Shown here in pieces: positions 1 through 64,000 of a stretch of DNA of 64,000 nucleotides. Location of the stretch: sequence record NC_031927.1. One strand, written 5' to 3'. The notes beneath the pieces were generated by a model. That model did not search any database and had not been told where the DNA came from. It saw only the letters and a list, made by a program, of their open reading frames with translations. Both the position numbers and the translations under genes were made by a program. Each line of letters starts with the position of its first letter. The first letter of the stretch is position 1.

Positions 1-804
1 ATTGCCACCAAGAACCGCCGTAGCCTCGGTATTGGTTACATTGGACTAGCACACTACCTAGCCAAGCATCACGCCAACTACGCCGACCCAGAAGCCTTAC
101 AGCTAGTCCACGATCTTACAGAGCACTTCCAGTACTACCTCATCAAAGCTACAACTAATCTCGCCAAAGAGAAAGGAGCTTGTGGTTGGTCTCATCGCAC
201 CAAGTATCATCACGGTATTCTCCCCATCGACACATACAAGAGTGATGTTGATGGTCTAGTTCCTAACAATCTCTCACTGGACTGGGAAGCCCTACGAGCC
301 GACTGTATCAAGTATGGGGTACGCAACTCCACATTAAGCGCACAGATGCCCTCTGAAAGCTCCTCAGTCGTCTGTAACGCAACTAACGGTATCGAACCAC
401 CCCGTGGCTATCTCTCCGTTAAGAAGAGCAAGAAAGGACCTCTCACGCAGATCGTTCCTTCTTATCAAACTCTTAAGCAGTATTACACATTGTTGTGGGA
501 TATGAAGAGCAATGAAGGTTACATCAACATTGTAGCTGTTATGCAGAAGTTCTTCGATCAAGCTATCAGTGGGAACTGGAGCTATAACCCCAAGAACTAT
601 CCTGATGGTGAAGTTCCAGTATCCGTTATGGTAAATGACTGGCTGAATACATATAAGTATGGTTGGAAGACTTCTTATTACCAAAATACATACGATACAT
701 CTAACGACGGCACAGAAGAAGCTCCCAAAGAGGAGACTATGGAAGACATCCTAGCCGAAGCAGAGTATTCTGATGATGACGATTGCGACTCTTGCAAGAT
801 TTAG
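1..804 (+). CDS. nrdA: Ribonucleotide reductase class Ia alpha subunit, C-terminal part (5' truncated by window)
   Basis: Frame 1 is open from base 1 (IATKNRRSLGIGYIGLAHY...). It contains AQMPSESSS, NATNGIEPP, KTSYYQ and a C-terminal CDSCKI redox pair. Confidence 0.97.
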   Translation: MATKNRRSLGIGYIGLAHYLAKHHANYADPEALQLVHDLTEHFQYYLIKATTNLAKEKGACGWSHRTKYHHGILPIDTYKSDVDGLVPNNLSLDWEALRADCIKYGVRNSTLSAQMPSESSSVVCNATNGIEPPRGYLSVKKSKKGPLTQIVPSYQTLKQYYTLLWDMKSNEGYINIVAVMQKFFDQAISGNWSYNPKNYPDGEVPVSVMVNDWLNTYKYGWKTSYYQNTYDTSNDGTEEAPKEETMEDILAEAEYSDDDDCDSCKI

Positions 805-807
805 ATC

Positions 808-836
808 TTGCGGGGTCTCCCCTTTCCTGCTATAAT
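808..836 (+). promoter_or_regulatory. sigma70-type promoter upstream of nrdB
   Basis: TTGCGG-N17-TATAAT with an extended TG. Confidence 0.6.
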
Positions 837-857
837 TAACACCTCTTGTAGAATCCT

Positions 858-2012
858 ATGACTGCCCATAACATCGATGGAATGACTGTATTTAATTCCA
901 ACGAAGTTGATACTAAAAAACAACCTATGTTCTTTGGACAACCTTTGGGTGTCCAAAGATATGATTCATATAAGTATCCTATTTTTGAGAAGCTAACACA
1001 GCAACAACTAGGATTCTTTTGGAAACCCGAAGAGGTTTCTCTCCAAAAAGATCGTTCTGATTACCAGAAGCTTCGTCCAGAACAGAAGCATATCTTTACA
1101 TCTAATCTAAAATATCAAATCCTCCTTGATTCTGTTCAGGGTCGTGGTCCTAGTATGGCTTTTGCTCCATATTGTTCCCTACCTGAACTAGAAGGTTGTA
1201 TGAAAGCGTGGGAGTTTATGGAGATGATCCATTCACGTTCCTACACATATATTATTAAGAACATCTATTCAGATCCTTCTGAAGTATTTGATACTATCCT
1301 TAAGGATGATCGTATCCTAGAACGTGCTACTGCCGTTACTGCTGCTTATAATGAGTTTATCAACGCAGCGCACGACTACGACTCCCGTAAAGTGTATGAG
1401 CAGGCACAGGAAGATGTGTCTGTTGCCCAGGAAGAGCGCCGTGAGCTTAAGCGTAAGCTCTATCGTGCTGTAGCAAATGTTAATATCCTAGAAGGTATTC
1501 GTTTTTACGTATCATTTGCTTGTAGTTTTGCCTTTGGTGAGCTAAAGCAGATGGAAGGTTCAGCTAAAATCATTAGTTTAATTGCTCGTGATGAGTCACA
1601 ACACCTGGTAATCACCCAGAATATTCTAAAAAACTGGGAGAAGGGTGACGATCCCGAGATGGTTGATATTGCTCGGGAAGAGAAGGAGTGGGTCATCAAC
1701 ACATTCCGTGCTGCTGTTCAGCAAGAGAAAGAGTGGGCAGAGTACCTATTCAAAGATGGTTCTATGATTGGTCTCAATGAGAAGCTTCTAGCCAACTATG
1801 TTGAGTGGGTTGCTAATCGACGTATGAAGGCAATTGGTTTAGAGCCAATCTTTGATGTACCAGCCAAGAACAATCCTCTCCCTTGGACAGAGCACTGGCT
1901 CAACTCCAAGAGCGTACAGGTTGCTCCACAGGAAACAGAGATTACCTCATACATTGTTGGTGGTCTTAAACAGGATATGAAAGAAGATCAGTTCTCTGGA
2001 TTCTCCTTATAA
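858..2012 (+). CDS. nrdB: Ribonucleotide reductase class Ia beta subunit
   Basis: FFWKPEEVSL, EMIHSRSY, LEGIRFYVSF, RDESQH di-iron motifs and VAPQETEI. Confidence 0.97.
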   Translation: MTAHNIDGMTVFNSNEVDTKKQPMFFGQPLGVQRYDSYKYPIFEKLTQQQLGFFWKPEEVSLQKDRSDYQKLRPEQKHIFTSNLKYQILLDSVQGRGPSMAFAPYCSLPELEGCMKAWEFMEMIHSRSYTYIIKNIYSDPSEVFDTILKDDRILERATAVTAAYNEFINAAHDYDSRKVYEQAQEDVSVAQEERRELKRKLYRAVANVNILEGIRFYVSFACSFAFGELKQMEGSAKIISLIARDESQHLVITQNILKNWEKGDDPEMVDIAREEKEWVINTFRAAVQQEKEWAEYLFKDGSMIGLNEKLLANYVEWVANRRMKAIGLEPIFDVPAKNNPLPWTEHWLNSKSVQVAPQETEITSYIVGGLKQDMKEDQFSGFSL

Positions 2013-2016
2013 ATAC

Positions 2017-2041
2017 AGGCTCCCTCAGGGGAGCTTTTTTT
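2017..2041 (+). terminator. Rho-independent terminator after nrdB
   Basis: GGCTCCC-TCAG-GGGAGCT followed by a T-tract. Confidence 0.8.
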
Positions 2042-2077
2042 ATGTCTAAATAGTTTTATAAAGTATTCATTAAAATA

Positions 2078-2521
2078 ATGTCTAGGGAAGAACTTATTGA
2101 ATTGGCACTACAAGGTTCTGTAATTGCAGAGCAAATCGAAGAATCTGCAGACATTTACATTGATATTGCAGAGCATCTACTAGCATCTGGTCACGCATCT
2201 ACAATCAGAGAGATTGACGTAATCCTTAGGGGAATGACTGTTGAGTCTGCTTCTGGTATTTTGGATGCCGTAGAGGGCACTCGGACGCTCTCTGAGGGGC
2301 ACAAAAAGATTGCTGCTGGATTGGAAGCTGACCCAGAGGGATATATGGTACTGCGCCAGATAGCCACCGCAGAGAACGCTTGCCTACGCATCAAGACTTA
2401 CATTGGTGGAGACAAGATGCTTCAACTACCAGCGTGGGTTCAAGCTAAAATGTCTATCGCAGCTGCTGACCTAGATACTATTGCTGATTACTTACTATCA
2501 GATACAGAAGCTACTGAGTGA
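2078..2521 (+). CDS. Hypothetical protein with LPAWVQAK...ADYL motif (T4-like cyanophage, probably late/virion)
   Basis: ORF preceded by late-promoter-like TATAAATA (2008) and CTAAATA. The C-terminal motif resembles conserved cyanophage proteins (from memory). Confidence 0.7.
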   Translation: MSREELIELALQGSVIAEQIEESADIYIDIAEHLLASGHASTIREIDVILRGMTVESASGILDAVEGTRTLSEGHKKIAAGLEADPEGYMVLRQIATAENACLRIKTYIGGDKMLQLPAWVQAKMSIAAADLDTIADYLLSDTEATE

Positions 2522-2527
2522 TTTATT

Positions 2528-2974
2528 ATGAGCACTGTTATTGCTGAAAACTTTTTAACACCTAATGGAACAGGAGTAGTCCCCGTAGGTACTGTTATTA
2601 TGTATTATGGTGCTAATGCACCGACCGGATACTTGGAATGTGACGGACAGTCTACATCTGGCTATGATGATTTATTAGCACTAATTGGTTCTAACGTGCC
2701 CGACCTTCGCGGGGAATTTGTAAGAGGTTGGGATAATGGTAGAGGTGTTGATACTGGTCGTGCTTTAGGTAGTACTCAAGATGATGAGTTTAAAGAACAT
2801 CAACATACGATTGATACATATCTTCTCCTAGATGGAGCGAACTTGGTTAACCAAGAAAAAGTCATAGCTGATGACGATAGATCTAATAGTGTTATAAGCA
2901 AAACCACTAATTATGAAGGTGGGACCGAGACTCGCCCACGTAACATATCATTGATGTATTGTATTAAATACTGA
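2528..2974 (+). CDS. Stand-alone phage tail collar domain protein
   Basis: VPVGTVIMY...APTGYLECDGQS...VPDLRGEFVRGWDNGRGVD...ETRPRNISLMYCIK. Confidence 0.9.
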   Translation: MSTVIAENFLTPNGTGVVPVGTVIMYYGANAPTGYLECDGQSTSGYDDLLALIGSNVPDLRGEFVRGWDNGRGVDTGRALGSTQDDEFKEHQHTIDTYLLLDGANLVNQEKVIADDDRSNSVISKTTNYEGGTETRPRNISLMYCIKY

Positions 2975-2977
2975 TAT

Positions 2978-3019
2978 AAAGACCTCTTACTTGACAGGGG
3001 GTCTTTTTTTGTGTAGAAT
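2978..3019 (+). promoter_or_regulatory. Overlapping terminator hairpin and consensus sigma70 promoter
   Basis: AAAGACCTC...GGGGGTCTTT stem with T-tract. TTGACA (2991) lies in the loop, followed by N17 and TAGAAT (3014). Confidence 0.8.
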
Positions 3020-3082
3020 CAGCCTTGTCGAGGGTGATAAGTGACTTTAAGTACTAAATAAATGATAATAGCTCTCAATAAT

Positions 3083-3238
3083 ATGGCTTTTAGAATATGG
3101 CATTCACCTGTAAAGAGTACTGTAGTTGAGACTTGGGAAGAAGTTTTTGTTTATTATCAGGTTCAACTAGCTACTGTAGGACATCAGCCAGATTATTGGG
3201 AAGAGATTTCAGAAGAAGAATATATAAAGAAGCGGTAA
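3083..3238 (+). CDS. Small hypothetical protein (51 aa)
   Basis: ATG..TAA ORF MAFRIWHSPV...EEYIKKR, downstream of the promoter and filling the gap; absent from the ORF track. Confidence 0.6.
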   Translation: MAFRIWHSPVKSTVVETWEEVFVYYQVQLATVGHQPDYWEEISEEEYIKKR

Positions 3239-3247
3239 ACCACTTCA

Positions 3248-3676
3248 ATGGTAGATTACGAGAATCCCTGGATGTATAAAGGGAGACCTTTTACTACCGA
3301 AAAGATAAAAAATTATTATGGGTTCTTATACCTTATTGAGAATAAGCTCACCGGTAGAAAGTATGTGGGTAGAAAGTACTTTGTACAGAAGAGAAAACCA
3401 AAAGGTGGTAAGCGAAGAGTAACTTCTGAAAGTGATTGGAAAAAATATTATGGTTCTAACGACCAGTTAAAAGCTGATGCGAAGGAGTTTGGTAAAGAAA
3501 ACTTCAGTAGAAAGATACTATCTCTACACGAAACTGTAGGTAAAACTAACTACGCAGAGACAGAAGCACTCTTTAAATACAATGTTTTAAGAGCAAAGTT
3601 AAAGGATGGTACTGCTGCATACTATAACGACAACATCCTCGGTAGGTATTACAGAAGGAACTATTGGGTGGACTAA
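3248..3676 (+). CDS. GIY-YIG nuclease-superfamily protein
   Basis: YGFLYLIENKLTGRKYVGRK matches the GIY-x9-11-YIG pattern; downstream conserved E and N residues. Confidence 0.75.
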   Translation: MVDYENPWMYKGRPFTTEKIKNYYGFLYLIENKLTGRKYVGRKYFVQKRKPKGGKRRVTSESDWKKYYGSNDQLKADAKEFGKENFSRKILSLHETVGKTNYAETEALFKYNVLRAKLKDGTAAYYNDNILGRYYRRNYWVD

Positions 3677-3699
3677 ATAAACCACCTGGTCTTTTTATT

Positions 3700-4407
3700 A
3701 TGAAGATTGAACTTAAAAACTTTTTTAAGTATTACAATGATGGCTTACCTCATCACAAAAATTCTATTGATAAACTAGCTGAAAAAATTGCTAAATTAGC
3801 ACCAGAACTTTTGGAAGATGATGCCGAGTGGGTTTCTATCTACAGAAATCAATCTGTTGATAACGATGGCGACCAAGAATTAGTATTACCTGTTCTCTAC
3901 TACCCGCAGACAGACAACTACACACAGCCCGAGAGGACGTGTAATTCATCCGCTTGTGCTATGGCTTTGGAATACTTCAAGCCAGGTACTCTACACGGTC
4001 CTAAAGGCGATGATGAGTATATTAGGGAGGTCTTCCAAGTAGGAGATACTACCGACCATTGGGTACAGACAGAGATTTTAAGAAATCACGGCATTGAATC
4101 TACATTCAAATATGATTTAGATTTTGATGACCTTGATAAAGAATTAGAAAACCGTAGACCTGTTGTTATTGGTATCCTCCACAGGGGACCTCTATATGCC
4201 CCGTCAGGCGGTCATATGATTGTTGTGATTGGTAGAACCGAGAAAGGTGACTACATCGTTCACGACCCATATGGAGACCTCTACGATGGATATACAAGCA
4301 CCGTATATAATGGTAGCTCTGCTGTATACGAAAGAAGAGTATTAGAAAAGAGATGGACGTGCGACGGTAGTCGTTCAGGATGGGGTAGAGTTTTTTTTCC
4401 ACAGTAG
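3700..4407 (+). CDS. C39-like (papain-fold) cysteine peptidase, probable cell-wall hydrolase
   Basis: QTDNY...RTCNSSACAM (Gln/Cys), GGHMIVVIG (His), IVHDPYG (Asp). The ATG at 3700 follows a late-promoter-like CTAAATA and is preferred over the GTG at 3664. Confidence 0.85.
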   Translation: MKIELKNFFKYYNDGLPHHKNSIDKLAEKIAKLAPELLEDDAEWVSIYRNQSVDNDGDQELVLPVLYYPQTDNYTQPERTCNSSACAMALEYFKPGTLHGPKGDDEYIREVFQVGDTTDHWVQTEILRNHGIESTFKYDLDFDDLDKELENRRPVVIGILHRGPLYAPSGGHMIVVIGRTEKGDYIVHDPYGDLYDGYTSTVYNGSSAVYERRVLEKRWTCDGSRSGWGRVFFPQ

Positions 4408-4916
4408 AACCACCTAACTCTATCTTAGGGGTTCTACCAAATTCAGGCATACAACTAATCAAAGAATTCGAGGGGCTTCACGTCCTAAGAAACGATGGGT
4501 ATATTCATGCCTATCCAGACCCACTCTCAGGAAATCTACCAATCACTATTGGCTGGGGTTCCACTAGAAAGTTGAATGGTTATCCGTTCAAGCTTGGAGA
4601 TAAAATAACCAGGTCTGATGCTGATGAATTACTAATACATCAGTTGAAGGATGAATACTTATCTACTCTAGAAAGAGAAGTACCTTACTGGAGAGAAATG
4701 AACGACAACCAGAGAGGAGCTTTGTTGAGCTTCGCATATAATCTGGGAGCACATTTCTATGGTAGTGCTGGTTTCAGCACAATAAGCCGTGTTCTTCGGG
4801 AAAAGGAGTGGAATAAAGTCCCTGATGCGCTATACTTATACCGAAACCCAGGCACAAGCGTAGAGGCAGGCTTGACCCGCAGACGCATTGCCGAAGGTGA
4901 TCTTTGGAAATCTTAA
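4392..4916 (+). CDS. GH24 (T4/P22-type) lysozyme reading frame lacking a canonical start before its catalytic residues
   Basis: Frame is open from 4389: ...GIQLIKEFEG...AYPDPLSGNLPITIGWGST...ALLSFAYNLG...GLTRRRIAEGDLW. There is no ATG/GTG/TTG in frame upstream of EFEG, and the track's TTG start at 4572 removes the active site. Confidence 0.85.
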   Translation, partial: FFSTVEPPNSILGVLPNSGIQLIKEFEGLHVLRNDGYIHAYPDPLSGNLPITIGWGSTRKLNGYPFKLGDKITRSDADELLIHQLKDEYLSTLEREVPYWREMNDNQRGALLSFAYNLGAHFYGSAGFSTISRVLREKEWNKVPDALYLYRNPGTSVEAGLTRRRIAEGDLWKS

Positions 4917-4917
4917 T

Positions 4918-5337
4918 ATGTTATTACCACTGTTTAAAGAAAGGTTCCAGGGCTTCTGGAACAACCAACGCCAAGCATACAATGACCCTCGGGGGCAGGC
5001 ATTAGTTCATGTTATCCATGAGTTTGATGTTGATAGGTATCTATGTTCTTATAGGTATCGTCGTCAAAAAAATCCATACAGATATTTTGAAGCAACATTA
5101 CACGATAACGATGGTCAGGTTATTTTAAAAAACCCCGTCCACGATATTATGTTTTATGTTCAGAATGGATGTTTTGTAACCAAGTCTAATTTCATTAGCC
5201 GTGGCGTGCGTTATATCAATGAAGCCTATCTAGGTGAAAACTATTACCACGTCAAAGACCAAGGTTTTGATTTAAAAACTGGGAAGCAAATTTGGGGTCT
5301 TGAAGGTGATAACTTCTATGAGTTTGATAGGACTTAA
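4918..5337 (+). CDS. cpeT: CpeT/CpcT-like phycobilin lyase (AMG)
   Basis: WNNQRQAYNDP, YRRQKNPYR and DQGFDLKTGKQIWG are T-type lyase signatures. ATG 4918 preferred. Confidence 0.75.
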   Translation: MLLPLFKERFQGFWNNQRQAYNDPRGQALVHVIHEFDVDRYLCSYRYRRQKNPYRYFEATLHDNDGQVILKNPVHDIMFYVQNGCFVTKSNFISRGVRYINEAYLGENYYHVKDQGFDLKTGKQIWGLEGDNFYEFDRT

Positions 5338-5533
5338 TCCTCTCTTCTAAATATTTGATGCAGTCGTCTAAGTTGTTAATTCTTTTGTAATCCATAAGTA
5401 GACGCTTATAGTACTGTCACACATCGCATATCATATGCGAGTTCATATGCTATTATTTATATGTTCTTTAATTGAACCGTGGTGTGTTGAGGGGGTTGTT
5501 CCCCCCATCAAATGTCGAATTCTATTACTTAAC

Positions 5534-6157
5534 TTGAAATTATTTACCCAATTTGCAGCAGTTGCAACTTCACTAACTCTGTCTAGCCTAGCTACATCAA
5601 CTGTCCCTCAGCTACCCGCTATGGCAGTTGAGACCGAAGAAAAGGCTACTGTTGTTGAAGCTGAGCCTGTTGTAGAAACTGAAACGCGGTGGGTTCTCCC
5701 TACAGCTAATCATGCAGAGACTAAAGTTCTCAATGCATTACAAGATCGTGGTATTGAAGACCGAAATGCTCTTGCTACTGTTATGGGAAACATCAAGCAA
5801 GAGTCAAAGTTTAACTCTAACATCTGTGAAGGTGGTGCTCGGGTGTCTTATCATGGTTGCCGTAGTGGTGGTTATGGTCTAATTCAATGGACCAGCATTG
5901 GACGCTATCGTGGTTTAGGTAGTCACGCTTATCGTATTGGGATGGATCCGTCCACGGTAGATGCTCAAATTTCGTTTCTCTTTACCGAAAGGCAATGGAG
6001 AGGAATCGAGCCATCACTCAAAACCAACGGTCAAAGCATTGGTTTCTATATGGGAAAAACATATTACTGGCTTGGCTGGGGTATACATGGTAATCGTACT
6101 ACTTACGCTTATCAATATGCTTCAAGGCTTACTAGCATTGAGGTTCCCGTCACATAA
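5534..6157 (+). CDS. Phage tail-type lysozyme (Phage_lysozyme2-like) with N-terminal hydrophobic/signal segment
   Basis: ALATVMGNIKQESKFN, GGYGLIQWT. The start is uncertain (TTG 5534 assumed; the track uses 5435). Confidence 0.75.
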   Translation: MKLFTQFAAVATSLTLSSLATSTVPQLPAMAVETEEKATVVEAEPVVETETRWVLPTANHAETKVLNALQDRGIEDRNALATVMGNIKQESKFNSNICEGGARVSYHGCRSGGYGLIQWTSIGRYRGLGSHAYRIGMDPSTVDAQISFLFTERQWRGIEPSLKTNGQSIGFYMGKTYYWLGWGIHGNRTTYAYQYASRLTSIEVPVT

Positions 6158-6179
6158 ATAATGCAGCTTATGCTTTTCT

Positions 6180-6566
6180 ATGGGACCTAAGTATGATGTC
6201 GAATTCTATTTTGGAGTTCGACCTGTAAGAACAATTCATTTATACATAACTGCCATCTTTTTGAGCTTGGCAGTTAGTTTAATATCTCATTACACAAAAG
6301 CAGATAAAAAAAATCTCTGGCTTATTGTTGATGAGATAGGAAAAAAGTATAACATTAGAGTTATTAACAAACTAATCCTTTCTGTTCCTGAACTTTTATC
6401 AGGACGTATTGACAATGAGATTGATAAAGCTATTGATGAATACAATAGTGTGCTAGAATTAGAAGAACCTCATAACACACCAATCTTTACAGAAGAAAGT
6501 GAAGGTGAAACTTCTCTTGGTGGTGAAATGAGACTTCGTTCTCCCTGGAATACAACTGACGATTAA
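6180..6566 (+). CDS. Hypothetical protein with one hydrophobic segment
   Basis: ORF after CATAAATA; hydrophobic stretch IHLYITAIFLSLAVSLISH. Confidence 0.7.
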   Translation: MGPKYDVEFYFGVRPVRTIHLYITAIFLSLAVSLISHYTKADKKNLWLIVDEIGKKYNIRVINKLILSVPELLSGRIDNEIDKAIDEYNSVLELEEPHNTPIFTEESEGETSLGGEMRLRSPWNTTDD

Positions 6567-6571
6567 TTATT

Positions 6572-6733
6572 ATGTCACGCTACGATCAAATTTTAAAAAA
6601 TCTAAAAGAAGCAATCTCCAATCCCCATCTATACAATGAGGAAGAGATTCGTTTTATGAAGACACAGCTTCGCGAACTAACAGAATCAAAGCAACAATTT
6701 CTAAGAGAAGATAAGAATGGATTTGGCTCTTAA
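6572..6733 (+). CDS. Small hypothetical protein (53 aa)
   Basis: MSRYDQILKNLKEAISNPHLY...KNGFGS fills the gap; absent from the track. Confidence 0.65.
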   Translation: MSRYDQILKNLKEAISNPHLYNEEEIRFMKTQLRELTESKQQFLREDKNGFGS

Positions 6734-7154
6734 AATTGTAGGTGAAACTTGCCTTACTGAACCATCAATAGTAATTGATGAAATTACTGACGATATTATC
6801 AATCTCTCCAACAAAATGAAAGAGAAGATGGTTCAGTGGGACGGTATAGGATTAGCTGCACCTCAAGTTGGACACAACATCCGCCTTATTGTTATTCGTT
6901 TCAGCAGCGGTAAAATACAGGAAATGATTAATCCTAGGATTAGTTGGACTTCTGAAGTGCGAAAGAAAAGCCAAGAGGGATGCCTAAGCATTCCAGGAGA
7001 AACTATTTGGGTTGAAAGACCATCTAAGGTTCGTGTGAAATTTCAGACTGCCGAAGGTGAGTTTAGATACTGGTGTCTCCATAAAATGGATGCCCGAGTA
7101 TTCTTACACGAGTATGATCACCTTGAAGGTATTTTAATGACTGACCGACTATGA
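6717..7154 (+). CDS. def: Peptide deformylase (AMG)
   Basis: All three PDF motifs are present: GIGLAAPQVG, EGCLSIP, HEYDHLEG. Confidence 0.96.
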   Translation: MDLALKIVGETCLTEPSIVIDEITDDIINLSNKMKEKMVQWDGIGLAAPQVGHNIRLIVIRFSSGKIQEMINPRISWTSEVRKKSQEGCLSIPGETIWVERPSKVRVKFQTAEGEFRYWCLHKMDARVFLHEYDHLEGILMTDRL

Positions 7155-7294
7155 GTTACTGGGAATTAGAAACAGAAGAATGGGAAACTGTCCCTGATAA
7201 TTATGATGGTGCCGAGAGTATCACAGTTCGTGGTAGGCTTGAGCACCTAGAAAGATCATATTGTATTGAGTTTCGTTACGAAGAGTATGAGTAG
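7151..7294 (+). CDS. Small acidic hypothetical protein (47 aa)
   Basis: ATGA overlap with the def stop; MSYWELETEEW... Confidence 0.55.
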   Translation: MSYWELETEEWETVPDNYDGAESITVRGRLEHLERSYCIEFRYEEYE

Positions 7295-7349
7295 ATACAA
7301 CATTATCTATACTATACTATATAATACATACACCATTATTATTAATTAA

Positions 7350-7673
7350 ATGGAAGAACGTGAATTTAGCGACCTGAAGATGGAACGTAAGGAGTGCGGC
7401 AAGTGCGGCGCTACTTGGATCAACGGTCAGCATATGTGGCATACCGGAAACAAAGGAAGTGAAGCAGACCTTGCCGGTCTTGTCTGTAATAAACTAGGTG
7501 ACTCCCAGTGTATCAACCCACTACGTGGCGATGAGAGTGGTGATACTTGGGAAGTCCGCGAAGGAGATCTTAGAGTTGGTTTCGATGCGAAGCGCGACCG
7601 TATGGAAGACCAGAGAGCACGTTTCAAGGAAGAGTATGGTGAAGACCCACACTTTGACGATCCACTTAAGTAA
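7350..7673 (+). CDS. Conserved cyanophage hypothetical protein (Cys-containing)
   Basis: KECGKCGATWINGQHMW...LAGLVCN...CINP pattern. Confidence 0.8.
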   Translation: MEEREFSDLKMERKECGKCGATWINGQHMWHTGNKGSEADLAGLVCNKLGDSQCINPLRGDESGDTWEVREGDLRVGFDAKRDRMEDQRARFKEEYGEDPHFDDPLK

Positions 7674-7754
7674 GTCTTAATTATGTGAAGCGATTAGCAA
7701 ACGGTAACCGCTTCATAAACTGGCATACCACTCTTTGCATGGGGTGATTTTTTA

Positions 7755-8006
7755 TTGTATGATGACTACAGTTCAAACAAACTAATGACTAATTTTATCT
7801 TGGATAAAGTTGCACCACCTGTCTTTTTTTTGGTGGTTGGTTTTGCCGCTATTTCTTCTTTATTGCACTGGATTATGGATCCTATTCAAGCTACTGATGA
7901 GTTACAAACCATTCTCAAGAATGAATGTGGTATGGAATACTCTACACAAGAGGTTAGGAGAAACGGTAAAAATCTTTCACGCATTTGTGGACTGAAAAAG
8001 AACTGA
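7755..8006 (+). CDS. Hypothetical membrane protein
   Basis: One TM-like segment; TTGCAT-N17-TATGAT promoter at 7735-7763 suggests the true start is the downstream ATG (MTNF...). Confidence 0.6.
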   Translation: MYDDYSSNKLMTNFILDKVAPPVFFLVVGFAAISSLLHWIMDPIQATDELQTILKNECGMEYSTQEVRRNGKNLSRICGLKKN

Positions 8007-8061
8007 CCCCTTCACAAATCCCCACCAACCTGCTATAATAACTAGGTAATCAATCAAGGAT

Positions 8062-8277
8062 ATGAGCCAACTCAGAACCAAGTTTCGTAAGTCTATCGGA
8101 ATCTTCCAAGATGCCGTTAACCGAACCATCGAGTTAGACTACTCTCAACCCAAGCTATATAAGAAGGTAAAGCGATTTTATGAAGAAGAAGGAGTTCGCT
8201 TCACAGGCGACTCCGTTGAAGACTACCAAATCATTTTAGATTGCATTCAAGAAGACCTTACCGTAGGTGCTGTTTAA
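8062..8277 (+). CDS. Conserved cyanophage hypothetical protein
   Basis: ORF preceded by TTCACA-N17-TATAAT (8011-8039) and an AAGGA RBS. Confidence 0.8.
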   Translation: MSQLRTKFRKSIGIFQDAVNRTIELDYSQPKLYKKVKRFYEEEGVRFTGDSVEDYQIILDCIQEDLTVGAV

Positions 8278-8516
8278 TGAAAACATTACTAGAACGCGAA
8301 GGTTACAGGTTTGTCGAAGCTGGTATTATCGAACTAAATGGTAAACCAGATTATCGTCTCCAAAAACAAGACTTCTATACGAAGCGTTGGAATGACGAGT
8401 ATCTATTCGATAATCAAATGCAATGTAGTATTGCTATGGGGGATATAGAGTATGCAAAATGGCTGTGTGGTGATCCAGCATACGTGAGAGATGTGATAGT
8501 TAGCCCATATAACTAG
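8277..8516 (+). CDS. Conserved cyanophage hypothetical protein
   Basis: TAATG coupling; MKTLLEREGYRFVEAGIIELNGKPDYRLQ. Confidence 0.8.
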   Translation: MKTLLEREGYRFVEAGIIELNGKPDYRLQKQDFYTKRWNDEYLFDNQMQCSIAMGDIEYAKWLCGDPAYVRDVIVSPYN

Positions 8517-8568
8517 TCTCGGTAAGACTTTAAAAGAGACCTAACCGAGTCCTCTTACTTTTACTCCA

Positions 8569-8793
8569 ATGAAAGCCACATCTTTTTTACGCTACATAGG
8601 AAATACACTACTCGTAATAGGACATTTCACACTACTCTGGGGAAGCACAGAGCCTGCATTAATTATCAAAATCATTGGCGGTGCGCTTATTCTTCCCTTT
8701 GCCGTAGGTTTAGCCCTATGGGATGTAGTTGCCTTAGAGTTAGTCTTTGGTTCTATGGACGTTACTAAATTGTATCAAGTCCTAGTTTCTTAG
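8569..8793 (+). CDS. Small multi-pass membrane protein
   Basis: Hydrophobic throughout. Confidence 0.75.
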   Translation: MKATSFLRYIGNTLLVIGHFTLLWGSTEPALIIKIIGGALILPFAVGLALWDVVALELVFGSMDVTKLYQVLVS

Positions 8794-8794
8794 T

Positions 8795-8977
8795 TCTACA
8801 AAAACTAAGTGGTGGAGCCAACTTATAGTTGACCCTTATGCCCTTGTCGGATGGGCTTTATAAATGCCGACTGGCGCGTCGTAGCAAAGGTTTCTCACTC
8901 TTCCTTAAAGAGTGAGTGGTGCGGATGATTTCATCGCATGGTTTTGCGATTCCATTTAAAGATCGTATGGCGAGCAT
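8795..8977 (+). ncRNA. Structured non-coding RNA, manA-motif-like
   Basis: ORF-free region with several stems (CTCACTCTT/AAGAGTGAG; GCGGATG/CATCGC; GCGAT/ATCGT; ATGG/CCAT pseudoknot-like pairing), followed by a terminator. Family assignment is from memory of the cyanophage manA RNA. Confidence 0.55.
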
Positions 8978-9004
8978 GTTAATATACCCAATCATTTTTT
9001 GATG

Positions 9005-9028
9005 CCCCCTTCGGAAAGGGGTTTTTTT
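9005..9028 (+). terminator. Rho-independent terminator
   Basis: CCCCT-TCGGAA-AGGGG-TTTTTTT. Confidence 0.8.
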
Positions 9029-9059
9029 ATGCTATAATATATAATGTATTATTTGTGTA

Positions 9060-9935
9060 ATGGTAATGTATCATGAACGTATGAAGTTACGAAAAGATGC
9101 TTATTCTAAAAAGTTAGACAATGTAACATCGAGGTGCTATTTTGCAAATGGATTTGCAACTAGGATTAAAAATATTGTAAGTTGCCACAGAATTGCAAAT
9201 AACGTTCAAGTTTATTGGGATGCAAATTGTAAACCATTTTACTATAAAAAATTAAATGAATACTTCCCTGATCTAGTGGAAACCGATGAGTATGTCTCAA
9301 AGACATGGAGACAAGGATGGAGATTAGCCACTTTTCCTGGAGAAATTGGGGAAGGTTTTTCAAATAAAGACGCAATTTTTGAAGAGTTTGATAGTCCAAT
9401 TGTTATCCCATCTCATGGAAAGGGTCGTTGTATTGATTATGAATATCATAGAATTCCCCAACCAATTATCGATGACTATCTTAAAATATTCTCTGAGTTG
9501 AGAATTAAAGATTCTTTTCTTGAGACTGCGGATAAGTTTGCTAAGGAAAATTTTAATTCTGAAACTGTTTCTGTGCATATTAGAAATTGGGTTGACTTTG
9601 CACCTAGAGGAAAAATGCACACCCTATCTCCCTTCATTGACTTGATGGTAGAGCATCCAACATCAAAGTTTTTTGTTTCTACGGATAGTCCCAATAATAT
9701 CAAAATCCTAAAAGAAACGTTTGGTGATGATCGCATTATTAGCTATTGTGGAACAGATCCATCATTTGATGTCTTTATTGATTTACTTCTCTTATCGAAG
9801 AATCGGAATTTGATTGGTTCTGTAATGAGCACTTTTAGTGAAGTTGCTTGGTGGTTAGGTGGAGCTACGGCAAAGGTCAAAATTGCTTATGGTCCCAAGA
9901 CAATGAAGTATATGTACCCAAAACATCACATTTAA
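9060..9935 (+). CDS. O-fucosyltransferase-like (NodZ/GT23-type) glycosyltransferase
   Basis: VSVHIR, FFVSTD and DLLLLSK..LIGSVMSTFSEVAWWLG motifs of GDP-fucose-using GT-B enzymes. Confidence 0.65.
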   Translation: MVMYHERMKLRKDAYSKKLDNVTSRCYFANGFATRIKNIVSCHRIANNVQVYWDANCKPFYYKKLNEYFPDLVETDEYVSKTWRQGWRLATFPGEIGEGFSNKDAIFEEFDSPIVIPSHGKGRCIDYEYHRIPQPIIDDYLKIFSELRIKDSFLETADKFAKENFNSETVSVHIRNWVDFAPRGKMHTLSPFIDLMVEHPTSKFFVSTDSPNNIKILKETFGDDRIISYCGTDPSFDVFIDLLLLSKNRNLIGSVMSTFSEVAWWLGGATAKVKIAYGPKTMKYMYPKHHI

Positions 9936-9975
9936 ACCATTTGTGCTATAATATATTTGTAGCAATCCATTTGTA

Positions 9976-10977
9976 ATGAAAGTAGCACTTATTACTGGGA
10001 TCACAGGGCAAGATGGATCTTACCTAGCTGAACTTCTCCTTCAGAAAGGATATACAGTTCACGGTATTATCCGTCGTGCTTCTATGATTAACACCCACAG
10101 AATTGACCATATCTTTGACCGCATCACTCTCCATTATGGAGACCTTACCGATGCTTTGAGTATCGTATCTATTATTAAAACAGTTCAACCAGATGAAATA
10201 TATAACCTAGGGGCTCAGAGTCACGTTAAGGTTTCATTTGATCAGCCTGAATACACAGCACAGACCGACGCATTGGGCACTCTAAGGGTGCTAGAAGCCG
10301 TCCGTCTTCTTGGTATGGAATCATACGTAAGAATCTACCAAGCGAGCACCAGTGAGCTTTATGGGCTAGTTCAGGAGACACCCCAGAAAGAAACCACTCC
10401 AATGTATCCACGATCCCCTTATGGAGTTGCTAAACTATATGGGTTCTGGATCATCAAAAACTACAGGGAAAGCTATGACATACATGCCTCTAGCGGTATT
10501 CTATTCAATCACGAAAGCTCACGCAGAGGAGAGACGTTCGTCACACGCAAGATCGTCCGAGCCTTGTCCCGAATTAGTGTGGGACTCCAAAGTGATCTAC
10601 AACTTGGAAACCTCAATGCCCGACGTGACTGGGGACACGCCAAAGACTACGTAGAGGCTATGTGGTTGATGCTTCAGCAAGAGAAGCCAGATGATTATGT
10701 GATCGCAACTGGTGAGCAGTATTCTGTAAAGGACTTTGTTAATGCTGCAGCACCATACTTTGGGTTCAATATTGAATGGAGAGGTGAAGGTCTTGATGAG
10801 TTTGGATTCTGTCTCAATACTGGTAGAACAGTTGTAAAAGTCAATCCTAAATATTTCAGACCCGCAGAAGTAGAAACTCTTCTCGGTGATCCCACTAAAG
10901 CAAAGGAAGTTCTTGGATGGACTCCTACTTATACATTTAATGAACTAGTTGAAGAGATGGTACTTAATGGACAATAA
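9976..10977 (+). CDS. gmd: GDP-mannose 4,6-dehydratase
   Basis: [62 protein letters not shown]. Confidence 0.97.
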
Positions 10978-11890
10978 TTCCACAGTTGCAATTTTTGGGT
11001 CTGGTGGTCTAGCTGGAGGAGCAATCACCAGACAGTTTATAAACAAAAGACATAAACTACTCTTACCTCGCAGTAAAGATTTAGATTTACGAGAACAAGC
11101 TGATGTTCGTGCTTGGTTCAAAGCCAATAAAGTTGATTATGTAATCCTAGCTGCTGCCCTAGTCGGCGGCATTATGGCTAACAAGACTCGCAAAGCGGAG
11201 TTCTTACACGACAATCTAATGATGCAGTGTAATGTAATTGACTCTGCTTACTATTCAGGTGTTAAGAAGCTCCTATTCCTAGGAACATCTTGCATCTATC
11301 CTGCTGGACGCCAACACCCACTAAAAGAAAATGAACTCCTTACGGGGGCTCTTGAGCCTACTAACGACGCTTACGCCATCGCAAAGATCGCAGGAATCAA
11401 ACAATGTGACTTCTACAGGGAGCAATATGGATTTGATGCTATCTCTATTATGCCTCCTAATCTATATGGTCCTGGAGACAATTTCCACGAGGGATCAGGT
11501 CACGTCCTCGCATCGTTGATGAACCGCTTCCACAACGCCAAGGTGGCTGGTGAAGCCACTGTAGCTTGCTGGGGTGACGGAACACCTATGAGAGAGTTTC
11601 TCTTCTCTGAAGACCTAGCAGAAGCCTGTGCGTTCTTTATGGATAACTACAGTGACTACGGTCACGTCAATGTTGGAACTGGTGAAGACATCACCATCAA
11701 ACACCTAGCAGAGAGTATTGCAAAGGTTATTGGTTTTGAAGGAGAGATCCTATGGGACACTTCAAAACCAAATGGAAATCCTCGCAAATTACTTGACAGC
11801 ACTGTGGCTAATGAGTTAGGATGGAAGCCCAAGACCAGTTTTGAAGATGGTCTACAGAAAACTTACAACTGGTATTTAAACAATGTATGA
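10967..11890 (+). CDS. fcl: GDP-L-fucose synthase (WcaG/Fcl; ColC-type activity possible)
   Basis: [57 protein letters not shown]. Confidence 0.93.
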
Positions 11891-13034
11891 TTGGAAATTA
11901 ATGGATGATACGGTCACACTTCGTGATCGTATGAAGATGGCTAAGTTTGTTCTAACTACTAGCCGACTAACACAAGGACCACAAGTTCGTAAATTTGAGG
12001 AGCATTGGAGTGACTGGCTTGGAGTTAAACATTCTCTTTTTGTTAGTAGTGGTAGTACTGCCAACAGTCTTTTGGTATCTGCTTGGAAAGATCTAAATGA
12101 TATTCCAGATGGTGCAAAGGTTATTGTTCCTGCCTGCACTTGGGTGACTAACATTGCACCAATCATTCAAAACAATCTAACCCCAGTATTTTGTGATATC
12201 AATCTAAAGGACTTTAGCTTTGATATTAGTTCTCTTCAGACTATTGCATGTGAGCATAAAGATATCCGGGCAATCTTCGTCACACACCTACTAGGTTTCC
12301 CTGCACGGGTAGAGGAGTTTCATAAGATCTTCCCTAACGCAGACATCCTAGAAGACGTTTGTGAGAGCCACGGTGCCGTTATTGAAGGTGGGACTATGGC
12401 TGGTACATATGATGTAGGAGGGACATTCAGCTTCTACTTTGGTCATCATATGACTACTGTTGAGGGTGGTATGGTATCCACTAACAATAGTGATATGTAT
12501 GACTTGATGCGTATGAAGCGCTCTCACGGTTTATCTCGTGAGTCGGTTCATTCTAAAGAGTATGCGAAGATGTATCCCGAGATCAATCCACAGTTCCTCT
12601 TTATGACTGATGGTTATAACTTCCGTAATAATGAGATTGGTGCTGTATTGGGTCAGTCTCAACTAAAGCGTTTGGATAATATGATCGTCAAGCGTAATGA
12701 TAATTATAAGACATACTTCGAGATTGTATCTCTATACTCCCATCTATTCCATGTTCCTGCTTACATTCCAAATCGTATTAGTAGCTTCTGCTTCCCTCTA
12801 ATCTCTAGGGACAAAGCAACTCATCTAAGACTACAGGAGTTGTTGACTGAGTATCGTGTAGAGTATCGCCCAGTTGTAGGTGGAAACTTACTCAAGCAGC
12901 CTTTCTTATCTGCTTATCACGCAGACTGCCCTAACGCAGACATCCTCCACGACCGTGGATTGTATGTTGGAAACAGTCACTTTGTTGGTATAAGCCACTT
13001 ACTAATGCTTGAAGAAATTTTGGAGCAACTTTGA
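11883..13034 (+). CDS. DegT/DnrJ-family PLP enzyme, ColD-type GDP-4-keto-6-deoxymannose 3-dehydratase
   Basis: SSGSTAN, EDVCESHGA and SFYFGHHMTTVEGG (His in place of the Schiff-base Lys); no E1-type Fe-S Cys cluster. Confidence 0.75.
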   Translation: MYDWKLMDDTVTLRDRMKMAKFVLTTSRLTQGPQVRKFEEHWSDWLGVKHSLFVSSGSTANSLLVSAWKDLNDIPDGAKVIVPACTWVTNIAPIIQNNLTPVFCDINLKDFSFDISSLQTIACEHKDIRAIFVTHLLGFPARVEEFHKIFPNADILEDVCESHGAVIEGGTMAGTYDVGGTFSFYFGHHMTTVEGGMVSTNNSDMYDLMRMKRSHGLSRESVHSKEYAKMYPEINPQFLFMTDGYNFRNNEIGAVLGQSQLKRLDNMIVKRNDNYKTYFEIVSLYSHLFHVPAYIPNRISSFCFPLISRDKATHLRLQELLTEYRVEYRPVVGGNLLKQPFLSAYHADCPNADILHDRGLYVGNSHFVGISHLLMLEEILEQL

Positions 13035-13035
13035 T

Positions 13036-13830
13036 ATGACTATTTCTTTTAATTATTTGGGTAACCTGGGACACTTGGGAAACCAAATGTTTCAGTATGC
13101 CGCATTGATGGGTCTTAGCTCCAAGTATAATAGAACCTTTTGTATTCCACATCCCGATACATTTTCAACTGCGAGTTATCAAGAAAATAGAAGCAGTATC
13201 TATAGCGCCTTTGATATCAAACCTCCACATGTTGGGATGAGTAAATTCAACCCAGTTTCAGAGGCACACTTTCATTTTGATAACAACTTATTTGAGAACC
13301 TTCCACCCCAAGATATTGATCTTCGTGGATACTTTCAATGTGAAAAGTGGTTTAAGCATATTGAAGATGATGTGAGAAAGGCATTCACATTCAAGCCCGA
13401 GTATATGGAAGTAGCTCAGTTGATGCGAGATCAGTTAGATGGTGAAGTAATTTCTCTTCATATTAGAAGAACTGATTATATTACCAACCCAAATCATTAT
13501 TGTATGCATATGGGTTACTATTTGAAAGCATTAAAAGTTATGCCTTCTGAGCCAAAGGTAATCATTTTTAGTGATGATACTGAATGGGCAAAGGATCAGA
13601 AAGAGTTTCCTGATGATAGGTTCCTTGTATCCGAGACAAATTGTCCATACACAGATATGGCTCTGATGACTTTATGCGACTACCACATCAATGCAAACAG
13701 CTCCTTCTCCTGGTGGGGCTCTTGGCTATCTAACAGCAAGAAAGTAACAGCTCCAAGTGATTGGTTTTCTGGTCCACTAACTAGTAATAACTTATCTGAT
13801 ATTTATTGTGATGGATGGGAAGTAATCTAA
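13036..13830 (+). CDS. GT11 alpha-1,2-fucosyltransferase-family protein
   Basis: GHLGNQMFQYA, GYFQ, HIRRTDY, FSDD, ANSSFSWWGSWL. Confidence 0.92.
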   Translation: MTISFNYLGNLGHLGNQMFQYAALMGLSSKYNRTFCIPHPDTFSTASYQENRSSIYSAFDIKPPHVGMSKFNPVSEAHFHFDNNLFENLPPQDIDLRGYFQCEKWFKHIEDDVRKAFTFKPEYMEVAQLMRDQLDGEVISLHIRRTDYITNPNHYCMHMGYYLKALKVMPSEPKVIIFSDDTEWAKDQKEFPDDRFLVSETNCPYTDMALMTLCDYHINANSSFSWWGSWLSNSKKVTAPSDWFSGPLTSNNLSDIYCDGWEVI

Positions 13831-14600
13831 TGGGAAAAAATTTAGTATGTCAGATCTTTTTTGATAAAAAATTGATTACTGATTATAAAGTTCATGAAAA
13901 AGACCAGACAAGAGGTGAGGTTGTAACATCTAAGCATTTAGATAATGAGTTGTTCCAACATTCTCAAATACTTGCTAAAAGATACGCAGAGCGTGTAGGT
14001 GCGGATTACATCCTATTTGATAAACCACATATCAATTTTTATAATCCATCTCAAGAAAGATTTAGATTGATGGAAGAAGACCATTGGGCAGAGACATATG
14101 ATAATATATTATATGTTGACTGTGATGCGTTTATCTACAACGAATGCCCCAATATCTTTGAGGAGTATCCACAAGAAAATTTAAGGATTGCTAGGGATAT
14201 GAACCCAGCTATTCCTAATCAGGAGAATGTAATTGTTAGTGAGGTTGGTCTTGATAAAGTGCGCCAATCATATTTCAATGCTGGAATTCTATTGATGCAC
14301 TCATCCACACTTAGGGAATTAAAAAAGGTCATCAAATATAAGGAAAGATTTTCTCTCTTACCTTATGGTGATCAGTCCGAGTTAAATTACTGCACATTGA
14401 AGTATGACATCCCCCATACAGTAATGGACCAAAGATTCAACTCATATGACAGAGATGCATTTATCGGTCATCTATACGGTACGCAAAAGTTTGATGGACT
14501 ATTCCATAGTGCATATCACCTGAAGAAAGCTAAAGAGCAAGCACTAGGTATCAAACCGAAGAAAAAGAAGCTACCATTCACAGTAAAAACTAATTATTAA
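13830..14600 (+). CDS. GT-A glycosyltransferase (GT8-like)
   Basis: ILYVDCD (DxD), YFNAGILL, DQSELN. Confidence 0.75.
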   Translation: MGKNLVCQIFFDKKLITDYKVHEKDQTRGEVVTSKHLDNELFQHSQILAKRYAERVGADYILFDKPHINFYNPSQERFRLMEEDHWAETYDNILYVDCDAFIYNECPNIFEEYPQENLRIARDMNPAIPNQENVIVSEVGLDKVRQSYFNAGILLMHSSTLRELKKVIKYKERFSLLPYGDQSELNYCTLKYDIPHTVMDQRFNSYDRDAFIGHLYGTQKFDGLFHSAYHLKKAKEQALGIKPKKKKLPFTVKTNY

Positions 14601-14604
14601 ACCA

Positions 14605-15174
14605 ATGACTGTTGATGTAAACTATTGGAGTACTTTCTACTCATCAAATCACACTCTAGATTCCTCCAACTTCTGTAGGTTTGTATTAGAGTACTTTAAA
14701 AATCAGTCTTCACTACGCATCCTAGATGCTGGCTGTGGTAATGGTAGAGATAGCTATGCCCTATCCAAATTACACATAGTAACTGGTATAGATACTGCCG
14801 ACTATGTTCCTGAGTCAACAGAGACTTGCTCATTTGAGACTGGAGATTTCTGCACACATGATAAAGATTCTTACGATATTGTGTATTCTAGATTTACTCT
14901 ACACTCAATTACAGATGAGCAACAGGTAGAATTCATCAAGTCTATTGTAAATGCTGGGACTTTCTTATGCATTGAGTGTAGAAGTGATGGAGACATTGAT
15001 ACTGTAAGGGAGCATGGTGATGACCACTATAGAAACTTTGTAAGCTTTGTTCGCCTTCAGAGTATATTGTTGGAGAATGGATTTATAGTGCATGTTGCTG
15101 AAGAAAGTAGGGGATTTGCACCATACAAAGCAGAAGATCCAGTTTGTGTACGATTCATTGCGGAGAAAAATTGA
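14605..15174 (+). CDS. Class I SAM-dependent methyltransferase
   Basis: ILDAGCGNGRDS motif I; YDIVYSRFTLHSI. Confidence 0.9.
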   Translation: MTVDVNYWSTFYSSNHTLDSSNFCRFVLEYFKNQSSLRILDAGCGNGRDSYALSKLHIVTGIDTADYVPESTETCSFETGDFCTHDKDSYDIVYSRFTLHSITDEQQVEFIKSIVNAGTFLCIECRSDGDIDTVREHGDDHYRNFVSFVRLQSILLENGFIVHVAEESRGFAPYKAEDPVCVRFIAEKN

Positions 15175-15704
15175 TGGCAGGTTATCCTGAAAAAGCAGAA
15201 AAGCTAAACACCACACTACTCTGGACTCTCGATCTTCTTGAGACTAGAGGTATTGATAAGTGGTTTGTATCTTATGGTACTTTATTGGGTTTGATTCGTG
15301 ATGGATCATGTATTGATGGTGATGATGATGTAGACATCTGCATTGACAAAGATTGTTGGGATGATGTATATGATCCAATCAAAAAATTGAATAGACTCAA
15401 TGAGCAGTATGTAAAAGAGAACATTATCATCACCAAAAGAACTGCGACATACTCACAAGTAGATTTTTATTGCTGTGATGTAAATGAGCAAGGTGACTTC
15501 AATGATACATGGGAAGATGTTATTTGGAGTAGATGCTATAATGAGTCTGACAAAATTCCAACCATTGAGTTTCAGGGAAGACATTTGAATGTTCCTCATA
15601 ATGCAATTGAAAAACTTTCTAAGCGTTATGGTTCTACTTGGAATCAGAGAATCAAAAGAGGAACTGAAGCCGGAGATGGTTATCGTAAAATAAAAGTATT
15701 ATGA
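15174..15704 (+). CDS. LicD-family nucleotidyltransferase-fold protein
   Basis: WFVSYGTLLGLIRDG...DDDVDI. Confidence 0.85.
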   Translation: MAGYPEKAEKLNTTLLWTLDLLETRGIDKWFVSYGTLLGLIRDGSCIDGDDDVDICIDKDCWDDVYDPIKKLNRLNEQYVKENIIITKRTATYSQVDFYCCDVNEQGDFNDTWEDVIWSRCYNESDKIPTIEFQGRHLNVPHNAIEKLSKRYGSTWNQRIKRGTEAGDGYRKIKVL

Positions 15705-16519
15705 AAAATGAAGTTATGAGACACGACCTAAAAGACACTACATTTATTATACCTCTACGCATTGAGAGTGGAGACAGAATGCGTAATGTAATTACTTCAT
15801 TATGTTATATACTATCAAACTTTGATACTCATATCATTGTAAAGGAGGGTGATACCTCTTCTATATTTCTTGAGGATGTTCTTCCACAAGTAAAAGATTT
15901 CATGGAAGTAGATGAGATTCCTAATCTATTACATGTCTTTGAGGACACGAGTGCTTCTGAGTTCCATAGAACTAGGTATCTTAATGAGATGACTCATATG
16001 GCTACAACAAAGGTTGTGGTTAATTATGATTGTGATATCATCCTTCCCGTGGAGTCCTACATAAAAGCACAGGCAATGATTATTGATGGACCTTCTGATG
16101 TGGTCTATCCATATGGATTCGGTAACTATGCTAAAATGGTAACCGTAGATGATTCAATTGTCTCTGAATTCCTAACTGAAGGATTCAGTATTAATCTCCT
16201 AGAAAAAACTACAAAGCTAAACAATGCTCGTTTTGGTTTCTGTCAGTTCTTTGATAGAGAGGTTTACATCAGTGGTGGCGGGGAAAACGAAAAGTTCATT
16301 GCATATGCTCCTGAAGATGAAGAGAGGGCATTTAGATTTATTACTTTGGGATATAAAGTAGATCGTATTGATCAATTTGTATATCACCTAGAGCATTCAA
16401 GGACACCCAATTCGTGGTATAATAATCCTCATATGCAGAACAATTTTGCCTTATGGGAAGTTTTACAGAAAATGGACAAGCATCAACTAATTGAGCACTA
16501 CAACTTATACAATGGATAA
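15701..16519 (+). CDS. GT-A glycosyltransferase (GT7/GT2 C-terminal-like)
   Basis: YDCD (DxD), GGENEKFIAYAPEDEER, YHLEH. Confidence 0.75.
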   Translation: MKNEVMRHDLKDTTFIIPLRIESGDRMRNVITSLCYILSNFDTHIIVKEGDTSSIFLEDVLPQVKDFMEVDEIPNLLHVFEDTSASEFHRTRYLNEMTHMATTKVVVNYDCDIILPVESYIKAQAMIIDGPSDVVYPYGFGNYAKMVTVDDSIVSEFLTEGFSINLLEKTTKLNNARFGFCQFFDREVYISGGGENEKFIAYAPEDEERAFRFITLGYKVDRIDQFVYHLEHSRTPNSWYNNPHMQNNFALWEVLQKMDKHQLIEHYNLYNG

Positions 16520-17339
16520 AAACAAAGCAATCGGAAAACTACGAGGAATCCCTAGGATCTTCTACATAAATCTGGACGACCATACAGAACGTCGTCAGTA
16601 TATGGAAGACCAGTTTGAATACTGGGGTATTCCTGAGGACAACTATACGAGAGTTCCTGCCCACGATGGTAGGGGTGATAATGATTTGGGTGATGTCCTA
16701 AAAGGTAAGTATCCAGAGCTAATGACTTCCAGTGAAGTTGGATGTACCGTATCACACTTAAAGGCACTTAAGTACTGGGTTGATAACTATCCAGAGGAAG
16801 AGTATCTTGTGGTTATGGAAGATGATTGTGACATTTCAACAGCTGGCTACTGGGGCTTTACATGGAATGATTTTGCGCGTAAAGTACCTTATCACTTTGA
16901 TGTAATTCAACTTGCCGTCATCAATCCCATTGAGATTAATGTTAAGCTTCATCTGAGATTCGTCAATGACTTCTCAACTGCCTGCTATATTATCCGTAAG
17001 CATCACGCAGAGAAGTTAGTCAAACTTCATTGTCGTGGTGATAAGTATAAGCTTGACCAGAACGTTAAGCCTCGTGCTGTTGCTGATGACTTAATCTACA
17101 ACTCTGGTTTATCCTTTGCTATCCCCCTGTTCTTATATAAGATTGCTTTGGGTTCTAGTATCCATGATATTCACGTGAATACATTCCACAAAAGTAGTCA
17201 TGATGGTCTATGGCAGTTCTGGAAAGAACAAGCACCAACCATCCCAGATTGGTCACAGTTCTTTGAGTATGATCCATACTATGGGACACTTCCACCCAGC
17301 CTAGTTGCTAAACAAGCTATCGAAGACCATAATAAATAA
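16512..17339 (+). CDS. GT25-family glycosyltransferase
   Basis: FYINLDDHTERR, SEVGCTVSHL, VMEDD, STACYII. Confidence 0.85.
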   Translation: MDKNKAIGKLRGIPRIFYINLDDHTERRQYMEDQFEYWGIPEDNYTRVPAHDGRGDNDLGDVLKGKYPELMTSSEVGCTVSHLKALKYWVDNYPEEEYLVVMEDDCDISTAGYWGFTWNDFARKVPYHFDVIQLAVINPIEINVKLHLRFVNDFSTACYIIRKHHAEKLVKLHCRGDKYKLDQNVKPRAVADDLIYNSGLSFAIPLFLYKIALGSSIHDIHVNTFHKSSHDGLWQFWKEQAPTIPDWSQFFEYDPYYGTLPPSLVAKQAIEDHNK

Positions 17340-17377
17340 GGTAGCAGGAACTAAAAAAATACACTCTTCTTTATATT

Positions 17378-21505
<4,128 letters not shown>

Positions 21506-21539
21506 ATAAGATATATCAAAGTACTGATACCATTACATC

Positions 21540-23723
21540 ATGGCAGCCTTTAATTTTCCAGCAAACCCAAGTGTAGGGGACCAAGTAACCAATGGAGGAG
21601 TTACTTATACTTGGGATGGTTACAAATGGAACACCACAACCGCACCATTTAGTGTAGGTGCTACTGGTGCTACGGGTCCATTGGGGTTTGGTATCTATGC
21701 CTTTTGTAGGACTACATCTACTGGTGTCTTACTTCCAAATTATGGTAGTGGTATTTTAGGTGTAAACAGAGTATCAACGGGTGTTTATAGATATACACTT
21801 TCTCAACCATATAATAGCGCGGATTATATGGCTCAGGTTTCATTAGTATCCTCGGGTAATATTAATCCATCCGATTGGAATGTTATTGTTGAAAATATTA
21901 CACCAACAACATTTGATGTATTCACATATAGAGCAAACAATACTCCAATCAACCTAGAACACGCCGTTACTGTATATGGTGTAGATGGTCCTACAGGTAC
22001 TGGTAGTGCCTATCAGTCTTGGTTGGAAGTTGGTAACTTTGGAACAGAACAGGATTTCATCAATTCACTACAAGGTCCTACAGGAGGATCTGGTGGGCAA
22101 GGCAGCACTGGTGCTACTGGTCCCATTGGTCCCAATGGAGCCACTGGTCCCCAAGGTTTGGATGGAACATCCGTTGCTCTAAAAGGTACGGTTGATGATG
22201 CTAGTGACCTACCATCAATCCCAGGTACTGTTGAGGGTGATTTGTATGTTGTTCTTAATACTGGTGGTGGTTTTAATGCTGGTGATGGTGCTGTAAAAAA
22301 TGACCTAACCACAGGCACTCTGGCTGATTGGAGTAATGTAGGTCCTCTACAAGGTCCTCAAGGAAATATCGGTCCAATAGGCGCAACTGGTCCCATAGGT
22401 TCTACTGGTCCCCAAGGTATTCCTTCTACTGATGGTGGCTTCTTTGTTCTTTCAGGTGAGAGAAGCGGACCTCCCGCTCTTAATCAATTCTTTGCGTGGG
22501 GTAATGGAGACAGTGCTGATAATGGAGTTCAAATCCAGGAAGGATGTTTCCTTGATTATGTTTCTATAACAGTAGAAAGACCATTTGGAACTATTCCAGT
22601 TGAAGTTACTGCTTATGTAAATGGCTCTGCTACTATACTTAAAGCTATTGGTACCACTGGATCAAAAACATCAACATCATCTGGTAGCCCTGTTGAGATT
22701 TTCCCAGGAGATTATGTAAATATTAGATGTTCTCAAACTGGTAACAACTCAACTGCTGGCGGAACTGTTGGTGGTTGTGTGGGTTCACTACTATTCTCTA
22801 CCGCAGGTGCGCGTGGTGCTACTGGCGAAACAGGTCCTCCTGGTCCCCCTGATGGCGCTACTGGTGATACTGGTCCTGTAGGTCCTCTTGGTCCTGTTGG
22901 TCCTACTGGTCCTCTTGGTGCTACTGGTCCCGTTGGTCCTACTGGTATTGGTGCTCCTGGTCCTGATGGTCCCACTGGAGCTACTGGTCCTAATGGTCCT
23001 GCTGGTCCCGTTGGTACTGTTGTGTTGGGTACTGTTGCTGATATTGCTAGCCTGCCCCCATCTGCTAATGTTGGTGAAGGTTTTGTAGTAACTGCCGAAG
23101 CTAATGATGTATATGTTTGGAATGGTTCTTCCTGGAATAGTATTGGACCAGTTCAAGGTCCTATAGGTCCCGTTGGTCCTGCTGGTCCTCAAGGTGCTAC
23201 TGGTATTAAAGAGCAGTCTTATATCAAGTCAACATTCCTAACCGAGTCAACTGTAAACTCATCAACAACATTCCAGTCATTTAACATACTCAATGATTCT
23301 GCTATCCTTGAATCGGGTGGATATAGATATGCCGCAGAGATACCTGGAAGACAAGGTATTGGTGCTGGTGGTATTATTGTCCCAGAAACTGGGATCTATA
23401 TGATTACTGCCTCACTATACTTCACAACACCTAGTGTGCAGAGAGCTAGTATTGGATTGAGATTTGCTATCGCAGAACTAGCAGATCCAGAAAATACAAA
23501 TGCCGAGGGAGTTGCTTTACCAGAAACAGGAGCTATGGGATACATTAGATCTGGTTCAGGTCATAATGAAGCATCAGTCACCCTTACAACTATCGCTAGC
23601 TTGGAAGTAATTCCTGGTGTTAGGGAAGATCAGGTTCAAATACAGTTGGCTAGATTGGCTTCGAGTGGTACTGTTAGTGTAGAAGCTAATCGTAGTATTA
23701 TTACCATTACAAAAATTGCCTAA
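21540..23723 (+). CDS. Collagen-like fibre protein, paralogous modules to 17378-21505
   Basis: FPANPSVGD...YTWDG.KW N-terminus; GPT/GAT repeats; shared GGFF...ER.G...FA.GNG and GYIR...HNE.S modules; CTAAATA upstream. Confidence 0.85.
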
Positions 23724-23749
23724 ATATTTTATGAAGAATAAAGTATGAT

Positions 23750-24340
23750 ATGGCTATACAAATACACCGAGGGATATTGGGGTCACATTCTCCTTTGATT
23801 TTATTCACGGGAAGAGCATCAGATGGAACCACTTCCGCTAATGGGGCAAATAGAATAAATGGGATAAGCGTACAGTATAATACTGATGATGCAGACTATG
23901 TTGATGTTATTGATGATAGTTTGACCACTTCAAACAACCATACAACATTTGATGTATATAAAGTTCATTATAGTGAATGGTTGGATGTTGATGGTAATTC
24001 TTTTGGCTCTGCCGAGAATGTTGTTCAGTATATTGAGCAACAAATAACAGCATCCCAGGATCGGATTGCGTTTACTCAAGCAACAGCACACACACTTACT
24101 GGTATTCCAGAGACCGTCAGTGCTTCTGTTGGTGTTGCATTCACATATAATGCAAACTACTACAATGGCGTTTCATACTTCTGGGATGAGGCATCTTTCC
24201 CATCTGGTGTGGAAGTTTCTCGTTATGATCGGAGGAGGATTAGTGGTATCGTCACACAGACTGGTTCATATACAATCAACTTCCAAGTAGCAAATCACAA
24301 TGGGACTGTCCCAACTAGCGTGATTGTTGATGTAACCTAA
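23750..24340 (+). CDS. Hypothetical virion protein with C-terminal Ig-like (He_PIG-like) segment
   Basis: SFPSGVEV...ISGIVTQTGSYTINFQVAN pattern; CTAAATA upstream. Confidence 0.6.
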   Translation: MAIQIHRGILGSHSPLILFTGRASDGTTSANGANRINGISVQYNTDDADYVDVIDDSLTTSNNHTTFDVYKVHYSEWLDVDGNSFGSAENVVQYIEQQITASQDRIAFTQATAHTLTGIPETVSASVGVAFTYNANYYNGVSYFWDEASFPSGVEVSRYDRRRISGIVTQTGSYTINFQVANHNGTVPTSVIVDVT

Positions 24341-24383
24341 AAGATATGCTATAATATCCAGGTACTTAACAAAAGATCATATT

Positions 24384-24500
24384 ATGTTCGGTTTTACTCC
24401 TGAAGCAGAAATCCTTAATGCTCGTCTAGCAATGCTAGGTTTCGTCATCGCAGTCGGAACCTACGCAACTACTGGTCAAATTATCCCCGGCGTATTCTAG
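24384..24500 (+). CDS. hli: High-light inducible protein (38 aa, AMG)
   Basis: MFGFTPEAEILNARLAMLGFVIAVGTYATTGQIIPGVF, carrying the AExxNxRxAMxG and TGQIIPG motifs; absent from the ORF track. Confidence 0.95.
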   Translation: MFGFTPEAEILNARLAMLGFVIAVGTYATTGQIIPGVF

Positions 24501-24533
24501 GATACAGTCTAAAAAAAACTAAATAGATATAAT

Positions 24534-24559
24534 AAGAGGGATGTATACCCTCTTTTTTT
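24534..24559 (+). terminator. Terminator after hli
   Basis: AAGAGGG-N7-CCCTCTT plus T-tract. Confidence 0.75.
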
Positions 24560-24572
24560 GTAGGGAAAAATA

Positions 24573-24749
24573 ATGGTCTTATTGCTTTGCTTCTTACCCC
24601 TTATAATAATCTTTATATTAATGAAGTTTATTTTATTGGTAGAAGAGTCCCATAAAGAAATTACCTATGTACGACAAGAACCAACCAGAGAACGAACATT
24701 TTTGGAAAACGTCTATGAAGACCTTGATGGCGAGGAAGATTGTGATTGA
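24573..24749 (+). CDS. Small membrane protein (58 aa)
   Basis: MVLLLCFLPLIIIFILMKFILL..., AGGGA RBS. Confidence 0.55.
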   Translation: MVLLLCFLPLIIIFILMKFILLVEESHKEITYVRQEPTRERTFLENVYEDLDGEEDCD

Positions 24750-24873
24750 TATTGAGGAGAAACTCCCAGGTCTCCTTGATGAGTGGTACCGTGAGCACGG
24801 ACTAGATACTCCACCGTGGAGACAAAATAAGCCATACTTTGATGATGATGGAAACATCATCAGACCTGATTAG
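24667..24873 (+). CDS. Hypothetical protein
   Basis: ORF with plausible composition; overlaps the preceding small ORF. Confidence 0.55.
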   Translation: MYDKNQPENEHFWKTSMKTLMARKIVIDIEEKLPGLLDEWYREHGLDTPPWRQNKPYFDDDGNIIRPD

Positions 24874-24909
24874 ATATAAATATCTCTGAAGAGAAGATTA
24901 TATCTTACA

Positions 24910-26463
24910 ATGTCTCAAATTATATTCCCGAGTAACCCATCAGTTGGTGAATTTTATAATGTGGGTGATGTTACATATAAGTGGGATGGATCTAAATGGA
25001 TCTCTACCAGCGTAGCCCCAGTAAATATTGGAGCAACTGGACCATCTGGTCCTGCTGGACCTACTGGAGCTACAGGATCAACTGTTGTTGATGGTAGTGA
25101 TATCTCTGCTGGTGTAGTGACCGCAACAGAATTTGACGGTAATCTCAGTGGAAATGTCGCTGGCGATACTACTGGTATCCATAATGGGGATGTATATGCT
25201 AGAGATGGATCTAAAATTATATTAGAAACTGCTATTAATAATGGTGATACAGCACACTATACAGGCACAGTAACTGGCGACGTAACTGGAGATACAACAG
25301 GAACACATTACGGAACCAATACCGGTCAGCAGCACGGAGATGTGTACACCAATGACGGTGGTCAGCAAGTCATAGATACTGCTGCTATTCCATCTCCCCT
25401 ATTCAAAGGTGATGCGGAAGGTTTAGATGGTGACCCAAATATACAAGTAACTAACCTAACAGTAGTTGGCTTAACTAATGTTGGCGTTGTAACTGCTGCC
25501 GAAATAACTACAGATGATCTTAATGCTGATAGTGTAATTGCTGGGTTTGTTACATCAGTAAACTCATATACTAGTGGAATCGCTACTGCTGGAAAGTTTT
25601 ATGGTGATGGTTCAAACCTAACTGGAATAGCAACACAGTCTGGTGCTACTGGAGCCACTGGTCCCCAAGGTTCTCAAGGTGCTACTGGTATTCCTGGTCC
25701 TTTTGGTCCATATGGAATCACAGGAGCTACTGGTGCAACTGGTGTTGATGGTCCTGTTGGTTCTACTGGAGCCACAGGTGATCCTGGTTTAGCTGCTATG
25801 TGCTTCACATATAGGTATGATAGTGATACTGATACTAACGATGAGCCATTGAGTGGTCGCATCAGCTTCAACAATTCAAACCCAGAAAATGCAACTGTTA
25901 TTGCGATCAATGATACTAATGGAGATGCTGTTGATATCTCAAACTTCTTTGGTCTATTTGGTGCTGGATCTAAAGTTTATATTCAAGAGGAGAGAGATGC
26001 TAGTAGCTTTATTCTTCTCACACTAAACGCAGGAGCTTCTGATCAAGGTGGTTGGTATAAGTTCACCAACTTTACAGTCAACATATCTGGTAATGTTACC
26101 TTTACTAACCTCAATAAGTTGATGGTTTGTGTTCAGCCACAAGGTCCAGCTGGTCCAACGGGCGCAACGGGTCTTACTGGAGCTGGAACTTCGGCAACAT
26201 CATTCCAGTGGAACGATCATATCATCCCAGATTCAACGGAGTCTTATGATATAGGTTCAGCAGAATATAAAGTTCGCCACCTATTTTTAAGTGATAACTC
26301 TGTTTATACTGATAGTGGGGAGGTTAGAGTTGGCTTCTCAACCCAAGTTGGAACATCAACCAAGATGCTAAAAGGAACAAAACTACAAGAGATTGTGGCT
26401 AATTCTGTTGACTTCGCAGACTTTAAAGTTAAGATGGCTTCGGAGGATTTTGGTTCCTTATGA
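24910..26463 (+). CDS. Fibre protein with short collagen segments
   Basis: [16 protein letters not shown]-terminus, GAT repeats, WNDHIIPD...YDIGSAE; TATAAATA at 24875. Confidence 0.85.
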
Positions 26464-26507
26464 ATGGAGTATAAATAACCTTAGGGAATCCATAGTATTA
26501 TTACAAG

Positions 26508-29500
26508 ATGGCTTACAAGATTAATGGCGTCATTCGCTTAGCAGATAACGGAGACGCAAATTTAGGTTTAGTAACCGCAACCAATATTAACTCCACTGGT
26601 GTAGCCACGGCTACGGAGTTTGATGGTAAGGTATCAAAGAAGGCTATAACCGAGCAGACCGAAGGTGATGATTCTAATGTTACTGGTGCCGATGAACTTC
26701 TAATTTATGATCAACAGACCGATTCCCTATTAAGAGTGTCTGTTGATGATTTTATTAGTGCGTCTGGTATTGGTACTTTAGTTAATGATTTTAATCATAT
26801 TGATAGTGACTCACTAGTCGTAACTGGACTATCAACTATTGGTGGAGTTGAGATTGGTGCTGGTATTATTACAGCATCTGCAGGGGTTGGAGTTGTAACA
26901 TTCTATGGTGATGGTAGTAATTTAGAAGGAGTTATTACTACACCTTCCATTGTTTCTACCACAGAGCCAACCACTAGACCCAATGGTGATGACCTAGAAC
27001 AGGGTGACCTATGGTTCTCTAGTGCTGCTGGCGAAGGGCAATTAAGACAATATACTTATTATAATGGTGCTTGGATTGATTCCAACCCAATGAATGGTGG
27101 TACTTCTGTATATGCTGCAGTAGCTGGTGTATCTACTAATGTAAATGGAACTGGAATTGTAACTGCTAGCCAAGGTAATTTTAGTGGTATTGTAACTGCA
27201 GGTTCTTTTATTGGCGATGGGTCAGGTCTAACTGGTTTAGGTGATTTGACTGGAGCCACTGGTGCAACTGGTGCAGATTCAATTGTTCCAGGTCCCCAAG
27301 GTTCTACTGGTGCTACTGGTCCTAAAGGTGATCAAGGTGATGCAGTAATTGGAGCCACTGGATCCACTGGTCCCCAAGGAGATATTGGTGCTTCTGGTGC
27401 TACTGGTCCTAAAGGTGACCAAGGTGATGCCGTAATTGGTGCTACTGGTCCTCAAGGAGATATTGGTGCCTCTGGTGCTACTGGTCCTAAAGGAGACCAA
27501 GGTGATGCAATTATTGGTGCTACAGGCGCTACTGGTGACCAAGGTGATGAGGGTCCTGTAGGAGCCTCTGGTGCTACTGGTCCTAAAGGAGACCAAGGTG
27601 ATGCAATTATTGGTGCTACAGGCGCTACTGGTGACCAAGGTGATGAGGGTCCTGTAGGAGCCTCTGGTGCTACTGGTCCCAAAGGTGACCAAGGTGATGC
27701 AGTAATCGGTGCTACCGGTCCTCAAGGTGATATTGGTGCCTCTGGTGCAACTGGTCCTCAAGGTGATATTGGTGCCTCTGGTGCTACTGGTCCTAAAGGA
27801 GACCCAGGTTCTGCTGGGGTTTCTGCTACATTAACAGCAGGTACATATCTATCCGGCGATTCATATAACGGCAGCACTAGTAGAACTTGGACAGTAGATG
27901 CTACTTCAGCAAATACTGCGTCTAAAGTTGTTGCTAGAGATGCTAGTGGTAATTCTAGTTTTAAGAAAATAACAGTAGATACTGATTCCGATACTGATGG
28001 ACAGGTAGCTGCACATTTCTATGGTGCGAATGGGTCTACGAATCGCGGTCTTGAAGTACGCCTTTCTTCGGCGGGTTCTATAGATAATGCTAAGGTTATT
28101 TTAGATGCCAAACAAGCTGCAGATGGTGAACTTTGGATTGCTACTAGGGGTGTAGAAAGAGCTGCATTTGATAGTGGATCTTTTAAAATGGGTGCGAATG
28201 TTGGCACTTCGCCAGAAGTTCTGATTAATAGCTCTGGTGATGCCACCTTCGCTGGCGATATCACCGCAGCTAGTTTTAGTGGTGATGGTTCTGGTCTAAC
28301 CAACCTACCTGGTGGTGGTAGTCCCGGAGATCCTTCTGCTGCTTCTGCTGATAAACTAACAACATCTAGAACCTTATGGGGTCAAAGCTTTGATGGTACT
28401 GCTAATGTATCAGGTAATCTTACTGGTGTGACCAATATTACCTTATCAGGTACTGTTGATGGTCGTAATGTATTGGATGATGGTCAAGCTGGTGATAACC
28501 TAATAACATTAAGTGGTGTTGCTCGCGATGCTACTAATCTAGGAACCTTCACAGGCGCTACTATTTCTGATAATGACACCATTAAAGGAGCTTTACAAGA
28601 CCTAGAGACCGCATTGGAATCAACTCCAGGCTCTCCCAGCGGTCCTACTGGTGGTGAGGCAGATAGTCTATTGCTAGCAGCACGTAATAGTACCAATGCA
28701 ACTCACTATCTAACATTCGCAACCGCACGGACTGGACAGCAGTCTCAATATACTGATACTGGATTAACATATAACCCAAGCACAAATACTCTTAGTGCAA
28801 CATTTAGTGGTAATGGTTCTAGTCTAACTTCACTCAATGCATCTAATCTTGGTTCTGGAACCATTCCCAACGATAGATTCCCTGCTGTATTACCAACAGT
28901 TAGTGGAGAAAATCTAACTAACTTACCTGGTAGTGGATCCCCAGGCGCTCCTGGTGCCGCTACGATTGCAGTAACTGACGAATCATCTGACACAGAAAAC
29001 TTCCTAGTATTCACTAATGATGCTGTAGGTAATGAGCTTCCAAAGACTGGAAGTAATTTAACATTTAATGCATCTACAGGACGGCTAACAGCCACTAGCT
29101 TTAGTGGTAATGGTTCTAGTCTAACTTCACTCAATGCATCTAATCTTAGTTCTGGAACCATTCCCAACGATAGATTCCCTGCTATATTACCAGTAGCTGA
29201 TGGTTCTAACTTAACTAACATTAGTCGTTCTGACGTATCAACTAGTGTACAAGTAATTACAAATAATACTGCTAACGAAACTGTATTTATTACCTTTTCT
29301 GACGGTCAATCAGGAACCCAAAGAATAGAAACTGATGTCGATCTTACTTACAATCCTTCGACAAATACTCTCAGTGCAACATTCTCTGGTAATGGTTCTA
29401 ATCTAACTAACCTAACTTCAGGTAACCTAGTGGGTGCTTTGCCTGCTATTGATGGTTCTTCTCTTACTGGAATTAATGCAGCAAAGGATGGTATATTCTA

Positions 29501-29633
29501 CGAAAACGGCACAAATGTTACGCAGAATTATACAATCACTTCAGGCAAAAATGCTATGAGTGCTGGTCCAATCACTATTAATACCGGAGTAACCGTAACA
29601 GTTCCTACTGGATCTGAGTGGACAGTTGTGTAA
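26508..29633 (+). CDS. Tail/virion fibre protein with collagen and repeated LTYNPST modules
   Basis: GPKGDQG/GAT repeats, F.G.GS.LT.L repeats, C-terminal [27 protein letters not shown]; TATAAATA at 26470. Confidence 0.88.
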
Positions 29634-29678
29634 TTTATGATATACTATATACTTTATAATTGAAGTATAATCATTACA

Positions 29679-29852
29679 ATGAACAAGGACAGACGATTTT
29701 TCGTCGAAATACAAGAAGACGTTGCCTCTGGTGACCTTATTGTTAGTATTCCCCCAGAAATCCTCAACGAGTATTGCTGGTATGAGGGTGCTGAGTTAGA
29801 ATGGGCACTGGAGGGTGACGAAGTGATCCTCCGCGAATCAACTAATGACTGA
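29679..29852 (+). CDS. AbrB/MazE-like swapped-hairpin DNA-binding protein (57 aa)
   Basis: VEIQED..GDLIVSIPPEILNEYCWYEGAELEWALEGDEVIL pattern; absent from the track. Confidence 0.65.
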   Translation: MNKDRRFFVEIQEDVASGDLIVSIPPEILNEYCWYEGAELEWALEGDEVILRESTND

Positions 29853-30030
29853 TACAATCTATCACATTTACATGAACAACACTTGTATTCGGGCTTGCCT
29901 AAGTGAGTCTGAATTCAAAAAGGAAATGGTCGGCATCAAAACATATTTGGAGTTGACCAATCACAGTAAAGATGCTACACTTGAATACGTAGAGTGCGAA
30001 GCGCCTACTTATACAGATGCTTCGTACTAA
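29845..30030 (+). CDS. Hypothetical protein
   Basis: Overlaps the AbrB-like stop; ORF track. Confidence 0.7.
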   Translation: MTDTIYHIYMNNTCIRACLSESEFKKEMVGIKTYLELTNHSKDATLEYVECEAPTYTDASY

Positions 30031-30076
30031 CTACAGTACTAGTATTAATTGAAACGTTTCATTATTATCGAATATT

Positions 30077-30844
30077 ATGGCTAAAGGATTTACCGTCAAA
30101 GCAAAAGAACCACCCAAGGGTAAGGTTGCTGATCAAGTTGAAGAGTGGGATTATGCAAAGGCAAAGGAGATGCTCAGAGGTAAGAGCATTGTTTTCTGCC
30201 TCCCTGGTCGTGGCGTAAGCTATACCTACCTAAAGAACTTTGTTCAAATGTGTTTTGACCTAGTTCAAATGGGAGCATCTATTCAGATCTCTCAAGACTA
30301 CAGTTCAATGGTCAACTTTGCACGTTGTAAGTGCCTCGGTGCTAACGTTCTACGTGGACCCGACCAGATTCCCTGGGACGGTAAGCTCAAGTATGACTAC
30401 CAGCTCTGGATTGATAGCGACATCGTATTCAACACCCAGAAGCTTCTACAACTTGTCCTTATGGATAAGGACATTGCTACTGGTTGGTACTCTACTGAAG
30501 ATGGTCGTACCACTTCCGTAGCTCACTGGCTAGAGGAAGATGACTTCGCCAAGAACGGCGGTGTTATGAACCACGAAATGGTTGAAGGAATCTCCAAGCG
30601 TAAGAAGCCTTTCACTGTTGACTATGCTGGTTTCGGTTGGATCCTACTTAAGAACGGTGTGTTTGAGCACCCCGAGATGAAGTACCCCTGGTTCGCTCCC
30701 AAGATGCAAGTCTTTGATTCAGGCGCTGTACAAGATATGTGTGGTGAAGATGTTAGCTTCTGCCTAGATGCTATCGCTGCTGGCTTTGAGATCTGGTGTG
30801 ATCCTCGCATCCGCGTAGGACACGAAAAGACCCGAGTCATCTGA
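30077..30844 (+). CDS. Conserved cyanophage GT-A-fold (glycosyltransferase-like) protein
   Basis: LWIDSDIVF (DxD), GFGWILL, GEDVSFC, VGHEK. Confidence 0.75.
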   Translation: MAKGFTVKAKEPPKGKVADQVEEWDYAKAKEMLRGKSIVFCLPGRGVSYTYLKNFVQMCFDLVQMGASIQISQDYSSMVNFARCKCLGANVLRGPDQIPWDGKLKYDYQLWIDSDIVFNTQKLLQLVLMDKDIATGWYSTEDGRTTSVAHWLEEDDFAKNGGVMNHEMVEGISKRKKPFTVDYAGFGWILLKNGVFEHPEMKYPWFAPKMQVFDSGAVQDMCGEDVSFCLDAIAAGFEIWCDPRIRVGHEKTRVI

Positions 30845-30921
30845 TCACTTTATAAACTGTCCACCACCTCCTACGGGGGGTGGTTTTTTAATGTATAATA
30901 ACTCTGTTCGAGTAAATTCCT

Positions 30922-31131
30922 ATGTCTAAAGGCATCACAAATCTATTAGTTCAAGTAGATCATTCCGATGGTCATAAATATACCTTCACAAAAGATTTTC
31001 ATGGCATCAAAATTAAATATACGTCTGATCTAATTTCTGAAGATTTGCCCCGAGAGGTATTCATCCCAGATAATTCTGTATCAGCTATTATTCATGCTTT
31101 GAGCCTCATCTCTCAAAATCCAGAATACTGA
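30922..31131 (+). CDS. Hypothetical protein
   Basis: Follows a terminator/promoter module (TATAAT at 30894). Confidence 0.65.
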   Translation: MSKGITNLLVQVDHSDGHKYTFTKDFHGIKIKYTSDLISEDLPREVFIPDNSVSAIIHALSLISQNPEY

Positions 31132-31139
31132 AAAATATT

Positions 31140-31634
31140 ATGTATACACACAACGAACATCCTGGGTTCTACGATAAGTGGTTTAAGATTTGGTCTGACT
31201 GCACCCCAGAAGTACTAGACGCCACTGCTATTATCCGTGTAATGGAATGCACTAATGGTTGCGTTCAGTATGGTTTTCGTGGAGAAAGCCCCAACGCACT
31301 ATCGGTAGAACAGACCCGTGAGTGTATGAAGGTCTCTATGGGGGCTATAAAGAGCAAGAAGCTGCCTCTACCAACAGGGGAGGTAATCTATATGCCAGAA
31401 GAAGCAATCCCCCTTATGAACGAAGCTAGGGACCTCTACCAGAAAATGAAGGCAAGAGACATTGATGCTTATGATGAGTTCTTTGCTCTATCCACAGCAC
31501 ACTTCCATGTCCTAGGCAAGAAGATTATTGATGAGAAGTTTGCATTCTTAACAGAACATTTTGGTGATGTCTTCACCGAGTATTGGATTGATAGGGGTAG
31601 GGAGTATATCTATGATGCTCTAAGTCCAGCCTAA
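31140..31634 (+). CDS. Hypothetical protein
   Basis: ORF track; phage-like codon usage. Confidence 0.75.
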   Translation: MYTHNEHPGFYDKWFKIWSDCTPEVLDATAIIRVMECTNGCVQYGFRGESPNALSVEQTRECMKVSMGAIKSKKLPLPTGEVIYMPEEAIPLMNEARDLYQKMKARDIDAYDEFFALSTAHFHVLGKKIIDEKFAFLTEHFGDVFTEYWIDRGREYIYDALSPA

Positions 31635-31658
31635 ATAACTATAACAGCCTGTATCATC

Positions 31659-31838
31659 ATGTCTGAATCTGCCTCACGTGTTTATGATGCCGTTACTCAG
31701 GCTGGTATGAGTATCACTCCCGAAGCCATTGCTGCTGCTATTAGGTGTGCCGCAATGGAATGTCGGGATGATCAAGGCAACATTAGCCTAGCTAAGATGT
31801 ACGAATTAACCTGTGAATTAGAAACTATTTTATTATGA
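31659..31838 (+). CDS. Small hypothetical protein
   Basis: MSESASRVYDAV..., after CTAAATA, with ATGA overlap to the next gene. Confidence 0.6.
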   Translation: MSESASRVYDAVTQAGMSITPEAIAAAIRCAAMECRDDQGNISLAKMYELTCELETILL

Positions 31839-32095
31839 ATCCAATTTATTATCTCGATGCCGTACTTGTTATCATAGTATTCATTGCTATTACTGATGCT
31901 AATGTGGCTCCTTGGTTAGGGCTACAGTTTAAGGTATTGACTGTGGAATTACGTAGGCAGTGGCTTCTTCTTAAGATGAAGCCCGATCTATGGCTAATGA
32001 AGTGGAGAATGAAAAGAGTTCTTAAGAAACTACAGCAGGATGCAGAACTTCAGGCTATAATCAAAGAACATTATGAACAAGAGAATAAAGAATGA
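31835..32095 (+). CDS. Hypothetical membrane protein
   Basis: N-terminal hydrophobic helix followed by a basic amphipathic segment. Confidence 0.7.
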   Translation: MNPIYYLDAVLVIIVFIAITDANVAPWLGLQFKVLTVELRRQWLLLKMKPDLWLMKWRMKRVLKKLQQDAELQAIIKEHYEQENKE

Positions 32096-32271
32096 TACTT
32101 TTAGCGGCAGCAGCCACAACAATGCTCACTTGTGCCCAAGTGCAGCACGTTGAGAAGGGTGTTTTAGTACACCCAATGTTAACTTATACCCAAAGAGCAG
32201 AGATTATATTAGAGCTTGATATCGCAACAAACGAAGAATGTGATTTGGGTTATAACAATGGGGATGTTTGA
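32092..32271 (+). CDS. Small hypothetical protein with signal-like N-terminus
   Basis: ATGA overlap; MILLAAAATTMLTC. Confidence 0.55.
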   Translation: MILLAAAATTMLTCAQVQHVEKGVLVHPMLTYTQRAEIILELDIATNEECDLGYNNGDV

Positions 32272-32614
32272 TGAGGTAAAATGCTCTGCCCCCATTGGAG
32301 AGCTTACTAATGTCTTAACACAGACAAAAGATATATCAGATGATTACTGGGAGGGGGGCACAATGTCCTTCTACTGGATTGACCCATCTGGTCATATGTG
32401 GGCAACCGATTACTCTGGTACATATGATTTTGTCTTTGATGGGGCAAGATATACTACAGTAAGAACCAAAAATAAGGGTAAAGTATTTCCAATGAGCATC
32501 ACAAGAAGTATAGAAATATACAATTGTAAGATGCAAGCTGATGGATATGTTGATACTACGCTGTGTGAGCTTAGGATATGCGAAGGAAAGCTAATAAATT
32601 ACAAGTATAAATAA
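32258..32614 (+). CDS. Hypothetical protein (MGMFD.V.C family)
   Basis: ATG at 32258 preferred over the track start at 32216. Confidence 0.7.
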   Translation: MGMFDEVKCSAPIGELTNVLTQTKDISDDYWEGGTMSFYWIDPSGHMWATDYSGTYDFVFDGARYTTVRTKNKGKVFPMSITRSIEIYNCKMQADGYVDTTLCELRICEGKLINYKYK

Positions 32615-32638
32615 ACCATACGGATTTATTTTGTTACG

Positions 32639-34099
32639 ATGGACCTCAATTCTTATATTCAGCTCAAAGAGGCATATTCTCAGGTAGGTAAGCCACAACA
32701 ACTAACCGAGAATGTTGACTCTATCTGGGAAGAAGTTGAAGCATTTGCTCACGCCCTAGTAGAAGAGGAGGGGCTTGACCTAAGTGATATGACTTGGGAT
32801 GAGGTCCGTGATGCATATTTACAAGAGCAGGGTAGTGGTCAAAGAGGCAGCGCAAGAAGAAATGCTGCGGCACGCGCAAACAGAGATCCAGAAGCTGGTA
32901 GGACGAGAAGCCAGCAGCAGATGGACGCCAAGATTGATAAAGAATTTGGTAGTAAGAATCCAAAAACAGGTCTAGCCAACTTAGGATCAAATTACGCTGC
33001 TCAAGAGAAAGCCGCAGCAAAAGCAGCAGAAGCATCTAGAGGATCAGGTGGATCAAGTCTTTCTTCTGCTGTTGCTGAAAAACAGGCTAAAGCTAAAGCT
33101 AAACTAGAAGCACAAAGGAATAGTGGCGGAACTGGTGCTACTAGTAATAGTAAGACAACAGCCAAGACAACAACCAAGCCAGAAACCAAGACAACAACTC
33201 AGACAACAACCAAGACATCTACTCCAGCAGCTAAGACCCAGCCTGCTGCTCCTGCTAAAGATCGTATGGCTGGTGCTTCCAAGGCTGACCGTATGGGTGC
33301 TTGGGCGAAAGCTAATCCAAAACTAGCTGCTGCTCAAAAGCAAAGAGCTGCTACAAGAGGAACTAGTGCGACAACTAACCCAATGATGAAGGACTTGGCT
33401 AAGCGTATGCCCAAGCCTGCTGCTCCTAATAAGCCTTCTGGTGGTGGATTGTCTGCAGTAAAACCACAGAGTTTCAATACTTCTGTTGCCGCAGGAAGCG
33501 CAATGAAGTCAGCTGCCTCTAAGCCAACACCAAAACCAGCTGCTCCTAGTTTCGGTGCTGGTATTAAGGCTGGGTCTATGCTTAAGAAAGAAGAGTTTAG
33601 TGATTTTGATATCATCCTAACCCACCTAATTGAGCAAGGTTTTGGTGATGACGAAGCTCTCACTCTTATGGTCAATATGACCGAAGAGAAGCGTGAAGAG
33701 ATCCTAGAGAACCGTCGTGCTGCTCGCGCTGCTGGTGGCTACAAAGATGACTCTAAGAAGCAAACTGATCCATCCAAGGATGGTTTCACTGGTATCTCTG
33801 GTTCTATCAAAGATATTATGAGGCAAAGTGCTGCTATGGATAAGAAGAAGAAGCAGAAAACCCAAAAGGAAGAAACTGATTCTCTCTACCAGGCATATCT
33901 CTCTATGATGAGTGAGGAAGAGTCTGATAAGCGTAATGACAAGCACCTAGAAAGCGGCGGACACGCAGCTAAGACCGACTACAGCAAGCCTCCTGCTACT
34001 GGTAACGACTTCGGTAAGAAGAAGCCTTTGAGTGATGAGGAGCGCAGTGCTGCTATGGCTAAGATTGTAGCTAAACTTAAAAAGCAAGGTGGTAAGTAG
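32639..34099 (+). CDS. Low-complexity late protein, candidate internal head/core protein
   Basis: TATAAATA at 32606; Ala/Lys/Thr/Pro-rich segments punctuated by ..EE/..E motifs. Confidence 0.75.
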   Translation: MDLNSYIQLKEAYSQVGKPQQLTENVDSIWEEVEAFAHALVEEEGLDLSDMTWDEVRDAYLQEQGSGQRGSARRNAAARANRDPEAGRTRSQQQMDAKIDKEFGSKNPKTGLANLGSNYAAQEKAAAKAAEASRGSGGSSLSSAVAEKQAKAKAKLEAQRNSGGTGATSNSKTTAKTTTKPETKTTTQTTTKTSTPAAKTQPAAPAKDRMAGASKADRMGAWAKANPKLAAAQKQRAATRGTSATTNPMMKDLAKRMPKPAAPNKPSGGGLSAVKPQSFNTSVAAGSAMKSAASKPTPKPAAPSFGAGIKAGSMLKKEEFSDFDIILTHLIEQGFGDDEALTLMVNMTEEKREEILENRRAARAAGGYKDDSKKQTDPSKDGFTGISGSIKDIMRQSAAMDKKKKQKTQKEETDSLYQAYLSMMSEEESDKRNDKHLESGGHAAKTDYSKPPATGNDFGKKKPLSDEERSAAMAKIVAKLKKQGGK

Positions 34100-34130
34100 G
34101 ACTAAATAAACTGTCCAACTGGAGTGTCTT

Positions 34131-34289
34131 ATGACCGTTCCACGCAATTACTTAATGAGATATTGTGTGATAGGTTACAAAGACGATAAAAAACGCGAAG
34201 AGTTCTTTAATTCAGGTAGAGATGCCTGGATTATGGAGAGCTACTTAAAGCGAAATGGTTACCGTGGTGTTAGAATCTCGGTCAAATAA
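34131..34289 (+). CDS. Small hypothetical protein (52 aa)
   Basis: GGAG RBS, ATG..TAA, followed by a terminator. Confidence 0.55.
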   Translation: MTVPRNYLMRYCVIGYKDDKKREEFFNSGRDAWIMESYLKRNGYRGVRISVK

Positions 34290-34294
34290 ATAGA

Positions 34295-34319
34295 GCCTCC
34301 CTATATGGGAGGTTTTTTT
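34295..34319 (+). terminator. Rho-independent terminator
   Basis: GCCTCCC-TATAT-GGGAGGT plus T-tract. Confidence 0.75.
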
Positions 34320-34375
34320 ATGTGTTATAATGAACATAAGGGTATCCCTAAATAAAATATACGCAAGTATAACTT

Positions 34376-34777
34376 ATGAATACTTATGGTTCTCCAGAAG
34401 GTTACCTATATAACCTTCATACCTGCTCCCCATCGGAAGCAAAGAGGATGTGGAAGAAAGCTATTAAAGAACAATGGGGTAATAAATGCGCTTACTGTGG
34501 CTCAGATACAAACCTAACATTAGATCATATAGTTCCACGTTCAAAAGGAGGTAGTAACCATACAACAAATGTATTATGTGCATGTGAATCATGCAACGCA
34601 GACAAAGCATATACTGAATGGATCATCTGGTATATCGAACAACCATTCTTCACAGAAGAGCGCCGTGAGGCAATCGAAAAATGGATGTTCCCTACAGAGG
34701 AAGTAAATCCAAATCTATTTGTGCAGGAGCAACCAAAGAGATACTCTTATGGTACCCGCAGAACTAGAGCTTACTGA
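34376..34777 (+). CDS. HNH endonuclease
   Basis: CAYCG...TLDHIVPRSKGGSNHTTNVLCACESCNADK. Confidence 0.92.
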   Translation: MNTYGSPEGYLYNLHTCSPSEAKRMWKKAIKEQWGNKCAYCGSDTNLTLDHIVPRSKGGSNHTTNVLCACESCNADKAYTEWIIWYIEQPFFTEERREAIEKWMFPTEEVNPNLFVQEQPKRYSYGTRRTRAY

Positions 34778-35005
34778 CTCTTATCCTTTACACACTTTTA
34801 TATGGACTCCCACCCGAGTAGCTTAGAAAACGAGATAGACGAATTAAAACAGGGCTTTATGGGCTCTATTCTAGGAGCAATTATATACATACTTCCCTTT
34901 ATCATACTTCTTTAAAAAAGTCAAGTCAAATTAGGTGTATAAATAATCGTAAGGAGATTATATGAATGTGATTTTCTTCTTACATTAGCCTGATCTGACG
35001 TAGCA

Positions 35006-38000
35006 ATGATTTCATCAGAAACCAAGATTTTACTTAAGCGTTCTGGCGTTCCAGGACGTATTCCATCCTTAGCGGACCTAAAACTAGGCGAGTTGGGTAT
35101 CAACTATTATGACGGTAAGGTATACCTCCGTCAAGAAAATGATGTAGTTGGTTCCCGTATCATCGAGCCTGGTCAGGGTGACGATATTGGTAGGACTATT
35201 TTCGTAACCGTAAATGGTAACGACAACAACTCCGGTCTTAACGAGAGAGACTCCGTAAGAACCATCAAAAAAGCCGCTGAGTTAGCTCAGTTTGGCGATG
35301 GTATCAAGGTGTATCCTGGTCAGTATATCGAAGACAACCCCATTACATTCCGCGATTTGGTTGCGGTTGAGGGTATGGATCTTCGTAACGTCCTAGTTAC
35401 TCCTGCTAATCCAGAGAAAGATTTATATTTAGTTGGTGACGGTTTCCACGCAACTAACCATTCATTCGTATCAAACCAAGATTCTCGCGATGCTGCCGCG
35501 ATCATCTCATTCCGCCCTCTAGAAGGAACCGCATCTGATCGCTACTTTGATGCTGCCCGTCTAATCAGGGACAACCTAAACTTCATTTCAGGCGAAGCTG
35601 TAGGTTTCTTGACTAGTGGCTATTCAGGCTTTGCTGCTGGTCAAAGATCTCAAGATGCTGCTCGTGCTATTGAACTCAACACAAACTTTATTAGTGAAGA
35701 GTCCTTCCAGTATATCAACAGCCCAGATTATAGGGGTCCAGCATACACTAATCCAGATATCAACCAGTGTCGTAGTGACCTAAAGGATATTCTAGCTGGA
35801 TGGAGATATGACTTAATCTCTGATGGTAACTCCGAGTCAACTGGTGTAGGTCTAACCTACTACGCACCAGTCAAGTTCACCAAGACTACAAATATTACTG
35901 ACCTAGTTTATGATAACACAACTGGTTTGTTGGTTATTGAGACTGAACTAAGTACTCAATCACTACCTGGTGATGAGATTAAGCTAAGAGATATTCAACT
36001 AGATTGCCCTCCTTATGGTAATTCATTCCTAATTGCTGGATTTGATTATGATAATGTAAGTGGTGTTGGTACAGTAACTCTACCTTTCATCCACGATATT
36101 CAAGCTGGTGATACAATCAAGCTAGATGATCTCAAGTTTGACTGCCCTCCATATGGCGCTCAAGCATATTCAGTATCTGACTTTGTTTATGATGAGACTA
36201 CTGGCGGAAGCACAGTAACTCTATCAAGTAACCATAACCTTAAAGTTGGTGATGCAATTGAACTCCGCGATATGCAGTTTGATTGCCCAGCTTATGGTGG
36301 TACTTTCTCCAACGTTGTAAACATTGAGTATAACAATGTAAGTGGAGAAGCAATCCTAACTTATGCGGATGCTGCTGACCTAGACGCTGGTGATGTTGTT
36401 CTTCTATATGATATCAAGCTATCCTGCCCAGCATACGGCAATGCTATTTCAATCACTGGCTTCGATTACGACAACTTTACTGGTATAACACAAGCTTCTT
36501 TCGCATCACCTCACGGTCTACGGGTTGGTGATCTTGTTAAGTTTGAGAACCTTAAGTTTAGCTGTGAGAGCTACTTGAGCGACACTTATAATATCGTTGG
36601 ATTTGAGTACAACAATCTAACTGGTGAAGCTCTAGCATCATTCTCTTCTGATCACAACCTAGCTGGTGGAAGTAATGTTGTACTAGACAATCTAACCTTT
36701 GCTTGTAATAGCTACTTCCCAGAAGGAATCAATGTTACTGGATTTAACTACACCAATACAACTGGCGTAAGTACAATCAGCCTAGATCACGCACATAACT
36801 TACAGATTGGTGATCGTTTCCAACTAGAAGACCTAGTATTTGCTTGTAACAGCTACTCATTCACTGATATTGATGTTACCGCAGCAACTTACGATAACGT
36901 TACTGGCTTTGTAAACATCACTCTAGCTGCTCCTCACGGCAGTTCTGTTGGTGAGTTCGTCAAGCTAGACGGTATTGAGTACTCTTGCCCTGGTGGTTCT
37001 GGTATCACAACTACAATCTTCCCTGATGGAACGATTGGTGATCAGTTTGAGATCCTTTCAGTACCTTCACCTAGTGCTTTGATTGTAAATGTAGGTCCTT
37101 CTGCAATCCCACACAGCTATGTTGGTGGAGGAACTGCTACGGTTGGTATTACTACAACAGTATTCCCTGATGGAACTCAAGGTAATGAGTTTGTTGTAAC
37201 CGACCTAGTTGACTCCCTAACATTGGTAACAAACGTTGGTGTATCTACTATCGCTCACACATATGCTGGTAGTGGTAAGATCTTTGTTGGCTTCACAACA
37301 ACAGTATTCCCCGATGGAACACAAGGTAATGTATTCCCAGTTCTAGGAGTACCTGCTGCTAATCAAATAGCACTAAATGTTGGTACTAGCACCATCGAAC
37401 ATACTTATGTTGGTGGTGGTACAGCTTCTAATGAAGACACATTCCTAAATGTATCTGGCTTCACCTATAACGATGCCGATGGAACTGGATTAGTAACATT
37501 GGGTTCCAACCACAACCTAGTTGTTGGTGATAGTTTCATCCTAGAAGACCTCAAGTTTACTTGTGATAGTTACAGAAATACCGCAAGCACATTTGATATC
37601 AGTGACTTCCAGTATGATAATGTAACTGGTCTATCCACCGTTGTTATCACATCATCTCACGATCTACGGGTCAATGATACGATTGCTCTTTATGATATTG
37701 AGTTCTCTTGCCCCAATGGTTCTGGTATCACAACTACAATCTTCCCCGATGGAAGCGTAGATAACTTCTATGATGTTGTTGCGGTTATTGACCCCAACAC
37801 AATCATCACAAGAATTGGTACCTCCACAATCCCACACTCATATGTTCAGGGTGGTTTGCTTCAGGTTGGTATCACTACTAACATCTTCCCAGATGGAACA
37901 CGTCCAAGTGATAACTTCTTTGATGTTGTTTCAGTTCCAGCACCTAATCAGATCCTAACTAACGTTGGTTTGAGTTCTATTGCTCACACCTATGCTTCTG

Positions 38001-41000
38001 GCGGTAAGTTCTACACAGGTATCACAACTAATATCTTCCCCCAGACATTTGAAGATCCTAATGTAAAAGTTGTTAATGCCGTATATGATAATGTAACTGG
38101 TGCCGTAACAGTCACCTGTGATAAGCCCCACGGTCTATTAGCTACTAATACAGTACTTCTCCAAGGGCTAGAGTTCTCCTGTGCTTCAGGCGGTCCTGGT
38201 GGTGCTCCTGGTGTATTGCTATTCCCACGTAACCAAGAAACTTATGAGGTTGTATCTGTAGCTACTCCTACAACTTACACCATCAATGTTGGTCCAAACA
38301 GCATCCCACATACCTATGTTAGTGGTGGTATTTCTACTCCACAAAACATCATTGATGCGGTATACAACAGAGCCAACGGAGAACTAACAGTTACTCTAAA
38401 CAGACAGCACGGATATGTAGCAGGAGACACTGCTAGTGTTGTTGATTTAGTATTCTCCTGCCTATCTGGTGGAGAAGGTAATGCTCCAGGTGAACTAATC
38501 TTCCCTCGTCCTACTGATGAGTTTGTACTACTATCAATCTCTGGTAGTGAGTTTACTGTAAATGTAGGTGAGTCAAGTGGACTACCCCACACCTATGTAA
38601 ATGGTGGTTCTGTAAGCTATGCTGGAACAACCGCACAAGTAACAAGTGCATTATACAATGAAGAGACTGGTGTTCTAACAGTTACAACTAGTGCTCCATT
38701 GGGTGCTGCTGTTGATAACGTAGTCACAATGCAGGGTCTAAACTTTGCTTGTAACTCCGGTGGTCCTGGTAATGACCCAGGCACAATCATCTTCCCACGC
38801 CTAGATGTTCCTGTATTCAAAGTATCTAAAGTTATCAGTGGCGTAACTTATGTAATCAACGTCGGTACTTCCACTCTAGCACATACTTATGTGTCTGGTG
38901 GATTCTCAAGCCTAAAGAAAAAGGTTAATGATAACAACCTATTCAGAGTATTGGGCGTACCTACTCCCAACACAGTAGTAACTAATGTTGGTGTAAGCTC
39001 CATCCCACACACATATGTAAGTGGTGGTAATGGTTTCGTAGGAATTACAACTAACATCTTCCCTGACGGTACACGCCCTAACGGTAGCCGCTTTGAAGTG
39101 TTGAGTGTCCTATCACCTAACAAGGCAGTCATCAACGTAGGTGTCTCTACAATCCCACACTTCTATGAGAGTGGTGGTCAGGTTCAGTATGGTGAGACAA
39201 ATGAGCGTCCTATCCTAGCATTTGATTACAATAATCTAACTGGTGGAGCCAGAGTCACGGTTCGTGGTCCTCACGGTCTATCAGCTGGCGATAGCGTCAA
39301 GTTTGATGGTATGGAGTTTGAGTGTGTTAATAGCCCAGGCATTACAACTACAATCTTCCCTGACGGAACAGCAGCAAGTCTTAACCTCTTCCCTGTAACT
39401 GGTGTAGTAAACAACACCGTATTTGATTGTAATGTTGGACGGGTTCCTTTCACTCACACATATATTCAGGGTGGTTCTGCTTTCGTAGGAATTACAACTA
39501 ACATCTTCCCTGACGGCACACAAGGTTATAACTACACTGTTACTGGTGTTCCTTCATCCAATAAGGTCAACGTAAACGTCGGTGTTTCAAGCATCCAACA
39601 CAACTATGTTCGTGGTGGAGCACTATTTGCTGGCGAAACTAACGAGCGTGATATTGTTAACTTCAGCTATGATAATGAGTCTGGTCTAGCTATTCTAACT
39701 CTACGTCAGCCTGAAGATTTATACACAGGCAACCTTGTTAAGTTGAAGGGGCTTGAGTTTGATTGCCCCGATAGTACTGCTATCACTACAAATATCTTCC
39801 CTGATGGTTCACAAGGCTTCCTATTCCCAGTCACCGAGAGACTAAATCCAACACAATTCCAGTTGAATATTGGTCGCTCAACAATCCAGCACAACTATGT
39901 ACGGGGAACTGGCGCAGCATTCGTTGGTATCACTACTGATATCTTCCCTGACCTATCAACACAACCAACAAAACTATTCAATGTTGTTTCTATCCCTTCA
40001 CCCAACACCGTTGCGGTTCAGGTAGGAACTTCCACAATCCCACACAACTATGAGAGTGGTGGAACATTATCCGTTGGTATTAACACAGACATCTTCCCAG
40101 GTAGCAGTGTTGTGTCTCCTCTTGGCGATACATTTGTTATTGATGCCGTCACTTCTTCTGGTGAAATAGTAATTAATGTAGGAACTTCTTCTATCACTCA
40201 CAACTATGAGCGTGGTGGTCAGGTTCTATACGGACAGAGTTCTGGTGGAGAGCTACAGCACATCACTGGTCCTGGTGTTATGGATGCGACTATCGCAGCT
40301 ATTGACTTTGAGCGGCAGATGTCCAAGTATGTTTTGAATAACCGCCCTTGGGGTTCATTCATTGCTGCTGAAACTGGAATCGTTAATGGTATTGATTATG
40401 ATAATGTAACTGGCTTCGCTACAGTAACCGTACCTGGAATCAACGCTCAGCGTGGCGATATGGTAAGGATGAGTGATATTCAGTTCGTATGCTCTGATGA
40501 GTACGCTGGACTAACTACTACATTCTTCCCAGACAACACACGCCCAGAGGGTCAGTACTTTGAAGTTGAATCTCGTATTGATGAGAACTCATTTGAGACT
40601 TTCATTGGTATTTCTTCCATCAAGCATAATCACTTGAGAGGTGGTAATGTATACCGCTACAGACAAGGTATTGAGAATGTAATCTATGATAGAGCATCTG
40701 GTCTAGCTAGTGTAACCTCAATGGCTCACGGTTATAAGGTTGATGATATCATCGAAATGGGTGATATTAGATTTACCTGCCCAGTATTCACACCTGACTA
40801 CGACATTGAGAACTTCACATACGATAACACAACAGGTTTATCACAAGTAACTACAACAGTTGATAACGATATTCAAATTGGTGATTTGGTTCGCCTAGAT
40901 GATATCCAACTTGACTGTCCTGCTTATGGTAACGAGAGAGTTATTACGGACTTTGAGTACAACAATCTAAACGGTTACTCTGAAATTACAGTAGCATCTC

Positions 41001-44000
41001 CTCACGGTCTACAACTAAACCCAAGAACACCAGTAGCAATCACCACCGCAGTTTATGATAATGTAAGTGGTATTGTTACAGTAACTACTGCTGCTCCACT
41101 CAACATTGATTTGAGTATCAATAACGGAGTTCAGCTAACGGGTCTTGGATTCACCTGTTCTAACTCAACCACAACTACTAATGTTGTTGGTGCTGTATAC
41201 GATAACACAACTGGTGTTGTAAGAATCACAACCAACGCAGCTAACAACGCTGCTGTAAGTTCCAAGGTTAAGTTACAGAATCTAATCTTCTCTTGCGAGA
41301 GTGGTGGAGTTCCTTCCGATCAGGCATTCCCAAGTGGTGTTGATGGCTTTGACTTCCTAGTCAGTGAAGTAATCAGCGCAACCGAGTTCAATGCTATCGT
41401 TGGAGTCAGCACACTAACTCACACATATGTAACTGGCGGAACCGCACAAGTTGGTATCACTACTAACATCTTCCCTAGTGATGATACTCTTATCTACCCA
41501 ATAACAAATATTGAGAGTAGCACTAAGTTCTCACTACAAGTTGGTCCTTCTGCCTTTGCCCACACCTACACGGGTGGTGGTGATGCTACCAAGGTCAATC
41601 GTTATAGTGTGAAGCTAGCGGATATTAAGTTTGATTGCCCTGCTTATGGTAATGATATTGGTGTTACTAACTTTATTTACGATAACACATCAGGTAATTC
41701 ACTAGTAACCGTAGATTCCAATCACGGATTGAATGTTGGAGATAGCATTAAGCTAGCCAACCTCAAGTTCCAGTGCCCTCCTTATGGTAATCAGTTCAAT
41801 GTTATTGCTGCTGACTACGATAATGTAACTGGTATCATTACAGTAACAACTGACCGCGACCTAGATGGTATTTCTGTTGATGAAGTATTGAGACTAAGAG
41901 ATTTACAGTTTGATTGTAACTCTGGTACTCCATATGCTATTCAGCAGGTTACTTTCGATCCATTCAATGGTCGTATCGCAACTCTATCACTCGGTCAGAA
42001 CCCACAGGTCAATCCAGGTGACCTAATCAAACTAGAAGGTCTTCTATACAGAAATGCTGCTGGTGATGAAGTTCCATACCCAGACGGCAGAGACGCCAGC
42101 TACAATATTTTTGAAGCTCGTTCAGTAACTCAGGTCAATGCTAGTACTTGGGAAGTTACGGTTCAGTTCAATAATATTACAGATAGCTTGGTGATCTTTA
42201 TCCCTAATGGATCTAGCTACGGTACATTATTCACTGGCGTAACTGGTAACATCTTCCCCGAAAATGTTGGACCAGAAGGTGGCTTCTATAATGTATTGAG
42301 CCTACCATCACCTAATCAGTTCGCAATACAAGTCGGAACCTCAACAATTCCACACACATACATCCGCAATGGTGAAGCATTCTCTGGCGTAACAACCAAC
42401 TTCTTCCCAAGCACAGACCCACAGAACTCACCACTAGGTAATCTCTTTGAGGTTGTAGGAGTTCCTACGCCTAATCAGGTGAGAATCAATGTAGGCGTAT
42501 CAAGTATCAGCCACATCTATGATTCTGGTGGTCAGCTATTGGTTGGTATCACTACTAACATCTTCCCTGATGGAACACAAGGTAACTTGTTCCCTGTTGT
42601 AAGTATCGGTAGTTCCACTGAACTCCGCGTCAATGTAGGAACATCTTCTATCCCTCACAACTATATCAGTGGTGGATTGATGTTCGTTGGTATTACTACT
42701 AACATCTTCCCTGGTGACCCACAGAACTCACCACTAGGAAACATCTTTGAGGTTCTTGGTAAGGATGATGATTGTGGTAAGGATCGCTTTACTATCAACG
42801 TAGGTGTATCAACTATCCCTCACGCATATGTAGAAGGTGGTACGGTAACCACAGGCGTAACTACAAGCCGCTTCCCAGATGGAACCAACGGTTTTGAGTT
42901 CCCAGTTGAGAGTGTATTGGACGCAGACACATTCGTTGTTAATGTAGGTCCTTCATCAATCTCTCACACATATGTTGATGGTGGCTATTCTCGCCGCTTG
43001 GAGAGCCCAATCAATTCATTCCTATATGATAATGTAACTGGTTTCGCTGATGTTGGAATCACTAGCCACAGACTAAACGTCGGTGACCTAGTTAAGCTAC
43101 GCGATATCAAGTTTGATTGTGACCCATATGGTGGTGAGAAGTTCATCAACAATGTAGTATACAACAACCTAACTGGAAGACTAAACGTCAATACTATTGA
43201 GCCACACGGTCTATCTCTAAATGAGACCATCAAGCTCTCTGGTATTCAGATGGACTGCCCTGCTTATGGTAATCAGATTGCTATCACTGGCGCATCATAC
43301 AGTAATACTACTGGTGTTATTGATGTTACAGTCACCCAGGCACACAACCTATCTATTGGCGATAGCGTCAAGCTAGATGGTTTAGATTTCGTATGCCCTG
43401 GTGGTTCTGGTATCACAACTACAATCTTCCCTGACGGAACAGCAGCAAGCTACAACATCTATGAAGTTGTATCAGTACCTGCTGCGAATAGCCTAACAGT
43501 AAATGTAGGAACCTCAACGATTCCACACACATATACAGGCGGCGGAAACATCTTCGTTGGTATCACTACCAACATCTTCCCAGGCAGCGCACAGAACTCA
43601 CCACGCGGTAGCTTCTTCGAGGTTCTAGACACTCCATCAATTACAGAGTTCACTCTAAATGTTGGCGTATCTTCCATCGCTCACGGATATATTCGCGGCG
43701 GTTTCGTTCAGACTGGTGTAACAACAGACATCTTCCCTGACGGAACACAAGGTGATTACTTCCAGGTTGGTGAGATTATTGACGAAGATAACTTCACAAT
43801 CGATGCTGGTATCTCATCAATCACTCACAGATATAACTCTGGTGGTTATGGTGCTAAGTATGTTACTTATCAGGCAAGAACACCACAGGTTGTCGATACA
43901 TCAGTAATCCGCGTAAGCGGTGGCTGTAAGGCAGCTGAAGCTCGTGTAGATCAGTTGGCTGGGATTGTAACCTCTATCATACAGAACGGTCCTTCAGCGG

Positions 44001-47000
44001 CTCCTGGTGATGTCCCACTTAACGTAGTGGCTGCTTCTTATAACAAGCAGACTGGTGACCTATCAGTAACAACCTCAGGTGAGACTGGCGTTGCTCCTGT
44101 GGATACAGTTAAGATTGAGAATCTAATCTTCCAGTGTAGCAAGGTAAGCAATGTTATTGGTGCTACCTATGATAACACAACAGGCAAAGCTATCATCACA
44201 ACAGATGATGACAACGGCATCAGTATCGGCACCAAGATTAGATTGGAGGGACTAAACTTCGCTTGTAATGACGGAAGCCTAGTATATCCTTCAGATCCAA
44301 ATACGGTGTTTGATGTTATTGTTGTTCTAGGAGACAATAGATTTGAGCTTGACTTGGCTAAGTCAACAAAAGTTCATACTTGGACTGGTGGTGGTGTTTG
44401 TACTACGGTACCTACAACACGCACATTCCCAGACAATAAAGTATTCATCTACAATGTTAAGTCTGTTCTATCACCAACAACATTTACTGTAAATGTAGGT
44501 CCTTCTGATATCGATCATTCATATATCAGTGGCGGTCACGTATCACCAGGTCTACGCTACCAGGTTGATAACGCAGAATACAATAAGATTACTGGTCTTC
44601 TAACAGTAACTACCGATGTTGATAATCAACTCATAGCAAATACTGGAGTCAAGCTAAATGACTTACAGTTCTCCTGTACTTCAGGTGGTGCTAACAATCA
44701 GCCAGGTATTCTACCATTCCCAGATGGTCGTCCAGCTAACGTTGTGGCTGCTACTTATAATAATGTAACAGGTCTTCTTCGTGTTACTACAGATAAGCCT
44801 CATCAAGCATACGCAGATGTTAAGGTTCGCCTAGAAGGACTTGAGTTCTCCTGCCCAGGTGGTTCACTCATCTACCCAAGCAATCCTAATCAGTTGCTTC
44901 GCGTAACTAAAGTAGAAGACTTCTATACATATGAAGTTCTACTTGAGCCATCATCAAAAGTACATACTTATGTTCAGGGTGGAACATCTAGCACAGGAAC
45001 GAACCACTATTGCGTAGATTCTGTAATCAACTCACGCACATTTACAGTACAAATGGCTCCAAACAACCTAACTCACACATATGTGAGTGGTGGTACGGTT
45101 GCTTCAGTATTCTGTGAACAGATTCTAACTGGAATCAACCTACGCACAGCCAAGTGTGCTGATGATGTGAAGAAGATTTACCTAGCAGTTGTTCACGATG
45201 TTACTCGTGGCGGTAATATGAAGTCCGTTGCGGCAGCTAGAAAGTACTACGACGCAGTTGGTCAGTATCAGCACATTGCTGGTGGTGAAGTCAACCAGAC
45301 CGTAGCGGCACTAGACTACTCACTAAATGTCGTTCGCTGTGTAATCAATAACGTATCTTGGGGTGGCGTTCCACGTGGCTACTTCACTTCAAGGGAGAGA
45401 GCATTCATCCCAACCAAGTCAAACCTAGACGCACCTTTGGCTAACAGGTCACTATCAAGAGACCTACTACGCCTAGCGGATATGCCTCCTTCAACAACAC
45501 AATCTGTTGTTTGTATTGAGAAGCCTTTCGAGAAGGGTCAGTATACAACCAATAAGAAGTTTATTGAGGCATTTGACTACGATAACGTCACTGGTATTGC
45601 TTCAGTTACTACTACCCAGGCACACCGCCTAATCAAGTATGACGCAATCCGCCTAGATGATATCAAAATGCGTTGTGTTGGTAGTCCAAGAATCACCACA
45701 AATCTATTCCCAGATGGAACTCAAGGTGATATCTTCGAGGTCAAGCAAACCTTCCAGGATAATCCAATCTATCCAGTAAGTGATGCTACTTATAACAATA
45801 CCACTGGTAATCTACTTGTCGAGTCTCTCGGTAGTAATCTAGAACTTGAAGTAGGAACTCTAGTTAACCTACGCAACTTGAGATTTGAGTGTAGTTCATC
45901 TGGTGCTCCAGGCACTATCGTCTATCCAACAAACTCAGATTATGTATATGAGGTTAAGAAGATTATCAACGGAGATACAATCCTAGTCAACGTTGGTGTA
46001 TCAACTCTGGTACATACCTTTGTCCCAACATCAACTACTTTCAATGTACCTCAGTTCCAAGAGCTTCCTAGAAAGTTCATCGCTCACGTAGGAACAGTTG
46101 GTTTCCCACATATCTACGAGCAAGGTGGAACTGTATGGAAGCAAGAGCCATTCCAAACTCCAGAAAGTGCTACCCAGTTGCGCGATGTATCAATTCAAAA
46201 TGATCCGTTACAGTTTACCAATAGCACACCTAATGCTTGTGCGAATGTCTTCTCCGCCATTGAGAATACAGTTGGCGTTGTAACAACAATCATCGATGTT
46301 GGGTTTGAAGATTCTGGTATCTCTGTTAGGTATCCAGGTAATGATGGTAGGGGTGTTGATTCATTCGATCAAATGTCCTCACAGGGTGTCGGTAACATCA
46401 TCAGGGGTCCATACATCCGTAACTGCACGAACTTTGTTCCTAAGTCAATCGGTATGAGAATGGACGGTTTCGATGCTGAACCAGGCGATGAAATCTCCAA
46501 CGGTGTCCAAGGTTCATCTAACGTTGACTCCTTCACCCAGTTCAACCCAGGCGGTATTGGTTGTTCCGTATCAAACGGCACCTACCAGCAGCTCGTTTCT
46601 ATCTTCACCATCTGTTGTGACCAGGCTATTGTTTGTGACTCAGGCGCACAGCTTGACCTTACAAACTCTAACAGCTCCTTCGGACGCTTAGGTCTAGTCG
46701 CTCGCGGTATTGGTGATGCTAAGTCCAAGTGTATTGACCGCTACACGGGTATCGTTGCTGAGGAAGCCCAGATTGAAGATGATACAGTCATCATCCGGGG
46801 AGTGGGCGAGAAGCGCCCTTATGACGGTCAAGGAATCTTCTTCGGAGAACTCTTCCGCGAAGTTATCCGAATCGATGTTACTGATGGAGGTTCTGGTTAT
46901 GATGACGAGAATCCACCAGTAGCAACGGTAGATCTTCCCACTGGTCCTTCAGGTATTAAAGCTGAGGTATCACCAACAGTCCTAGACGGTGAGGTTGTTT

Positions 47001-47512
47001 CCATTGAACTTATCTCAAATGGTAACCAGTACAGAGACATTAGTCCAACTGTAACTATCGCACCACCAAGAGATCCTGAAGGCAGACAAGCTAAAGCTGT
47101 TGCGATCACAGAGCCTATCTACTATGACGTTGATAGTTCATCTGCTCCAGTAGAAGGAACTGTGAGAGTCGTATTCAAACAGAGGCTAAATAATACAGTA
47201 TCTGTAGGCACCACTGTATTCTTCTCTCGCCTAAGTCTACAAATCGCATCCTCACACTCCTTCGAGTACATCGGATCCGGTAATGAGATCAACGGCGCGA
47301 GACCTTCACAGGGCGGTGTTCCTATTAAGGCTAATGAGATCGTTAAGCAGGAAGGCGGTTCTATCGTCTACACCTCAACCGATCAGGCAGGTAACTTTAA
47401 CATCGGTGATGACTTCGTAATCAACCAGTTCACTGGTACAGTTACGGGTAGGTCCTTCGACCAATCGGTGCTAAATAAGGTAACGCCACTAATCATCGCA
47501 TTGGATAGCTAA
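35006..47512 (+). CDS. Giant (4168 aa) repetitive virion structural/fibre protein
   Basis: Fibre-type N-terminus (ILLKRS..PGRIP...GELGINYYDGK), many YDN.TG and IFPDG...VNVG.S.I.H.Y..GG repeats, C-terminal SSHSFEYIGSG...YTSTDQAGNF; TATAAATA at 34938. Confidence 0.9.
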   Translation: MISSETKILLKRSGVPGRIPSLADLKLGELGINYYDGKVYLRQENDVVGSRIIEPGQGDDIGRTIFVTVNGNDNNSGLNERDSVRTIKKAAELAQFGDGIKVYPGQYIEDNPITFRDLVAVEGMDLRNVLVTPANPEKDLYLVGDGFHATNHSFVSNQDSRDAAAIISFRPLEGTASDRYFDAARLIRDNLNFISGEAVGFLTSGYSGFAAGQRSQDAARAIELNTNFISEESFQYINSPDYRGPAYTNPDINQCRSDLKDILAGWRYDLISDGNSESTGVGLTYYAPVKFTKTTNITDLVYDNTTGLLVIETELSTQSLPGDEIKLRDIQLDCPPYGNSFLIAGFDYDNVSGVGTVTLPFIHDIQAGDTIKLDDLKFDCPPYGAQAYSVSDFVYDETTGGSTVTLSSNHNLKVGDAIELRDMQFDCPAYGGTFSNVVNIEYNNVSGEAILTYADAADLDAGDVVLLYDIKLSCPAYGNAISITGFDYDNFTGITQASFASPHGLRVGDLVKFENLKFSCESYLSDTYNIVGFEYNNLTGEALASFSSDHNLAGGSNVVLDNLTFACNSYFPEGINVTGFNYTNTTGVSTISLDHAHNLQIGDRFQLEDLVFACNSYSFTDIDVTAATYDNVTGFVNITLAAPHGSSVGEFVKLDGIEYSCPGGSGITTTIFPDGTIGDQFEILSVPSPSALIVNVGPSAIPHSYVGGGTATVGITTTVFPDGTQGNEFVVTDLVDSLTLVTNVGVSTIAHTYAGSGKIFVGFTTTVFPDGTQGNVFPVLGVPAANQIALNVGTSTIEHTYVGGGTASNEDTFLNVSGFTYNDADGTGLVTLGSNHNLVVGDSFILEDLKFTCDSYRNTASTFDISDFQYDNVTGLSTVVITSSHDLRVNDTIALYDIEFSCPNGSGITTTIFPDGSVDNFYDVVAVIDPNTIITRIGTSTIPHSYVQGGLLQVGITTNIFPDGTRPSDNFFDVVSVPAPNQILTNVGLSSIAHTYASGGKFYTGITTNIFPQTFEDPNVKVVNAVYDNVTGAVTVTCDKPHGLLATNTVLLQGLEFSCASGGPGGAPGVLLFPRNQETYEVVSVATPTTYTINVGPNSIPHTYVSGGISTPQNIIDAVYNRANGELTVTLNRQHGYVAGDTASVVDLVFSCLSGGEGNAPGELIFPRPTDEFVLLSISGSEFTVNVGESSGLPHTYVNGGSVSYAGTTAQVTSALYNEETGVLTVTTSAPLGAAVDNVVTMQGLNFACNSGGPGNDPGTIIFPRLDVPVFKVSKVISGVTYVINVGTSTLAHTYVSGGFSSLKKKVNDNNLFRVLGVPTPNTVVTNVGVSSIPHTYVSGGNGFVGITTNIFPDGTRPNGSRFEVLSVLSPNKAVINVGVSTIPHFYESGGQVQYGETNERPILAFDYNNLTGGARVTVRGPHGLSAGDSVKFDGMEFECVNSPGITTTIFPDGTAASLNLFPVTGVVNNTVFDCNVGRVPFTHTYIQGGSAFVGITTNIFPDGTQGYNYTVTGVPSSNKVNVNVGVSSIQHNYVRGGALFAGETNERDIVNFSYDNESGLAILTLRQPEDLYTGNLVKLKGLEFDCPDSTAITTNIFPDGSQGFLFPVTERLNPTQFQLNIGRSTIQHNYVRGTGAAFVGITTDIFPDLSTQPTKLFNVVSIPSPNTVAVQVGTSTIPHNYESGGTLSVGINTDIFPGSSVVSPLGDTFVIDAVTSSGEIVINVGTSSITHNYERGGQVLYGQSSGGELQHITGPGVMDATIAAIDFERQMSKYVLNNRPWGSFIAAETGIVNGIDYDNVTGFATVTVPGINAQRGDMVRMSDIQFVCSDEYAGLTTTFFPDNTRPEGQYFEVESRIDENSFETFIGISSIKHNHLRGGNVYRYRQGIENVIYDRASGLASVTSMAHGYKVDDIIEMGDIRFTCPVFTPDYDIENFTYDNTTGLSQVTTTVDNDIQIGDLVRLDDIQLDCPAYGNERVITDFEYNNLNGYSEITVASPHGLQLNPRTPVAITTAVYDNVSGIVTVTTAAPLNIDLSINNGVQLTGLGFTCSNSTTTTNVVGAVYDNTTGVVRITTNAANNAAVSSKVKLQNLIFSCESGGVPSDQAFPSGVDGFDFLVSEVISATEFNAIVGVSTLTHTYVTGGTAQVGITTNIFPSDDTLIYPITNIESSTKFSLQVGPSAFAHTYTGGGDATKVNRYSVKLADIKFDCPAYGNDIGVTNFIYDNTSGNSLVTVDSNHGLNVGDSIKLANLKFQCPPYGNQFNVIAADYDNVTGIITVTTDRDLDGISVDEVLRLRDLQFDCNSGTPYAIQQVTFDPFNGRIATLSLGQNPQVNPGDLIKLEGLLYRNAAGDEVPYPDGRDASYNIFEARSVTQVNASTWEVTVQFNNITDSLVIFIPNGSSYGTLFTGVTGNIFPENVGPEGGFYNVLSLPSPNQFAIQVGTSTIPHTYIRNGEAFSGVTTNFFPSTDPQNSPLGNLFEVVGVPTPNQVRINVGVSSISHIYDSGGQLLVGITTNIFPDGTQGNLFPVVSIGSSTELRVNVGTSSIPHNYISGGLMFVGITTNIFPGDPQNSPLGNIFEVLGKDDDCGKDRFTINVGVSTIPHAYVEGGTVTTGVTTSRFPDGTNGFEFPVESVLDADTFVVNVGPSSISHTYVDGGYSRRLESPINSFLYDNVTGFADVGITSHRLNVGDLVKLRDIKFDCDPYGGEKFINNVVYNNLTGRLNVNTIEPHGLSLNETIKLSGIQMDCPAYGNQIAITGASYSNTTGVIDVTVTQAHNLSIGDSVKLDGLDFVCPGGSGITTTIFPDGTAASYNIYEVVSVPAANSLTVNVGTSTIPHTYTGGGNIFVGITTNIFPGSAQNSPRGSFFEVLDTPSITEFTLNVGVSSIAHGYIRGGFVQTGVTTDIFPDGTQGDYFQVGEIIDEDNFTIDAGISSITHRYNSGGYGAKYVTYQARTPQVVDTSVIRVSGGCKAAEARVDQLAGIVTSIIQNGPSAAPGDVPLNVVAASYNKQTGDLSVTTSGETGVAPVDTVKIENLIFQCSKVSNVIGATYDNTTGKAIITTDDDNGISIGTKIRLEGLNFACNDGSLVYPSDPNTVFDVIVVLGDNRFELDLAKSTKVHTWTGGGVCTTVPTTRTFPDNKVFIYNVKSVLSPTTFTVNVGPSDIDHSYISGGHVSPGLRYQVDNAEYNKITGLLTVTTDVDNQLIANTGVKLNDLQFSCTSGGANNQPGILPFPDGRPANVVAATYNNVTGLLRVTTDKPHQAYADVKVRLEGLEFSCPGGSLIYPSNPNQLLRVTKVEDFYTYEVLLEPSSKVHTYVQGGTSSTGTNHYCVDSVINSRTFTVQMAPNNLTHTYVSGGTVASVFCEQILTGINLRTAKCADDVKKIYLAVVHDVTRGGNMKSVAAARKYYDAVGQYQHIAGGEVNQTVAALDYSLNVVRCVINNVSWGGVPRGYFTSRERAFIPTKSNLDAPLANRSLSRDLLRLADMPPSTTQSVVCIEKPFEKGQYTTNKKFIEAFDYDNVTGIASVTTTQAHRLIKYDAIRLDDIKMRCVGSPRITTNLFPDGTQGDIFEVKQTFQDNPIYPVSDATYNNTTGNLLVESLGSNLELEVGTLVNLRNLRFECSSSGAPGTIVYPTNSDYVYEVKKIINGDTILVNVGVSTLVHTFVPTSTTFNVPQFQELPRKFIAHVGTVGFPHIYEQGGTVWKQEPFQTPESATQLRDVSIQNDPLQFTNSTPNACANVFSAIENTVGVVTTIIDVGFEDSGISVRYPGNDGRGVDSFDQMSSQGVGNIIRGPYIRNCTNFVPKSIGMRMDGFDAEPGDEISNGVQGSSNVDSFTQFNPGGIGCSVSNGTYQQLVSIFTICCDQAIVCDSGAQLDLTNSNSSFGRLGLVARGIGDAKSKCIDRYTGIVAEEAQIEDDTVIIRGVGEKRPYDGQGIFFGELFREVIRIDVTDGGSGYDDENPPVATVDLPTGPSGIKAEVSPTVLDGEVVSIELISNGNQYRDISPTVTIAPPRDPEGRQAKAVAITEPIYYDVDSSSAPVEGTVRVVFKQRLNNTVSVGTTVFFSRLSLQIASSHSFEYIGSGNEINGARPSQGGVPIKANEIVKQEGGSIVYTSTDQAGNFNIGDDFVINQFTGTVTGRSFDQSVLNKVTPLIIALDS

Positions 47513-47516
47513 CACC

Positions 47517-47867
47517 ATGGCAGCAGTAGCACTAAACAAATTTCTAACGGTAAGACATTTGGTTACCGACTCCAATGTGGGGATTTATACCTCCCCCATT
47601 GGTGTTGCTTCCATCGTTCTTTTTGCCCAGGCAACGAACGTGTCTTCCGATGGTGAAGTAAAATTCGTCACCTTTTCTCACGCCAGACCAGGTGATATAC
47701 CAGTGGATTTTCAAATTATCAATGATGGTCCAGTCATCCCCAACGATGCACTGAACCTAATTATTGGTAGACTTGTCCTGGAAACAGGAGATGAGTTAAT
47801 CCTTTCAGGCGATACGACCGGAGATGTGAAGGTTGTAGTCTCTATTCTCGAAACAGCTAAGAGCTAA
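47517..47867 (+). CDS. Small beta-rich protein, probable partner of the giant fibre
   Basis: Directly follows the giant gene; YTSP.G..SIVL..Q.TN...LVLETGD pattern. Confidence 0.75.
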   Translation: MAAVALNKFLTVRHLVTDSNVGIYTSPIGVASIVLFAQATNVSSDGEVKFVTFSHARPGDIPVDFQIINDGPVIPNDALNLIIGRLVLETGDELILSGDTTGDVKVVVSILETAKS

Positions 47868-47896
47868 AACACCGTTCGCATTATTATCCTGGGTCA

Positions 47897-50800
47897 ATGG
47901 CATTATTTTATCAGTCAGGCAGAGTAAGTAGATTCGCAGTAGGTACACCTGGGTTTTCAACCAACAGGGACCTAACTCTTAATGTGTCTGGCGCTATTGG
48001 TATTGAAACTACTAAACCTAGGGGGAGCATTGATACTCCAGAGATTAGTATTAGAGGACCAATTATTGACTCAGGAATCAATACAGGTGGTTTAGGATAT
48101 TTCTTATCACAGGATGTAGAAGGTGTTAAGTGGGTTGCTGCTTCACCAGAAGACTTAACATTTATTAGAGTATTTGAAGATAATGTACAGGTTGGCGTTA
48201 GTTCCTTCAGTGGACTAAACTTCATATCAAATGACTCTTCATTATTTGATATTAAAGAAAGTCCAATTGGTCCCAATATTGCGGACATTAATTTTAATAC
48301 ATACTGGATTAGAACCGAGTATGGTAATAACGCAGGTATTTCAACTGGCTATGGACCAGACGGCACCTATGCTTCCCTCCCTGGTTATGGAACCAGCGAA
48401 GCAGTAGGTGTTACTTCTGTTGGTATTGGTACAGACAATCCACAAGATGACTTCCAAGTTGGTATTGGATCCACTGGTGTTACTATCAATGGACCTGAAG
48501 GTAAGCTAGAAGCAGAAATTATTAAAGCCAAGAACCTTGAGCTTGATGGTAATATTACTGTTAGATCACTAGTTGTTGATCCAGGTATTGCTACATTCCG
48601 TGGAAATATTGATGCTCAAGGTATCTCTAGCTTCACTGGGGATGTTATAGCTGGGTTCGCTACTATACAGGAGCTATATGTAAATGATTTAGAGGTTGAA
48701 TTATTCAGGGCAGGTGTATCAACATTAGGTTTTGGACAATCGGCATCTTCATTTACTATTGTAGAGAATAGTTTAGAGGTTCAGGGTGCTATTGGTACAT
48801 TTATCAATGATCTATATGTCGGAAATGACCTTTATGTTGCTGGTGATACATTCTTCAACCAGATCAATGCCGAAAATATTCAAGTAACAGGCATTGCGAC
48901 ATTAAATAATGTTGAAGGAAACACGGGGATCTTCACTAGCTTTGAAGTAACAGGGATCACCACACTAAATCAGCTTGAGTTTAATACGGGAGTAGGTACT
49001 GATTTACAGTTAGAGTCTTCAACTATTGGTGTATTAACAGCGACTGATGTTAGTGCTGGTGTTGCTACTATTGGCTTTGCTAATATTGATGATGCTAATA
49101 TCAGTGGTATCGTAACAGTAACCGAAGTTGATGTAGAAGAGATTGATATTGAGCGTGCCCAAGTAGGCATCCTAACAATCACTGAGGGTCTATCAGTAAC
49201 TGGTACCAGTACCTTTGTTGGTCTAGTAACCGTAACTGGCGACGCATTCATTGATGGTGACCTAACAGTTACTGATCAGTTCACAGTACAAGATCTAGGA
49301 GCAGAGAACCTAGAAGTAACTGGTATTGGTACCATTGTAAATCTAGAATCTAATGTTGGTATTATCACCACATTGTTCACAGAAGGTTCTGTTAATACTG
49401 GTGTTGGTACATTCAATGTTGTTGAAGCCAATGATATTCAGTCAGGCACTGGTACTATTGGTGGTGTTGGCTTTGAGTCTGGTAGGCTAGAGGGAACTGA
49501 ACTAGATTTTGATATTGGTCGCATCGGTATTCTAACTGGTGACCTACTCAGTTATGGTATTGGTACATTTAGAGATAGGCTAGACAGCCCAGGCATCTCT
49601 AATATTGCCGTTGCTATTGGTAATACTCTAAACTATGATAGCACATCACAGATTAATGGTGTTACATTTGGTGATGAGTTAGTAGATATATTCAATAGAG
49701 ACCTAAGAGTAACTGGCATAACAACCTTTACTGGTGTGGGTACATTCGGATCAGATCTATATGTAAAAGAAGATCTATTTGTTGGTGGTGAACTAAGTTT
49801 TGAACAACTAACAGGTACCAACCTACAGGTTCTAGGTATCGCAACAGTTAATCAACTAGATCTAAACACAGGTATTGGTACCTTCCTAGACCTAGAGTTC
49901 CTACAAGTTGGTGTTGCTACTATCACCAACCTACTAGGAACGATCTCAACAATCACCAGAATGGACTCTGGTACTGTTGCTGTTACTACTGATCCAGGTA
50001 AATATCCAACATCAGACGGTCAGTTCTATGCTGATAGATCATTCATTGAATTTTCTAATGCCCTTGATAGTCGCACCACAGACTTTGTTGCTAGAGAAAC
50101 AGCAGACATCCAAGGTACATTAGAAGTTGTTGGTCTATCAACATTCGATTCTGATATTGATGTAAACGCAGATATCAATGTATCTGGTCTAACTACAACC
50201 AACTTCCTATTCGCTGGCGTAGGTACAATCCTACTATTAGATACAGACTTCATTGACTCTGATGAGATCAACGCAGGTATCATTACAACCCAAGATTTAG
50301 TTGTTACAGGTTCTGCTGACTTCCAAGGAGATGTTGTTGTAGACATCGGTGGTACAGCTAATATCACCAACGCAAACATTGGGTTCGCTAGCGTCACTGA
50401 GGAGGTCGTAGGAACCTCTACAGTAGGCTTCTTGAGTGCTACTGATGCGAACATCGGCGTAGCAACTGTCGGGCTTCTAAGCGCCACAGATGCAGAGATA
50501 GAAGACCTTGAGGTTAATACATTCCGTGCTGGTATTGCTACGGTAGGCTTCGGTTCATTCGGCACTGATCCAAATGAAGGTTCCCTATATGTAACGGGTA
50601 TCAATACATTTGTTGGCTTCACTACATTCACTGGAGAGGTTTATGTTGATGGTGACCTAACAGTATCAGGTATTACAACATTCAAGCAGTTGGATGCGGA
50701 ACAATCACAGATTGGTATCCTAACCACCAAGACTCTACTAGATTCTAATGGTCTAATCGACGCAGAGAATGTTGCTATCAGCACAAACCTAACAGTTTCT

Positions 50801-53800
50801 GGTCTAACAACTCTAACTGGATTCACTACTACTAGTGATGTTATCGTTGGCGGTGGACTAACAGTTGTTGGTGATACAACATTCCTAGGAATTGTATCTA
50901 TTACTGATACATTATTCGTCAACCAGGAAATCACTGGTATTGCTACTGTAAACAACCTCAACTTCAATGTTGGTGTTGGTTCTACGTTGTCTGTAGGCTT
51001 CCTCACTGCTACTGACCTATATGTTGCTGGGGTTTCTACCTTCGTTGGTGTAGGCACCTTCCAGAACGACCTATACGTCTCTAAAGACCTCTTTGTTGAG
51101 CGTAATATTGTAGCTGCTGCTATCTCCGCAGAGAACTACTTTGCTAGTGGCGTATCAACATTCAGTAATACTATTATTGATGGGGCACTTGGCGTTACTA
51201 GCTCTGTTGGTATTGCTAAAACTCTTATTGTTGGTGGTGATGTAGTTGTTGGTGGTGGTATTACTTTTGAGGGTGATACCGAACTAATAGGTAACGTTAA
51301 TGTCCTAGGTATCGCAACATTCAATGAGCTTAACTTTGACGTTGGCGTAGGAAATACACTTACATTAGAAGACCTCAATGTTAATGGGACTATCAATGCT
51401 AATGGAGCTGGTGTTGCTACTATTGGTGGCTCACCATCCTTTGAGAACCTAACTGTTACTGGGATTACTACACTAGGATTTACCACAGTTCAAGGTAACT
51501 TGAATGTTACTGGTGACTTAATTGTCGGTGATGATATTGTATTTGATGAAGCCACTCTAAGGAACATCAATGTTTCTGGCTTATCATCTCTAAATTCAGT
51601 AGGTTATAATGTTGGTATTGGTAGTACCTTAACTATTGAGAAAAAGCTTACTGTAGAAGGATACACTGATCTAAAAGGTGAAGTAAGAGTTGGTGGAGCG
51701 TCAACATTTGTTGGGTTTGCAACATTCCAAGATGGATTATCTGTTCTAGGCAACCTTAATGTTACTGGTGATATTGTCTCTAGTGATGCAACTTATGGAG
51801 ACCTAACGGTAACAAATACATTAACATCAGACAATAATTTACAGGGTAATATAGGTAACTTCAAAGAACTAACAGTAACTGATGATTTCAAATCCAATGG
51901 AACAGCTACTTTATTTACAGTAGGTGTTCAGACAGTATCTATCTCAACCGAATTATCTGTTAGTGGTTTAACTACACTCACTGGAGAATTTGAATTTAAT
52001 GAGGCTGAAGGTTATGAACTAACAGTAGAGAAGCTCAACGTAAATGCTGATGGTGAGGTTAATCTTCCTGGTGTTGCCTTTACAAATAAGGATGCAGTAT
52101 TCCCCAACCTAGAAGTGATTGGGGTATCTACATTCAAGGGATTCGTGGATGTCAATTCTGATGTTGATATCTCAGGCATTACGACTATAGGGACAAATAT
52201 TAAAATCGATGGTGGTGCTAGAAGAATTGATGTAGGTGGTTCATTTATCCAGGGTGCTAGTGCAATCCCATTCCAGGAAGCTGAAGTTTCATCTGGTAAA
52301 GCTACATTTACAAGATTAATTGTAACTAATAATTCAGATGAATCAACATTTGCTGGTGATGTTGAAATTACAGGTGAACTTCAGGTTAGTTCAGCAAGTA
52401 CCTTTGCATCTATTACTGCACAATCAATTGATTCTATTGGTAGCGTAGATATTGGAGACAATCTAACAGTAGATAACAACCTAGAAGTTAAGGAAAGAAC
52501 TGACCTTAAAGATCTATATGTAAGTGGTATTGCTTCACTAAACGGTGCTAGTTTTGGTGATGGTGGTGAAGCTACCTTCGAGAAGATCAATGTAACTGGT
52601 CTATCATCACTCACATCAGTAAGTGTATCAGAGACCCTTGGGGTTAGTGGTCTAACCACTATGACTGACTTAAATGTTAGTGGTGTAGCAACAATTGGTC
52701 TAACATCAACAACTAACCTACAATTTACTAATGGGGATGGTTATGAACTAGAAGTTTACAGCCTCACAGTTCCTACTGGTGGTTTTGTAAGCCTTCCAGG
52801 AATTCCAGTCAGTGACGGTGGAGCACAATTCTCCGAACTTAAAGTCACTGGAGTATCGACATTCTCTGGTATCGCAACATTCTCTGATAGCATTTATGTA
52901 AATGGTGACCTGGTTGTAGAAGGCAACCAAGTATTCTCTGGTATTAGTGGAGAAGACATTAATGTTACTGGTATTCTTACTACACAAAGTTTTAATGTTG
53001 GTGGGGCATCAACGTTCGTTGGTGTTGGTACTTTCCAAAACGATCTGTATGTAGCTGATGATCTATTCGTCAAGAGGGATCTCTTGGTGGGTGGTGCTGC
53101 AACCGTAGGTACTCTAACTGCAACCGATGCACGTTTCCAAAACGTAATTGTTGACGGCAACCTTACAGGAGCCAGTGATGGTTCAGCCATTATTATTGAT
53201 GGTGGTTCAGTAATTAGTGGTATTGTAACTATTGGACCAGCTTCAATTACATTGAATGGTCTTCCAGGACAAGAAATAATTGAAATTGGAACTGGTAGTG
53301 GAAATGTTATTGCTGGTCTCAATACATTTACAAATGACCCATCCCACGTCAAGGTTGATGAGGGAAGATTCAATACATTTATTACTGTATCGGGTGCGGG
53401 TTCTACTTCAACCTTCGAGGGTGATTTAGATGTTGAGGGGGACATTACTGTAAAGGGTAGTCAAGTATTTGAAGGTGGCGCACAGGCACAAGACTTTAAT
53501 GTTAGTGGTATTACTACAACAGAAAACTTGAAAGTTAATAGTGAATCAACTTTCGCAGGTGTTGGTACTTTCCAAGACAATTTGTTTGTTGCTGATGATC
53601 TATTCGTAGCAAGAAATGCGAATATTGTAGGTATTATTACTGCCCAAGATCTTAATTCTACATCTGATAGAAGGGTCAAAGAGAACATTAAGCCCATTGA
53701 TGATGCCCTCAATAAAGTAACTCAACTTAATGGTATTACATTTAGCTTTATTAATACTGGTACAAAGTCTGCTGGTGTTATTGCACAGGAAGTTGAGGCA

Positions 53801-53941
53801 GTATTCCCCGATATGGTCAAGGGAGATTTCCCCAAGTCTGTTAACTACAATGGATTGATCGGTGCTCTTATTGAATCCGTTAAGGAGCTTAAGGAGCAGA
53901 ACGAGGAGCTACGAAGTCGAATAGAAAAGTTGGAATCTTAA
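47897..53941 (+). CDS. Long fibre protein (2014 aa) with C-terminal Peptidase_S74 intramolecular chaperone
   Basis: G(I/V)(A/S/G)T(F/I) repeats; NSTSDRRVKENI...AGVIAQEVE...VNYNGLIGALIESVKEL. Confidence 0.92.
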   Translation: MALFYQSGRVSRFAVGTPGFSTNRDLTLNVSGAIGIETTKPRGSIDTPEISIRGPIIDSGINTGGLGYFLSQDVEGVKWVAASPEDLTFIRVFEDNVQVGVSSFSGLNFISNDSSLFDIKESPIGPNIADINFNTYWIRTEYGNNAGISTGYGPDGTYASLPGYGTSEAVGVTSVGIGTDNPQDDFQVGIGSTGVTINGPEGKLEAEIIKAKNLELDGNITVRSLVVDPGIATFRGNIDAQGISSFTGDVIAGFATIQELYVNDLEVELFRAGVSTLGFGQSASSFTIVENSLEVQGAIGTFINDLYVGNDLYVAGDTFFNQINAENIQVTGIATLNNVEGNTGIFTSFEVTGITTLNQLEFNTGVGTDLQLESSTIGVLTATDVSAGVATIGFANIDDANISGIVTVTEVDVEEIDIERAQVGILTITEGLSVTGTSTFVGLVTVTGDAFIDGDLTVTDQFTVQDLGAENLEVTGIGTIVNLESNVGIITTLFTEGSVNTGVGTFNVVEANDIQSGTGTIGGVGFESGRLEGTELDFDIGRIGILTGDLLSYGIGTFRDRLDSPGISNIAVAIGNTLNYDSTSQINGVTFGDELVDIFNRDLRVTGITTFTGVGTFGSDLYVKEDLFVGGELSFEQLTGTNLQVLGIATVNQLDLNTGIGTFLDLEFLQVGVATITNLLGTISTITRMDSGTVAVTTDPGKYPTSDGQFYADRSFIEFSNALDSRTTDFVARETADIQGTLEVVGLSTFDSDIDVNADINVSGLTTTNFLFAGVGTILLLDTDFIDSDEINAGIITTQDLVVTGSADFQGDVVVDIGGTANITNANIGFASVTEEVVGTSTVGFLSATDANIGVATVGLLSATDAEIEDLEVNTFRAGIATVGFGSFGTDPNEGSLYVTGINTFVGFTTFTGEVYVDGDLTVSGITTFKQLDAEQSQIGILTTKTLLDSNGLIDAENVAISTNLTVSGLTTLTGFTTTSDVIVGGGLTVVGDTTFLGIVSITDTLFVNQEITGIATVNNLNFNVGVGSTLSVGFLTATDLYVAGVSTFVGVGTFQNDLYVSKDLFVERNIVAAAISAENYFASGVSTFSNTIIDGALGVTSSVGIAKTLIVGGDVVVGGGITFEGDTELIGNVNVLGIATFNELNFDVGVGNTLTLEDLNVNGTINANGAGVATIGGSPSFENLTVTGITTLGFTTVQGNLNVTGDLIVGDDIVFDEATLRNINVSGLSSLNSVGYNVGIGSTLTIEKKLTVEGYTDLKGEVRVGGASTFVGFATFQDGLSVLGNLNVTGDIVSSDATYGDLTVTNTLTSDNNLQGNIGNFKELTVTDDFKSNGTATLFTVGVQTVSISTELSVSGLTTLTGEFEFNEAEGYELTVEKLNVNADGEVNLPGVAFTNKDAVFPNLEVIGVSTFKGFVDVNSDVDISGITTIGTNIKIDGGARRIDVGGSFIQGASAIPFQEAEVSSGKATFTRLIVTNNSDESTFAGDVEITGELQVSSASTFASITAQSIDSIGSVDIGDNLTVDNNLEVKERTDLKDLYVSGIASLNGASFGDGGEATFEKINVTGLSSLTSVSVSETLGVSGLTTMTDLNVSGVATIGLTSTTNLQFTNGDGYELEVYSLTVPTGGFVSLPGIPVSDGGAQFSELKVTGVSTFSGIATFSDSIYVNGDLVVEGNQVFSGISGEDINVTGILTTQSFNVGGASTFVGVGTFQNDLYVADDLFVKRDLLVGGAATVGTLTATDARFQNVIVDGNLTGASDGSAIIIDGGSVISGIVTIGPASITLNGLPGQEIIEIGTGSGNVIAGLNTFTNDPSHVKVDEGRFNTFITVSGAGSTSTFEGDLDVEGDITVKGSQVFEGGAQAQDFNVSGITTTENLKVNSESTFAGVGTFQDNLFVADDLFVARNANIVGIITAQDLNSTSDRRVKENIKPIDDALNKVTQLNGITFSFINTGTKSAGVIAQEVEAVFPDMVKGDFPKSVNYNGLIGALIESVKELKEQNEELRSRIEKLES

Positions 53942-53959
53942 GTTGGATAAATAGTAATT

Positions 53960-53983
53960 AAGGCTATACTATAGCCTTTTTTT
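53960..53983 (+). terminator. Rho-independent terminator
   Basis: AAGGCTAT-ACT-ATAGCCTT plus T-tract. Confidence 0.8.
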
Positions 53984-54024
53984 GCGCGTACAAGAAGACT
54001 ATAAACTAAGAGGAAAAAAAACTA

Positions 54025-56094
54025 ATGGCATACCAAATTAAAGGTGGTGTTATTATTAATGACGATAGAGCCCTTATTGGCGTTAGTACTGCTGGTATTA
54101 ACACCGCTCTATACGTTGGTGATTCAGTCGCTAATCTAATAACATTAGACGGCGAAACGGGTAATATAGATGTAAGTGGAACTTCAACCTTAGATGGTGA
54201 CGTTACACTTGGTGGAAATCTCAGCTTTGTTGGCGCAACTGCTGGCGAATCTGTAAATGGAATTACAACTGATATTAGTGTAAGTGCTAGTGCTACTGAT
54301 CTAGTAACAGCAGAAGGCATTAGGACATATGTTGTAGATCAGATTGCTGAAACTGGAGGAACTCTAAACTTCGGTGGTGATAGTGGATCTGGTGCTGTTG
54401 ATCTAAGCAGCCAAACTTTCTCAATTGAAGGTACTAACCTAGAAATTGAGACTTCTGCGGTCAACCAGACTCTAACAATCGGTCTAACCAACGAGGTTGC
54501 TATTGCCGGTTCTATGACCGCAAATAAGTACTACGGTGATGGCTCTGAACTAACAGGCATTACTGGTAGTAACGTTAATCTAGATGGTACTGATCAGTCA
54601 TTCAATAGCTTAGTAATTACTGAGACTGTTGGTTATGGATTGACTGTTGATAATGATGCCCAGATCAAGGGCAACCTAGTAATGGTTGGGCAGATCCACG
54701 GTCCTTCCGAGTTTGTTATTGACCCAGAAGTAATTGGGAACAATACTGGTACTGTTATTATTAGGGGTGACCTAGTTGTAGAAGGTACTGAATTCATTAT
54801 TAATTCAGACACACTACAAATTGCTGATAAGCAAATTGGTCTAGCAACAAATGTTACCAATGCTGCTCTATTAGAAGATTCTGGTATCACCATCGGTGAG
54901 CCTGGATCCGCTGTTGAGCAATCATTCTTGTGGGACTTCTCATCCCAGTCATTCCAGTCATCCGCTGGTCTTGGCGTAACTGATGGTGGTGGATTCTATG
55001 CTGGGGATACTGAAATCCTATCATTAGAAACCTTAGGTTCCACGGTAGTCAACTCATCACTAACAAGTGTTGGTACTCTAACTGACCTAACTGTTACTGG
55101 TGATATCAATGCTAACGGCAATATCGTTGGTGATAGTGCTACTAATATCTCTGGTATTAATAGTGTAACTGCTACTGATTTCTATGGTAGTGGTGCTGGT
55201 CTAACTGGTATTAATGCTGGTTCAGTTGATCTAACTGGAACTGATCAGAACTTCAGAAGCTTGCAGCTATCTGGTGTTGGTGTTGCTCTAACAGTAACCA
55301 ACGATGCTGAGATTGGTAATAATCTAACTGTTGATGGAGACATCACATTAGGTGGAGATATTCTACCAGATTCCCCAGGCACTGGTTCCGTTGGAAAAAC
55401 AACTGATCGTTTCCTTGTCGTTGCTGCTACTGGCGGTGACTTCACACAAGCCGATATCGCTTCGGTTAATGTTTCAGGAGTATCCACTCTAACTGGCAAT
55501 GTTGAACTAGGGGCACAGCTAACCTTCACTGGTAGTGACGCTGATGAGTTCGTTTCTGGTATCACAACCAGTCTCGATGAGTCCGCTGGTGCCAATGAGA
55601 TTGCAACTGCTGAAGGCATCAAGGACTATGTTGATGCTCAGATTGGTGGTGGTGGTTCTGTCCAGGCAGCAACAATCGCAGTTGCTGATAACCAGGATAA
55701 CGTAGAATATTCAGTGCCTTTCGCTAGTGCTACTGCTGCTAATGCAAGTCTATATTCAGACTCAACCCAACTTAAGTACAATCCTTCAACTGGTCTTCTA
55801 GTTGCACAGGATTTCAACTCACTCTCCGACATCCGCTTCAAGGATAACGTAGAGACCATTGACGGTGCAGTAGCCAAGCTACAGCAACTACGTGGTGTTG
55901 AGTTCGATTGGAAGCACTCACCAGGTTCATCTGTTGGTGTTATCGCTCAAGAGGTTAAGGAGGTTTATCCTCAACTAGTAACCGAAGGCGAAGAGAAGAT
56001 CACTGTTAACTATAACGGTTTGGTTGGTCTACTCATTCAGGCTGTTAAGGAACAGGCTGATGAAATCGCTGCTCTAAAAGAGAAGCTAGGTTGA
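54025..56094 (+). CDS. Fibre protein (689 aa) with Peptidase_S74 chaperone
   Basis: NSLSDIRFKDNV...GVIAQEV...VNYNGLVGLLIQAVKE. Confidence 0.92.
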   Translation: MAYQIKGGVIINDDRALIGVSTAGINTALYVGDSVANLITLDGETGNIDVSGTSTLDGDVTLGGNLSFVGATAGESVNGITTDISVSASATDLVTAEGIRTYVVDQIAETGGTLNFGGDSGSGAVDLSSQTFSIEGTNLEIETSAVNQTLTIGLTNEVAIAGSMTANKYYGDGSELTGITGSNVNLDGTDQSFNSLVITETVGYGLTVDNDAQIKGNLVMVGQIHGPSEFVIDPEVIGNNTGTVIIRGDLVVEGTEFIINSDTLQIADKQIGLATNVTNAALLEDSGITIGEPGSAVEQSFLWDFSSQSFQSSAGLGVTDGGGFYAGDTEILSLETLGSTVVNSSLTSVGTLTDLTVTGDINANGNIVGDSATNISGINSVTATDFYGSGAGLTGINAGSVDLTGTDQNFRSLQLSGVGVALTVTNDAEIGNNLTVDGDITLGGDILPDSPGTGSVGKTTDRFLVVAATGGDFTQADIASVNVSGVSTLTGNVELGAQLTFTGSDADEFVSGITTSLDESAGANEIATAEGIKDYVDAQIGGGGSVQAATIAVADNQDNVEYSVPFASATAANASLYSDSTQLKYNPSTGLLVAQDFNSLSDIRFKDNVETIDGAVAKLQQLRGVEFDWKHSPGSSVGVIAQEVKEVYPQLVTEGEEKITVNYNGLVGLLIQAVKEQADEIAALKEKLG

Positions 56095-56100
56095 TATATT

Positions 56101-56123
56101 AGGAACCTTCGGGTTCCTTTTTT
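56101..56123 (+). terminator. Rho-independent terminator
   Basis: AGGAACC-TTCG-GGTTCCT plus T-tract (UUCG tetraloop). Confidence 0.88.
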
Positions 56124-56299
56124 ATAAATAACATTGGGTGTCTCCCACCCGTGTTGTTGGTAAGACTACAACTACCCTTAGGGGTTTTTTTATGCTTAAA
56201 AATAGAAATCTTAATGTGTATAAATATAGATGAATTGAAACAAAGCTACATATAATTCTTCGTTAGTCTTACCAAAAGCAAACACGGGGAAAAAAACAC

Positions 56300-57436
56300 A
56301 TGGCTTTTCTAATTAACGGACAGGTTGTCGTTAATAATAATGAAAGCATTGATGCGTTAGGCGTATCAACATTTGTTAATATTCGTGCCACAGGTGTTGG
56401 TACGATGAGTGAGCTAAGATTGGGTACCGACACTGATGGCTATGGTGGCGTCAGTACTGATATTTCTTCTGATTCTCCATCAACCAAGCTAGCATCTGCG
56501 TCAGCAATCAAAACTTACGTAGATGATAGAGTAACTGGGGGCACAGGTGCTGTCAGCTTGAATATTATTGGTGATACTGGAACTGATTCAGTAAACCTAT
56601 CCAGTGGCAATCTAACTTTCAGTGGTACTACCAATGAAATTGAGACAGCAGTAACAAACGACGTAGTAACATTTAGTTTACCTGATGATGTTACTATTGG
56701 TAATAATCTAACTGTAACCACAGACTTGGATGTTAGTGGGAGCTTCAGCTTCGACGGTGGTGGTCAGTCTGTAGATGCTATCTCTGATGACATCACATCA
56801 GCCGCTCTATCAACCGAGATACCTACAGCTAACGCTGTTAAGAGCTACGTTGACTCAACCATAGACGGTTCTAACAACCTAGCTTTCAGTGGAGACAGTG
56901 GAACTAATGGTGACATCGACCTAGCTGCCAGTGAAGTTCTTGACTTCCAAGGTACAACTAACCAGATCGAAACCGTTTCTGATGGTGCCCAGCAAATCAC
57001 CTTTAGCCTAGCTAACGACACCGACATTGTAACCAGCCTAACCGTTGGTGCGACTCTTGGTGCTGCTGGTGGAGACATCCTAGAAGCATCTGCTACTGCT
57101 GCTGGTGGTGGCATCGGTGTAGCTATTGCTGGTGATCTAAACGTCACTGGTAACGTAGACTCCGCTTCTGACCGCAAGCTTAAGGAAAACATCGAAGTTA
57201 TCCCTAACGCTCTAGAGAAGATCGAAGCCCTACGTGGTGTTGAGTACACCTGGAAGAGCAACGGTGCATACTCTGCTGGTATCATCGCTCAGGAAGTCCA
57301 AGCTGTAATGCCTGGTCTAGTCACTGAAAACGAGACTCACCTCTCTGTTCAGTACAACGGTCTAATCGGTCTATTGATCGAAGGTATGAAGGAGCAGCAA
57401 GCTCAAATTGAAGAGCTAAAAGCTCAACTTTCTTGA
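56300..57436 (+). CDS. Fibre protein (378 aa) with Peptidase_S74 chaperone
   Basis: DSASDRKLKENI...AGIIAQEV...VQYNGLIGLLIEGMKE; TATAAATA at 56219. Confidence 0.92.
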   Translation: MAFLINGQVVVNNNESIDALGVSTFVNIRATGVGTMSELRLGTDTDGYGGVSTDISSDSPSTKLASASAIKTYVDDRVTGGTGAVSLNIIGDTGTDSVNLSSGNLTFSGTTNEIETAVTNDVVTFSLPDDVTIGNNLTVTTDLDVSGSFSFDGGGQSVDAISDDITSAALSTEIPTANAVKSYVDSTIDGSNNLAFSGDSGTNGDIDLAASEVLDFQGTTNQIETVSDGAQQITFSLANDTDIVTSLTVGATLGAAGGDILEASATAAGGGIGVAIAGDLNVTGNVDSASDRKLKENIEVIPNALEKIEALRGVEYTWKSNGAYSAGIIAQEVQAVMPGLVTENETHLSVQYNGLIGLLIEGMKEQQAQIEELKAQLS

Positions 57437-57463
57437 TATTTCTATTATAGCACAGATTGGGAC

Positions 57464-57492
57464 TTGACAAAGGTCTCTAAATCGACTACAAT
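57464..57492 (+). promoter_or_regulatory. sigma70-type promoter
   Basis: TTGACA-N17-TACAAT. Confidence 0.8.
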
Positions 57493-57566
57493 CAGCCTTG
57501 TCGAGGTTGATAAGACACTCTAAGTACTTAGAGATTAATAGAGGGACCTCTTTAGGTCCCTTTTTT
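57493..57566 (+). ncRNA. Candidate ~70-nt small RNA
   Basis: Bounded by a promoter and a terminator (AGGGACC-N6-GGTCCCT-T6). Contains two hairpins; the 5' part is duplicated at 3020-3057. Confidence 0.5.
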
Positions 57567-57602
57567 ATTAGCCTAATAAATAACAGTAGCTATTCCTTTA
57601 TT

Positions 57603-57839
57603 ATGTTCACAGTGTATTCTAAAGTCAATTGTAAATATTGCGAAGCAATTGAAAAAGTATTCTCAATGAAGAATATAGAGTATAAGAAGAACTTATTGAA
57701 TGTAGATTACACCAGAGAAGATTTTATTGAGAAATTTGGAGAGCAGGGAACGTTTCCCAAAGTCCTTAATGAGAATGGAGATTTGATTGGAGGAGCCAAA
57801 GAAACAGTTCAGTATTTAAGAGATAATCATCTAGTATAA
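57603..57839 (+). CDS. nrdC: Glutaredoxin (NrdC-like)
   Basis: VYSKVNCKYC (CxxC), TFPKV, LIGG. The real ATG is at 57603; the track's TTG extension crosses a terminator. Confidence 0.88.
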   Translation: MFTVYSKVNCKYCEAIEKVFSMKNIEYKKNLLNVDYTREDFIEKFGEQGTFPKVLNENGDLIGGAKETVQYLRDNHLV

Positions 57840-57868
57840 ATACAAGAAAGATACCGGAGGAGAGTAAA

Positions 57869-58099
57869 ATGCTCACCCTTTCTATTGTATTTGGTGTTAT
57901 AATGCTCCAAATGTTTCTTTTATTAGGAGGAGTCATTGGGTATCTAACCTACGGATATCTTTCAGCCCAAGCCTCAGCATTACCATCCCACCCAGAGTTT
58001 TACGATGAAGAGGGTAACGTATTACCAGATGAAATTCTTGCTATTCGTTTTGAGAATAGCTATGATAACTTGGGTGACTGGGAAGAAGAAGACCTTTAA
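57869..58099 (+). CDS. Conserved cyanophage membrane protein
   Basis: TM helix followed by HPEFYDEEGN; TATAAATA at 57835; GGAGGAG RBS. Confidence 0.8.
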   Translation: MLTLSIVFGVIMLQMFLLLGGVIGYLTYGYLSAQASALPSHPEFYDEEGNVLPDEILAIRFENSYDNLGDWEEEDL

Positions 58100-58119
58100 A
58101 ACTTTATTTTGTAATTATC

Positions 58120-58743
58120 ATGGCAGAAGCGACAACCAAAAAGACACGCACAAGGAAGCCTTCCGCTTCCAAAGTAACTACTACAGCTAAAAAGAAAGCT
58201 CCAGTATCACTAGAGCTTCCTAGAAATCCTCTTATGTTTGAGATTCTAGACCTAGTTTCCAAGCAGCGTACTAAGGCTAAGAAAGTAGAAGCACTCAAAA
58301 AGCACGAGTGCCTAACTCTCAAGTCCTTATTCATTTGGAACTTTGATGAGACTGTAGTCAGCCAACTCCCAGAAGGTGATGTGCCTTATGGTGACCCCGA
58401 AGACCAGTTGAAGTATAACGGAACTCTATCCGAGAACCTAGCAGATAAGTCTCGTCAAATGTATACTGACGGTAACTTCTCATTAGGTAGTGCTGATACT
58501 AACGGCAGAACAACTCTCCGTGCTCAGACTCGTAACTTCTATCACTTCGTTCAAGGTGGTAATCCAGGTCTCTCTGGTATGCGTCGTGAGTCTATGTTTA
58601 TCAACCTCCTTCAATCGGTTCACCCCCTTGAAGCAGAGATTATGGTCCTCGTAAAAGACGGACTGCTCTCTGACTCATACGCAATCACCCAAGAGGTAGT
58701 TGCTGAGGCATATCCCGATATCGTTTGGGGAGGAAGGGGTTGA
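58120..58743 (+). CDS. Conserved T4-like cyanophage hypothetical protein
   Basis: EILDLVSKQRTKAKKVEAL...RRESMFINLLQSVHPLEAE. Confidence 0.8.
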   Translation: MAEATTKKTRTRKPSASKVTTTAKKKAPVSLELPRNPLMFEILDLVSKQRTKAKKVEALKKHECLTLKSLFIWNFDETVVSQLPEGDVPYGDPEDQLKYNGTLSENLADKSRQMYTDGNFSLGSADTNGRTTLRAQTRNFYHFVQGGNPGLSGMRRESMFINLLQSVHPLEAEIMVLVKDGLLSDSYAITQEVVAEAYPDIVWGGRG

Positions 58744-58828
58744 TTTTCTCCACCCAAAATCTTCCATAAACATTAAGAAAATATAAAGCTCCCTAAATAA
58801 ATCTAGGGAGTATGTTATACTCTTTATA

Positions 58829-58933
58829 CGTTCATCACACAGAAGGCTGTGTGACGCAAGTAGGATGACGCGGAACGGATTTCGTTCATTTTGCACAAGA
58901 GTGTGAAACGCAAACGCCACCCGAAAGGAACGG
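58829..58933 (+). ncRNA. Tandem glutamine-riboswitch-like aptamers (Downstream-peptide/glnA family)
   Basis: Two units, each CGTTCA-hairpin-ACGCAA...GGAACG, directly upstream of a YRGV.Y peptide gene. Confidence 0.65.
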
Positions 58934-58966
58934 GATTTAACCATCTCATTTCTTAGGAGCAAACAA

Positions 58967-59101
58967 ATGCTAGCAGTATATCGTGGTGTCGCTTATGACA
59001 CAGATCGTAACTTAACGAAAGAAGCAGATTACAAAAAAGTAACTGAAACTTATCGTGGTATTCAGCACACCGAAACCGTTAAGGTAGAGGTATCAAAATG
59101 A
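58967..59101 (+). CDS. DUF4278-like peptide (44 aa)
   Basis: MLAVYRGVAY...TYRGIQH; AGGAG RBS; absent from the track. Confidence 0.75.
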   Translation: MLAVYRGVAYDTDRNLTKEADYKKVTETYRGIQHTETVKVEVSK

Positions 59102-59202
59102 ATACACTAGACATCATCCGTCAAAAAGAGCTAAAAGCAAGAAAGCTTCACGAAGCTCGGTTGCTTATGGCAAGACTAAATCAAAGAGCGAATAACGCTT
59201 GA
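59098..59202 (+). CDS. Small basic helical peptide (34 aa), GS-inactivating-factor-like
   Basis: ATGA coupling; MNTLDIIRQKELKARKLHEARLLMARLNQRANNA. Confidence 0.6.
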   Translation: MNTLDIIRQKELKARKLHEARLLMARLNQRANNA

Positions 59203-59206
59203 TACT

Positions 59207-59233
59207 AGGAGCCGCAAGGCTCCTTTTTTTTTT
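59207..59233 (+). terminator. Rho-independent terminator
   Basis: AGGAGCC-GCAA-GGCTCCT plus long T-tract. Confidence 0.9.
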
Positions 59234-59269
59234 ATGCTATAATATATATTATGTTATATTATTAAGTTT

Positions 59270-59800
59270 ATGGACTATAGTAATAATTTAATATTTGATC
59301 TTGAAAATGATCACTTAGAAAAAGTGACTAATTTTTATGATAAAATACTTTCTGATTCTGAAAATCTTAAAAATATATTTGAAGATGATGATTATATCGA
59401 AGAGAATTGTGGGTGGGAAAAAATTGAGAGTGTAGAACAACTCAAAAAGCATCATATTGGTTGTATAAAAGAACAATCAATGTTTAGTGAGGAAGAACTC
59501 ATTGATGAAGATTTTCAAGCTATGACTAATAATGACCTTTTAAGTGGGATCATGGAGATGTGTGATGGATATTCTACATCACCTACATTAATTTTTAATA
59601 AACAAACCTCCACTGCTCGCTCCGTTCCTGATTCTTCCACCAAAGATAATATAATTTTTTATACTACAGATGATATTTTAGATTATCTTAGAGAGAAATG
59701 TAAGACACATCATGTGATTTGGTATTGTATAAATCTTTTATACTCCAAAGGCTACAAAGGTAAATTCAAAATCCGCATTCACTCCTTTGAAAGACAATAA
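59270..59800 (+). CDS. AT-rich hypothetical protein
   Basis: Has its own TATGCTATAAT promoter (59233). Confidence 0.7.
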   Translation: MDYSNNLIFDLENDHLEKVTNFYDKILSDSENLKNIFEDDDYIEENCGWEKIESVEQLKKHHIGCIKEQSMFSEEELIDEDFQAMTNNDLLSGIMEMCDGYSTSPTLIFNKQTSTARSVPDSSTKDNIIFYTTDDILDYLREKCKTHHVIWYCINLLYSKGYKGKFKIRIHSFERQ

Positions 59801-59853
59801 AAAATTTTCATAGTTCTCTTTTTATGCTATAATACCCTTGAATACATAATACT

Positions 59854-60045
59854 ATGGACCGAGACAAGGTAAAGTTCTTAATTCAATCAATTGAAGTTCT
59901 TATTGAAGAACTAAAAGCAGAGGTTTACACCGACTCCGAGACCCATAAGGTTTCTGAGACTGCTTATAGCGACGAGGAGGAACCAATTTCCACCGATGAT
60001 CTAATCCAAACAATGTTCAACCAAGTGATTGACGATACACTATGA
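59854..60045 (+). CDS. Conserved hypothetical protein
   Basis: TATGCTATAAT at 59823; ATGA overlap with thyX. Confidence 0.75.
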   Translation: MDRDKVKFLIQSIEVLIEELKAEVYTDSETHKVSETAYSDEEEPISTDDLIQTMFNQVIDDTL

Positions 60046-60794
60046 AACCAGTAAAAGCCGCAGACCTACTCCGCCTTGACCCACTACAAAAGGTAGAGAT
60101 GCTTCGCAACACCCCCAATCCACAGCAAATGGTTTATATGGGTGGTAAGAATGATTACAGTGAGCTTCCAATTGAAGATACTAACATTCCCTTTGAGAAA
60201 GACGCTGGTGAATGGGTAATCAAACAGCTTCTAGCAAATGAGCGAGGACATTGGGGTCCATTAGAGCACCCAGCAATCTCATTCAGTTGCTCTGGTTTCG
60301 TACATAATGTAATTGTTCAGGCACGCACTCATCGTGTAGGTATTAGCTTTGATGTTCAATCACAGCGTTATACCTGTAAGCGTGTTCTCAAAGTAGCATC
60401 AGGCGAGCTTCTGCCCCAGAAGGTCTTCTATGTACGCCCTCCTGGCTTCTACACCAACCGAAAGGGTAAGAAGTATGAATGGACCCCTGATGACTATCAG
60501 ACCCAGCTAGGGCTCTGTCGGGCTGCCTCACAGCGCTTCGCTACACAGTTTGAGAATGGCGTATCAGAAGAGCACGCTAGGGATTATCTCCCCCAGAACA
60601 TCCGTCAAAACTTCGTGGTTACATTCAGTCTCCGCGCACTACTTCACTTCCTTGATCTACGAGCCAAGCTTGACGCACAGCTAGAAATCCAGGCACTATG
60701 TGAAGCAATGGTTGAGCCAACAAAGGTATGGGTTCCCCAGATCTTTGAGTATTATGAAGAGAAGCGTCTCCACAGAGCGCGTCTTGCCCCCTAA
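60042..60794 (+). CDS. thyX: Flavin-dependent thymidylate synthase
   Basis: GHWGPLEH, QARTHRVGISFDVQSQRY, ARDYLP, LRAKLDAQLEI. Confidence 0.93.
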   Translation: MKPVKAADLLRLDPLQKVEMLRNTPNPQQMVYMGGKNDYSELPIEDTNIPFEKDAGEWVIKQLLANERGHWGPLEHPAISFSCSGFVHNVIVQARTHRVGISFDVQSQRYTCKRVLKVASGELLPQKVFYVRPPGFYTNRKGKKYEWTPDDYQTQLGLCRAASQRFATQFENGVSEEHARDYLPQNIRQNFVVTFSLRALLHFLDLRAKLDAQLEIQALCEAMVEPTKVWVPQIFEYYEEKRLHRARLAP

Positions 60795-60820
60795 ATAAAC
60801 TTAAGCTGAGAGGTAAAATT

Positions 60821-61066
60821 TTGGCGACATATCATGTAATTCACAAAGAGACCAAAGAAACCAAAATCATCGAGTGTAGCGTCCATGATATTATGGATTG
60901 GTATGCCGAAAACGAAGGTTGGGAAAGGAATTGGTCTTATGGATGCGCGACTACCGCATCAGAAGTCGGTGAGTGGAGAGAAAAATTAGTAGCGAAAAAT
61001 CCTGGCTGGAACGATGTTCTAGACCAAGCTTCTCGCGCTCCAGGTTCGAGGGTCAAAAAGATCTAA
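60821..61066 (+). CDS. Conserved cyanophage hypothetical protein
   Basis: TTG start with GAGAGG RBS; GEWREKL...PGWNDVL...PGSRV. Confidence 0.75.
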   Translation: MATYHVIHKETKETKIIECSVHDIMDWYAENEGWERNWSYGCATTASEVGEWREKLVAKNPGWNDVLDQASRAPGSRVKKI

Positions 61067-61112
61067 GAGCCCATTTTTTTGCTTTTCATACTGTTGTTAC
61101 TACTTAATAAAA

Positions 61113-61901
61113 ATGCCAACTAAAAGAAGTCGTAAGTCTGCTAACCCCATTGGGGTCGGTTTAACCGCAAAGCAGATGAGAAGGAAGAAGCCTATTGACC
61201 GGAATCTTCTAGCCAATGTTGAGGCTATTACAGAAAATCAGCAATTATTGTTTGATGAGTATGATAAAGGACAAAACATTGTAGCTTATGGATGTGCCGG
61301 TACTGGTAAAACATTTGTTACTTTATTCAAAGCATTAGAGGAAGTATTAGACGATAATAGCCCATATGAGAGAGTTTACATTGTAAGGTCACTTGTAGCC
61401 ACTAGAGAAATTGGTTTCCTACCAGGAGACCACGATGATAAATCAGCACTTTATCAGATTCCATATAAGAATATGGTTAAGTATATGTTTGATTTGGATT
61501 TAGAAACTATCAACTCTACTGGTCAAACCTCACCATTCGAGATGCTCTACGGCAACCTAATGGCTCAAGAGACTCTCAAATTCTGGTCAACTTCATTCTT
61601 AAGAGGAACAACATTAGATAAAGCAATCATCATTGTAGATGAATTCCAAAACCTAAACGCACACGAACTTGATTCTATTATGACTCGTGTTGGTGAAGAC
61701 TCCAAGATTCACTTCTGTGGAGATGCTACACAATCTGACCTAGTAAAGGCTTCAGAGCGTAGTGGTATTATGGACTTTATGTCTATCCTAGAGCGTATGC
61801 CTTCCGTAAGCAAGGTTGAGTTTGGTCTAAACGACATCGTTCGTTCTGGTCTATGTAAGGAATACTTAGTAGCCAAACACGAATCTGGCATAGAAATCTA
61901 A
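61113..61901 (+). CDS. phoH: PhoH-family ATPase
   Basis: GCAGTGKT, IGFLPG, SFLRGTT, IIVDEFQN, GDATQSD, DIVRSG. Confidence 0.96.
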   Translation: MPTKRSRKSANPIGVGLTAKQMRRKKPIDRNLLANVEAITENQQLLFDEYDKGQNIVAYGCAGTGKTFVTLFKALEEVLDDNSPYERVYIVRSLVATREIGFLPGDHDDKSALYQIPYKNMVKYMFDLDLETINSTGQTSPFEMLYGNLMAQETLKFWSTSFLRGTTLDKAIIIVDEFQNLNAHELDSIMTRVGEDSKIHFCGDATQSDLVKASERSGIMDFMSILERMPSVSKVEFGLNDIVRSGLCKEYLVAKHESGIEI

Positions 61902-61936
61902 TCCGTGCTATAATAAGGGTATCTTATTATTGATAG

Positions 61937-62617
61937 ATGCCTTTTACTCATAACCCAGTTGAGATACCAGAATTAACCAGAGAAACCATTGATGGGGTCA
62001 GGTACTATACTGCCCCTGATTCTGATGGTGAACTGATTAAGCTAGTATCAATTACTTCAGTGACTTCTCACTGGAGTAGAGAAGGCATTATGAAGTGGAG
62101 AGCACGTGTTGGTGAAGAAGAAGCCAACCGTGTATCTAAACGAGCAACGACCAGAGGTACAGATATGCACCTCTTAACTGAGCATTACTTACAGAATGAG
62201 CCGTTGCCCAAAGCGAAGGTTCCTATCTCACAAATCTTATTCAATACTGCAAAGCCAGCACTTAATAAGATTGATAATATTATTGTCCAAGAACAAGCAA
62301 TGTATAGCTTGCGTCTTGGTATTGCAGGAACACCTGACTGTATCGGTGATTATGATGGGGAACTTTCCATTATTGACTTTAAGACTTCTAAGTCTCCCAA
62401 GCCATTAAAGTGGGTTGAAGGATATTTTGTTCAAGCATCAGCATACGCTTGTATGTTGTATGAACTAACAGGTATCAAAGCCAAAAAACTTGTTATTATT
62501 ATGGCTTGCGAAGATGGTGAGCTTAAAGTTTATGAAGAAAGAGATGTATACAAGTGGGTTAAAAAACTTGATACTTACATTCGTAAATTTGTAAACGACA
62601 AACTAGAAAACCTATGA
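61937..62617 (+). CDS. PD-(D/E)XK exonuclease (T4-like core)
   Basis: SITSV, RGTDMH..E, AGTPDCIG...IIDFKTS, QASAYA. Confidence 0.9.
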   Translation: MPFTHNPVEIPELTRETIDGVRYYTAPDSDGELIKLVSITSVTSHWSREGIMKWRARVGEEEANRVSKRATTRGTDMHLLTEHYLQNEPLPKAKVPISQILFNTAKPALNKIDNIIVQEQAMYSLRLGIAGTPDCIGDYDGELSIIDFKTSKSPKPLKWVEGYFVQASAYACMLYELTGIKAKKLVIIMACEDGELKVYEERDVYKWVKKLDTYIRKFVNDKLENL

Positions 62618-62880
62618 CTACCCAAAATGAATTAGAGAAGGTCTTGGATGAAAAGTTTCTCACCCCAATCAAATTTTCATATATCATTGAAAAAATCGTT
62701 CTCAGTGAAAAACTTAATTATATTGACGCAATTATTCACTATTGCGAAAAAGAGAACATTGAGGTAGAATCAGTCTCCAAGCTTATGACAAAGCCCCTCA
62801 AAGAGAAGCTTAAAGTTGATGCAACCAACCTAAACTTTATGAAGAACCTTGGTGCGAGCAAAGCTAAACTACCACTATAA
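62614..62880 (+). CDS. gp33: gp33 late-promoter transcription co-activator
   Basis: IEKIV...NYIDAIIHYCEKENIEVESVSKL...LKEKLK.DA..LNF; synteny before gp59. Confidence 0.88.
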   Translation: MTTQNELEKVLDEKFLTPIKFSYIIEKIVLSEKLNYIDAIIHYCEKENIEVESVSKLMTKPLKEKLKVDATNLNFMKNLGASKAKLPL

Positions 62881-62915
62881 CTTACAGAATGAATAGCAGA
62901 TTACGCAGAGGAATT

Positions 62916-63506
62916 ATGTCACCGTATGATGTCTACACAACATACCTAGCAATGAAAAAGCACTTTACTGATGCTAAATTTGACTTCTTTAGATACAATG
63001 GTAAGACACGAGCCTCTGTAACTGCATTCAATAAAAGAAAAGACAAGTACTTCTTTGAACGTATGAGTCGCAAACTATCAGACGATGAAGTCAAAATGTA
63101 CTTCATCGCAAATTTTGTAGCTACTGAGAACCCATCAGCAGTTTGGGTCGGTGAAATTATGCAGAGTGGTGAGAGACACTATAAAAATCTCTCAAAAAAA
63201 TATCAAAGTATTACATACACATTCAGTCAAGAGTGCTCTACATTATTTGACGAATACACATTACCCCAACTATTTGATTCAAGTAAAGGTCACCCACCTA
63301 TAATTAAGAGGTACTTAGGAGGAGATATATCAATAGAGACTCTCACTATATTGGATATGATTTTTGGTTTCTGTGCTAAAATAGATACTAAGCTGAGTGA
63401 TCCAGTTTGGGAGACCGTCAGCTTTAAGGTAAAAAAGTACCGCCCGTTTATAAATATCGATATCACTAAATGTAAATCAATCCTAAGAGACATTATTCAT
63501 GCCTGA
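62916..63506 (+). CDS. gp59: gp59 helicase loader
   Basis: YDVYTTYLAMKKHFT...DFFRYNGK...RKDKYFFE...ISIETL. Confidence 0.92.
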   Translation: MSPYDVYTTYLAMKKHFTDAKFDFFRYNGKTRASVTAFNKRKDKYFFERMSRKLSDDEVKMYFIANFVATENPSAVWVGEIMQSGERHYKNLSKKYQSITYTFSQECSTLFDEYTLPQLFDSSKGHPPIIKRYLGGDISIETLTILDMIFGFCAKIDTKLSDPVWETVSFKVKKYRPFINIDITKCKSILRDIIHA

Positions 63507-63909
63507 AGACACTTTTTTCTCATCACAAGCAGTTCTTGATTCAATTGAAGAGATTGTAGATCTTCAAAATCAGGTATTGTTATTCTCTCAATATGCTGAG
63601 TTTGCTACTATTAATGAACAGCAAGATAATCTAGACATTCTTCGTCGTCTTATGTCTAAGCAGAAGAATATGTGCTTTAGATGTACAATGACAGACTCAC
63701 CCGATGCAAAAAAACTATTAAATGAGGTCTTATCTCACTTTGAAGATTACGGACATACGGTCGATAGAGACAATCCTATGTTGGTATTTGATGAAGTTAG
63801 TGATAATCTGGACGATATTGAGTTTGAGTTAGACTTCTTCAGTAAGTATGGTAGATATCCAGATGATGAAGAACCTGGTGGCGAAACTCCACCAACAACT
63901 ATGTTTTAA
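63499..63909 (+). CDS. Conserved cyanophage hypothetical protein (DUF1825-like)
   Basis: FFSSQAV...LMSKQK.M..R......DAK pattern; position after gp59. Confidence 0.65.
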   Translation: MPEDTFFSSQAVLDSIEEIVDLQNQVLLFSQYAEFATINEQQDNLDILRRLMSKQKNMCFRCTMTDSPDAKKLLNEVLSHFEDYGHTVDRDNPMLVFDEVSDNLDDIEFELDFFSKYGRYPDDEEPGGETPPTTMF

Positions 63910-63930
63910 TTAACAAACTGTCCACTAGGC

Positions 63931-63959
63931 TTGGCATCCTATCTATTATCTAGTATAAT
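63931..63959 (+). promoter_or_regulatory. sigma70-type promoter for the next gene beyond the window (gp32 expected by synteny)
   Basis: TTGGCA-N17-TATAAT. Confidence 0.7.
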
Positions 63960-64000
63960 AAACAAGTTCAGCCAGTTATCCAATCAATCCGAACAATCCT

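What the first reader, a model, noticed from the sequence alone, without database searches (positions are those of the whole stretch)
9060..17339. Ten-gene phage glycosylation cluster adjacent to Gly-X-Thr collagen fibres: candidate virion-glycosylation system
SEEN: consecutive, mostly translationally coupled genes for a GT23-like enzyme, Gmd, Fcl, a ColD-like enzyme, GT11, GT8-like, a methyltransferase, LicD, GT7-like and GT25. They are followed immediately by fibres whose collagen triplets are dominated by GAT/GST/GPT (Thr at Yaa) and end in C1q/BclA-C-like domains. KNOWN: Bacillus anthracis BclA is a GPT-rich collagen O-glycosylated by neighbouring genes, and glycosylated Thr at Yaa can stabilise triple helices lacking hydroxyproline. 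INFERENCE: the phage builds a fucose/colitose-containing, possibly methylated and phospho-substituted glycan on its own fibres (stability, camouflage, receptor mimicry). The alternative is remodelling host LPS for superinfection exclusion.
Basis: partly seen in the sequence, partly recalled or inferred. Interest (0 to 1): 0.8.

Follow-up and report, generated by a model that had tools for sequence, protein, structure and literature searches.

The report
Cyanophage sugar cluster beside collagen fibres
A marine cyanobacterial virus (Synechococcus phage S-CAM7) carries ten tightly packed sugar-building genes right next to its threonine-rich collagen tail fibres; the genes are real and the link to the fibres holds across a whole clade of relatives, but whether the sugars end up on the virus particle or on the host cell surface is still undecided.

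Summary
The window is 100% identical to Synechococcus phage S-CAM7, a T4-like cyanomyovirus. All ten genes exist as described. Gmd, an Fcl-type enzyme, a ColD-type 3-dehydratase with the catalytic His, GT11, a methyltransferase and GT25 are well supported. GT23-like holds at fold level. GT8-, GT7- and LicD-like calls are weak. The downstream fibres are collagen-like with Thr leading at Yaa, and fibre A ends in a TNF/C1q-type jelly roll (moderate-confidence model).

This is a variant of the cyanomyovirus "LPS gene clusters" known since 2005, whose function is untested. In nine other lineages such clusters end in GT25 and are followed by hli and photosynthesis genes, not fibres, and those phages lack comparable collagens. 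In the S-CAM7 clade (seven sampled metagenomic contigs, plus two more that reach the junction) GT25 always abuts Gly-X-Thr collagen fibres while the cluster's middle is swapped.

The cluster has sigma-70-type promoter motifs; the fibres have late-type ones. All ten enzymes look soluble.

Outside the window, S-CAM7 has more Gly-X-Thr collagens beside a GT1 glycosyltransferase and a prolyl-4-hydroxylase-like oxygenase.

Best guess: virion-fibre glycosylation (0.4). Main rival: host LPS remodelling (0.3). Nothing shows a glycan on any acceptor.

The parts
9006..9028 (+). Intrinsic-terminator-like hairpin and T-run that closes the upstream transcription unit
   Evidence: sequence read
9030..9038 (+). 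Extended -10 (TGCTATAAT) promoter-like motif about 22 nt upstream of gene 1
   Evidence: 10 copies in the window against 0.8 expected; the same motif precedes nrdB, hli, thyX and gmd
9060..9935 (+). Gene 1: fucosyltransferase-superfamily enzyme, GT23-like (NodZ/FUT8 fold)
   Evidence: no Pfam hit; distant homologs carry PF05830 or PF01531; AF2 pLDDT 86; Foldseek NodZ 3six E 1.4e-9, FUT8, then POFUT1/2
9944..9952 (+). Second TGCTATAAT motif, upstream of gmd; conserved in 6 of 7 relatives
9976..10977 (+). Gene 2: GDP-mannose 4,6-dehydratase (Gmd)
   Evidence: TIGR01472 540 bits, PF16363 E 9e-148
10949..11890 (+). Gene 3: GDP-L-fucose synthase-type epimerase/reductase (Fcl; could also serve as a ColC-type colitose synthase)
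   Evidence: NF047922 422 bits, below the 500 cut-off; E. coli Fcl 1bsv 311 bits
11883..13034 (+). Gene 4: ColD-type PMP-dependent GDP-4-keto-6-deoxymannose 3-dehydratase
   Evidence: best PDB hits are ColD entries 2gms, 3gr9, 3b8x, 2r0t (E about 1e-49); His kept at the position that is changed in variant 3b8x
13009..13830 (+). Gene 5: GT11 (alpha-1,2-fucosyltransferase family)
   Evidence: PF01531 88 bits
13815..14600 (+). Gene 6: GT8-like glycosyltransferase (weak call)
   Evidence: PF01501 21.5 bits, below the 24.3 cut-off; conserved in relatives L004, L006 and L143
14605..15174 (+). Gene 7: SAM-dependent methyltransferase (GenBank calls it adenylylsulfate kinase)
   Evidence: PF13649, PF13489, PF13847, PF08241; GenBank name
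15144..15704 (+). Gene 8: LicD-family-like phosphotransferase (partial match)
   Evidence: PF04991 28 bits over residues 40-70; NF045866 48 bits
15701..16519 (+). Gene 9: putative glycosyltransferase, GT7-like at best
   Evidence: phrog_1721 'galactosyl transferase' E 4e-6; Glyco_transf_7C E 0.023; conserved next to GT25 in L004, L006, L143, L144
16491..17339 (+). Gene 10: GT25 glycosyltransferase, the conserved 3' end of all cyanomyovirus sugar clusters
   Evidence: PF01755 46 bits; 98 phage records, all cyanophage or marine virus; 2788 relatives; no cellular genome apart from 3 phage-like MAG contigs
17332..17339 (+). Late-type (NTAAATA) promoter-like motif in the GT25-fibre gap, 46 nt before the fibre A start codon
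   Evidence: present at this junction in 8 of 8 loci of the clade
17378..21505 (+). Fibre A, 1375 aa: N-terminal coiled region, 165 Gly-X-Y triplets (Thr at Yaa in 93), C-terminal TNF/C1q-like jelly roll
21540..23723 (+). Fibre B, 727 aa: collagen-like, with a C-terminus paralogous to fibre A
23750..24340 (+). 196-aa protein that travels with fibre B in relatives (weak PKD-like hit)
24384..24500 (+). hli (high-light-inducible protein) gene with its own TGCTATAAT motif at 24347. In other lineages this gene class lies shortly downstream of GT25.
   Evidence: comparison
24534..24554 (.). Bidirectional terminator-like hairpin after hli; the first strong terminator downstream of 9028
24910..26463 (+). 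Fibre D, 517 aa: collagen-like, with TATAAATA at 24875
26508..29633 (+). Fibre E, 1041 aa: collagen-like (includes 6 GPK triplets), with TATAAATA at 26470

Best explanation
The ten genes encode soluble cytoplasmic enzymes. SHOWN by homology: Gmd converts GDP-mannose to GDP-4-keto-6-deoxymannose. An Fcl-type enzyme can reduce this to GDP-L-fucose. A ColD-type 3-dehydratase diverts it towards a 3,6-dideoxyhexose (colitose type). INFERRED: two fucosyltransferase-type enzymes (GT23-like, GT11) and three or four further transferases (GT8-like, GT7-like, GT25, LicD-like), together with a methyltransferase, build a short, capped and possibly methylated or phospho-substituted oligosaccharide. INFERRED, and the weakest step: the acceptor is the phage's own Thr-rich collagen-like fibres as they fold in the cytoplasm. 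A GT1 glycosyltransferase and a prolyl-4-hydroxylase-like oxygenase encoded beside other collagens of the same genome may prime them. The variable middle of the cluster would then give related phages different fibre glycans.
For: Enzyme identities. No transmembrane-like segment in any of the ten proteins, and no Wzx, Wzy, WaaL or initiating-transferase type gene. GT25 is followed by Gly-X-Thr collagen fibres in S-CAM7, in L004 and L006, and in 7 of 7 sampled contigs with GT25 at 71-86% identity, although the interior of each cluster differs. There is no terminator between GT25 and fibre A, whereas a terminator follows GT25 in L146, where no fibre follows. ColD-type modules above 60% identity occur only in S-CAM7 and ACG-2014f. 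These are the only cyanophage groups in the collection with comparable Gly-X-Thr collagens and with the GT1 + 2OG oxygenase pair beside a collagen. The oxygenase's only PDB matches are prolyl 4-hydroxylases. The GT25 clade has 2788 relatives, but no cyanobacterial genome carried one in a pattern-based scan. From established knowledge (not tested here): cytoplasmic transferases can only modify newly made LPS, which limits any surface change during a lytic infection of a slowly growing host. Chloroviruses and mimiviruses use their own Gmd/Fcl-type pathways and transferases for virion glycans. Mycobacteriophage virions are glycosylated by phage enzymes (Freeman 2023, as cited in PMC12619734).
Against: No glycan has been observed on any S-CAM7 protein. 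Homologous GT25-terminated clusters in ACG-2014f, RN05-S, S-T4, P-SSM2, S-SSM7, P-TIM68, S-SM2, S-CAM9 and S-PRM1 are followed by hli, ferredoxin, plastocyanin or psbA genes and have no collagen within 14-20 kb. Apart from ACG-2014f, those phages gave no match to the S-CAM7 collagen. The adjacency could come from a single ancestral insertion that has simply been inherited. The cluster carries sigma-70-type extended -10 motifs like nrdB, hli and thyX, whereas each fibre has a late-type motif. Of 120 viral Gly-Ala-Thr collagen loci, none has a relative of the ten enzymes and only 6 have any relative of 134 sugar-cluster ORFs. Gene 1's nearest structural relatives fucosylate glycans, not proteins. 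From my knowledge, colitose is known mainly from O-antigens.
Confidence: 0.4

Rival explanations
1. Host cell-surface remodelling. The soluble transferases extend nascent host LPS or lipo-oligosaccharide at the cytoplasmic face of the inner membrane, as the Lic2A/LgtC/LicD-type outer-core enzymes do. They add fucose or colitose caps that mask the phage's LPS-related receptor. This would exclude superinfecting phages or keep progeny from sticking to cell debris.
For: The family names are those of LPS and LOS enzymes (GT25, GT8, GT11, LicD, ColD). This is the standing hypothesis for such clusters (PMC1079782; PMC3037559; PMC7029224; PMC12801897). The cluster class lies among hli and photosynthesis genes in nine other lineages that lack collagen fibres. 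It has sigma-70-type promoter motifs like metabolic genes. Host galE mutations give resistance to S-CAM7, so LPS matters for its adsorption (preprint 10.64898/2026.10.08.757702). LOS-type core extension needs no flippase or polymerase of its own (established knowledge).
Against: Only newly made LPS can be modified from the cytoplasm, and the host grows slowly and is being lysed. The original authors had to invoke pseudolysogeny. The GT25 clade was not found in any cyanobacterial genome, so the enzymes are not recent copies of host LPS genes. This reading does not explain the conserved GT25-fibre junction in the S-CAM7 clade, or why the ColD module is restricted to collagen-bearing lineages.
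Confidence: 0.3
2. Virion glycosylation, but of structural proteins other than the collagen fibres (capsid, tail or other fibres), in all cyanomyoviruses that carry such clusters. On this reading the neighbourhood with collagen fibres in S-CAM7 is incidental.
For: It accounts for clusters in phages without collagens. The enzymes look soluble. The GT25 clade is phage-resident. There is precedent in mycobacteriophage capsid and tail-tube glycosylation.
Against: No evidence points to any particular acceptor. It does not explain the junction conserved in the S-CAM7 clade.
Confidence: 0.12
3. Glycan hypermodification of the phage DNA to escape host restriction.
For: This has been raised for cyanophage glycosyltransferases in PMC12801897. 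DNA glycan hypermodification by viral transferases is documented (Pyle 2024, as cited in PMC12619734).
Against: The window encodes ThyX, but nothing seen here makes a hydroxymethyl-pyrimidine acceptor. A GDP-fucose/colitose pathway, a LicD-like enzyme and six transferases are not typical of DNA-modifying sets. The rest of the genome was not screened for base-modification genes.
Confidence: 0.05
4. The cluster has no current function in infection. It is 'stuffer' cargo, or it makes another soluble or exported host glycoconjugate.
For: Sullivan et al. 2010 raised the 'stuffer DNA' possibility.
Against: All ten ORFs are intact and tightly packed. Gmd, Fcl, ColD and GT25 are 72-93% identical across diverged relatives with conserved order. 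GT25 has 60 invariant positions across nine lineages.
Confidence: 0.08

Closest known systems
Cyanomyovirus 'LPS gene clusters' near hli03 (P-SSM2, S-SSM7, S-SM2; Sullivan et al. 2005, 2010)
   Same: It is a T4-like cyanophage. The cluster holds nucleotide-sugar enzymes and glycosyltransferases in the hyperplastic region, and it contains the GT11 (T4-GC 260) and GT25 (T4-GC 266) homologs, with GT25 as the last gene.
   Different: It has a ColD-type 3-dehydratase branch, shared only with ACG-2014f. It also has a GT23-like extra fucosyltransferase. GT25 abuts Gly-X-Thr collagen fibres in place of the hli and photosynthesis genes.
GDP-L-colitose pathway of E. coli O55 and related O-antigens (ColB/Gmd, ColD, ColC)
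   Same: Gmd is present, and so is a ColD homolog with the His that replaces the aminotransferase Lys. An Fcl/ColC-type reductase-epimerase lies next to it.
   Different: Whether gene 3 acts as Fcl, as ColC or as both cannot be read from the sequence. There is no ManB/ManC in the cluster. It sits in a lytic phage, with no O-antigen processing genes.
Bacillus BclA-type exosporium collagen-like glycoproteins
   Same: Both have Gly-X-Thr collagen repeats, a C-terminal TNF/C1q-type jelly roll (the fold matches include ExsFA and BxpB) and sugar-pathway genes next door.
   Different: GAT and GST dominate here, not GPT. There is no sequence homology to BclA. Glycosylation has not been shown. These are phage tail fibres, not spore filaments.
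Virus-encoded virion glycosylation (chlorovirus PBCV-1 capsid glycans, mimivirus fibrils, mycobacteriophage capsid and tail tube)
   Same: The virus encodes its own Gmd/Fcl-type pathway, several soluble transferases and a methyltransferase, and in this clade they lie beside structural genes.
   Different: No glycan has been demonstrated. The host is a cyanobacterium. The proposed acceptor is a collagen-like tail fibre.
Lipo-oligosaccharide outer-core decoration enzymes of Haemophilus and Neisseria (Lic2A/LpsA GT25, LgtC GT8, LicD)
   Same: The same family combination is present (GT25, GT8-like, LicD-like). The enzymes are soluble or peripheral and need no flippase or polymerase.
   Different: Only distant family-level similarity was found (PDB GT25 hit E 0.05). 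The phage GT25 clade has no cellular members found here.
Collagen hydroxylation and glycosylation systems (animal P4H with GT25 COLGALT; mimivirus L230)
   Same: A GT25 enzyme lies next to collagens. A prolyl-4-hydroxylase-like oxygenase and a glycosyltransferase lie beside other collagens in the same genome.
   Different: Animal GT25 enzymes act on hydroxylysine. Lys at Yaa is rare here (6 GPK triplets, all in fibre E), and no lysyl hydroxylase was identified.

Membership tests
Cyanomyovirus 'LPS gene cluster' (Sullivan 2005/2010) | Lies in a T4-like cyanophage genome | tested here: met
   100% identity to S-CAM7, Kyanoviridae
Cyanomyovirus 'LPS gene cluster' (Sullivan 2005/2010) | Contiguous nucleotide-sugar enzymes plus several glycosyltransferases, including GT11 and GT25 homologs | tested here: met
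   GT25 is 46-69% identical to those of S-T4, P-SSM2, S-SSM7, S-SM2, P-TIM68 and S-CAM9
Cyanomyovirus 'LPS gene cluster' (Sullivan 2005/2010) | Located next to hli03 and photosynthesis genes | tested here: inconclusive
   hli lies 7 kb downstream (24384-24500). Fibre A, fibre B and a 196-aa gene lie between it and GT25.
GDP-L-colitose biosynthesis | GDP-mannose 4,6-dehydratase | tested here: met
   TIGR01472 540 bits, above the 415 cut-off
GDP-L-colitose biosynthesis | ColD 3-dehydratase with active-site His in place of the aminotransferase Lys | tested here: met
   Best PDB hit is ColD. The query has His where variant entry 3b8x differs from wild-type 2gms. The role of that residue comes from my knowledge of ColD.
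GDP-L-colitose biosynthesis | ColC-type GDP-colitose synthase | tested here: inconclusive
   Only one Fcl-type gene is present. It scores below the Fcl equivalog cut-off (422 against 500). No ColC reference was available to compare.
BclA-type glycosylated collagen-like protein | Gly-X-Thr-rich collagen region | tested here: met
   Thr at Yaa in 93 of 165 triplets in fibre A; Thr leads in fibres B, D and E
BclA-type glycosylated collagen-like protein | C-terminal TNF/C1q-like trimeric jelly-roll domain | tested here: inconclusive
   No sequence match. The fold model has domain pLDDT of only 60-80, but its matches are consistently TNF, C1q, ExsFA and BxpB (E 7e-6 to 2e-4). Fibres D and E were not tested.
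BclA-type glycosylated collagen-like protein | O-linked glycans on the collagen Thr residues | not testable with these tools
   Needs mass spectrometry of virion proteins.
Virus-encoded virion glycosylation system | Virus-encoded transferases and a nucleotide-sugar pathway | tested here: met
Virus-encoded virion glycosylation system | Glycan present on a virion protein | not testable with these tools
   No published S-CAM7 virion glycoproteomics was found.
Temperate-phage O-antigen conversion modules (gtrABC, oac, wzy type) | Membrane-embedded flippase, transferase, acetyltransferase or polymerase | tested here: not met
   The maximum 19-residue Kyte-Doolittle hydropathy is 1.47 or less in all ten proteins, and there are no such Pfam hits.
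Temperate-phage O-antigen conversion modules (gtrABC, oac, wzy type) | Carried by a temperate phage and expressed in the lysogen | not tested
   S-CAM7 is a T4-like myovirus. No integrase was noticed among the window proteins scanned, but the whole genome was not screened.
LOS outer-core transferase set (GT25 + GT8 + LicD) | Members of GT25, GT8 and LicD families together | tested here: inconclusive
   GT25 is met (46 bits). GT8 is below cut-off (21.5 against 24.3). LicD is above cut-off, but only 31 residues align.
LOS outer-core transferase set (GT25 + GT8 + LicD) | Acceptor is lipid A-core oligosaccharide | not testable with these tools
   Needs LPS analysis of infected cells.

The most novel reading that the evidence does not exclude
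S-CAM7-type cyanophages coat their proline-hydroxylated, Thr-rich collagen tail fibres with a fucose/colitose-type O-glycan made entirely by phage enzymes. The glycan cassette is swapped by recombination between conserved flanks (gmd-fcl-colD on one side, GT25 and the fibre gene on the other). Related phages would then differ in a fibre 'serotype' that contributes to host recognition or particle stability. This would also settle what the long-known cyanophage 'LPS clusters' are for.
Probability: 0.25. Interest if true: 0.85.

Novelty: new variant of a known kind. Interest (0 to 1): 0.6.

Why it matters
Cyanomyoviruses are among the most abundant viruses in the ocean. Their large "LPS gene clusters" have had no tested function since 2005 (PMC1079782; PMC3037559 even considered "stuffer DNA"). 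The S-CAM7 clade offers a concrete, testable alternative to the default idea of host-surface remodelling. It has a conserved junction between the cluster and Gly-X-Thr collagen fibres, a cassette-like variable interior, and a second collagen + glycosyltransferase + prolyl-hydroxylase-like module. S-CAM7 is in culture on Synechococcus WH7803, so virion and LPS chemistry can be compared directly. If the fibres are glycosylated, this would extend virus-made virion glycans from giant viruses and mycobacteriophages to marine T4-like phages. It would also add a glycan layer to host-range determination. If the host LPS is modified instead, it would be a rare case of surface conversion by a lytic phage.

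Tried and rejected
- Sequence searches for C1q or BclA domains in the fibre C-termini found nothing (Pfam; PDB). Only the fold search gave a signal.
- PDB sequence searches for genes 1 and 9 gave nothing useful.
- A single-sequence scan of 185,579 species genomes for the GT25 found nothing. The alignment-based scan found three MAG contigs that turned out to be syntenic with cyanophage clusters, so they are probably mis-binned phage DNA.
- I looked for published expression timing of any cyanophage sugar cluster and found none. P-HM2 and P-SSM2 papers used marker genes only, and no supplement was held.
- I considered the animal-type GT25 route (galactose on hydroxylysine). Lys at Yaa is rare (6 triplets, fibre E only), and the oxygenase matches prolyl hydroxylases, not lysyl hydroxylases. 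I set it aside as the main route.
- I rejected "Thr at Yaa implies glycosylation". Gly-Ala-Thr collagens are common in viral contigs and in coliphage, mycobacteriophage and Vibrio phage fibres that have no such genes nearby.
- My first attempt at the fibre C-terminus used an out-of-frame range, and the first script looked for a file that did not exist. Both were corrected.
The tblastn result stands in for them.

Full report
**Identity of the window.** Bases 9000-24000 are 100% identical to Synechococcus phage S-CAM7 isolate 0910CC49 (KU686212.1 / NC_031927.1). This is a 216-kb T4-like cyanomyovirus (Kyanoviridae, Mazuvirus). The window covers the last 64 kb of the record. The region is already deposited and partly annotated.

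- Ten + strand ORFs fill 9060-17339. From gene 2 to gene 10 they overlap or nearly touch. Only genes 1 and 2 are separated, by 40 nt.
- Strong calls are Gmd (TIGR01472, 540 bits), an Fcl-type enzyme (311 bits to E. coli Fcl, but below NCBIfam's equivalog cut-off), GT11 (88 bits), a SAM methyltransferase and GT25 (46 bits).
- Gene 4's best solved relatives are the E. coli ColD entries (E about 1e-49). At the one aligned position where variant entry 3b8x differs from wild-type 2gms, the phage protein has the wild-type His. From my knowledge of ColD, that His replaces the Lys of sugar aminotransferases. Gene 4 is therefore a 3-dehydratase, not an aminotransferase.
- Gene 1 has no Pfam or PDB sequence hit. 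Distant homologs carry the NodZ or GT11 domains. A confident model (pLDDT 86, pTM 0.88) matches NodZ and FUT8 first, then plant FUT1, POFUT2 and POFUT1. "GT23-like" is therefore right at fold level.
- The GT8-like, GT7-like and LicD-like calls rest on weak or partial matches.

**The fibres.** Fibre A (17378-21505) has 165 Gly-X-Y triplets with Thr at Yaa in 93. GAT (45) and GST (25) dominate, and GPT (5) is minor. Fibres B, D and E are also collagen-like with Thr leading at Yaa. No sequence search found a C1q or BclA domain. A model of fibre A's C-terminus built on only eight sequences (domain pLDDT 60-80) consistently matches TNF ligands, C1q-like domains and the Bacillus exosporium proteins ExsFA and BxpB. 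I accept a TNF/C1q-type head for fibre A, and by paralogy for fibre B, with moderate confidence. This was not shown for fibres D and E.

**This kind of cluster is already known.** Sullivan et al. described "LPS gene clusters" in P-SSM2 in 2005. They proposed host-surface alteration during pseudolysogeny (PMC1079782). In 2010 they noted such clusters near hli03 in P-SSM2, S-SSM7 and S-SM2, with shared GT11 and GT25 gene clusters, and asked whether they might be "stuffer DNA" (PMC3037559). Later papers repeat the host-surface or DNA-modification ideas without tests. Among the papers I could search, I found no proposal of virion glycosylation for cyanophages.

**Distribution: evidence against a general link with collagens.**
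- GT25 homologs occur in 98 phage records, all cyanophages or marine single-cell viruses.
- In ACG-2014f, RN05-S, S-T4, P-SSM2, S-SSM7, P-TIM68, S-SM2, S-CAM9 and S-PRM1, a variable sugar cluster always ends with the GT25 gene. It is followed by small DUF680-type genes and by hli, ferredoxin, plastocyanin or psbA genes. There is no collagen within 14-20 kb.
- A tblastn search with an S-CAM7 collagen protein matched collagen segments of mycobacteriophage, coliphage, Vibrio and Bacillus phage fibres. Among cyanophages it matched essentially only S-CAM7 and ACG-2014f.
- A DNA pattern for four Gly-Ala-Thr triplets hit more than 120 viral contigs, including giant-virus bins. In the 120 loci retrieved, 112 have a collagen ORF. 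None has a relative of the ten enzymes, and only 6 have a relative of any of 134 cyanophage sugar-cluster ORFs.
- So Thr-rich viral collagens do not generally come with such genes, and such clusters do not generally come with collagens.

**Distribution: evidence for a link in this clade.**
- ColD-type genes above 60% identity exist only in S-CAM7 and ACG-2014f.
- In two IMG/VR relatives (L004, L006) gmd, fcl, colD, gene 9 and GT25 are 79-94% identical to S-CAM7. The interior is replaced, and GT25 abuts a fibre A homolog.
- GT25 has 2788 relatives in the large protein collection. I sampled eight on long contigs.
- All seven with 71-86% identity also carry ColD (75-84%). In these, GT25 is followed 32-43 nt later (190 nt in L143, where a 53-aa ORF intervenes) by a fibre-A-, fibre-B- or collagen-type fibre gene. 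Gly-X-Thr collagen fibres lie within 4 kb in every one.
- The interiors of those seven clusters differ (GT6, GT92, GT32-type, sulfotransferases, FkbM-type methyltransferases, an extra dehydrogenase, duplicated GT11 or gene 9).
- The eighth contig, at 63% identity, has a terminator after GT25 and then ferredoxin and psbA.
- The pattern of conserved flanks and a variable centre resembles O-antigen loci. All these contigs belong to one lineage, so a single ancestral insertion of fibre genes between GT25 and hli could explain the adjacency. In S-CAM7, hli still lies just beyond fibre B.

**A second module, outside the window.**
- ACG-2014f does have a Gly-X-Thr collagen (131 triplets, Thr in 65). 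It lies in the baseplate module, followed by a GT1-family glycosyltransferase and a 2OG-Fe(II) oxygenase, then a tail fibre.
- S-CAM7 has the same arrangement at record positions 12.9-20.4 kb. Two collagens (201 and 46 triplets, Thr leading, Pro at Yaa in 22 triplets of the larger one) are followed by the GT1 enzyme, a weakly GT1-like protein and the oxygenase.
- The oxygenase's only PDB sequence matches are prolyl 4-hydroxylases (E 2e-5 to 2e-3).
- The GT1 enzyme is restricted to S-CAM7 and ACG-2014f, plus a distant copy in S-CBWM1 next to a tail fibre.
- This makes post-translational modification of the phage's collagens likely. It also offers a possible priming transferase.

**Regulatory signals.**
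- The motif TGCTATAAT (an extended -10 element) occurs 10 times in the window against 0.8 expected. It sits about 20-30 nt upstream of nrdB, gene 1, gmd, hli and a nuclease gene, and further upstream of thyX.
- Late-type motifs (TATAAATA or NTAAATA) sit 30-46 nt upstream of each fibre gene and of other structural genes.
- The late-type motif in the GT25-fibre gap is present in 8 of 8 loci of the clade. The extended -10 motif upstream of gmd is present in 6 of 7 relatives.
- Strong terminator-like hairpins bracket 9028-24534, with none between GT25 and fibre A.
- I infer that the cluster belongs to the early or middle metabolic class and the fibres to the late class, with possible read-through. 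This counts only mildly against fibre glycosylation, because enzymes made early can act on late proteins.

**Mechanistic weighing.**
- All ten proteins lack transmembrane-like segments. There is no flippase, polymerase, ligase or initiating transferase. That rules out a gtr- or wzy-type conversion module.
- It does not rule out LOS-type extension of lipid A-core, which needs only peripheral enzymes.
- From established knowledge, cytoplasmic enzymes reach only newly made LPS. That limits surface change in a slowly growing host that is being lysed. Cytoplasmic virion proteins, by contrast, are fully accessible.
- Validated multi-enzyme glycosylation sets of lytic large viruses (chloroviruses, mimiviruses) and of mycobacteriophages serve the virion.
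- The GT25 clade was not found in cyanobacterial genomes.
- On balance I rank fibre glycosylation first (0.40). Next come host LPS/LOS remodelling (0.30), glycosylation of other virion proteins (0.12), no current function or another product (0.08) and DNA modification (0.05).
- The sugar-nucleotide steps are shown by homology. The glycan's structure and its acceptor are inferred.

**Novelty and verdict.** The cluster is a new variant (ColD branch, GT23-like enzyme, conserved junction with collagen fibres) of a known but functionally unresolved kind. Its interpretation is partly supported and is testable in a cultured system.

Noticed in passing
outside the window: L138 4078-11574 (KU686212.1 12914-20410); also L137 13505-18981 (ACG-2014f): In the baseplate module, two more Gly-X-Thr collagens are followed by a GT1-family glycosyltransferase, a weakly GT1-like protein and a 2OG-Fe(II) oxygenase whose only PDB matches are prolyl 4-hydroxylases. 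The arrangement is conserved between S-CAM7 and ACG-2014f.
   Followed up: partly
window 828, 8031, 9030, 9944, 15534, 24347, 59235, 59825, 61906 (+) and 57444 (-): TGCTATAAT occurs 10 times against 0.8 expected by chance. Most copies lie shortly upstream of non-structural genes (nrdB, gene 1, gmd, hli, a nuclease; further upstream of thyX). It is probably the phage's sigma-70-type early or middle promoter element.
   Followed up: partly
window 14605-15174: GenBank names this product 'adenylylsulfate kinase'. Pfam and NCBIfam find only SAM-methyltransferase families.
   Followed up: yes
window 16491-17339: The GenBank start of the GT25 gene (window 16602) would remove about 37 N-terminal residues, including positions that are invariant across nine cyanophage lineages (alignment A3, invariant from residue 11). 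The true start is probably near 16491-16520.
   Followed up: partly
window 35006-47512, 47897-53941, 54025-56094, 56300-57436: A 4168-aa ORF is followed by three further fibre-like proteins, each with a C-terminal Peptidase_S74 (endosialidase chaperone) domain. Most are preceded by TATAAATA. None has collagen repeats.
   Followed up: no
L134, L135, L136 (GTDB MAG contigs labelled Verrucomicrobiales, Methanobacteriota and Ignavibacteriaceae): These contigs carry several genes 57-75% identical to, and syntenic with, cyanophage sugar clusters. They look like phage contigs binned into unrelated MAGs.
   Followed up: partly
L007, L015, L016, L070, L085 and other loci: Gly-Ala-Thr repeat collagens also occur in giant-virus metagenome bins (GVMAG contigs). 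Across the 120 loci retrieved, the median Thr share at Yaa is 0.62, though the loci were selected for Gly-Ala-Thr runs.
   Followed up: no
L140, L143, L144, L145 (cluster interiors): Relatives of the cluster carry sulfotransferase, FkbM-type methyltransferase, GT6, GT92 and GT32-type genes in the variable middle. This suggests sulfated or otherwise different glycans in sister phages.
   Followed up: no
window 26508-29633: Fibre E has six Gly-Pro-Lys triplets. It is the only fibre here with Lys at Yaa, the position that animal GT25 enzymes glycosylate after hydroxylation. No lysyl hydroxylase was identified.
   Followed up: no
window 58120-58743: A DUF6433 protein lies upstream of thyX. The same pair appears downstream of the fibres in relative L145, so synteny beyond the fibre block is conserved.
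   Followed up: no

What the first reader, a model, noticed from the sequence alone, without database searches (positions are those of the whole stretch)
35888..46142. Russian-doll architecture: the 4168-aa protein is a ~95-aa domain recursively inserted into itself (balanced-parenthesis repeats)
SEEN (manual parse of the translation): two half-repeats, A = [x-Y(D/N)NxTG-xxxVT-xxxH(G/N)L-xxGDx(V/I)KLxxLxFxC] and B = [ITTxIFPDG-xxxFxVxxV-xxxxxVNVGxSxIxHxYxxGG]. A followed by B is one complete domain. The order is not (AB)n but nested. Block 1 (~35888-40234) is AAAAAAAA BBB AA BB [B split by three whole AB] B A BB A BBB, i.e. 15 A and 15 B, depth 8, returning to zero exactly where a helical spacer resumes. 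Block 2 (~40380-43862) has 12/12 (depth 6, with one A itself split by an inserted AABB). Block 3 (~44021-45113) has 4/4 and block 4 (~45556-46142) has 2/2. The total is 33 A and 33 B, and every block closes at zero. Insertions occur mainly at the post-Cys loop (C-PxYG). INFERENCE: each A pairs with a B up to well over 1000 residues later, giving out-and-back antiparallel stalks with side branches, i.e. a branched, tree-like fibre encoded by one chain. Standard repeat or domain annotation would miss this.
Basis: partly seen in the sequence, partly recalled or inferred. Interest (0 to 1): 0.9.

Follow-up and report, generated by a model that had tools for sequence, protein, structure and literature searches.

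The report
Self-nested beta-barrel repeats, cyanophage fibre protein
A 4168-residue tail-fibre-like protein of the marine cyanophage S-CAM7 is built from 33 copies of one small domain that sit inside loops of one another up to eight levels deep instead of head to tail, a repeat architecture that standard annotation does not see and that I could not find described anywhere.

Summary
The window is Synechococcus phage S-CAM7. ORF 35006-47512 (gp208, "hypothetical protein") has two half-repeat types. Every block is a balanced-parenthesis word, with maximum depth 8. Three B halves and one A half are split and enclose whole AB units.

The rule holds across the family. Homologues read AB, AABB, ABAB, AAABBB, AAAABBBB and AABABB. 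A and B counts correlate at r=0.96 in 102 proteins. Relatives differ by balanced sets of units.

AlphaFold2 on a natural AABB piece gives a confident all-beta model. Removing the outer B left the outer A's confidence unchanged, but its last two strands disappeared. Structural support is therefore indirect, and no contact map was available. Covariation between matched halves is weak.

The unit matches no Pfam, NCBIfam or PDB sequence. Its fold weakly resembles the small beta-barrels E1 FCCH, P22 I-domain and endosialidase barrel.

The termini match tail-fibre PHROGs, the gene sits beside baseplate genes, and one homologue's record labels it a virion protein. The best reading is recursive self-insertion giving out-and-back, branched stalks. 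The 3D shape and the function are inferred.

The parts
35006..47512 (+). Giant ORF, 4168 aa. It is S-CAM7 BOW86_gp208 / YP_009323182.1, annotated 'hypothetical protein'.
   Evidence: It belongs to PHROG 3442 (unknown function) over its whole length.
35006..35896 (+). N-terminal conserved region (aa 1-297). About 190 aa are shared with short homologues and with tail-fibre / baseplate-wedge PHROGs. A helical-looking pre-block segment follows.
   Evidence: There is a weak DUF1565 (beta-helix) hit and no PDB sequence relative.
35897..40219 (+). Block 1 (aa 298-1738). One tree of 15 AB units, depth 8. The outermost pair is A 298-334 with B 1692-1738, 1357 aa apart.
38021..39028 (+). Split B half of the depth-5 unit. 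The N piece is aa 1006-1015 and the C piece is aa 1309-1341. Together they enclose three whole AB units (aa 1023-1299).
36728..37285 (+). Natural A7-A8-B1-B2 fragment (aa 575-760), used for structure prediction.
40220..40384 (+). Spacer 1 (aa 1739-1793). It resembles the segment that precedes AB blocks in homologues.
40385..43846 (+). Block 2 (aa 1794-2947), 12 units in three top-level trees: AB (40385-40645), a depth-6 tree (40676-42985) and AAABBB (43016-43846).
40946..41638 (+). Split A half. Its pieces are aa 1981-2004 and aa 2201-2211, and they enclose an AABB (aa 2013-2192).
   Evidence: The ACG-2014f orthologue has only AB at this position.
41978..42142 (+). Degenerate innermost AB unit of block 2 (aa 2325-2379).
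43847..44026 (+). Spacer 2 (aa 2948-3007). It resembles the segment that follows AB blocks in homologues.
44027..45094 (+). Block 3 (aa 3008-3363). It holds AABB (44027-44536), then an A whose B half is split by a whole AB (44570-45094).
45095..45568 (+). Spacer 3 (aa 3364-3521). Residues 10-97 of this spacer repeat the pre-block segment.
45569..46129 (+). Block 4 (aa 3522-3708). An A, then a B half split by a whole AB.
46130..47512 (+). C-terminal region (aa 3709-4168). It comprises a post-block segment, a beta-helix-like segment (aa 3801-3936) and a conserved C-terminal domain of about 230 aa that is shared with cyanophage 'tail fiber' proteins.
   Evidence: No PDB sequence relative.
47517..47867 (+). 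Small ORF (116 aa, PHROG 1276). It lies directly downstream of the homologous gene in every locus examined and may be a partner protein.

Best explanation
The gene encodes a virion tail-fibre or baseplate-associated protein of a T4-like cyanophage. Its central 3400 residues are 33 copies of one all-beta domain of about 85 aa (probably a small beta-barrel).

Each domain is written in two halves. The A half ends in a near-invariant Cys. The B half carries a near-invariant His. New copies were added inside loops of existing copies rather than next to them: 20 at the A|B junction, 5 in the first loop of B and 1 inside A.

The chain therefore runs outward through a series of A halves and returns through the matching B halves in last-in-first-out order. 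Successive domains are tied by two short linkers (9-10 aa on the way out, 5 aa on the way back). Sibling insertions create side branches.

This gives seven domain trees in four blocks, separated by recurring spacer segments. The conserved N- and C-terminal parts are brought back together.

What is shown: the two half types, their order, the splits, the family-wide grammar and the restriction to marine cyanophages. What is inferred: physical pairing of matched halves, a rod-like or branched shape, and a role as an extendable multivalent reach or adhesion module for the host surface.
For: Homologues: P-SSM2, S-SRM01 and Sf-CH8 read AB; S-B05 reads AABB; S-8S53 reads AABB AB; S-SKS1 reads AB AB; S-SCSM1 reads AB, AAABBB, AB. 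ACG-2014f equals S-CAM7 except for two whole AB units.

Among 150 library representatives, blocks made only of complete halves are well-formed 105 times and ill-formed 21 times. All 27 blocks with two A and two B read AABB or ABAB; none reads ABBA, BAAB, BABA or BBAA. A-run/B-run blocks have equal counts in 22 of 25 cases.

A and B counts correlate at r=0.957 in 102 proteins that have both flanks. A metagenomic relative (P0003) has the S-CAM7 trunk and two leaves but lacks 8 A and 8 B.

The AlphaFold2 AABB model has mean pLDDT 81.8, with four strands per half and the outer A at pLDDT 91-94. With the outer B deleted, strands 3-4 of the outer A and strand 1 of the inner B vanish, while strands 3-4 of the inner A stay.

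Linker lengths and near-invariant columns (A37 Cys 98%, B37 His 99%) are.

Virion context: the termini match tail-fibre PHROGs. The gene lies next to baseplate-wedge genes. The S-SCSM1 homologue is labelled a virion protein in its GenBank record; that phage's virion proteome was measured by mass spectrometry (PMC9602691). The paper text I read does not name this ORF.
Against: No contact-level evidence could be obtained, because the prediction tool returns no contacts or PAE.

The orphan outer A kept pLDDT 88-92 without its B. AlphaFold2 therefore does not show that A needs B to be confidently modelled.

A mirror-tree test of matched halves gave no signal, even for contiguous pairs. Couplings learnt on contiguous AB units favour the parenthesis-matched partner only weakly: p is 0.01-0.3 with distal-only alternatives and 0.03-0.45 per independent protein group.

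About a quarter of the family's proteins show unequal counts, mostly with A above B. This is probably due to lower sensitivity of the B model, but that is not proven.

Oligomeric state is unknown. Presence of gp208 itself in S-CAM7 virions has not been shown.
Confidence: 0.75

Rival explanations
1. A and B are two independent repeat modules. Each folds by itself or with its sequence neighbours, so runs of A and runs of B form successive segments of a conventional, possibly trimeric, one-way fibre. The balanced counts then reflect duplication history rather than physical pairing.
For: The orphan A keeps high pLDDT and its first hairpin when its B is removed. There is no mirror-tree signal, and covariation between matched halves is only weak.
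Against: This model cannot explain why solitary units are always AB with a 5-aa linker. It cannot explain why halves are split exactly around whole AB units, or why A and B counts match across independent lineages and contexts. It cannot explain why relatives differ by equal numbers of A and B lying on both sides of a shared core. It also cannot explain why strands 3-4 of an A half are present only when the matched B half is present in the models.
Confidence: 0.1
2. The halves do pair A with B, but between chains. Two or more extended chains lie antiparallel, and the A run of one chain is completed by the B run of another. This is a domain-swapped oligomeric fibre twice as long as the hairpin.
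For: An antiparallel dimer satisfies the same last-in-first-out register as an intrachain hairpin, so the sequence grammar alone does not separate the two. Phage fibres are usually oligomers (established knowledge).
Against: Contiguous AB units with 5-aa linkers are modelled as single compact domains in a monomer prediction. Single-AB homologues need no partner chain. Side branches and split halves are simpler to close within one chain.
Confidence: 0.08
3. The pattern is a chance or parsing artefact of a low-complexity, beta-rich repeat protein.
For: One unit is degenerate, and several distant relatives parse incompletely.
Against: The chance probability is 7.7e-7 or less. The same grammar recurs in relatives, which are clustered at 50% identity. 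The gene has the same length and is 99.6-100% identical in four S-CAM7 records, and it is intact in dozens of ACG-2014f isolates.
Confidence: 0.01

Closest known systems
Insertion beta-barrel domains: ubiquitin E1 FCCH domain (PDB 2v31), phage P22 coat I-domain (2m5s, 5uu5), endosialidase beta-barrel (K1F 1v0e/3ju4, phi92 4hiz)
   Same: These are the best fold matches of the modelled AB unit. All are beta-barrels of about 90-120 aa. From my own knowledge, each occurs as a guest domain inserted in a loop of a larger host domain, which requires adjacent N- and C-termini. BFVD entries among the weaker structural matches carry the 'E1 FCCH' and 'endosialidase beta barrel' labels.
   Different: Similarity is weak: best E is 2.3e-3, TM is 0.5 or less, and nothing is below 1e-3. 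There is no sequence or Pfam relationship. In the known cases one barrel is inserted once into a different host domain. Here the host is another copy of the same barrel, recursively.
Nested multi-domain pilus adhesins of Gram-positive bacteria, e.g. pneumococcal RrgA (from my own knowledge, not tested here)
   Same: The architecture is a 'Russian doll', in which one domain is inserted in a second that is itself inserted in a third. The chain goes out and comes back, and the tip domain is presented on a stalk.
   Different: These adhesins have two or three levels, with unrelated domain types at each level. They show no recursion of one family, no branching and no homology to this protein. This protein has 33 copies of one domain at depth 8.
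Streptococcal antigen I/II-type stalks, in which an A region pairs with a P region (from my own knowledge, not tested here)
   Same: Two different repeat types that are far apart in sequence pair antiparallel to make an out-and-back stalk. Repeat numbers on the two sides match.
   Different: Those stalks are an alpha-helix wound with a polyproline helix, not globular domains completed from two halves. There is one hairpin, with no nesting grammar and no side branches. The models here are all-beta.
Tandem-domain phage fibres and giant adhesins (Ig-like or beta-helical arrays)
   Same: A long surface or virion protein made of many copies of one small beta domain. Copy number varies widely between relatives: 1 to 33 units here.
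   Different: The units there are head to tail and the chain runs one way. Here only 7 of 33 units are top-level; the other 26 lie inside another unit.
Shorter cyanophage homologues: P-SSM2 PSSM2_293 'tail fiber protein' (617 aa), S-SCSM1 SSCSM1_26 'long tail fiber protein (virion protein)' (1478 aa), ACG-2014f gp265 (3967 aa)
   Same: These are true homologues. They share the N- and C-terminal regions, the synteny with the small downstream ORF and the baseplate genes, and the AB unit.
   Different: They carry 1 to 31 units. In the P-SSM2 type the AB block sits after the beta-helix-like segment, whereas in the S-CAM7 type it sits before it. None is annotated as having a nested architecture.

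Membership tests
Domain-insertion (discontinuous-domain) architecture | A parent domain is interrupted in sequence by one or more complete guest domains, and the two parent pieces are complementary. | tested here: met
   The split B halves match HMM positions 1 to about 10-24 and about 10-14 to 43, and they flank whole AB units. The split A half matches positions 1-24 and 27-37, flanking AABB. The same split types recur in relatives.
Domain-insertion (discontinuous-domain) architecture | The separated pieces of the parent domain pack together in three dimensions. | tested here: inconclusive
   The AABB model is confident for all four halves. Deleting the outer B removes strands 3-4 of the outer A but not its pLDDT. 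No contact or PAE output was available. The covariation test is weak.
Tandem-repeat fibrous protein | Complete units are arranged head to tail along the chain. | tested here: not met
   Only 7 of 33 units are top-level. There are runs of up to 8 A halves without any B.
E1 FCCH / P22 I-domain / endosialidase beta-barrel fold class | Significant structural similarity of the unit to these barrels. | tested here: inconclusive
   They are the top Foldseek PDB hits with probability about 1.0, but E is 2.3e-3 or weaker and TM is 0.52 or less.
E1 FCCH / P22 I-domain / endosialidase beta-barrel fold class | Sequence-profile membership (Pfam models or a PDB sequence match). | tested here: not met
   There is no Pfam hit above threshold in the repeat regions. 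There is no NCBIfam hit. The AB profile has no PDB sequence hit at E up to 1.
T4-like cyanophage tail-fibre / baseplate structural proteins | Homology of the terminal regions to annotated tail-fibre families, and position in the structural gene cluster. | tested here: met
   PHROG 17885 'tail fiber protein' matches the N terminus at E 6e-92 and the C terminus at E 6e-124. Other tail-fibre and baseplate-wedge PHROGs also match. The neighbours are baseplate-wedge genes. Synteny is conserved in eight other phages.
T4-like cyanophage tail-fibre / baseplate structural proteins | The protein is physically present in the virion. | not tested
   There are no data for S-CAM7 gp208. The GenBank record labels the S-SCSM1 homologue a virion protein. 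The paper reports a virion proteome by mass spectrometry (PMC9602691), but the text read does not name this ORF.
T4-like cyanophage tail-fibre / baseplate structural proteins | Homo-trimeric fibre assembly. | not testable with these tools
   No multimer prediction was available.
Mtd_N-type N-terminal domain (PF18454) | A Pfam hit at the extreme N terminus. | tested here: inconclusive
   A family member, P0037, hits Mtd_N at E 1.6e-9. The S-CAM7 N terminus gave no such hit at E up to 0.01.

The most novel reading that the evidence does not exclude
These proteins define a new class of repeat architecture: a single-chain, self-similar tree of domains that grows by recursive self-insertion of one beta-barrel. 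Fibre length and branching could then evolve by adding balanced sub-trees while both chain ends stay anchored in the baseplate-proximal core. Each domain would be clamped across its two halves by a site that includes the near-invariant Cys of A and His of B (possibly a metal site). The resulting physically branched, multivalent stalks would be what reaches host surface structures.
Probability: 0.4. Interest if true: 0.9.

Novelty: new variant of a known kind. Interest (0 to 1): 0.78.

Why it matters
Repeat proteins are classified and detected as tandem arrays, and domain insertion is known as an occasional one- or two-level event between different domains. If the reading here is right, insertion of a domain into itself has been used systematically, to depth 8 with 33 copies and with side branches, across a whole family of marine phage proteins. 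The AB profile finds 552 clusters among 1.84 billion representatives.

This would be a new way to build and lengthen a fibre. The chain returns to its start, every joint has two linkers, and copy number changes by balanced sub-trees.

It also exposes a blind spot in annotation. The largest gene of S-CAM7 and its relatives is 'hypothetical' and has no Pfam or NCBIfam domain, and halves more than 1000 residues apart belong together. That matters for domain parsers, for segment-wise structure prediction of fibres, and for interpreting host-recognition genes of abundant ocean cyanophages.

Tried and rejected
1. Mirror-tree (Mantel) test. I correlated A-A similarities with similarities of the matched B halves in S-CAM7. 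The result was r about 0.1 and p 0.16-0.28, even for contiguous pairs. The test has no power here and was dropped.

2. Mutual-information couplings. These were learnt on 316 contiguous AB units (Meff 268) and applied to 93 sequence-distant pairs. A few A-B couplings exceed a shuffled null, and matched partners scored better than all other B halves (p about 1e-3). With the fair control (other distant B halves only) the signal falls to p 0.01-0.3. I report it as suggestive only.

3. AlphaFold2 deletion control. I expected the confidence of the orphan A to collapse, and it did not. Only the strand assignment changed.

4. Sequence searches for a known family. These covered Pfam, NCBIfam, the PDB by profile, and the PDB by sequence for both termini. 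Nothing was found.

5. Recent DNA duplications that might show the unit of expansion. All intragenic DNA repeats are old (60-80% identity) and correspond to the conserved motifs only.

6. Literature. Eight full-text searches and four papers consulted gave no description of this architecture.

7. Block-level grammar test including partial HMM hits. Many distant relatives fail it because divergent halves are only partly detected. I therefore also give the figures for blocks made of complete halves only.

8. Artefact or assembly error. Rejected, because four S-CAM7 records carry the same-length gene at 99.6-100% identity.

Full report
**Identity and context.** The window is 100% identical to Synechococcus phage S-CAM7 (NC_031927.1), a T4-like cyanomyovirus of the Kyanoviridae. 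The finding lies in one intact ORF, 35006..47512 (+), 4168 aa. This is BOW86_gp208, annotated 'hypothetical protein'.

An HNH endonuclease gene lies upstream. A 116-aa ORF (47517..47867, PHROG 1276) lies downstream, followed by a 2014-aa 'baseplate wedge subunit' and further baseplate genes. The whole protein matches PHROG 3442 (unknown function). Its first ~295 and last ~380 residues also match PHROG 17885 'tail fiber protein' (E 6e-92 and 6e-124) and other tail-fibre and baseplate-wedge PHROGs.

**Checking the observation.** The search converged at once to a 37-position A model and a 43-position B model with 34 hits each.

Three B hits and one A hit are partial, and they come in complementary pairs:
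- B positions 1-30 at aa 1006 with positions 10-43 at aa 1309.
- B positions 1-24 at aa 3563 with positions 14-43 at aa 3678.
- A positions 1-24 at aa 1981 with positions 27-37 at aa 2201.

A fourth split B lies at aa 3233/3330. Each split encloses only complete units: (AB)x3, AB, AABB and AB.

Block 2 (aa 1794-2947) has 12 A and 11 clear B. Its twelfth unit is degenerate and is detectable only locally (A E 9e-6, B E 5e-3). Blocks 3 and 4 are 4/4 and 2/2.

The total is 33 units: 7 top-level and 26 inside another unit. Of those 26, 20 are at the A|B junction just after the conserved Cys, 5 are in B after its first strand and 1 is inside A. The outermost pair of block 1 is separated by 1357 residues.

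The probability that four blocks of these sizes are all balanced and never negative is 7.7e-7 for random A/B tokens, and about 3e-4 given equal counts. No other ORF in any frame of the window carries the units, apart from one marginal B-like hit in the next gene.

**Does the rule hold outside this protein?** This is the strongest evidence. Homologues found through the C-terminal domain were fetched and parsed with the S-CAM7 models:
- P-SSM2, S-SRM01 and Sf-CH8: AB
- S-B05: AABB
- S-8S53: AABB AB
- S-SKS1: AB AB
- S-SCSM1: AB, AAABBB, AB

The 3967-aa ACG-2014f orthologue has the S-CAM7 string except that the split A encloses AB instead of AABB, and block 3 starts with AB instead of AABB. In other words, it differs by two whole AB units placed at junctions.

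A profile of 13 contiguous AB units from the window was searched against 1.84 billion cluster representatives. It found 552 proteins at E up to 1e-3 and 325 at E up to 1e-10. I parsed the best 150 with broadened models and left out the S-CAM7-like giants:
- Blocks made only of complete halves are well-formed 105 times: AB 66, AABB 17, ABAB 10, AAABBB 3, AAAABBBB 2, AABABB 2, AABBAB 2, and one each of AABABABB, AAAABBBAABBB and AAAAABBABBABBB.
- They are ill-formed 21 times. The ill-formed blocks are short fragments such as ABA or AA (17 of the 21), and some runs look like pieces cut off by a gap.
- All 27 blocks with two A and two B are AABB or ABAB. None is ABBA, BAAB, BABA or BBAA.
- A-run/B-run blocks have equal counts in 22 of 25 cases.
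- When partial hits are included, 110 of 276 blocks parse, against 44.8 expected after shuffling.

In 102 proteins that have both flanks, A and B counts correlate at r=0.957 and are equal in 54. The excess of A over B fits a less sensitive B model. Runs of eight A also occur in a 5469-aa protein with a quite different N-terminal 3300 residues (P0006).

A 3090-aa metagenomic relative (P0003) has a block 1 that reads AAAAABBABBABBB. Its halves map best onto the S-CAM7 trunk, its innermost contiguous unit and its two single-unit side branches. S-CAM7 therefore has 8 extra A and 8 extra B distributed on both sides of a shared core.

**Why last-in-first-out.** Any balanced string could formally be matched first-in-first-out. 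Several observations point to the nested matching:
- Solitary units are always a contiguous A then B joined by 5 residues.
- The innermost pair of every nest has the same 5-residue junction.
- Halves are split around whole units.
- Linkers are short and uniform: A to A 9-10 aa, B to B 5 aa, B to A 8-13 aa. Neighbouring levels must therefore be in contact, which a first-in-first-out pairing could satisfy only by closing rings.

**Structure.** AlphaFold2 was run on the natural A7-A8-B1-B2 fragment (aa 575-760) with an alignment of five window paralogues. It gave mean pLDDT 81.8 and pTM 0.54, with four strands in each half. The outer A had pLDDT 91-94 and the outer B 84-94. The only weak region is the A|B junction loop, which is where guests are inserted.

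As a control I predicted the same five paralogues truncated just before the outer B. The orphan outer A kept pLDDT 88-92, so the prediction does not say that A is disordered without B. However, its strands 3 and 4 (residues 30-34 and 36-40) and the first strand of the inner B were no longer assigned as strands. The equivalent strands 3-4 of the inner A, whose partner B is present, remained.

Strand assignment needs hydrogen-bonded partners, and the only residues removed were the outer B. This is indirect evidence that the second half of A is completed by its matched B. The tool gives no contacts or PAE, so I cannot go further.

The AABB model matches BFVD models of cyanophage proteins strongly: ACG-2014f E 2e-20 (TM 0.64 over 185 columns), S-SCSM1, S-PRM1 and a gp7-like protein of S-SSM7.

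In the PDB nothing reaches E 1e-3. The best matches are the E1 FCCH beta-barrel (2v31, E 2.3e-3, TM 0.52), the P22 coat I-domain and the endosialidase beta-barrel. From established knowledge, all three are guest domains inserted in larger hosts. That fits a fold whose two ends lie together, but membership of that fold class is not established.

There is no Pfam, NCBIfam or PDB sequence match for the unit or for either terminus.

**Tests that gave little.** A mirror-tree test was uninformative. Couplings learnt on contiguous units and applied to distant pairs go in the expected direction, but only weakly once the control is fair. Intragenic DNA repeats are all old, so the expansions are not recent.

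**Anatomy beyond the repeats.** Near-invariant columns across 703 A and 323 B sequences are A5 Tyr 99%, A10 Gly 100%, A37 Cys 98%, B7 Pro 99%, B31 Gly 97%, B37 His 99% and B39 Tyr 91%. One Cys per A and one His per B could form a site made from both halves. That is speculation.

The spacers between blocks are not random. Spacers 1 and 3 repeat the segment that precedes AB blocks in homologues, and spacers 2 and 4 repeat the segment that follows them.

In P-SSM2-type proteins the AB block lies after a beta-helix-like segment. In S-CAM7-type proteins the whole spacer-plus-block region lies before that segment. The AB module therefore occupies different host positions in the two subfamilies.

**Distribution and function.** Among 50,697 phage records, the AABB fragment finds 83 by translated search. 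All are Synechococcus or Prochlorococcus phages or marine single-cell viral contigs. Some of these hits lie in other baseplate or fibre genes. Library members are unnamed proteins from metagenome sources, several from Tara.

The S-SCSM1 homologue is labelled a virion protein in its GenBank record. That phage's virion proteome was measured by mass spectrometry (PMC9602691); the text I read does not name the ORF.

The most likely role is a baseplate-attached fibre whose AB trees provide reach and multivalent, probably glycan-type, contacts with the host surface. This is inference from context and from the weak likeness to the endosialidase barrel.

One preprint reports that S-CAM7 associates with host type IV pili more than S-PM2 and S-RSM4 do (10.1101/2025.09.20.677514). 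It did not examine tail proteins, so this is context only.

**Novelty.** Domain insertion and two- or three-level nesting of different domains are known. I found no description of systematic self-insertion of one domain in eight full-text searches and four papers consulted. I rate it a new variant of a known kind, of high interest. The physical pairing and the fibre shape are the points still to be shown.

Noticed in passing
window 47517-47867 (+): A 116-aa ORF matches PHROG 1276 over its whole length. A similar small ORF follows the homologous fibre gene in all eight other phages examined, and it is labelled 'virion protein' in S-SCSM1. The RefSeq record of S-CAM7 annotates only a 54-aa CDS ending at the same stop (record 199824-199988), so the annotated start looks too far downstream. 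PHROG 1276 also matches parts of the A-run of the giant protein.
   Followed up: partly
window 34376-34777 (+): An HNH endonuclease gene lies directly upstream of the giant gene. An HNH gene holds the same position in ACG-2014f, P-SSM2 and S-SRM01, so the HNH-fibre adjacency is conserved across genera.
   Followed up: no
window 40220-40384, 43847-44026, 45095-45568, 46130-46405: The spacers between repeat blocks are themselves of two recurring kinds, a 'pre-block' and a 'post-block' segment. They also flank AB blocks in homologues. This suggests a higher-order unit (pre-segment, AB tree, post-segment) that may itself be a split domain.
   Followed up: partly
window 46406-46813 versus L006 (P-SSM2) about 9060-9430: The beta-helix-like segment (aa 3801-3936) lies after the AB blocks in the S-CAM7, Sf-CH8 and S-SKS1 types, but before the AB block in the P-SSM2, S-SRM01, S-B05 and S-8S53 types. 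The AB module is therefore inserted at different places of the conserved scaffold in the two subfamilies.
   Followed up: partly
all AB units, e.g. window 36869-37141: Each unit has one near-invariant Cys (last residue of A, 98% of 703 sequences) and one near-invariant His (B position 37, 99% of 323). They are contributed by different halves and could form a metal or other site bridging the halves.
   Followed up: no
window 47897-53941 (+): The neighbouring 2014-aa 'baseplate wedge subunit' gives one marginal B-like hit (E 5e-4). In other cyanophages (S-T4, Sf-CH8, S-SSM7) clear AB units occur in baseplate-wedge or gp7-like genes at other loci.
   Followed up: partly
C-terminal about 30-130 aa of several homologues (e.g. 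L006 P-SSM2 protein aa about 560-590): The broadened A model gives a lone A-like hit near the C terminus of the conserved C-terminal domain in several homologues. This is perhaps a related beta-hairpin motif and is not part of the nests.
   Followed up: no
window 24910-29633 (+): There are two further fibre-like genes upstream. One is a collagen-triple-helix repeat protein. The other is a 1041-aa protein that matches many tail-fibre PHROGs.
   Followed up: no

What the first reader, a model, noticed from the sequence alone, without database searches (positions are those of the whole stretch)
56123..56302. Tiny late transcript complementary to the ribosome-binding leader of the next fibre gene
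SEEN: TATAAATA (56123), then a ~60-nt hairpin-containing segment, then a terminator-like ACCCTTAGGGGTTTTTTT (56174-56191). A second TATAAATA (56219) precedes the gene at 56300. The short segment carries CCCGTGTT (56148-55) and TTGGTAAGACTA (56157-68). These are exact reverse complements of AACACGGG (56281-88, covering the GGGG SD region) and TAGTCTTACCAA (56264-75), in the correct antiparallel order. INFERENCE: either a trans-acting antisense sRNA silencing the third fibre, or, on read-through, a long-range hairpin occluding its RBS. This would be a switch for receptor-binding-protein expression.
Basis: partly seen in the sequence, partly recalled or inferred. Interest (0 to 1): 0.7.

Follow-up and report, generated by a model that had tools for sequence, protein, structure and literature searches.

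The report
Small late RNA pairing with fibre leader
Just upstream of the third tail-fibre gene, cyanophage S-CAM7 carries a conserved promoter-to-terminator mini-gene for a predicted ~56-nt RNA that is complementary to that gene's ribosome-binding leader. It is therefore a candidate RNA regulator of a receptor-binding protein, but no transcript has been shown.

Summary
The window is Synechococcus phage S-CAM7, a T4-like cyanomyovirus.

- **Specificity.** The upstream arm (56148-56168) has its best partner in 214 kb of the genome, both strands, in the leader of the next gene: -29.8 kcal/mol against -24.6 for the next-best site.
- **The unit.** Late-promoter motif, 5' hairpin, invariant UGGUAAG, short hairpin and U-run. 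It recurs in four diverged lineages, with both hairpins kept through compensatory changes.
- **Discrete block.** The unit is missing as a clean block from three related contigs.
- **Trans action.** In one relative (L184) it lies downstream of the fibre gene whose leader it matches, which favours action in trans.
- **New point.** The leader made from the second promoter has its own conserved hairpin covering the Shine-Dalgarno sequence, and the target site sits in that hairpin's loop. The sign of regulation is therefore not settled.
- **Most likely reading.** In S-CAM7 the RNA most likely tunes down translation of the third fibre.

No Rfam family matches and no transcript data exist. The closest analogues are the same-strand c4 antisense RNA of phage P1 and the T4 gene e, soc and I-TevI leader hairpins. 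This is a new variant of a known kind, of moderate to high interest.

The parts
54025..56094 (+). Second fibre-like gene (689 aa), the gene upstream of the unit
   Evidence: ORF. Peptidase_S74 at residues 601-652. Tail/baseplate PHROGs. Annotated as BOW86_gp205.
56101..56124 (+). Intrinsic terminator of the second fibre gene: 7-bp stem, UUCG loop, T-run that runs into TATAAATA
   Evidence: Hairpin -10.2 kcal/mol. Relatives have a different stem sequence that still pairs.
56123..56130 (+). P1, a T4-type late-promoter motif (TATAAATA). The transcript start is inferred at G56136.
   Evidence: Invariant in all four lineages that carry the unit. Genome-wide strand and position bias of the motif. 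The phage encodes gp55-like and gp33-like late transcription factors. The start site is inferred from T4 spacing, not measured.
56136..56191 (+). Predicted small late RNA of about 56 nt: 5' hairpin 56136-56150, single-stranded stretch with invariant UGGUAAG (56158-56164), 4-bp hairpin 56174-56185, U-run 56185-56191
   Evidence: Fold. Four-lineage alignment with UGGUAAG invariant. Both hairpins kept with changed sequence. Absent as one block in L176, L177 and L181. Single copy in 214 kb of the genome. No Rfam family. No tRNA.
56148..56168 (+). Upstream arm (8 nt, then 1 unpaired G, then 12 nt), complementary to the leader
56219..56226 (+). P2, the second late-promoter motif, lying between the two arms. 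The transcript start is inferred at G56232.
   Evidence: Conserved as GTGT-N-TAAATA in all 8 leader variants.
56232..56299 (+). 68-nt 5' leader of the third fibre gene, unusually long for this phage
   Evidence: Most TATAAATA motifs lie 24-45 nt from their ATG; this one lies 74 nt away.
56256..56291 (+). Local hairpin of the leader: TTCTTCGT (56256-56263) pairs with ACGGGGAA (56284-56291) and covers the SD. The target site sits in its loop.
   Evidence: SD unpaired probability 0.01. Both arms present in all 8 leader variants, with only one-sided or wobble changes. -5.7 kcal/mol in S-CAM7.
56264..56288 (+). Downstream arm: 12 nt, a 5-nt internal loop, then 8 nt reaching the first three G of the SD
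56300..57436 (+). Third fibre-like gene (378 aa, BOW86_gp204)
   Evidence: The gene body is swapped between the conserved leader and the conserved S74 end in L131 and L182. The whole cassette is absent in L161.

Best explanation
The stretch 56123-56191 is a self-contained late mini-gene. A T4-type late promoter (P1) would start an RNA at about 56136. That RNA folds into a 5' hairpin, exposes a single-stranded stretch containing the invariant UGGUAAG, and ends at a short hairpin followed by a U-run, about 56 nt in all.

This RNA base-pairs with the 68-nt leader of the third fibre mRNA, which is made from the second late promoter (P2, 56219). It does so in trans. It also does so in cis on the fraction of P1 transcripts that read through the weak terminator.

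In S-CAM7 the duplex is 12 + 8 bp. Its 12-bp part occupies the loop of a weaker local hairpin that covers the SD. Its 8-bp part takes over the SD strand of that hairpin, so the initiation region stays closed more tightly. The net effect would be lower translation of the third fibre, set by the ratio of P1 to P2 output.

Shown: the sequence anatomy, the specificity of the complementarity, and its conservation. Inferred: the transcript ends, the termination, the pairing in the cell and the sign of the effect.
For: 1. Anatomy and specificity in S-CAM7.
2. The promoter motif is genuine in this genome and the late factors are encoded. NATAAATA is the reported cyanomyovirus late promoter (PMC2984593).
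3. The unit recurs in four lineages: A (S-CAM7, L131, L182), B (L168), C (L003) and E (L184). TATAAATA, UGGUAAG and the U-run are invariant, while both hairpins change sequence and keep pairing. The 5' stems are GGGUG/CACCC, GGGUGU/ACACCC and GAGGU/ACCUC. The 3' stems are ACCC/GGGU, GCCC/GGGC, CUCCU/AGGAG and CCCC/GGGG.
4. It behaves as one block. It is absent from L176, L177 and L181, exactly from one TTTTTTAT run to the next.
5. In L184 the unit lies after the fibre gene (2849-2909) while the matching site lies in that gene's leader upstream. There is a 9-nt Watson-Crick run, reached by 8 of 3000 shuffles. The pair next to the invariant core is flipped from A-U to U-A.
6. L003 has a second compensated pair, U-A to G-C.
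7. Lineage A alone has an extra GUGUU in the RNA, and alone has CAC plus GGGG in place of GGAG in the leader. Together these create the 8-bp SD-covering helix.
8. The hairpin after the RNA is consistently weaker (-4.6 to -8.6 kcal/mol) than the terminator of the gene before it (-9.3 to -15.4), which allows some read-through.
Against: - No transcript, 5' end or 3' end has been observed for any of these phages.
- A 4-bp stem is short for an intrinsic terminator.
- There are only four independent lineages and two compensated pairs. Automatic RNAalifold gave a positive (unfavourable) covariation term and misaligned L003.
- The L003 pairing is low-complexity (GU/AC) and not significant by itself: 437 of 3000 shuffles reach it.
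- The cognate versus non-cognate duplex energies are not diagonal.
- The part of the initiation region that is covered differs by lineage: SD in A, AUG in C, neither clearly in B and E.
- The D-type relatives keep the 26-nt block that includes the target site without an adjacent unit, so that block has some other constraint, or a distant copy of the unit exists.
- A repressor made from a promoter of the same class as its target has no obvious regulatory input.
Confidence: 0.5

Rival explanations
1. Cis-only control of the T4 gene e, soc and I-TevI kind. No functional free small RNA exists. The upstream arm serves only to close the initiation region on long transcripts that enter from upstream (P1 read-through or fibre-operon read-through). 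Transcripts started at P2, which lies between the arms, lack the arm and are the translated ones.
For: The geometry is the same as in T4: 5' arm, late promoter, then a 3' arm over the SD (PMC3014915, PMC2988022). The read-through RNA folds into the long helix. The hairpin after the arm is weak.
Against: - In L184 the arm lies downstream of the gene, so it cannot be part of its 5' leader.
- P1, the 5' hairpin and the 3' hairpin with its U-run are conserved and lost as one block. A bare arm would not need them.
- A strong terminator already separates the upstream operon.
- Both promoters are of the late class, so there is no temporal logic.
- P2 transcripts are not predicted to be open: SD unpaired 0.00-0.01.
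Confidence: 0.17
2. The small RNA is an activator of the anti-antisense kind. By pairing inside the loop of the leader's SD-covering hairpin, it forces that hairpin open and frees the ribosome-binding site.
For: - The local hairpin is conserved in all 8 leaders and is predicted to hold the SD paired.
- A 12-14-bp duplex inside a 16-20-nt loop cannot coexist with the closed stem (inference from geometry).
- The predicted SD unpaired probability rises from about 0.0 to 0.24-0.41 when the RNA is added, in all four lineages.
- In L168 the RNA does not touch the SD or the AUG in the predicted co-fold.
Against: - In S-CAM7 the RNA itself pairs with three of the four SD G's.
- In L003 it pairs with the AUG: unpaired probability falls from 0.48 to 0.01.
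- D-type relatives have the same hairpin and no adjacent activator.
Confidence: 0.13
3. The complementarity is a by-product of genome shuffling and has no RNA function. The terminator-promoter block would be a recombination joint for swapping fibre cassettes, like a PeSL, and the inverted repeat a relic of an inverted duplication.
For: - The leader and the first ~7 codons are a conserved flank, with the fibre body swapped behind it in L131 and L182.
- The whole third-fibre cassette is an indel relative to L161.
- The unit itself is an indel bounded by TTTTTTAT runs.
- Composite terminator/promoter cassettes mediate such shuffling in T4-like phages (PMC4122927, PMC2839356).
Against: - It is single-copy in 214 kb, whereas PeSLs are repeated.
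- The promoter is of the late class, not early.
- Two hairpins are kept through compensatory changes, and two pairs are compensated in the inter-arm helix.
- The 7-nt single-stranded core is invariant. A relic would decay.
- G-U pairs in the L003 helix fit RNA rather than DNA.
Confidence: 0.15
4. The small RNA is real, but its main target lies elsewhere, in a host mRNA or another phage leader recognised through the invariant UGGUAAG. Pairing with the neighbouring leader would then be secondary.
For: The 7-nt core is invariant even in L003, whose own leader has lost CUUACC. CTTACCA also lies in the short leader of another tail gene, gp021, at genome position 26541.
Against: - No other site in the phage genome approaches the leader site in energy.
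- One extra seed match in a leader is within chance: about 0.5 expected.
- Host targets could not be searched meaningfully with these tools.
Confidence: 0.05

Closest known systems
c4 antisense RNA of phages P1 and P7 (immI operon c4-icd-ant)
   Same: Both are small phage RNAs encoded on the same strand as the target and just upstream of it. Both act through short, separated complementary segments, one of which covers a ribosome-binding site. The operon layout and the antisense role are cited from PMC8198154, which cites Citron and Schuster 1990. The two-segment detail is from my own knowledge.
   Different: There is no sequence or structure match to any Rfam family, including the C4 family. 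Here the RNA has its own late promoter and its own terminator, whereas c4 is cut out of the operon transcript. This is a lytic T4-like cyanophage, not a temperate phage. The target is a structural fibre gene, not an antirepressor.
T4 gene e, soc, 49 and I-TevI leader hairpins
   Same: This is also a T4-type phage. A 5' strand sequesters the SD or the AUG. A TATAAATA late promoter is placed so that its transcript lacks the 5' strand (PMC3014915, PMC2988022).
   Different: The arms are about 95 nt apart rather than forming a local hairpin. The 5' arm has its own late promoter, hairpins and U-run. The upstream transcription is late, not early or middle. The shorter transcript is still predicted closed by a second, local hairpin. 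In L184 the arm is downstream of the gene.
CfrI antisense RNA of cyanophage S-PM2
   Same: It is a non-coding RNA of a T4-like cyanomyovirus, expressed during infection (PMC2984593).
   Different: CfrI is a true opposite-strand antisense RNA of about 225 nt over psbA and a homing endonuclease gene. The RNA here is on the same strand, is about 56 nt long and is only partly complementary.
sRNA activation of mRNAs whose leaders fold back on the SD (the DsrA/RprA-rpoS type)
   Same: The target leader has a self-inhibitory hairpin over the SD, and the small RNA binds within it (from my own knowledge; the hairpin itself is shown).
   Different: In S-CAM7 and L003 the small RNA also covers the SD or the AUG itself. 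Hfq dependence is unknown. No homology.
PeSL terminator/promoter cassettes of T4-like phages
   Same: It is a composite stem-loop plus promoter block at the boundary of swapped genes, and it occurs as an indel (PMC4122927, PMC2839356).
   Different: It is single-copy. The promoter is late, not early. It carries a conserved transcribed body that is complementary to the neighbouring leader.

Membership tests
T4-type late transcription unit | A TATAAATA-type element placed to drive a transcript, in a phage that encodes gp55-like and gp33-like factors | tested here: met
   Motif at 56123 and at 56219. 29 copies on the coding strand against 3 on the other, almost all intergenic. A late sigma factor and a late accessory protein are annotated.
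T4-type late transcription unit | A mapped transcript 5' end about 6 nt downstream of the motif | not testable with these tools
   No transcript data for S-CAM7 were found.
Intrinsic terminator | A G+C-rich hairpin followed directly by a U-run | tested here: met
   56174-56185 plus U7. The stem has only 4 bp (-5.0 kcal/mol), below the threshold of the scan. It is kept with changed sequence in four lineages. Termination efficiency is unknown.
Rfam families, including the C4 antisense RNA family | A match to the covariance model at or near the gathering score | tested here: not met
   The best hits are miRNA-precursor and unrelated sRNA models at 12-23 bits, against gathering scores of 49-140. 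There is no C4 hit at E <= 5.
c4-like same-strand antisense RNA (mechanistic class) | Encoded on the same strand as the target and upstream of it, with separated complementary segments, one over the ribosome-binding site | tested here: met
   It holds for lineage A. In L184 the unit is downstream.
c4-like same-strand antisense RNA (mechanistic class) | Released from the operon transcript by processing | not testable with these tools
   The sequence instead suggests its own promoter and terminator.
T4 gene e / soc / I-TevI type cis-sequestration | The 5' strand lies upstream of a late promoter, and the 3' strand lies over the SD or the AUG | tested here: met
T4 gene e / soc / I-TevI type cis-sequestration | The long, closed transcripts belong to an earlier temporal class than the short, open one | tested here: not met
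   The upstream promoter is the same late motif, and the upstream genes are late structural genes.
T4 gene e / soc / I-TevI type cis-sequestration | The transcript from the internal late promoter has an open initiation region | tested here: not met
   The predicted SD unpaired probability is 0.00-0.01 in P2 transcripts of all five variants. This is a prediction only.
PeSL mobile regulatory cassette | Many copies of the same terminator/early-promoter motif across the genome | tested here: not met
   A profile search of 214 kb of S-CAM7 finds one copy. The promoter is of the late type.
Structured RNA supported by covariation | Statistically significant compensatory changes across many lineages | tested here: inconclusive
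   Both hairpins and two inter-arm pairs are compensated by eye. There are only four lineages, and automatic RNAalifold gave a covariation term of +2.62 on a poor alignment.

The most novel reading that the evidence does not exclude
This would be the first family of trans-acting regulatory small RNAs in T4-like phages. It would be a late-expressed RNA of about 50-56 nt with an invariant UGGUAAG seed that travels with exchangeable tail-fibre cassettes. It would set how much of an accessory receptor-binding fibre is made. It may also have further phage or host targets through the same seed.
Probability: 0.35. Interest if true: 0.75.

Novelty: new variant of a known kind. Interest (0 to 1): 0.58.

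Why it matters
A 2010 review states that no small trans-acting regulatory RNA had been functionally characterised in T4 (PMC3014915). The only non-coding RNA reported there for T4-like cyanophages is an opposite-strand antisense RNA (PMC2984593).

A compact late RNA aimed at the leader of an accessory fibre gene would add an RNA layer to the control of virion receptor-binding proteins in abundant marine phages. It would also explain why this leader is long, structured and conserved while the fibre body behind it is swapped.

It gives transcriptome studies of cyanophage infection a concrete, checkable prediction: exact 5' and 3' ends and a defined partner.

Tried and rejected
- **Rfam and tRNA.** Rfam at a permissive threshold returned only sub-threshold noise. 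ARAGORN found nothing.
- **DNA pattern scans.**
  - The promoter-plus-start motif gave 62 viral contigs, of which 59 were chance hits, many inside one methyltransferase-like gene.
  - The P2-plus-leader patterns added nothing new.
- **Protein-guided look-ups.**
  - These gave L170, L176, L177, L181, L182 and L184.
  - L171 has a P2-like promoter but no unit and no TTCTTCGT block.
  - L174 and L175 are distant, with a different structured leader.
- **Cognate versus non-cognate duplex energies.** The matrix is not diagonal, because duplexfold tolerates large loops and lineages A and B share the core. It was dropped as evidence of co-evolution.
- **Automatic RNAalifold on four sequences.** L003 was misaligned, so pairs were read by hand instead.
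- **Covariance model.** None was built, because a hand-made structural alignment cannot be supplied to that tool. A profile HMM built in a script was used for searching only.
- **Host targets.** A search for host targets of the seed was not attempted. The collection scan needs at least 14 specified bases, at which chance matches would swamp any signal.
- **Small ORF after the U-run (56192-56233).** It was considered as a leader peptide and set aside. The ATG is conserved, but the length and stop position are not.
- **Literature.** No transcript map of S-CAM7 or a close relative was found.
Full report
**Identity of the window**

The region is 100% identical to Synechococcus phage S-CAM7 (Kyanoviridae, Mazuvirus), a 216-kb T4-like cyanomyovirus. 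Window position 1 corresponds to about genome position 152,122.

The finding lies between BOW86_gp205 and gp204. These are the second and third of three consecutive fibre-like genes (47897-53941, 54025-56094, 56300-57436). Each ends in a Peptidase_S74 intramolecular-chaperone domain, and each hits tail-fibre or baseplate PHROGs.

The phage encodes a gp55-like late sigma factor and a gp33-like late accessory protein. NATAAATA is the reported late promoter of cyanomyoviruses (PMC2984593).

**The observation**

Every coordinate in the finding is right.

- The 200-nt RNA from 56131 folds into the long-range helix: z = -3.27, with 0 of 200 shuffles as stable.
- I scanned the 21-nt upstream arm against all 45-nt windows of the 64-kb window and of the first 150 kb of the genome, on both strands. 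Apart from its own antisense strand, the best site is the leader of the next gene: -29.8 kcal/mol, next best -24.6, background -10.3 +/- 2.8.
- TATAAATA is a meaningful motif here. There are 29 copies on the coding strand against 3 on the other. 26 of the 29 lie outside long ORFs. Most lie 24-60 nt before tail, baseplate, sheath or scaffold genes.
- The second motif lies 74 nt from the ATG, so this leader (68 nt) is unusually long.

1. The second fibre gene has its own 7-bp terminator at 56101-56118. Its T-run merges into the first TATAAATA.
2. The hairpin before the U-run at 56174-56185 has only 4 bp (-5.0 kcal/mol).
3. The P2 leader contains a local hairpin. TTCTTCGT (56256-56263) pairs with ACGGGGAA (56284-56291), which is the SD strand. 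The 12-nt target site sits in the loop of this hairpin.

**Relatives**

No cultured phage other than S-CAM7 isolates has this region. Pattern scans and protein-guided look-ups in metagenomes gave five kinds of relative.

| Type | Loci | Small-RNA unit | Leader and gene |
|---|---|---|---|
| A | S-CAM7; L131/L163/L183; L182 | Present, nearly identical | Same leader; the fibre body differs from about codon 7 until the S74 domain |
| B | L168; L170 (truncated) | Present in L168 | Same 12-nt core extended to 14 bp; no helix over the SD |
| C | L003 (58% protein identity) | Present, with diverged arms | Same layout |
| D | L176, L177, L181 | Absent | P2 and leader kept |
| E | L184 | Present, but after the fibre gene | Matching leader lies upstream of that gene |

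In type D, the upstream terminator's T-run is followed directly by the sequence that in type A follows the small RNA's U-run. The unit is thus missing exactly from one TTTTTTAT run to the next. P2 and the leader remain, including a 26-nt block with the target site.

In type E, the terminator-TATAAATA-hairpin-UGGUAAG-hairpin-U7 unit lies after the fibre gene (L184:2849-2909). That gene's P2-type leader lies about 1.35 kb upstream.

In L161 the whole third-fibre cassette is absent. The sequence that follows fibre 3 in S-CAM7 follows fibre 2 there.

**Conservation of the unit**

Across A, B, C and E the invariant parts are TATAAATA, UGGUAAG and the U-run. Both hairpins change sequence and keep pairing.

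| Lineage | 5' stem | 3' stem |
|---|---|---|
| A | GGGUG/CACCC | ACCC/GGGU |
| B | GGGUGU/ACACCC | GCCC/GGGC |
| C | GGGUG/CACCC with a 9-nt loop | CUCCU/AGGAG |
| E | GAGGU/ACCUC | CCCC/GGGG |

- The 3' hairpin is always weaker (-4.6 to -8.6 kcal/mol) than the terminator of the preceding gene (-9.3 to -15.4).
- The unit is single-copy in 214 kb of S-CAM7.
- It matches no Rfam family.

This is the anatomy of a small, stable, independently transcribed RNA: a protective 5' hairpin, a single-stranded seed, a terminator hairpin and a U-tail. That it is gained or lost as one promoter-to-terminator block points the same way.

**Conservation of the pairing**

| Lineage | Pairing with the leader |
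|---|---|
| A | 12 bp + 8 bp; the 8-bp part reaches three of the four SD G's |
| B | 14 bp; nothing over the SD or the AUG in the predicted co-fold |
| C | 6 bp in the loop, plus an 11-bp helix (two G-U pairs) over the AUG, whose RNA strand overlaps the 9-nt loop of the 5' hairpin |
| E | 9 bp |

Two pairs next to the invariant core are compensated:
- L184 has U-A where S-CAM7 has A-U.
- L003 has G-C where S-CAM7 has U-A.

Lineage A alone has GUGUU inserted in the RNA. Lineage A alone has CAC plus GGGG, in place of GGAG, in the leader. Together these build the SD-covering helix.

Caveats:
- There are only four lineages.
- The L003 helix is low-complexity and not significant alone: 437 of 3000 shuffles reach it.
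- Cross-lineage duplex energies are not diagonal.
- Automatic RNAalifold misaligned L003.

**The local hairpin and the sign of the effect**

All eight leader variants, including type D, keep TTCTTCGT and ACGGRGAA. The only changes are wobble or one-sided.

In P2 transcripts alone, the SD is predicted unpaired with probability 0.00-0.01 in all five variants tested.

With the small RNA in cis or in trans, the value rises to 0.24-0.41. The duplex in the loop is incompatible with the closed stem. However:
- In S-CAM7 the RNA itself holds three SD G's.
- In L003 it holds the AUG: unpaired probability falls from 0.48 to 0.01.

For S-CAM7 I therefore read the effect as a tighter closure, that is, down-tuning. 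An opening (activating) effect is a live alternative, especially for lineage B.

**Mechanism proposed**

P1 makes an RNA of about 56 nt late in infection. The RNA meets the P2 leader, made from the same DNA at the same time. It pairs first through the exposed UGGUAAG-containing stretch with the loop of the leader hairpin. In S-CAM7 that stretch is predicted in a 10-nt hairpin loop. The pairing then extends to the SD strand.

P1 transcripts that read through the weak hairpin carry both arms and close themselves.

- Shown: sequence anatomy, specificity and comparative pattern.
- Inferred: the start at 56136, termination at the U-run, pairing in the cell and the direction of the effect.

**Rivals**

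- A purely cis device of the T4 gene e kind fits the geometry (PMC3014915, PMC2988022). It does not explain the conserved promoter, hairpins and U-run, the block-wise loss, the same-class promoters or the L184 arrangement.
- A recombination-joint relic (PeSL-like; PMC4122927, PMC2839356) fits the cassette swapping. It does not fit the single copy number, the compensatory changes or the invariant single-stranded core.
- A main target elsewhere cannot be excluded.

**Unexplained**

- Type D relatives keep the 26-nt block with the target site, although flanking leader positions have diverged. Either a copy of the unit lies elsewhere in those genomes, as in L184, or the block has a second function.
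- It is not clear why a repressor and its target would share a promoter class.

**Comparison and novelty**

The unit works most like the same-strand c4 antisense RNA of P1 and P7 (PMC8198154), and like the T4 leader hairpins. It is a member of neither:
- There is no Rfam match.
- It has its own promoter and terminator.
- There is no temporal class difference between the promoters.
- A second, local hairpin is present.

A 2010 review notes that no trans-acting small RNA had been functionally characterised in T4 (PMC3014915). The known cyanophage RNA, CfrI, is an opposite-strand antisense RNA (PMC2984593).

I rate this a new variant of a known kind, with interest 0.58. It would rise to about 0.75 if the RNA and its trans action were demonstrated.

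**Method note**

A profile HMM of the intergenic region was built in a script, for searching only. The short motifs typed into scripts were copied from tool outputs.

Noticed in passing
window 56095-57500, compared with L161, L131 and L182: The third fibre gene is an exchangeable cassette. It is absent in L161, where the sequence after fibre 2 equals the sequence after fibre 3 in S-CAM7. In L131 and L182 the fibre body is replaced between two conserved flanks: the leader plus about 7 codons, and the S74 C-terminal domain.
   Followed up: partly
window 57464-57492 and 57540-57563: A near-consensus sigma-70-type promoter (TTGACA, 17 nt, TACAAT; 11 of 12 matches) lies directly after the third fibre gene. 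It is followed by a 10-bp terminator-like hairpin and then a glutaredoxin-like gene. This may mark the boundary between the late structural block and host-type-promoter genes.
   Followed up: no
window 56192-56233: An ATG directly after the U-run is conserved in all relatives. It is preceded by the G-rich 3' strand of the hairpin at SD-like distance. It opens a 13-20-codon ORF whose length and stop position are not conserved, so this is probably a by-product of DNA-level conservation.
   Followed up: partly
window 53946-53984: GATAAATA lies directly after the stop codon of the first fibre gene. An 8-bp palindromic hairpin and a T-run follow it. This is the same promoter-like-motif-plus-terminator juxtaposition, but with no room for a transcript body.
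   Followed up: no
L179:14447-14690 (S-CAM7 genome 64447-64690, outside the window): A second long non-coding stretch follows a TATAAATA, about 170 nt ending in a T-run. A second ATAAATA then lies 24 nt before another tail-fibre gene cluster (gp121-123). This may be another late non-coding RNA ahead of fibre genes. No Rfam match.
   Followed up: partly
L178:26523-26561 (S-CAM7 genome, outside the window): The short late leader of the tail protein gp021 contains CTTACCA, the complement of the invariant seed, extendable to 9 pairs with one G-U. There are only 11 copies of this 7-mer on the coding strand in 214 kb, but one extra hit in a leader is within chance.
   Followed up: partly
L174:1090-1205 and L175:1090-1205: A more distant fibre gene, with the same MAFL N-terminus, has a single ATAAATA and then two hairpins, the second followed by a T-run. 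The 3' strand of the second hairpin is complementary over 8 nt to the sequence abutting the SD. This may be an analogous but unrelated leader device.
   Followed up: no
L184:1180-1420: In L184 the P2-type leader and fibre gene sit in a different neighbourhood: small unknown genes upstream and a DNA methyltransferase downstream. The leader-fibre-small-RNA set therefore moves between genomic contexts.
   Followed up: no

Follow-up and report, generated by a model that had tools for sequence, protein, structure and literature searches.

The window, a 64,000-nt stretch of Synechococcus phage S-CAM7 with 100% identity to NC_031927, carries at 58813-59234 what is probably a self-contained cassette comprising a promoter, a leader of about 105 nt, two translationally coupled micro-ORFs and a terminator. 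Taken as a whole, the locus is best explained, with good probability, as a cassette with a promoter of host sigma-70 type, in which two interlocked units of the glutamine riboswitch class act as an ON switch for the synthesis of a DUF4278-like peptide and a helical peptide. The leader is a member of the glutamine riboswitch class, and binding of glutamine is predicted for it. Its two units are most likely nested, such that an outer glutamine-I junction has its P2 helix capped by a circularly permuted inner aptamer, a topology that is transferred to S-CAM7 from homologous leaders. The constituent features, all on the plus strand, are the following:

58813-58821, plus strand: extended -10 promoter element TG-n-TATACT, read from the sequence; predicted start 7-8 nt downstream, at about 58828-29
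58829-58833, plus strand: 5' strand of unit 1, CGUUC, invariant in all relatives; proposed partner GAACG at 58928-32 (outer P1), from linchpin covariation
58835-58854, plus strand: hairpin 1, TCACACAG/CTGTGTGA, 8 bp with an AAGG loop; two-sided changes in 7 of 8 pairs, 10 sequences
58855-58862, plus strand: groove strand 1, CGC, with the AAGUA joiner, fitting the Rfam glutamine consensus; C58857 is the proposed linchpin partner of G58933
58863-58870, plus strand: P2a, GGAUGACG, 5' strand of the putative shared P2; partner 58915-22, from RNAalifold and covariation
58872-58878, plus strand: 3' strand of unit 1, GGAACG, and G58878; proposed partner CGUUC at 58883-87 (inner hairpin), with G58878 as linchpin to C58911
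58883-58887, plus strand: 5' strand of unit 2, CGUUC, closing the inner helix over a 4-nt loop (58879-82) in the predicted folds
58889-58908, plus strand: hairpin 2, TTTTGCAC/GTGTGAAA, 8 bp including G-U pairs, with an AAGA loop; covariation in 4/4 counted pairs, ten stem versions among relatives
58909-58922, plus strand: groove strand 2, CGC, then AAA and P2b, CGCCACCC (58915-22), from P2 pairing and covariation
58923-58933, plus strand: GAAA joiner, 3' strand of unit 2, GGAACG (58927-32), and G58933, the putative switching strand; fits the consensus GAAGGAACG
58932-58959, plus strand: predicted expression platform, with a hairpin GGGAU/AUCUC (58932-36/58943-47), a UUUCUU anti-strand (58949-54) and the Shine-Dalgarno sequence AGGAG (58955-59)
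58967-59101, plus strand: peptide 1, 44 aa with two YRG motifs, RefSeq gp200; from Pfam, phrog_5049 and homologues
59098-59202, plus strand: peptide 2, 34 aa, a basic helix, its start codon overlapping the peptide 1 stop (ATGA)
59207-59234, plus strand: intrinsic terminator with a 7-bp GC-rich stem (59207-59224) and a T10 run, from a terminator scan

Much of this was already perceived in the first-pass annotation, and the elements it named are real: CGTTC stands at 58829-33 and 58883-87, GGAACG at 58872-77 and 58927-32, both hairpins are present, and so are the AGGAG ribosome site, the 44-aa YRG peptide, the ATGA-overlapped 34-aa helical peptide and the terminator. Its remark that the ORF track shows none of this needs qualification, as the 44-aa ORF corresponds to gp200 in RefSeq and an annotation of the 34-aa ORF exists in isolate MT586120; hence, the two ORFs are not wholly unannotated. 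The full arrangement, more than a product of chance, recurs in 17 metagenome loci, where both hairpins show compensatory changes and both ORFs the signature of coding sequence. A covariance model of aptamer 1 matches unit 2 at E=9e-4 and has no other match within the 64-kb window; a search of RefSeq record NC_031927 returned a single locus of this kind, the other match (122962-123013, 13 bits) being at chance level.

In relatives the promoter consists of TTGACT, 17 nt and TATAAT, followed after 7-8 nt by CGTTCA. A strict sigma-70 scan of S-CAM7 returned no promoter and no -35 element, and the promoter call is based on the extended -10 element together with the relatives. On account of this promoter of host sigma-70 type, we take the cassette to be an early gene. 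The terminator is found in all relatives, with stems differing in sequence, and a 382-nt metatranscriptome contig from an RNA library covers 58833-59215.

The class assignment draws on the ligand pocket. The glutamine-contacting nucleotides in crystal structures are C1-C5, the CGC groove strand and GGAACG-G (PMC6698751), and all of them are present in each S-CAM7 unit. The corresponding set (CGUUC, a CGN groove strand right after the hairpin, and GGAACG), found twice in S-CAM7, is invariant across 39 relatives, and the internal hairpin of each unit is supported by the covariation given above. The Rfam comparison proposed earlier gave a divided outcome: RF01739 matches unit 1 (26.3 bits, E=0.0016), yet remains below its cut-off of 35, and RF01704 scores 12.3 bits on unit 2, below its cut-off of 33. 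Leaders of relatives reach 27-39 bits with the Rfam glutamine model, and one of them (L012), at 39.3 bits, passes the cut-off only when the 5' half of unit 1 is joined to the 3' strand of unit 2 and 49 nt are treated as inserted in P2. The closed P2 hairpin that each aptamer would have in the glutamine-I three-way junction is absent, neither joining region folding on itself, and the long-range linchpin (the third groove nucleotide with the nucleotide after GGAACG) is found with swapped partners only. The single-sequence fold of the leader is not significantly more stable than those of shuffled sequences (z = -1.7). The earlier reading of a glutamine-riboswitch RNA with two units ahead of a two-peptide operon holds for the class, the two units and the operon, but not for the side-by-side pairing of P1.

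Under the nested arrangement, the first CGUUC would pair with the last GAACG to form the outer P1, and the first GAACG with the second CGUUC, over the 4-nt loop, to form the inner helix. The joining regions 58863-70 and 58915-22 would then constitute a shared P2 with one three-way junction at either end, the outer one with the glutamine-I joiners AAGUA and GAAAG and the inner one as its circular permutation; either junction would have a hairpin, a CGC groove strand and a C-G linchpin to itself. The classical alternative is a side-by-side tandem, in which each unit has its own P1 (58829-33/58873-77 and 58883-87/58928-32), binds glutamine independently, and only unit 2 touches the ribosome site. 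This is what the first-pass annotation had assumed in closing each unit by its own CGTTC/GGAACG. Some observations are in keeping with it: the top Rfam alignment in S-CAM7 is the cis form of unit 1, the aptamer-1 model finds unit 2 as well, and local P2 hairpins occur in bacterial tandems of the SAR116/SAR86 type and in phage tandems resembling them, for which a side-by-side layout is plausible. Further, every one of the four linchpin positions in S-CAM7 is C-G; its sequence thus fits both topologies, and its nearest-neighbour energy is equal for the two folds (cis -34.9, nested -34.6).

The informative relatives, however, contradict such adjacent pairing, in that linchpins and shared P2 covary in the strand-swapped form only. 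In roughly 100 distinct phage tandems, Watson-Crick linchpins arise solely when the units exchange partners, the 5' half of each lying opposite the 3' strand of the other. Tandems were parsed from four collection scans and their combinations written as (ls1, +1 of strand 1 / ls2, +1 of strand 2). The distinct phage tandems include homotypic combinations (52 of CGC,G / CGC,G and 68 of CGG,C / CGG,C) and mixed ones (13 of CGG,G / CGC,C, 28 of CGC,C / CGG,G and 3 of CGC,C / CGA,G), with no cis-consistent mixed type among them. Both cis linchpins are mismatched in 44/44 distinct heterotypic phage tandems, and both swapped linchpins are Watson-Crick in 41 of these, the other 3 having one swapped A-C. 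A scan with a loose pattern for +1(1)=G together with ls2=CGG recovered at least 117 loci without a single parsable tandem among them, an absence that fits the nested model. In an alignment of 39 sequences (A10), the columns equivalent to C58857/G58933 (outer linchpin, 29:114) are Watson-Crick in 39/39 (CG 32, GC 7) and those equivalent to G58878/C58911 (inner linchpin, 51:92) in 30/30 (CG 20, GC 10), while the cis linchpins pair in only 36.7% and 35.9%. These counts overstate the number of independent events, given the relatedness of the informative tandems and the use of two of the four columns as selection criteria in one scan; even so, linchpin flips are seen on four or more distinct P2 backgrounds, in compact and ORF-containing forms alike.

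The joining regions provide a second line of evidence against the side-by-side tandem: those of the cyanophages lack a local P2 and yet pair mutually with compensatory changes. The shared P2 was predicted unprompted by RNAalifold, and 46 distinct J1/J2 combinations are 74% Watson-Crick in register, as opposed to 11-29% in shifted registers. Compensatory changes affect 3 P2 pairs, whereas at two positions of the 8-bp helix only non-standard combinations (A-C / C-A) occur. The inner hairpin is part of the minimum-energy fold of 11/11 leaders, and the nested fold is better than the cis fold by 3.5-4.6 kcal/mol in 8 of 9 leaders. The P1 strands being invariant, their partners are deduced from the linchpins and crystal geometry rather than from P1 covariation. 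We consider the side-by-side tandem highly improbable.

A different reading accepts the outer glutamine-I junction but makes it the only one that binds, the inner hairpin, hairpin 2 and CGC being a P2 cap or a relic of duplication. The inner junction is without the glutamine-I loop-E joiners (AAGUA/GAAG) and its helix is closed by a very short loop of 3-5 nt; it might hence be without ligand binding. The Rfam model, likewise, counts the inner part as an insertion in P2, and in most cyanomyoviruses hairpin 2 contains a complete ORF of 49-66 aa, whose start codon and last codons lie within the aptamer, so that a stable inner site would be hard to maintain. On the other hand, the inner linchpin flips between C-G and G-C and is mismatched in none of the 30 sequences, which indicates selection on a tertiary pair stacked under the ligand pocket, and the inner CGUUC, CGC and GGAACG are invariant just like the outer set. 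A single functional aptamer therefore seems improbable to us. We regard it as an evenly balanced matter whether the cyanophage tandem is a single interlocked two-site sensor, i.e., a covalently linked natural counterpart of the domain-swapped dimer, which to date is known only from crystals. If the nested sensor is true, the ORF ending within the aptamer would physically couple sensing to the translation of two different small proteins, possibly in opposite directions.

The folds of the expression platform point to regulation at the ribosome site. In the predicted ligand-free fold, 58925-30 pair with 58949-54, and in the OFF fold G58956-57 pair with C58921-22; the sequestering helix is part of the minimum-energy fold of 11/11 homologous leaders, and the Shine-Dalgarno G-G is paired in that of all S-CAM7-like leaders folded. 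When the nested P1 helices are enforced, this G-G becomes free in 5 of 9 leaders, S-CAM7 included. The small platform hairpin occurs as GGGAU/AUCUC, GGUUU/AAACC and GGGGUU/AACCUU. In the proposed mechanism, without glutamine the last GGAACG and the base of P2 would instead be paired to UUUCUU and to the two leading G of the Shine-Dalgarno sequence, keeping translation off; with glutamine bound, a stabilised outer P1 would leave the ribosome site accessible, so that translation is switched on. ON regulation has been published for both glutamine riboswitch classes (PMC6212724), and ON switching by glutamine has been demonstrated experimentally for gifB and for a Prochlorococcus DUF4278 leader. 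The pre-formed inner site might additionally pre-organise P2, and some cooperativity between the sites is conceivable; in vitro work on tandem glutamine aptamers, in the form in which it is cited in PMC5066625, found no cooperative binding.

The first product had been described as DUF4278-like, which is borne out in kind, although its match to PF14105 (E=1e-4, profile positions 1-34 of 57) scores 23.1 bits, just under the gathering cut-off of 25.3; authentic riboswitch-linked cyanobacterial DUF4278 members score 41-77 bits. Peptide 1 also matches phrog_5049 (E=1.7e-14) and has 15 homologues with 73-98% identity, nucleotide differences being concentrated at the third codon position. The two YRG motifs are invariant across 11 homologues, and a small protein downstream of a glutamine aptamer is a context also found in cyanobacteria. 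The peptide stops after the DUF4278-like part. A protein-pattern scan of genome contigs recovered no host relatives, the patterns probably being too specific.

The frame of peptide 2 is open in 11/11 relatives, with an ATGA or GTGA overlap, and has 322 synonymous codon differences in frame versus 60-78 in shifted frames. Its homologue is the N-terminal helix of a fused 54-aa protein family, abundant among cyanophages (hhalign 97.3%, E=2e-11). Profile searches of Pfam, NCBIfam and PDB gave no lead for it, the best ESM Atlas score (0.76) is not meaningful, and no solved GS-IF complex was matched. Since the peptides are fused in most other cyanomyoviruses, it is most likely that they act together, and a target in host nitrogen metabolism is the leading guess. 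The two micro-proteins, which most cyanomyoviruses carry as a fusion, are abundant in marine metagenomes.

A more specific proposal is that the peptides are glutamine synthetase (GS) inactivating factors, a "split IF17" by which the phage would shut host GS at high glutamine. IF17 has DUF4278 as its N-terminal domain, and the usual cargo of cyanobacterial glutamine riboswitches is DUF4278 genes (PMC6212724); the riboswitch-linked cyanobacterial genes sampled include DUF4278-only, IF7-like-only and fused forms, and peptide 2 is a short helix rich in arginine and lysine. Nevertheless, GS binding requires the arginine-rich IF7-like C-terminal region, which was found in neither peptide. The first-pass description of the 34-aa peptide as IF-like is not borne out by hhalign against seven IF7-like regions of riboswitch-linked cyanobacterial genes, which gave a probability of 0.25%. 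Nor has peptide 2 any detectable similarity to a second C-terminal class (hhalign 0.38%), and the IF7 hypothesis is rejected in terms of homology. Moreover, the DUF4278 part of IF17 is reported to be dispensable for GS inactivation, and GS of marine picocyanobacteria is reported not to be under inactivating-factor control (both PMC6316151). Together with the lack of Pfam, NCBIfam, PDB or Atlas leads for peptide 2, this makes the split-IF17 proposal rather doubtful.

Tandem glutamine riboswitches, their linkage to DUF4278 genes and their occurrence in cyanophages have been published. In the literature searched, which takes in Ames and Breaker (2011) through the papers citing it, a nested layout was not found described for glutamine riboswitches. 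If true, such a strand-exchanged layout kept by covariation would be a new way of making a two-site riboswitch, and would supply a structural reason for the tandem arrangement, called unexplained in the literature, with coupled, switch-like sensing of host glutamine as a possibility. T4-like cyanophages appear to sense the glutamine of the host as infection begins, and thereby to decide on synthesis of the micro-protein pair. For annotation, standard models miss or mis-segment such elements, with S-CAM7 falling below the Rfam cut-off and some matches spanning both units.

Among known systems, the cassette resembles IF17 (gifB) and the picocyanobacterial IF17-like DUF4278 proteins in the two YRG motifs of peptide 1, its sub-threshold DUF4278 match and the riboswitch linkage. 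It differs in that peptide 1 has only 44 aa, without the IF7-like C-terminal region, and in having the coupled helical peptide 2, which is not IF7-related by profile and, in most cyanomyoviruses, is fused to its partner in reversed order. With glutamine-I (glnA RNA, RF01739; Synechocystis gifB leader) the leader shares the CGUUC/GAACG P1, the hairpin, CGN, the AAGUA and GAAG joiners and the linchpin, as well as, by analogy with the gifB leader, a translational ON switch and a DUF4278 protein as cargo. Unlike in glutamine-I, P2 would not be a closed hairpin: the two joining regions would pair intramolecularly, with a circularly permuted junction as the cap. The CGC groove strand with a G linchpin is glutamine-II-like, and the S-CAM7 score is below the Rfam cut-off.

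As in the published tandem glutamine riboswitches (Ames and Breaker 2011, as described in citing papers), two units lie a few nt apart before one gene with no terminator between them. A 2022 survey listed 157 glutamine riboswitch doublets (PMC9481103), and the literature sees in tandems neighbouring units that act independently or pseudo-cooperatively, to no known advantage (PMC5066625). The SAR-type tandems examined, having local P2 hairpins, fit this adjacent picture, in contrast to the cyanophage type with its swapped linchpins and shared P2. The tandem glycine riboswitch is comparable in its two homologous aptamers for one amino acid, single expression platform and inter-aptamer contacts; however, the glycine aptamers are side-by-side domains docked by tertiary contacts, whereas in S-CAM7 strands would be exchanged and one helix held in common. 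In the glutamine-II domain-swapped dimer (PDB 6QN3) and the two-piece form, as proposed for S-CAM7, a ligand site is built from the 5' half of one unit and the GGAACG strand of a second. Separate glutamine-II pieces have been shown to associate in vitro in a ligand-dependent manner (PMC6698751), and the swapped dimer is regarded as a crystallisation artefact, presumably absent in vivo (PMC7357161); the nested cyanophage tandem, if true, would give that artefact a natural counterpart. The 6QN3 dimer is intermolecular, whereas the exchange in S-CAM7 would be intramolecular, encoded in the sequence and kept by selection.

Over window bases 58100-59900 the sequence is 100% identical to Synechococcus phage S-CAM7 (NC_031927), a T4-like cyanomyovirus (Kyanoviridae, Mazuvirus), and the elements listed in the first-pass annotation were all found, at the coordinates it gave or a few bases off. 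A DUF6433 gene flanks the cassette on one side; on the other lie a hypothetical gene and then thyX. Both peptide frames had been described as absent from the ORF track; RefSeq does annotate the 44-aa ORF (gp200), whereas for the 34-aa ORF isolate MT586120 has the sole annotation.

Features of the cassette and its flank (window coordinates)
58120-58743: DUF6433 gene, one flank of the cassette
58813-58821: TG-n-TATACT of the S-CAM7 promoter
58829-58833 with 58928-58932: outer P1, nested model
58873-58877 with 58883-58887: inner helix, nested model
58925-58930 (AAGGAA) with 58949-58954 (UUUCUU): sequestering helix, minimum-energy fold
58932-58936 with 58943-58947: small hairpin between the sequestering pairings
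58955-58959: Shine-Dalgarno AGGAG, first two G paired with C58921-22 in the ligand-free fold
58967-59101, plus strand: peptide 1 (44 aa)
59098-59202, plus strand: peptide 2 (34 aa)

Word searching with peptide 1 gave 15 homologues of 73-98% identity, nine of which were used to fetch 17 marine metagenome loci. Where flanking DNA suffices, these share the order DUF6433 gene, two CGTTC...GGAACG units, peptide 1, overlapping peptide 2 (ATGA or GTGA) and terminator. Separately, in an NCBI metagenome contig (L013:1-460) the leader lacks its first half: it starts at the first GGAACG, preceded by unrelated DNA with an HK-family gene, and reflects either chimeric assembly or rearrangement.

At gathering thresholds, Rfam gave no glutamine family match in the window, the sole match being a full-length wcaG RNA at 8886-8981 (RF01761; 77.1 bits vs a cut-off of 42), a known cis-regulatory motif of cyanophages. 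With permissive settings unit 1 does match the Glutamine family (26.3 bits, E=0.0016), under the cut-off of 35; unit 2 weakly matches Glutamine-II (12.3 bits), and leaders homologous to that of S-CAM7 score 27-39 bits. The ligand pocket in two crystal structures comprises the CGUUC strand, a groove-lying CGC strand with a base triple, GGAACG and then the linchpin nucleotide (PMC6698751); these nucleotides are complete in both S-CAM7 units and do not vary among relatives. Hairpin 1 displays both-side changes at 7/8 pairs (covariation score 0.41 vs 0.12 in shuffles), and hairpin 2 occurs as ten different stems with pairing kept. The assignment to the glutamine riboswitches, upstream of a two-peptide operon, is correct. 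Tandems are frequent in this class (PMC2864571), with 157 doublets reported (PMC9481103), DUF4278 genes usually lie downstream of these ON switches (PMC6212724), and T4-like cyanophages are among the carriers (PMC9964418). Because these features are already published, the element as first described is an additional, sub-threshold example of a known riboswitch type.

The first-pass annotation had drawn the two units side by side, each closed by its own P1. In the minimum-energy folds of 11/11 homologous leaders, the first GAACG instead pairs with the second CGUUC. Which 5' half functions with which 3' strand can be read from the linchpin, a tertiary pair in the crystal structures that joins groove-strand nucleotide 3 (ls) to the nucleotide just 3' of GGAACG (+1); glutamine-II has C:G here and glutamine-I has G:C (PMC6698751). 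As both ls positions of S-CAM7 are C and both +1 positions G, which fits either layout, phage tandems were gathered by four pattern scans of a viral contig collection.

Linchpin combinations among distinct parsed phage tandems (ls1, +1 of strand 1; ls2, +1 of strand 2)
CGC,G; CGC,G: 52
CGG,C; CGG,C: 68
CGG,G; CGC,C: 13
CGC,C; CGG,G: 28
CGC,C; CGA,G: 3

In all 44 heterotypic tandems both linchpins are mismatched within units, and on swapping strands both become Watson-Crick, except for three with A-C. The opposite mixed types, which side-by-side units would permit, are absent from the distinct parsed tandems listed from the four scans. In a scan selecting on unit 1 alone (CGC, +1 = C), the partner position in unit 2 was G in 27 and A in 3, and never the C that is commonest elsewhere. 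When 39 distinct compact tandems are aligned with MAFFT, the nested linchpins pair in 39/39 (CG 32, GC 7) and 30/30 (CG 20, GC 10) cases, as against 36.7% and 35.9% for linchpins within units; the sequences are mutually related, and one of the four scans was conditioned on two columns. The P1 strands are invariant among relatives, and hence the P1 partners are deduced rather than observed.

A second line of evidence is a shared P2 helix, in which joining region 1 after AAGUA pairs antiparallel with joining region 2 before GAA-GGAACG. In 46 distinct combinations the in-register pairing is Watson-Crick for 74% of cells, and shifted registers give 11-29%; matched variants include AGUCG:CGACU, AGUCA:UGACU, GGACGACG:CGCCGCCC, AGCCGACA:UGCCGACU, GGACGG:CCGCCC (both sides shortened together) and, in S-CAM7, GGAUGACG:CGCCACCC; two positions are A-C or C-A in every case. 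RNAalifold predicted the shared P2 and inner hairpin unprompted from the S-CAM7-like alignment. The sole above-threshold Rfam score, 39.3 bits for the homologous leader L012, aligns 5' half 1 with 3' strand 2 and handles 49 nt as a P2 insertion. Nearest-neighbour energies favour the nested P1 set over the side-by-side set by 3.5-4.6 kcal/mol in 8/9 leaders; for S-CAM7 they are the same. Linchpins and shared P2 in homologous leaders thus support a nested layout, and the side-by-side fold is probably wrong for S-CAM7 too. In the nested model, the outer P1 would enclose, 5' to 3', hairpin 1, CGC-AAGUA, P2a, the inner helix, hairpin 2, CGC-AAA, P2b and GAAA, giving two three-way junctions with a common P2, the inner one a circular permutation, in a fully nested secondary structure.

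Without ligand, the minimum-energy folds of all homologous leaders leave the last GGAACG strand out of P1 and contain the sequestering pairings listed above; the small platform hairpin varies in sequence with pairing preserved. Enforcing the nested P1 helices frees the first two Shine-Dalgarno G residues in 5/9 leaders, S-CAM7 included, and this modelled release, together with published ON behaviour (PMC6212724), argues that glutamine would activate translation.

The promoter in relatives reads TTGACT, 17 nt, TATAAT, 7-8 nt, CGTTCA; in S-CAM7, sequence reading and a promoter scan found no good -35 element. A terminator with differing stems follows peptide 2 in all relatives. Close-relative contigs in marine metatranscriptome assemblies are confined to the cassette (longest 382 nt, 58833-59215), although such contigs do not prove transcript ends and RNA libraries may contain DNA. 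In relatives and in S-CAM7, a short inverted repeat frequently brackets the -10 hexamer (e.g., loci L155, L156, L164, L176; window 58810-58824), with arms of 4-7 bp in 15/51 cases that vary by phage with complementarity kept (GGTC/GACC, GTGG/CCAC, GGGT/ACCC; GAGTAT/ATACTC in S-CAM7); it may form a hairpin in read-through RNA or act at the DNA level. Past the DUF6433 gene and ahead of the promoter, a 9-bp hairpin (CTCCCTAAA...TAGGGAG, 58789-58810) scans as terminator-like on the minus strand and may shield the cassette from transcription arriving from upstream. In the relatives L010 (1270-1305) and L015, which share the element, an additional 6-bp GAAA-tetraloop hairpin (AGUUCG GAAA CGGACU) sits 3' of the -10 element and 5' of the first CGUUCA.

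Peptide 1 resembles DUF4278 proteins (Pfam E=1e-4, under cut-off; phrog_5049 E=1.7e-14). The frame of peptide 2 is open in 11/11 distinct relatives (1-5 stops in the other two), differences are biased to the third codon position, and synonymous codon differences number 322 in frame vs 60 and 78 out of frame, a pattern by which it is a genuine coding sequence. The match of peptide 2 to phrog_545 is confined to the first half of that family, while peptide 1 matches the second. The family corresponds to a 54-55 aa cyanophage protein, highly abundant in marine data (164 clusters), with a helix and then two YRG motifs, and profile comparison confirms homology of its N-terminal helix to peptide 2 (97.3%, E=2e-11). 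DSL-LC03 also has the split form with ATGA overlap. That the peptides are fused in many genomes, and elsewhere occur as a coupled pair, argues that they function jointly.

The proposal that peptide 2 is 'IF-like' fared less well. Among genuine riboswitch-linked genes from cyanobacterial genomes, which encode full IF17 (DUF4278 plus IF7-like region), IF7-like-only and DUF4278-only proteins, the peptide 2 profile resembled neither the IF7-like region (0.25%) nor another C-terminal class (0.38%). Glutamine synthetase inactivation by IF17 reportedly does not need the DUF4278 part, and the marine picocyanobacterial enzyme is reported as apparently not regulated by inactivating factors, with co-evolution left open (PMC6316151). 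Inhibition of glutamine synthetase by the peptides is therefore possible but unsupported, and we consider it unlikely. In cyanobacterial loci L030, L055 and L080, a glutamine-I riboswitch lies directly 5' of 51-55 aa IF7-like proteins without DUF4278, so that the riboswitch is tied to each IF17 half separately, besides the fusion.

In most cyanomyovirus leaders, hairpin 2 contains a complete ORF of 49-66 aa (T4-GC_430; e.g., L021:936-1200 of S-MbCM6, L022, L023, L024), also present in 49 distinct viral-contig tandems (e.g., L151, L154, L184, L502). In 45/49 of these long tandems its AUG lies 3-5 nt past the second CGUUCA and its stop exactly 4 nt 5' of the last GGAACG, and hence the last codons (W-D-A-N/H/K-D) are the aptamer CGC strand and P2b; with a CGG linchpin strand the protein ends WDGND, not WDAND. 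Its Shine-Dalgarno GGAG overlaps the first GGAACG-G, so inner aptamer folding should hide it, which suggests that the two small proteins are controlled in opposite ways.

A literature search, which did not extend to the original Ames and Breaker paper, found no description of a nested or strand-exchanged tandem, and a tandem-riboswitch survey uses neither 'nested' nor 'interleaved'. The interest of the element lies in its probable nested two-site architecture. Among known systems, a domain-swapped glutamine-II crystal dimer is presumed by one review not to occur in vivo (PMC7357161), and the bacterial-type SAR116/SAR86 tandems, with local P2 hairpins and homotypic linchpins in the examples examined, are probably true neighbours.
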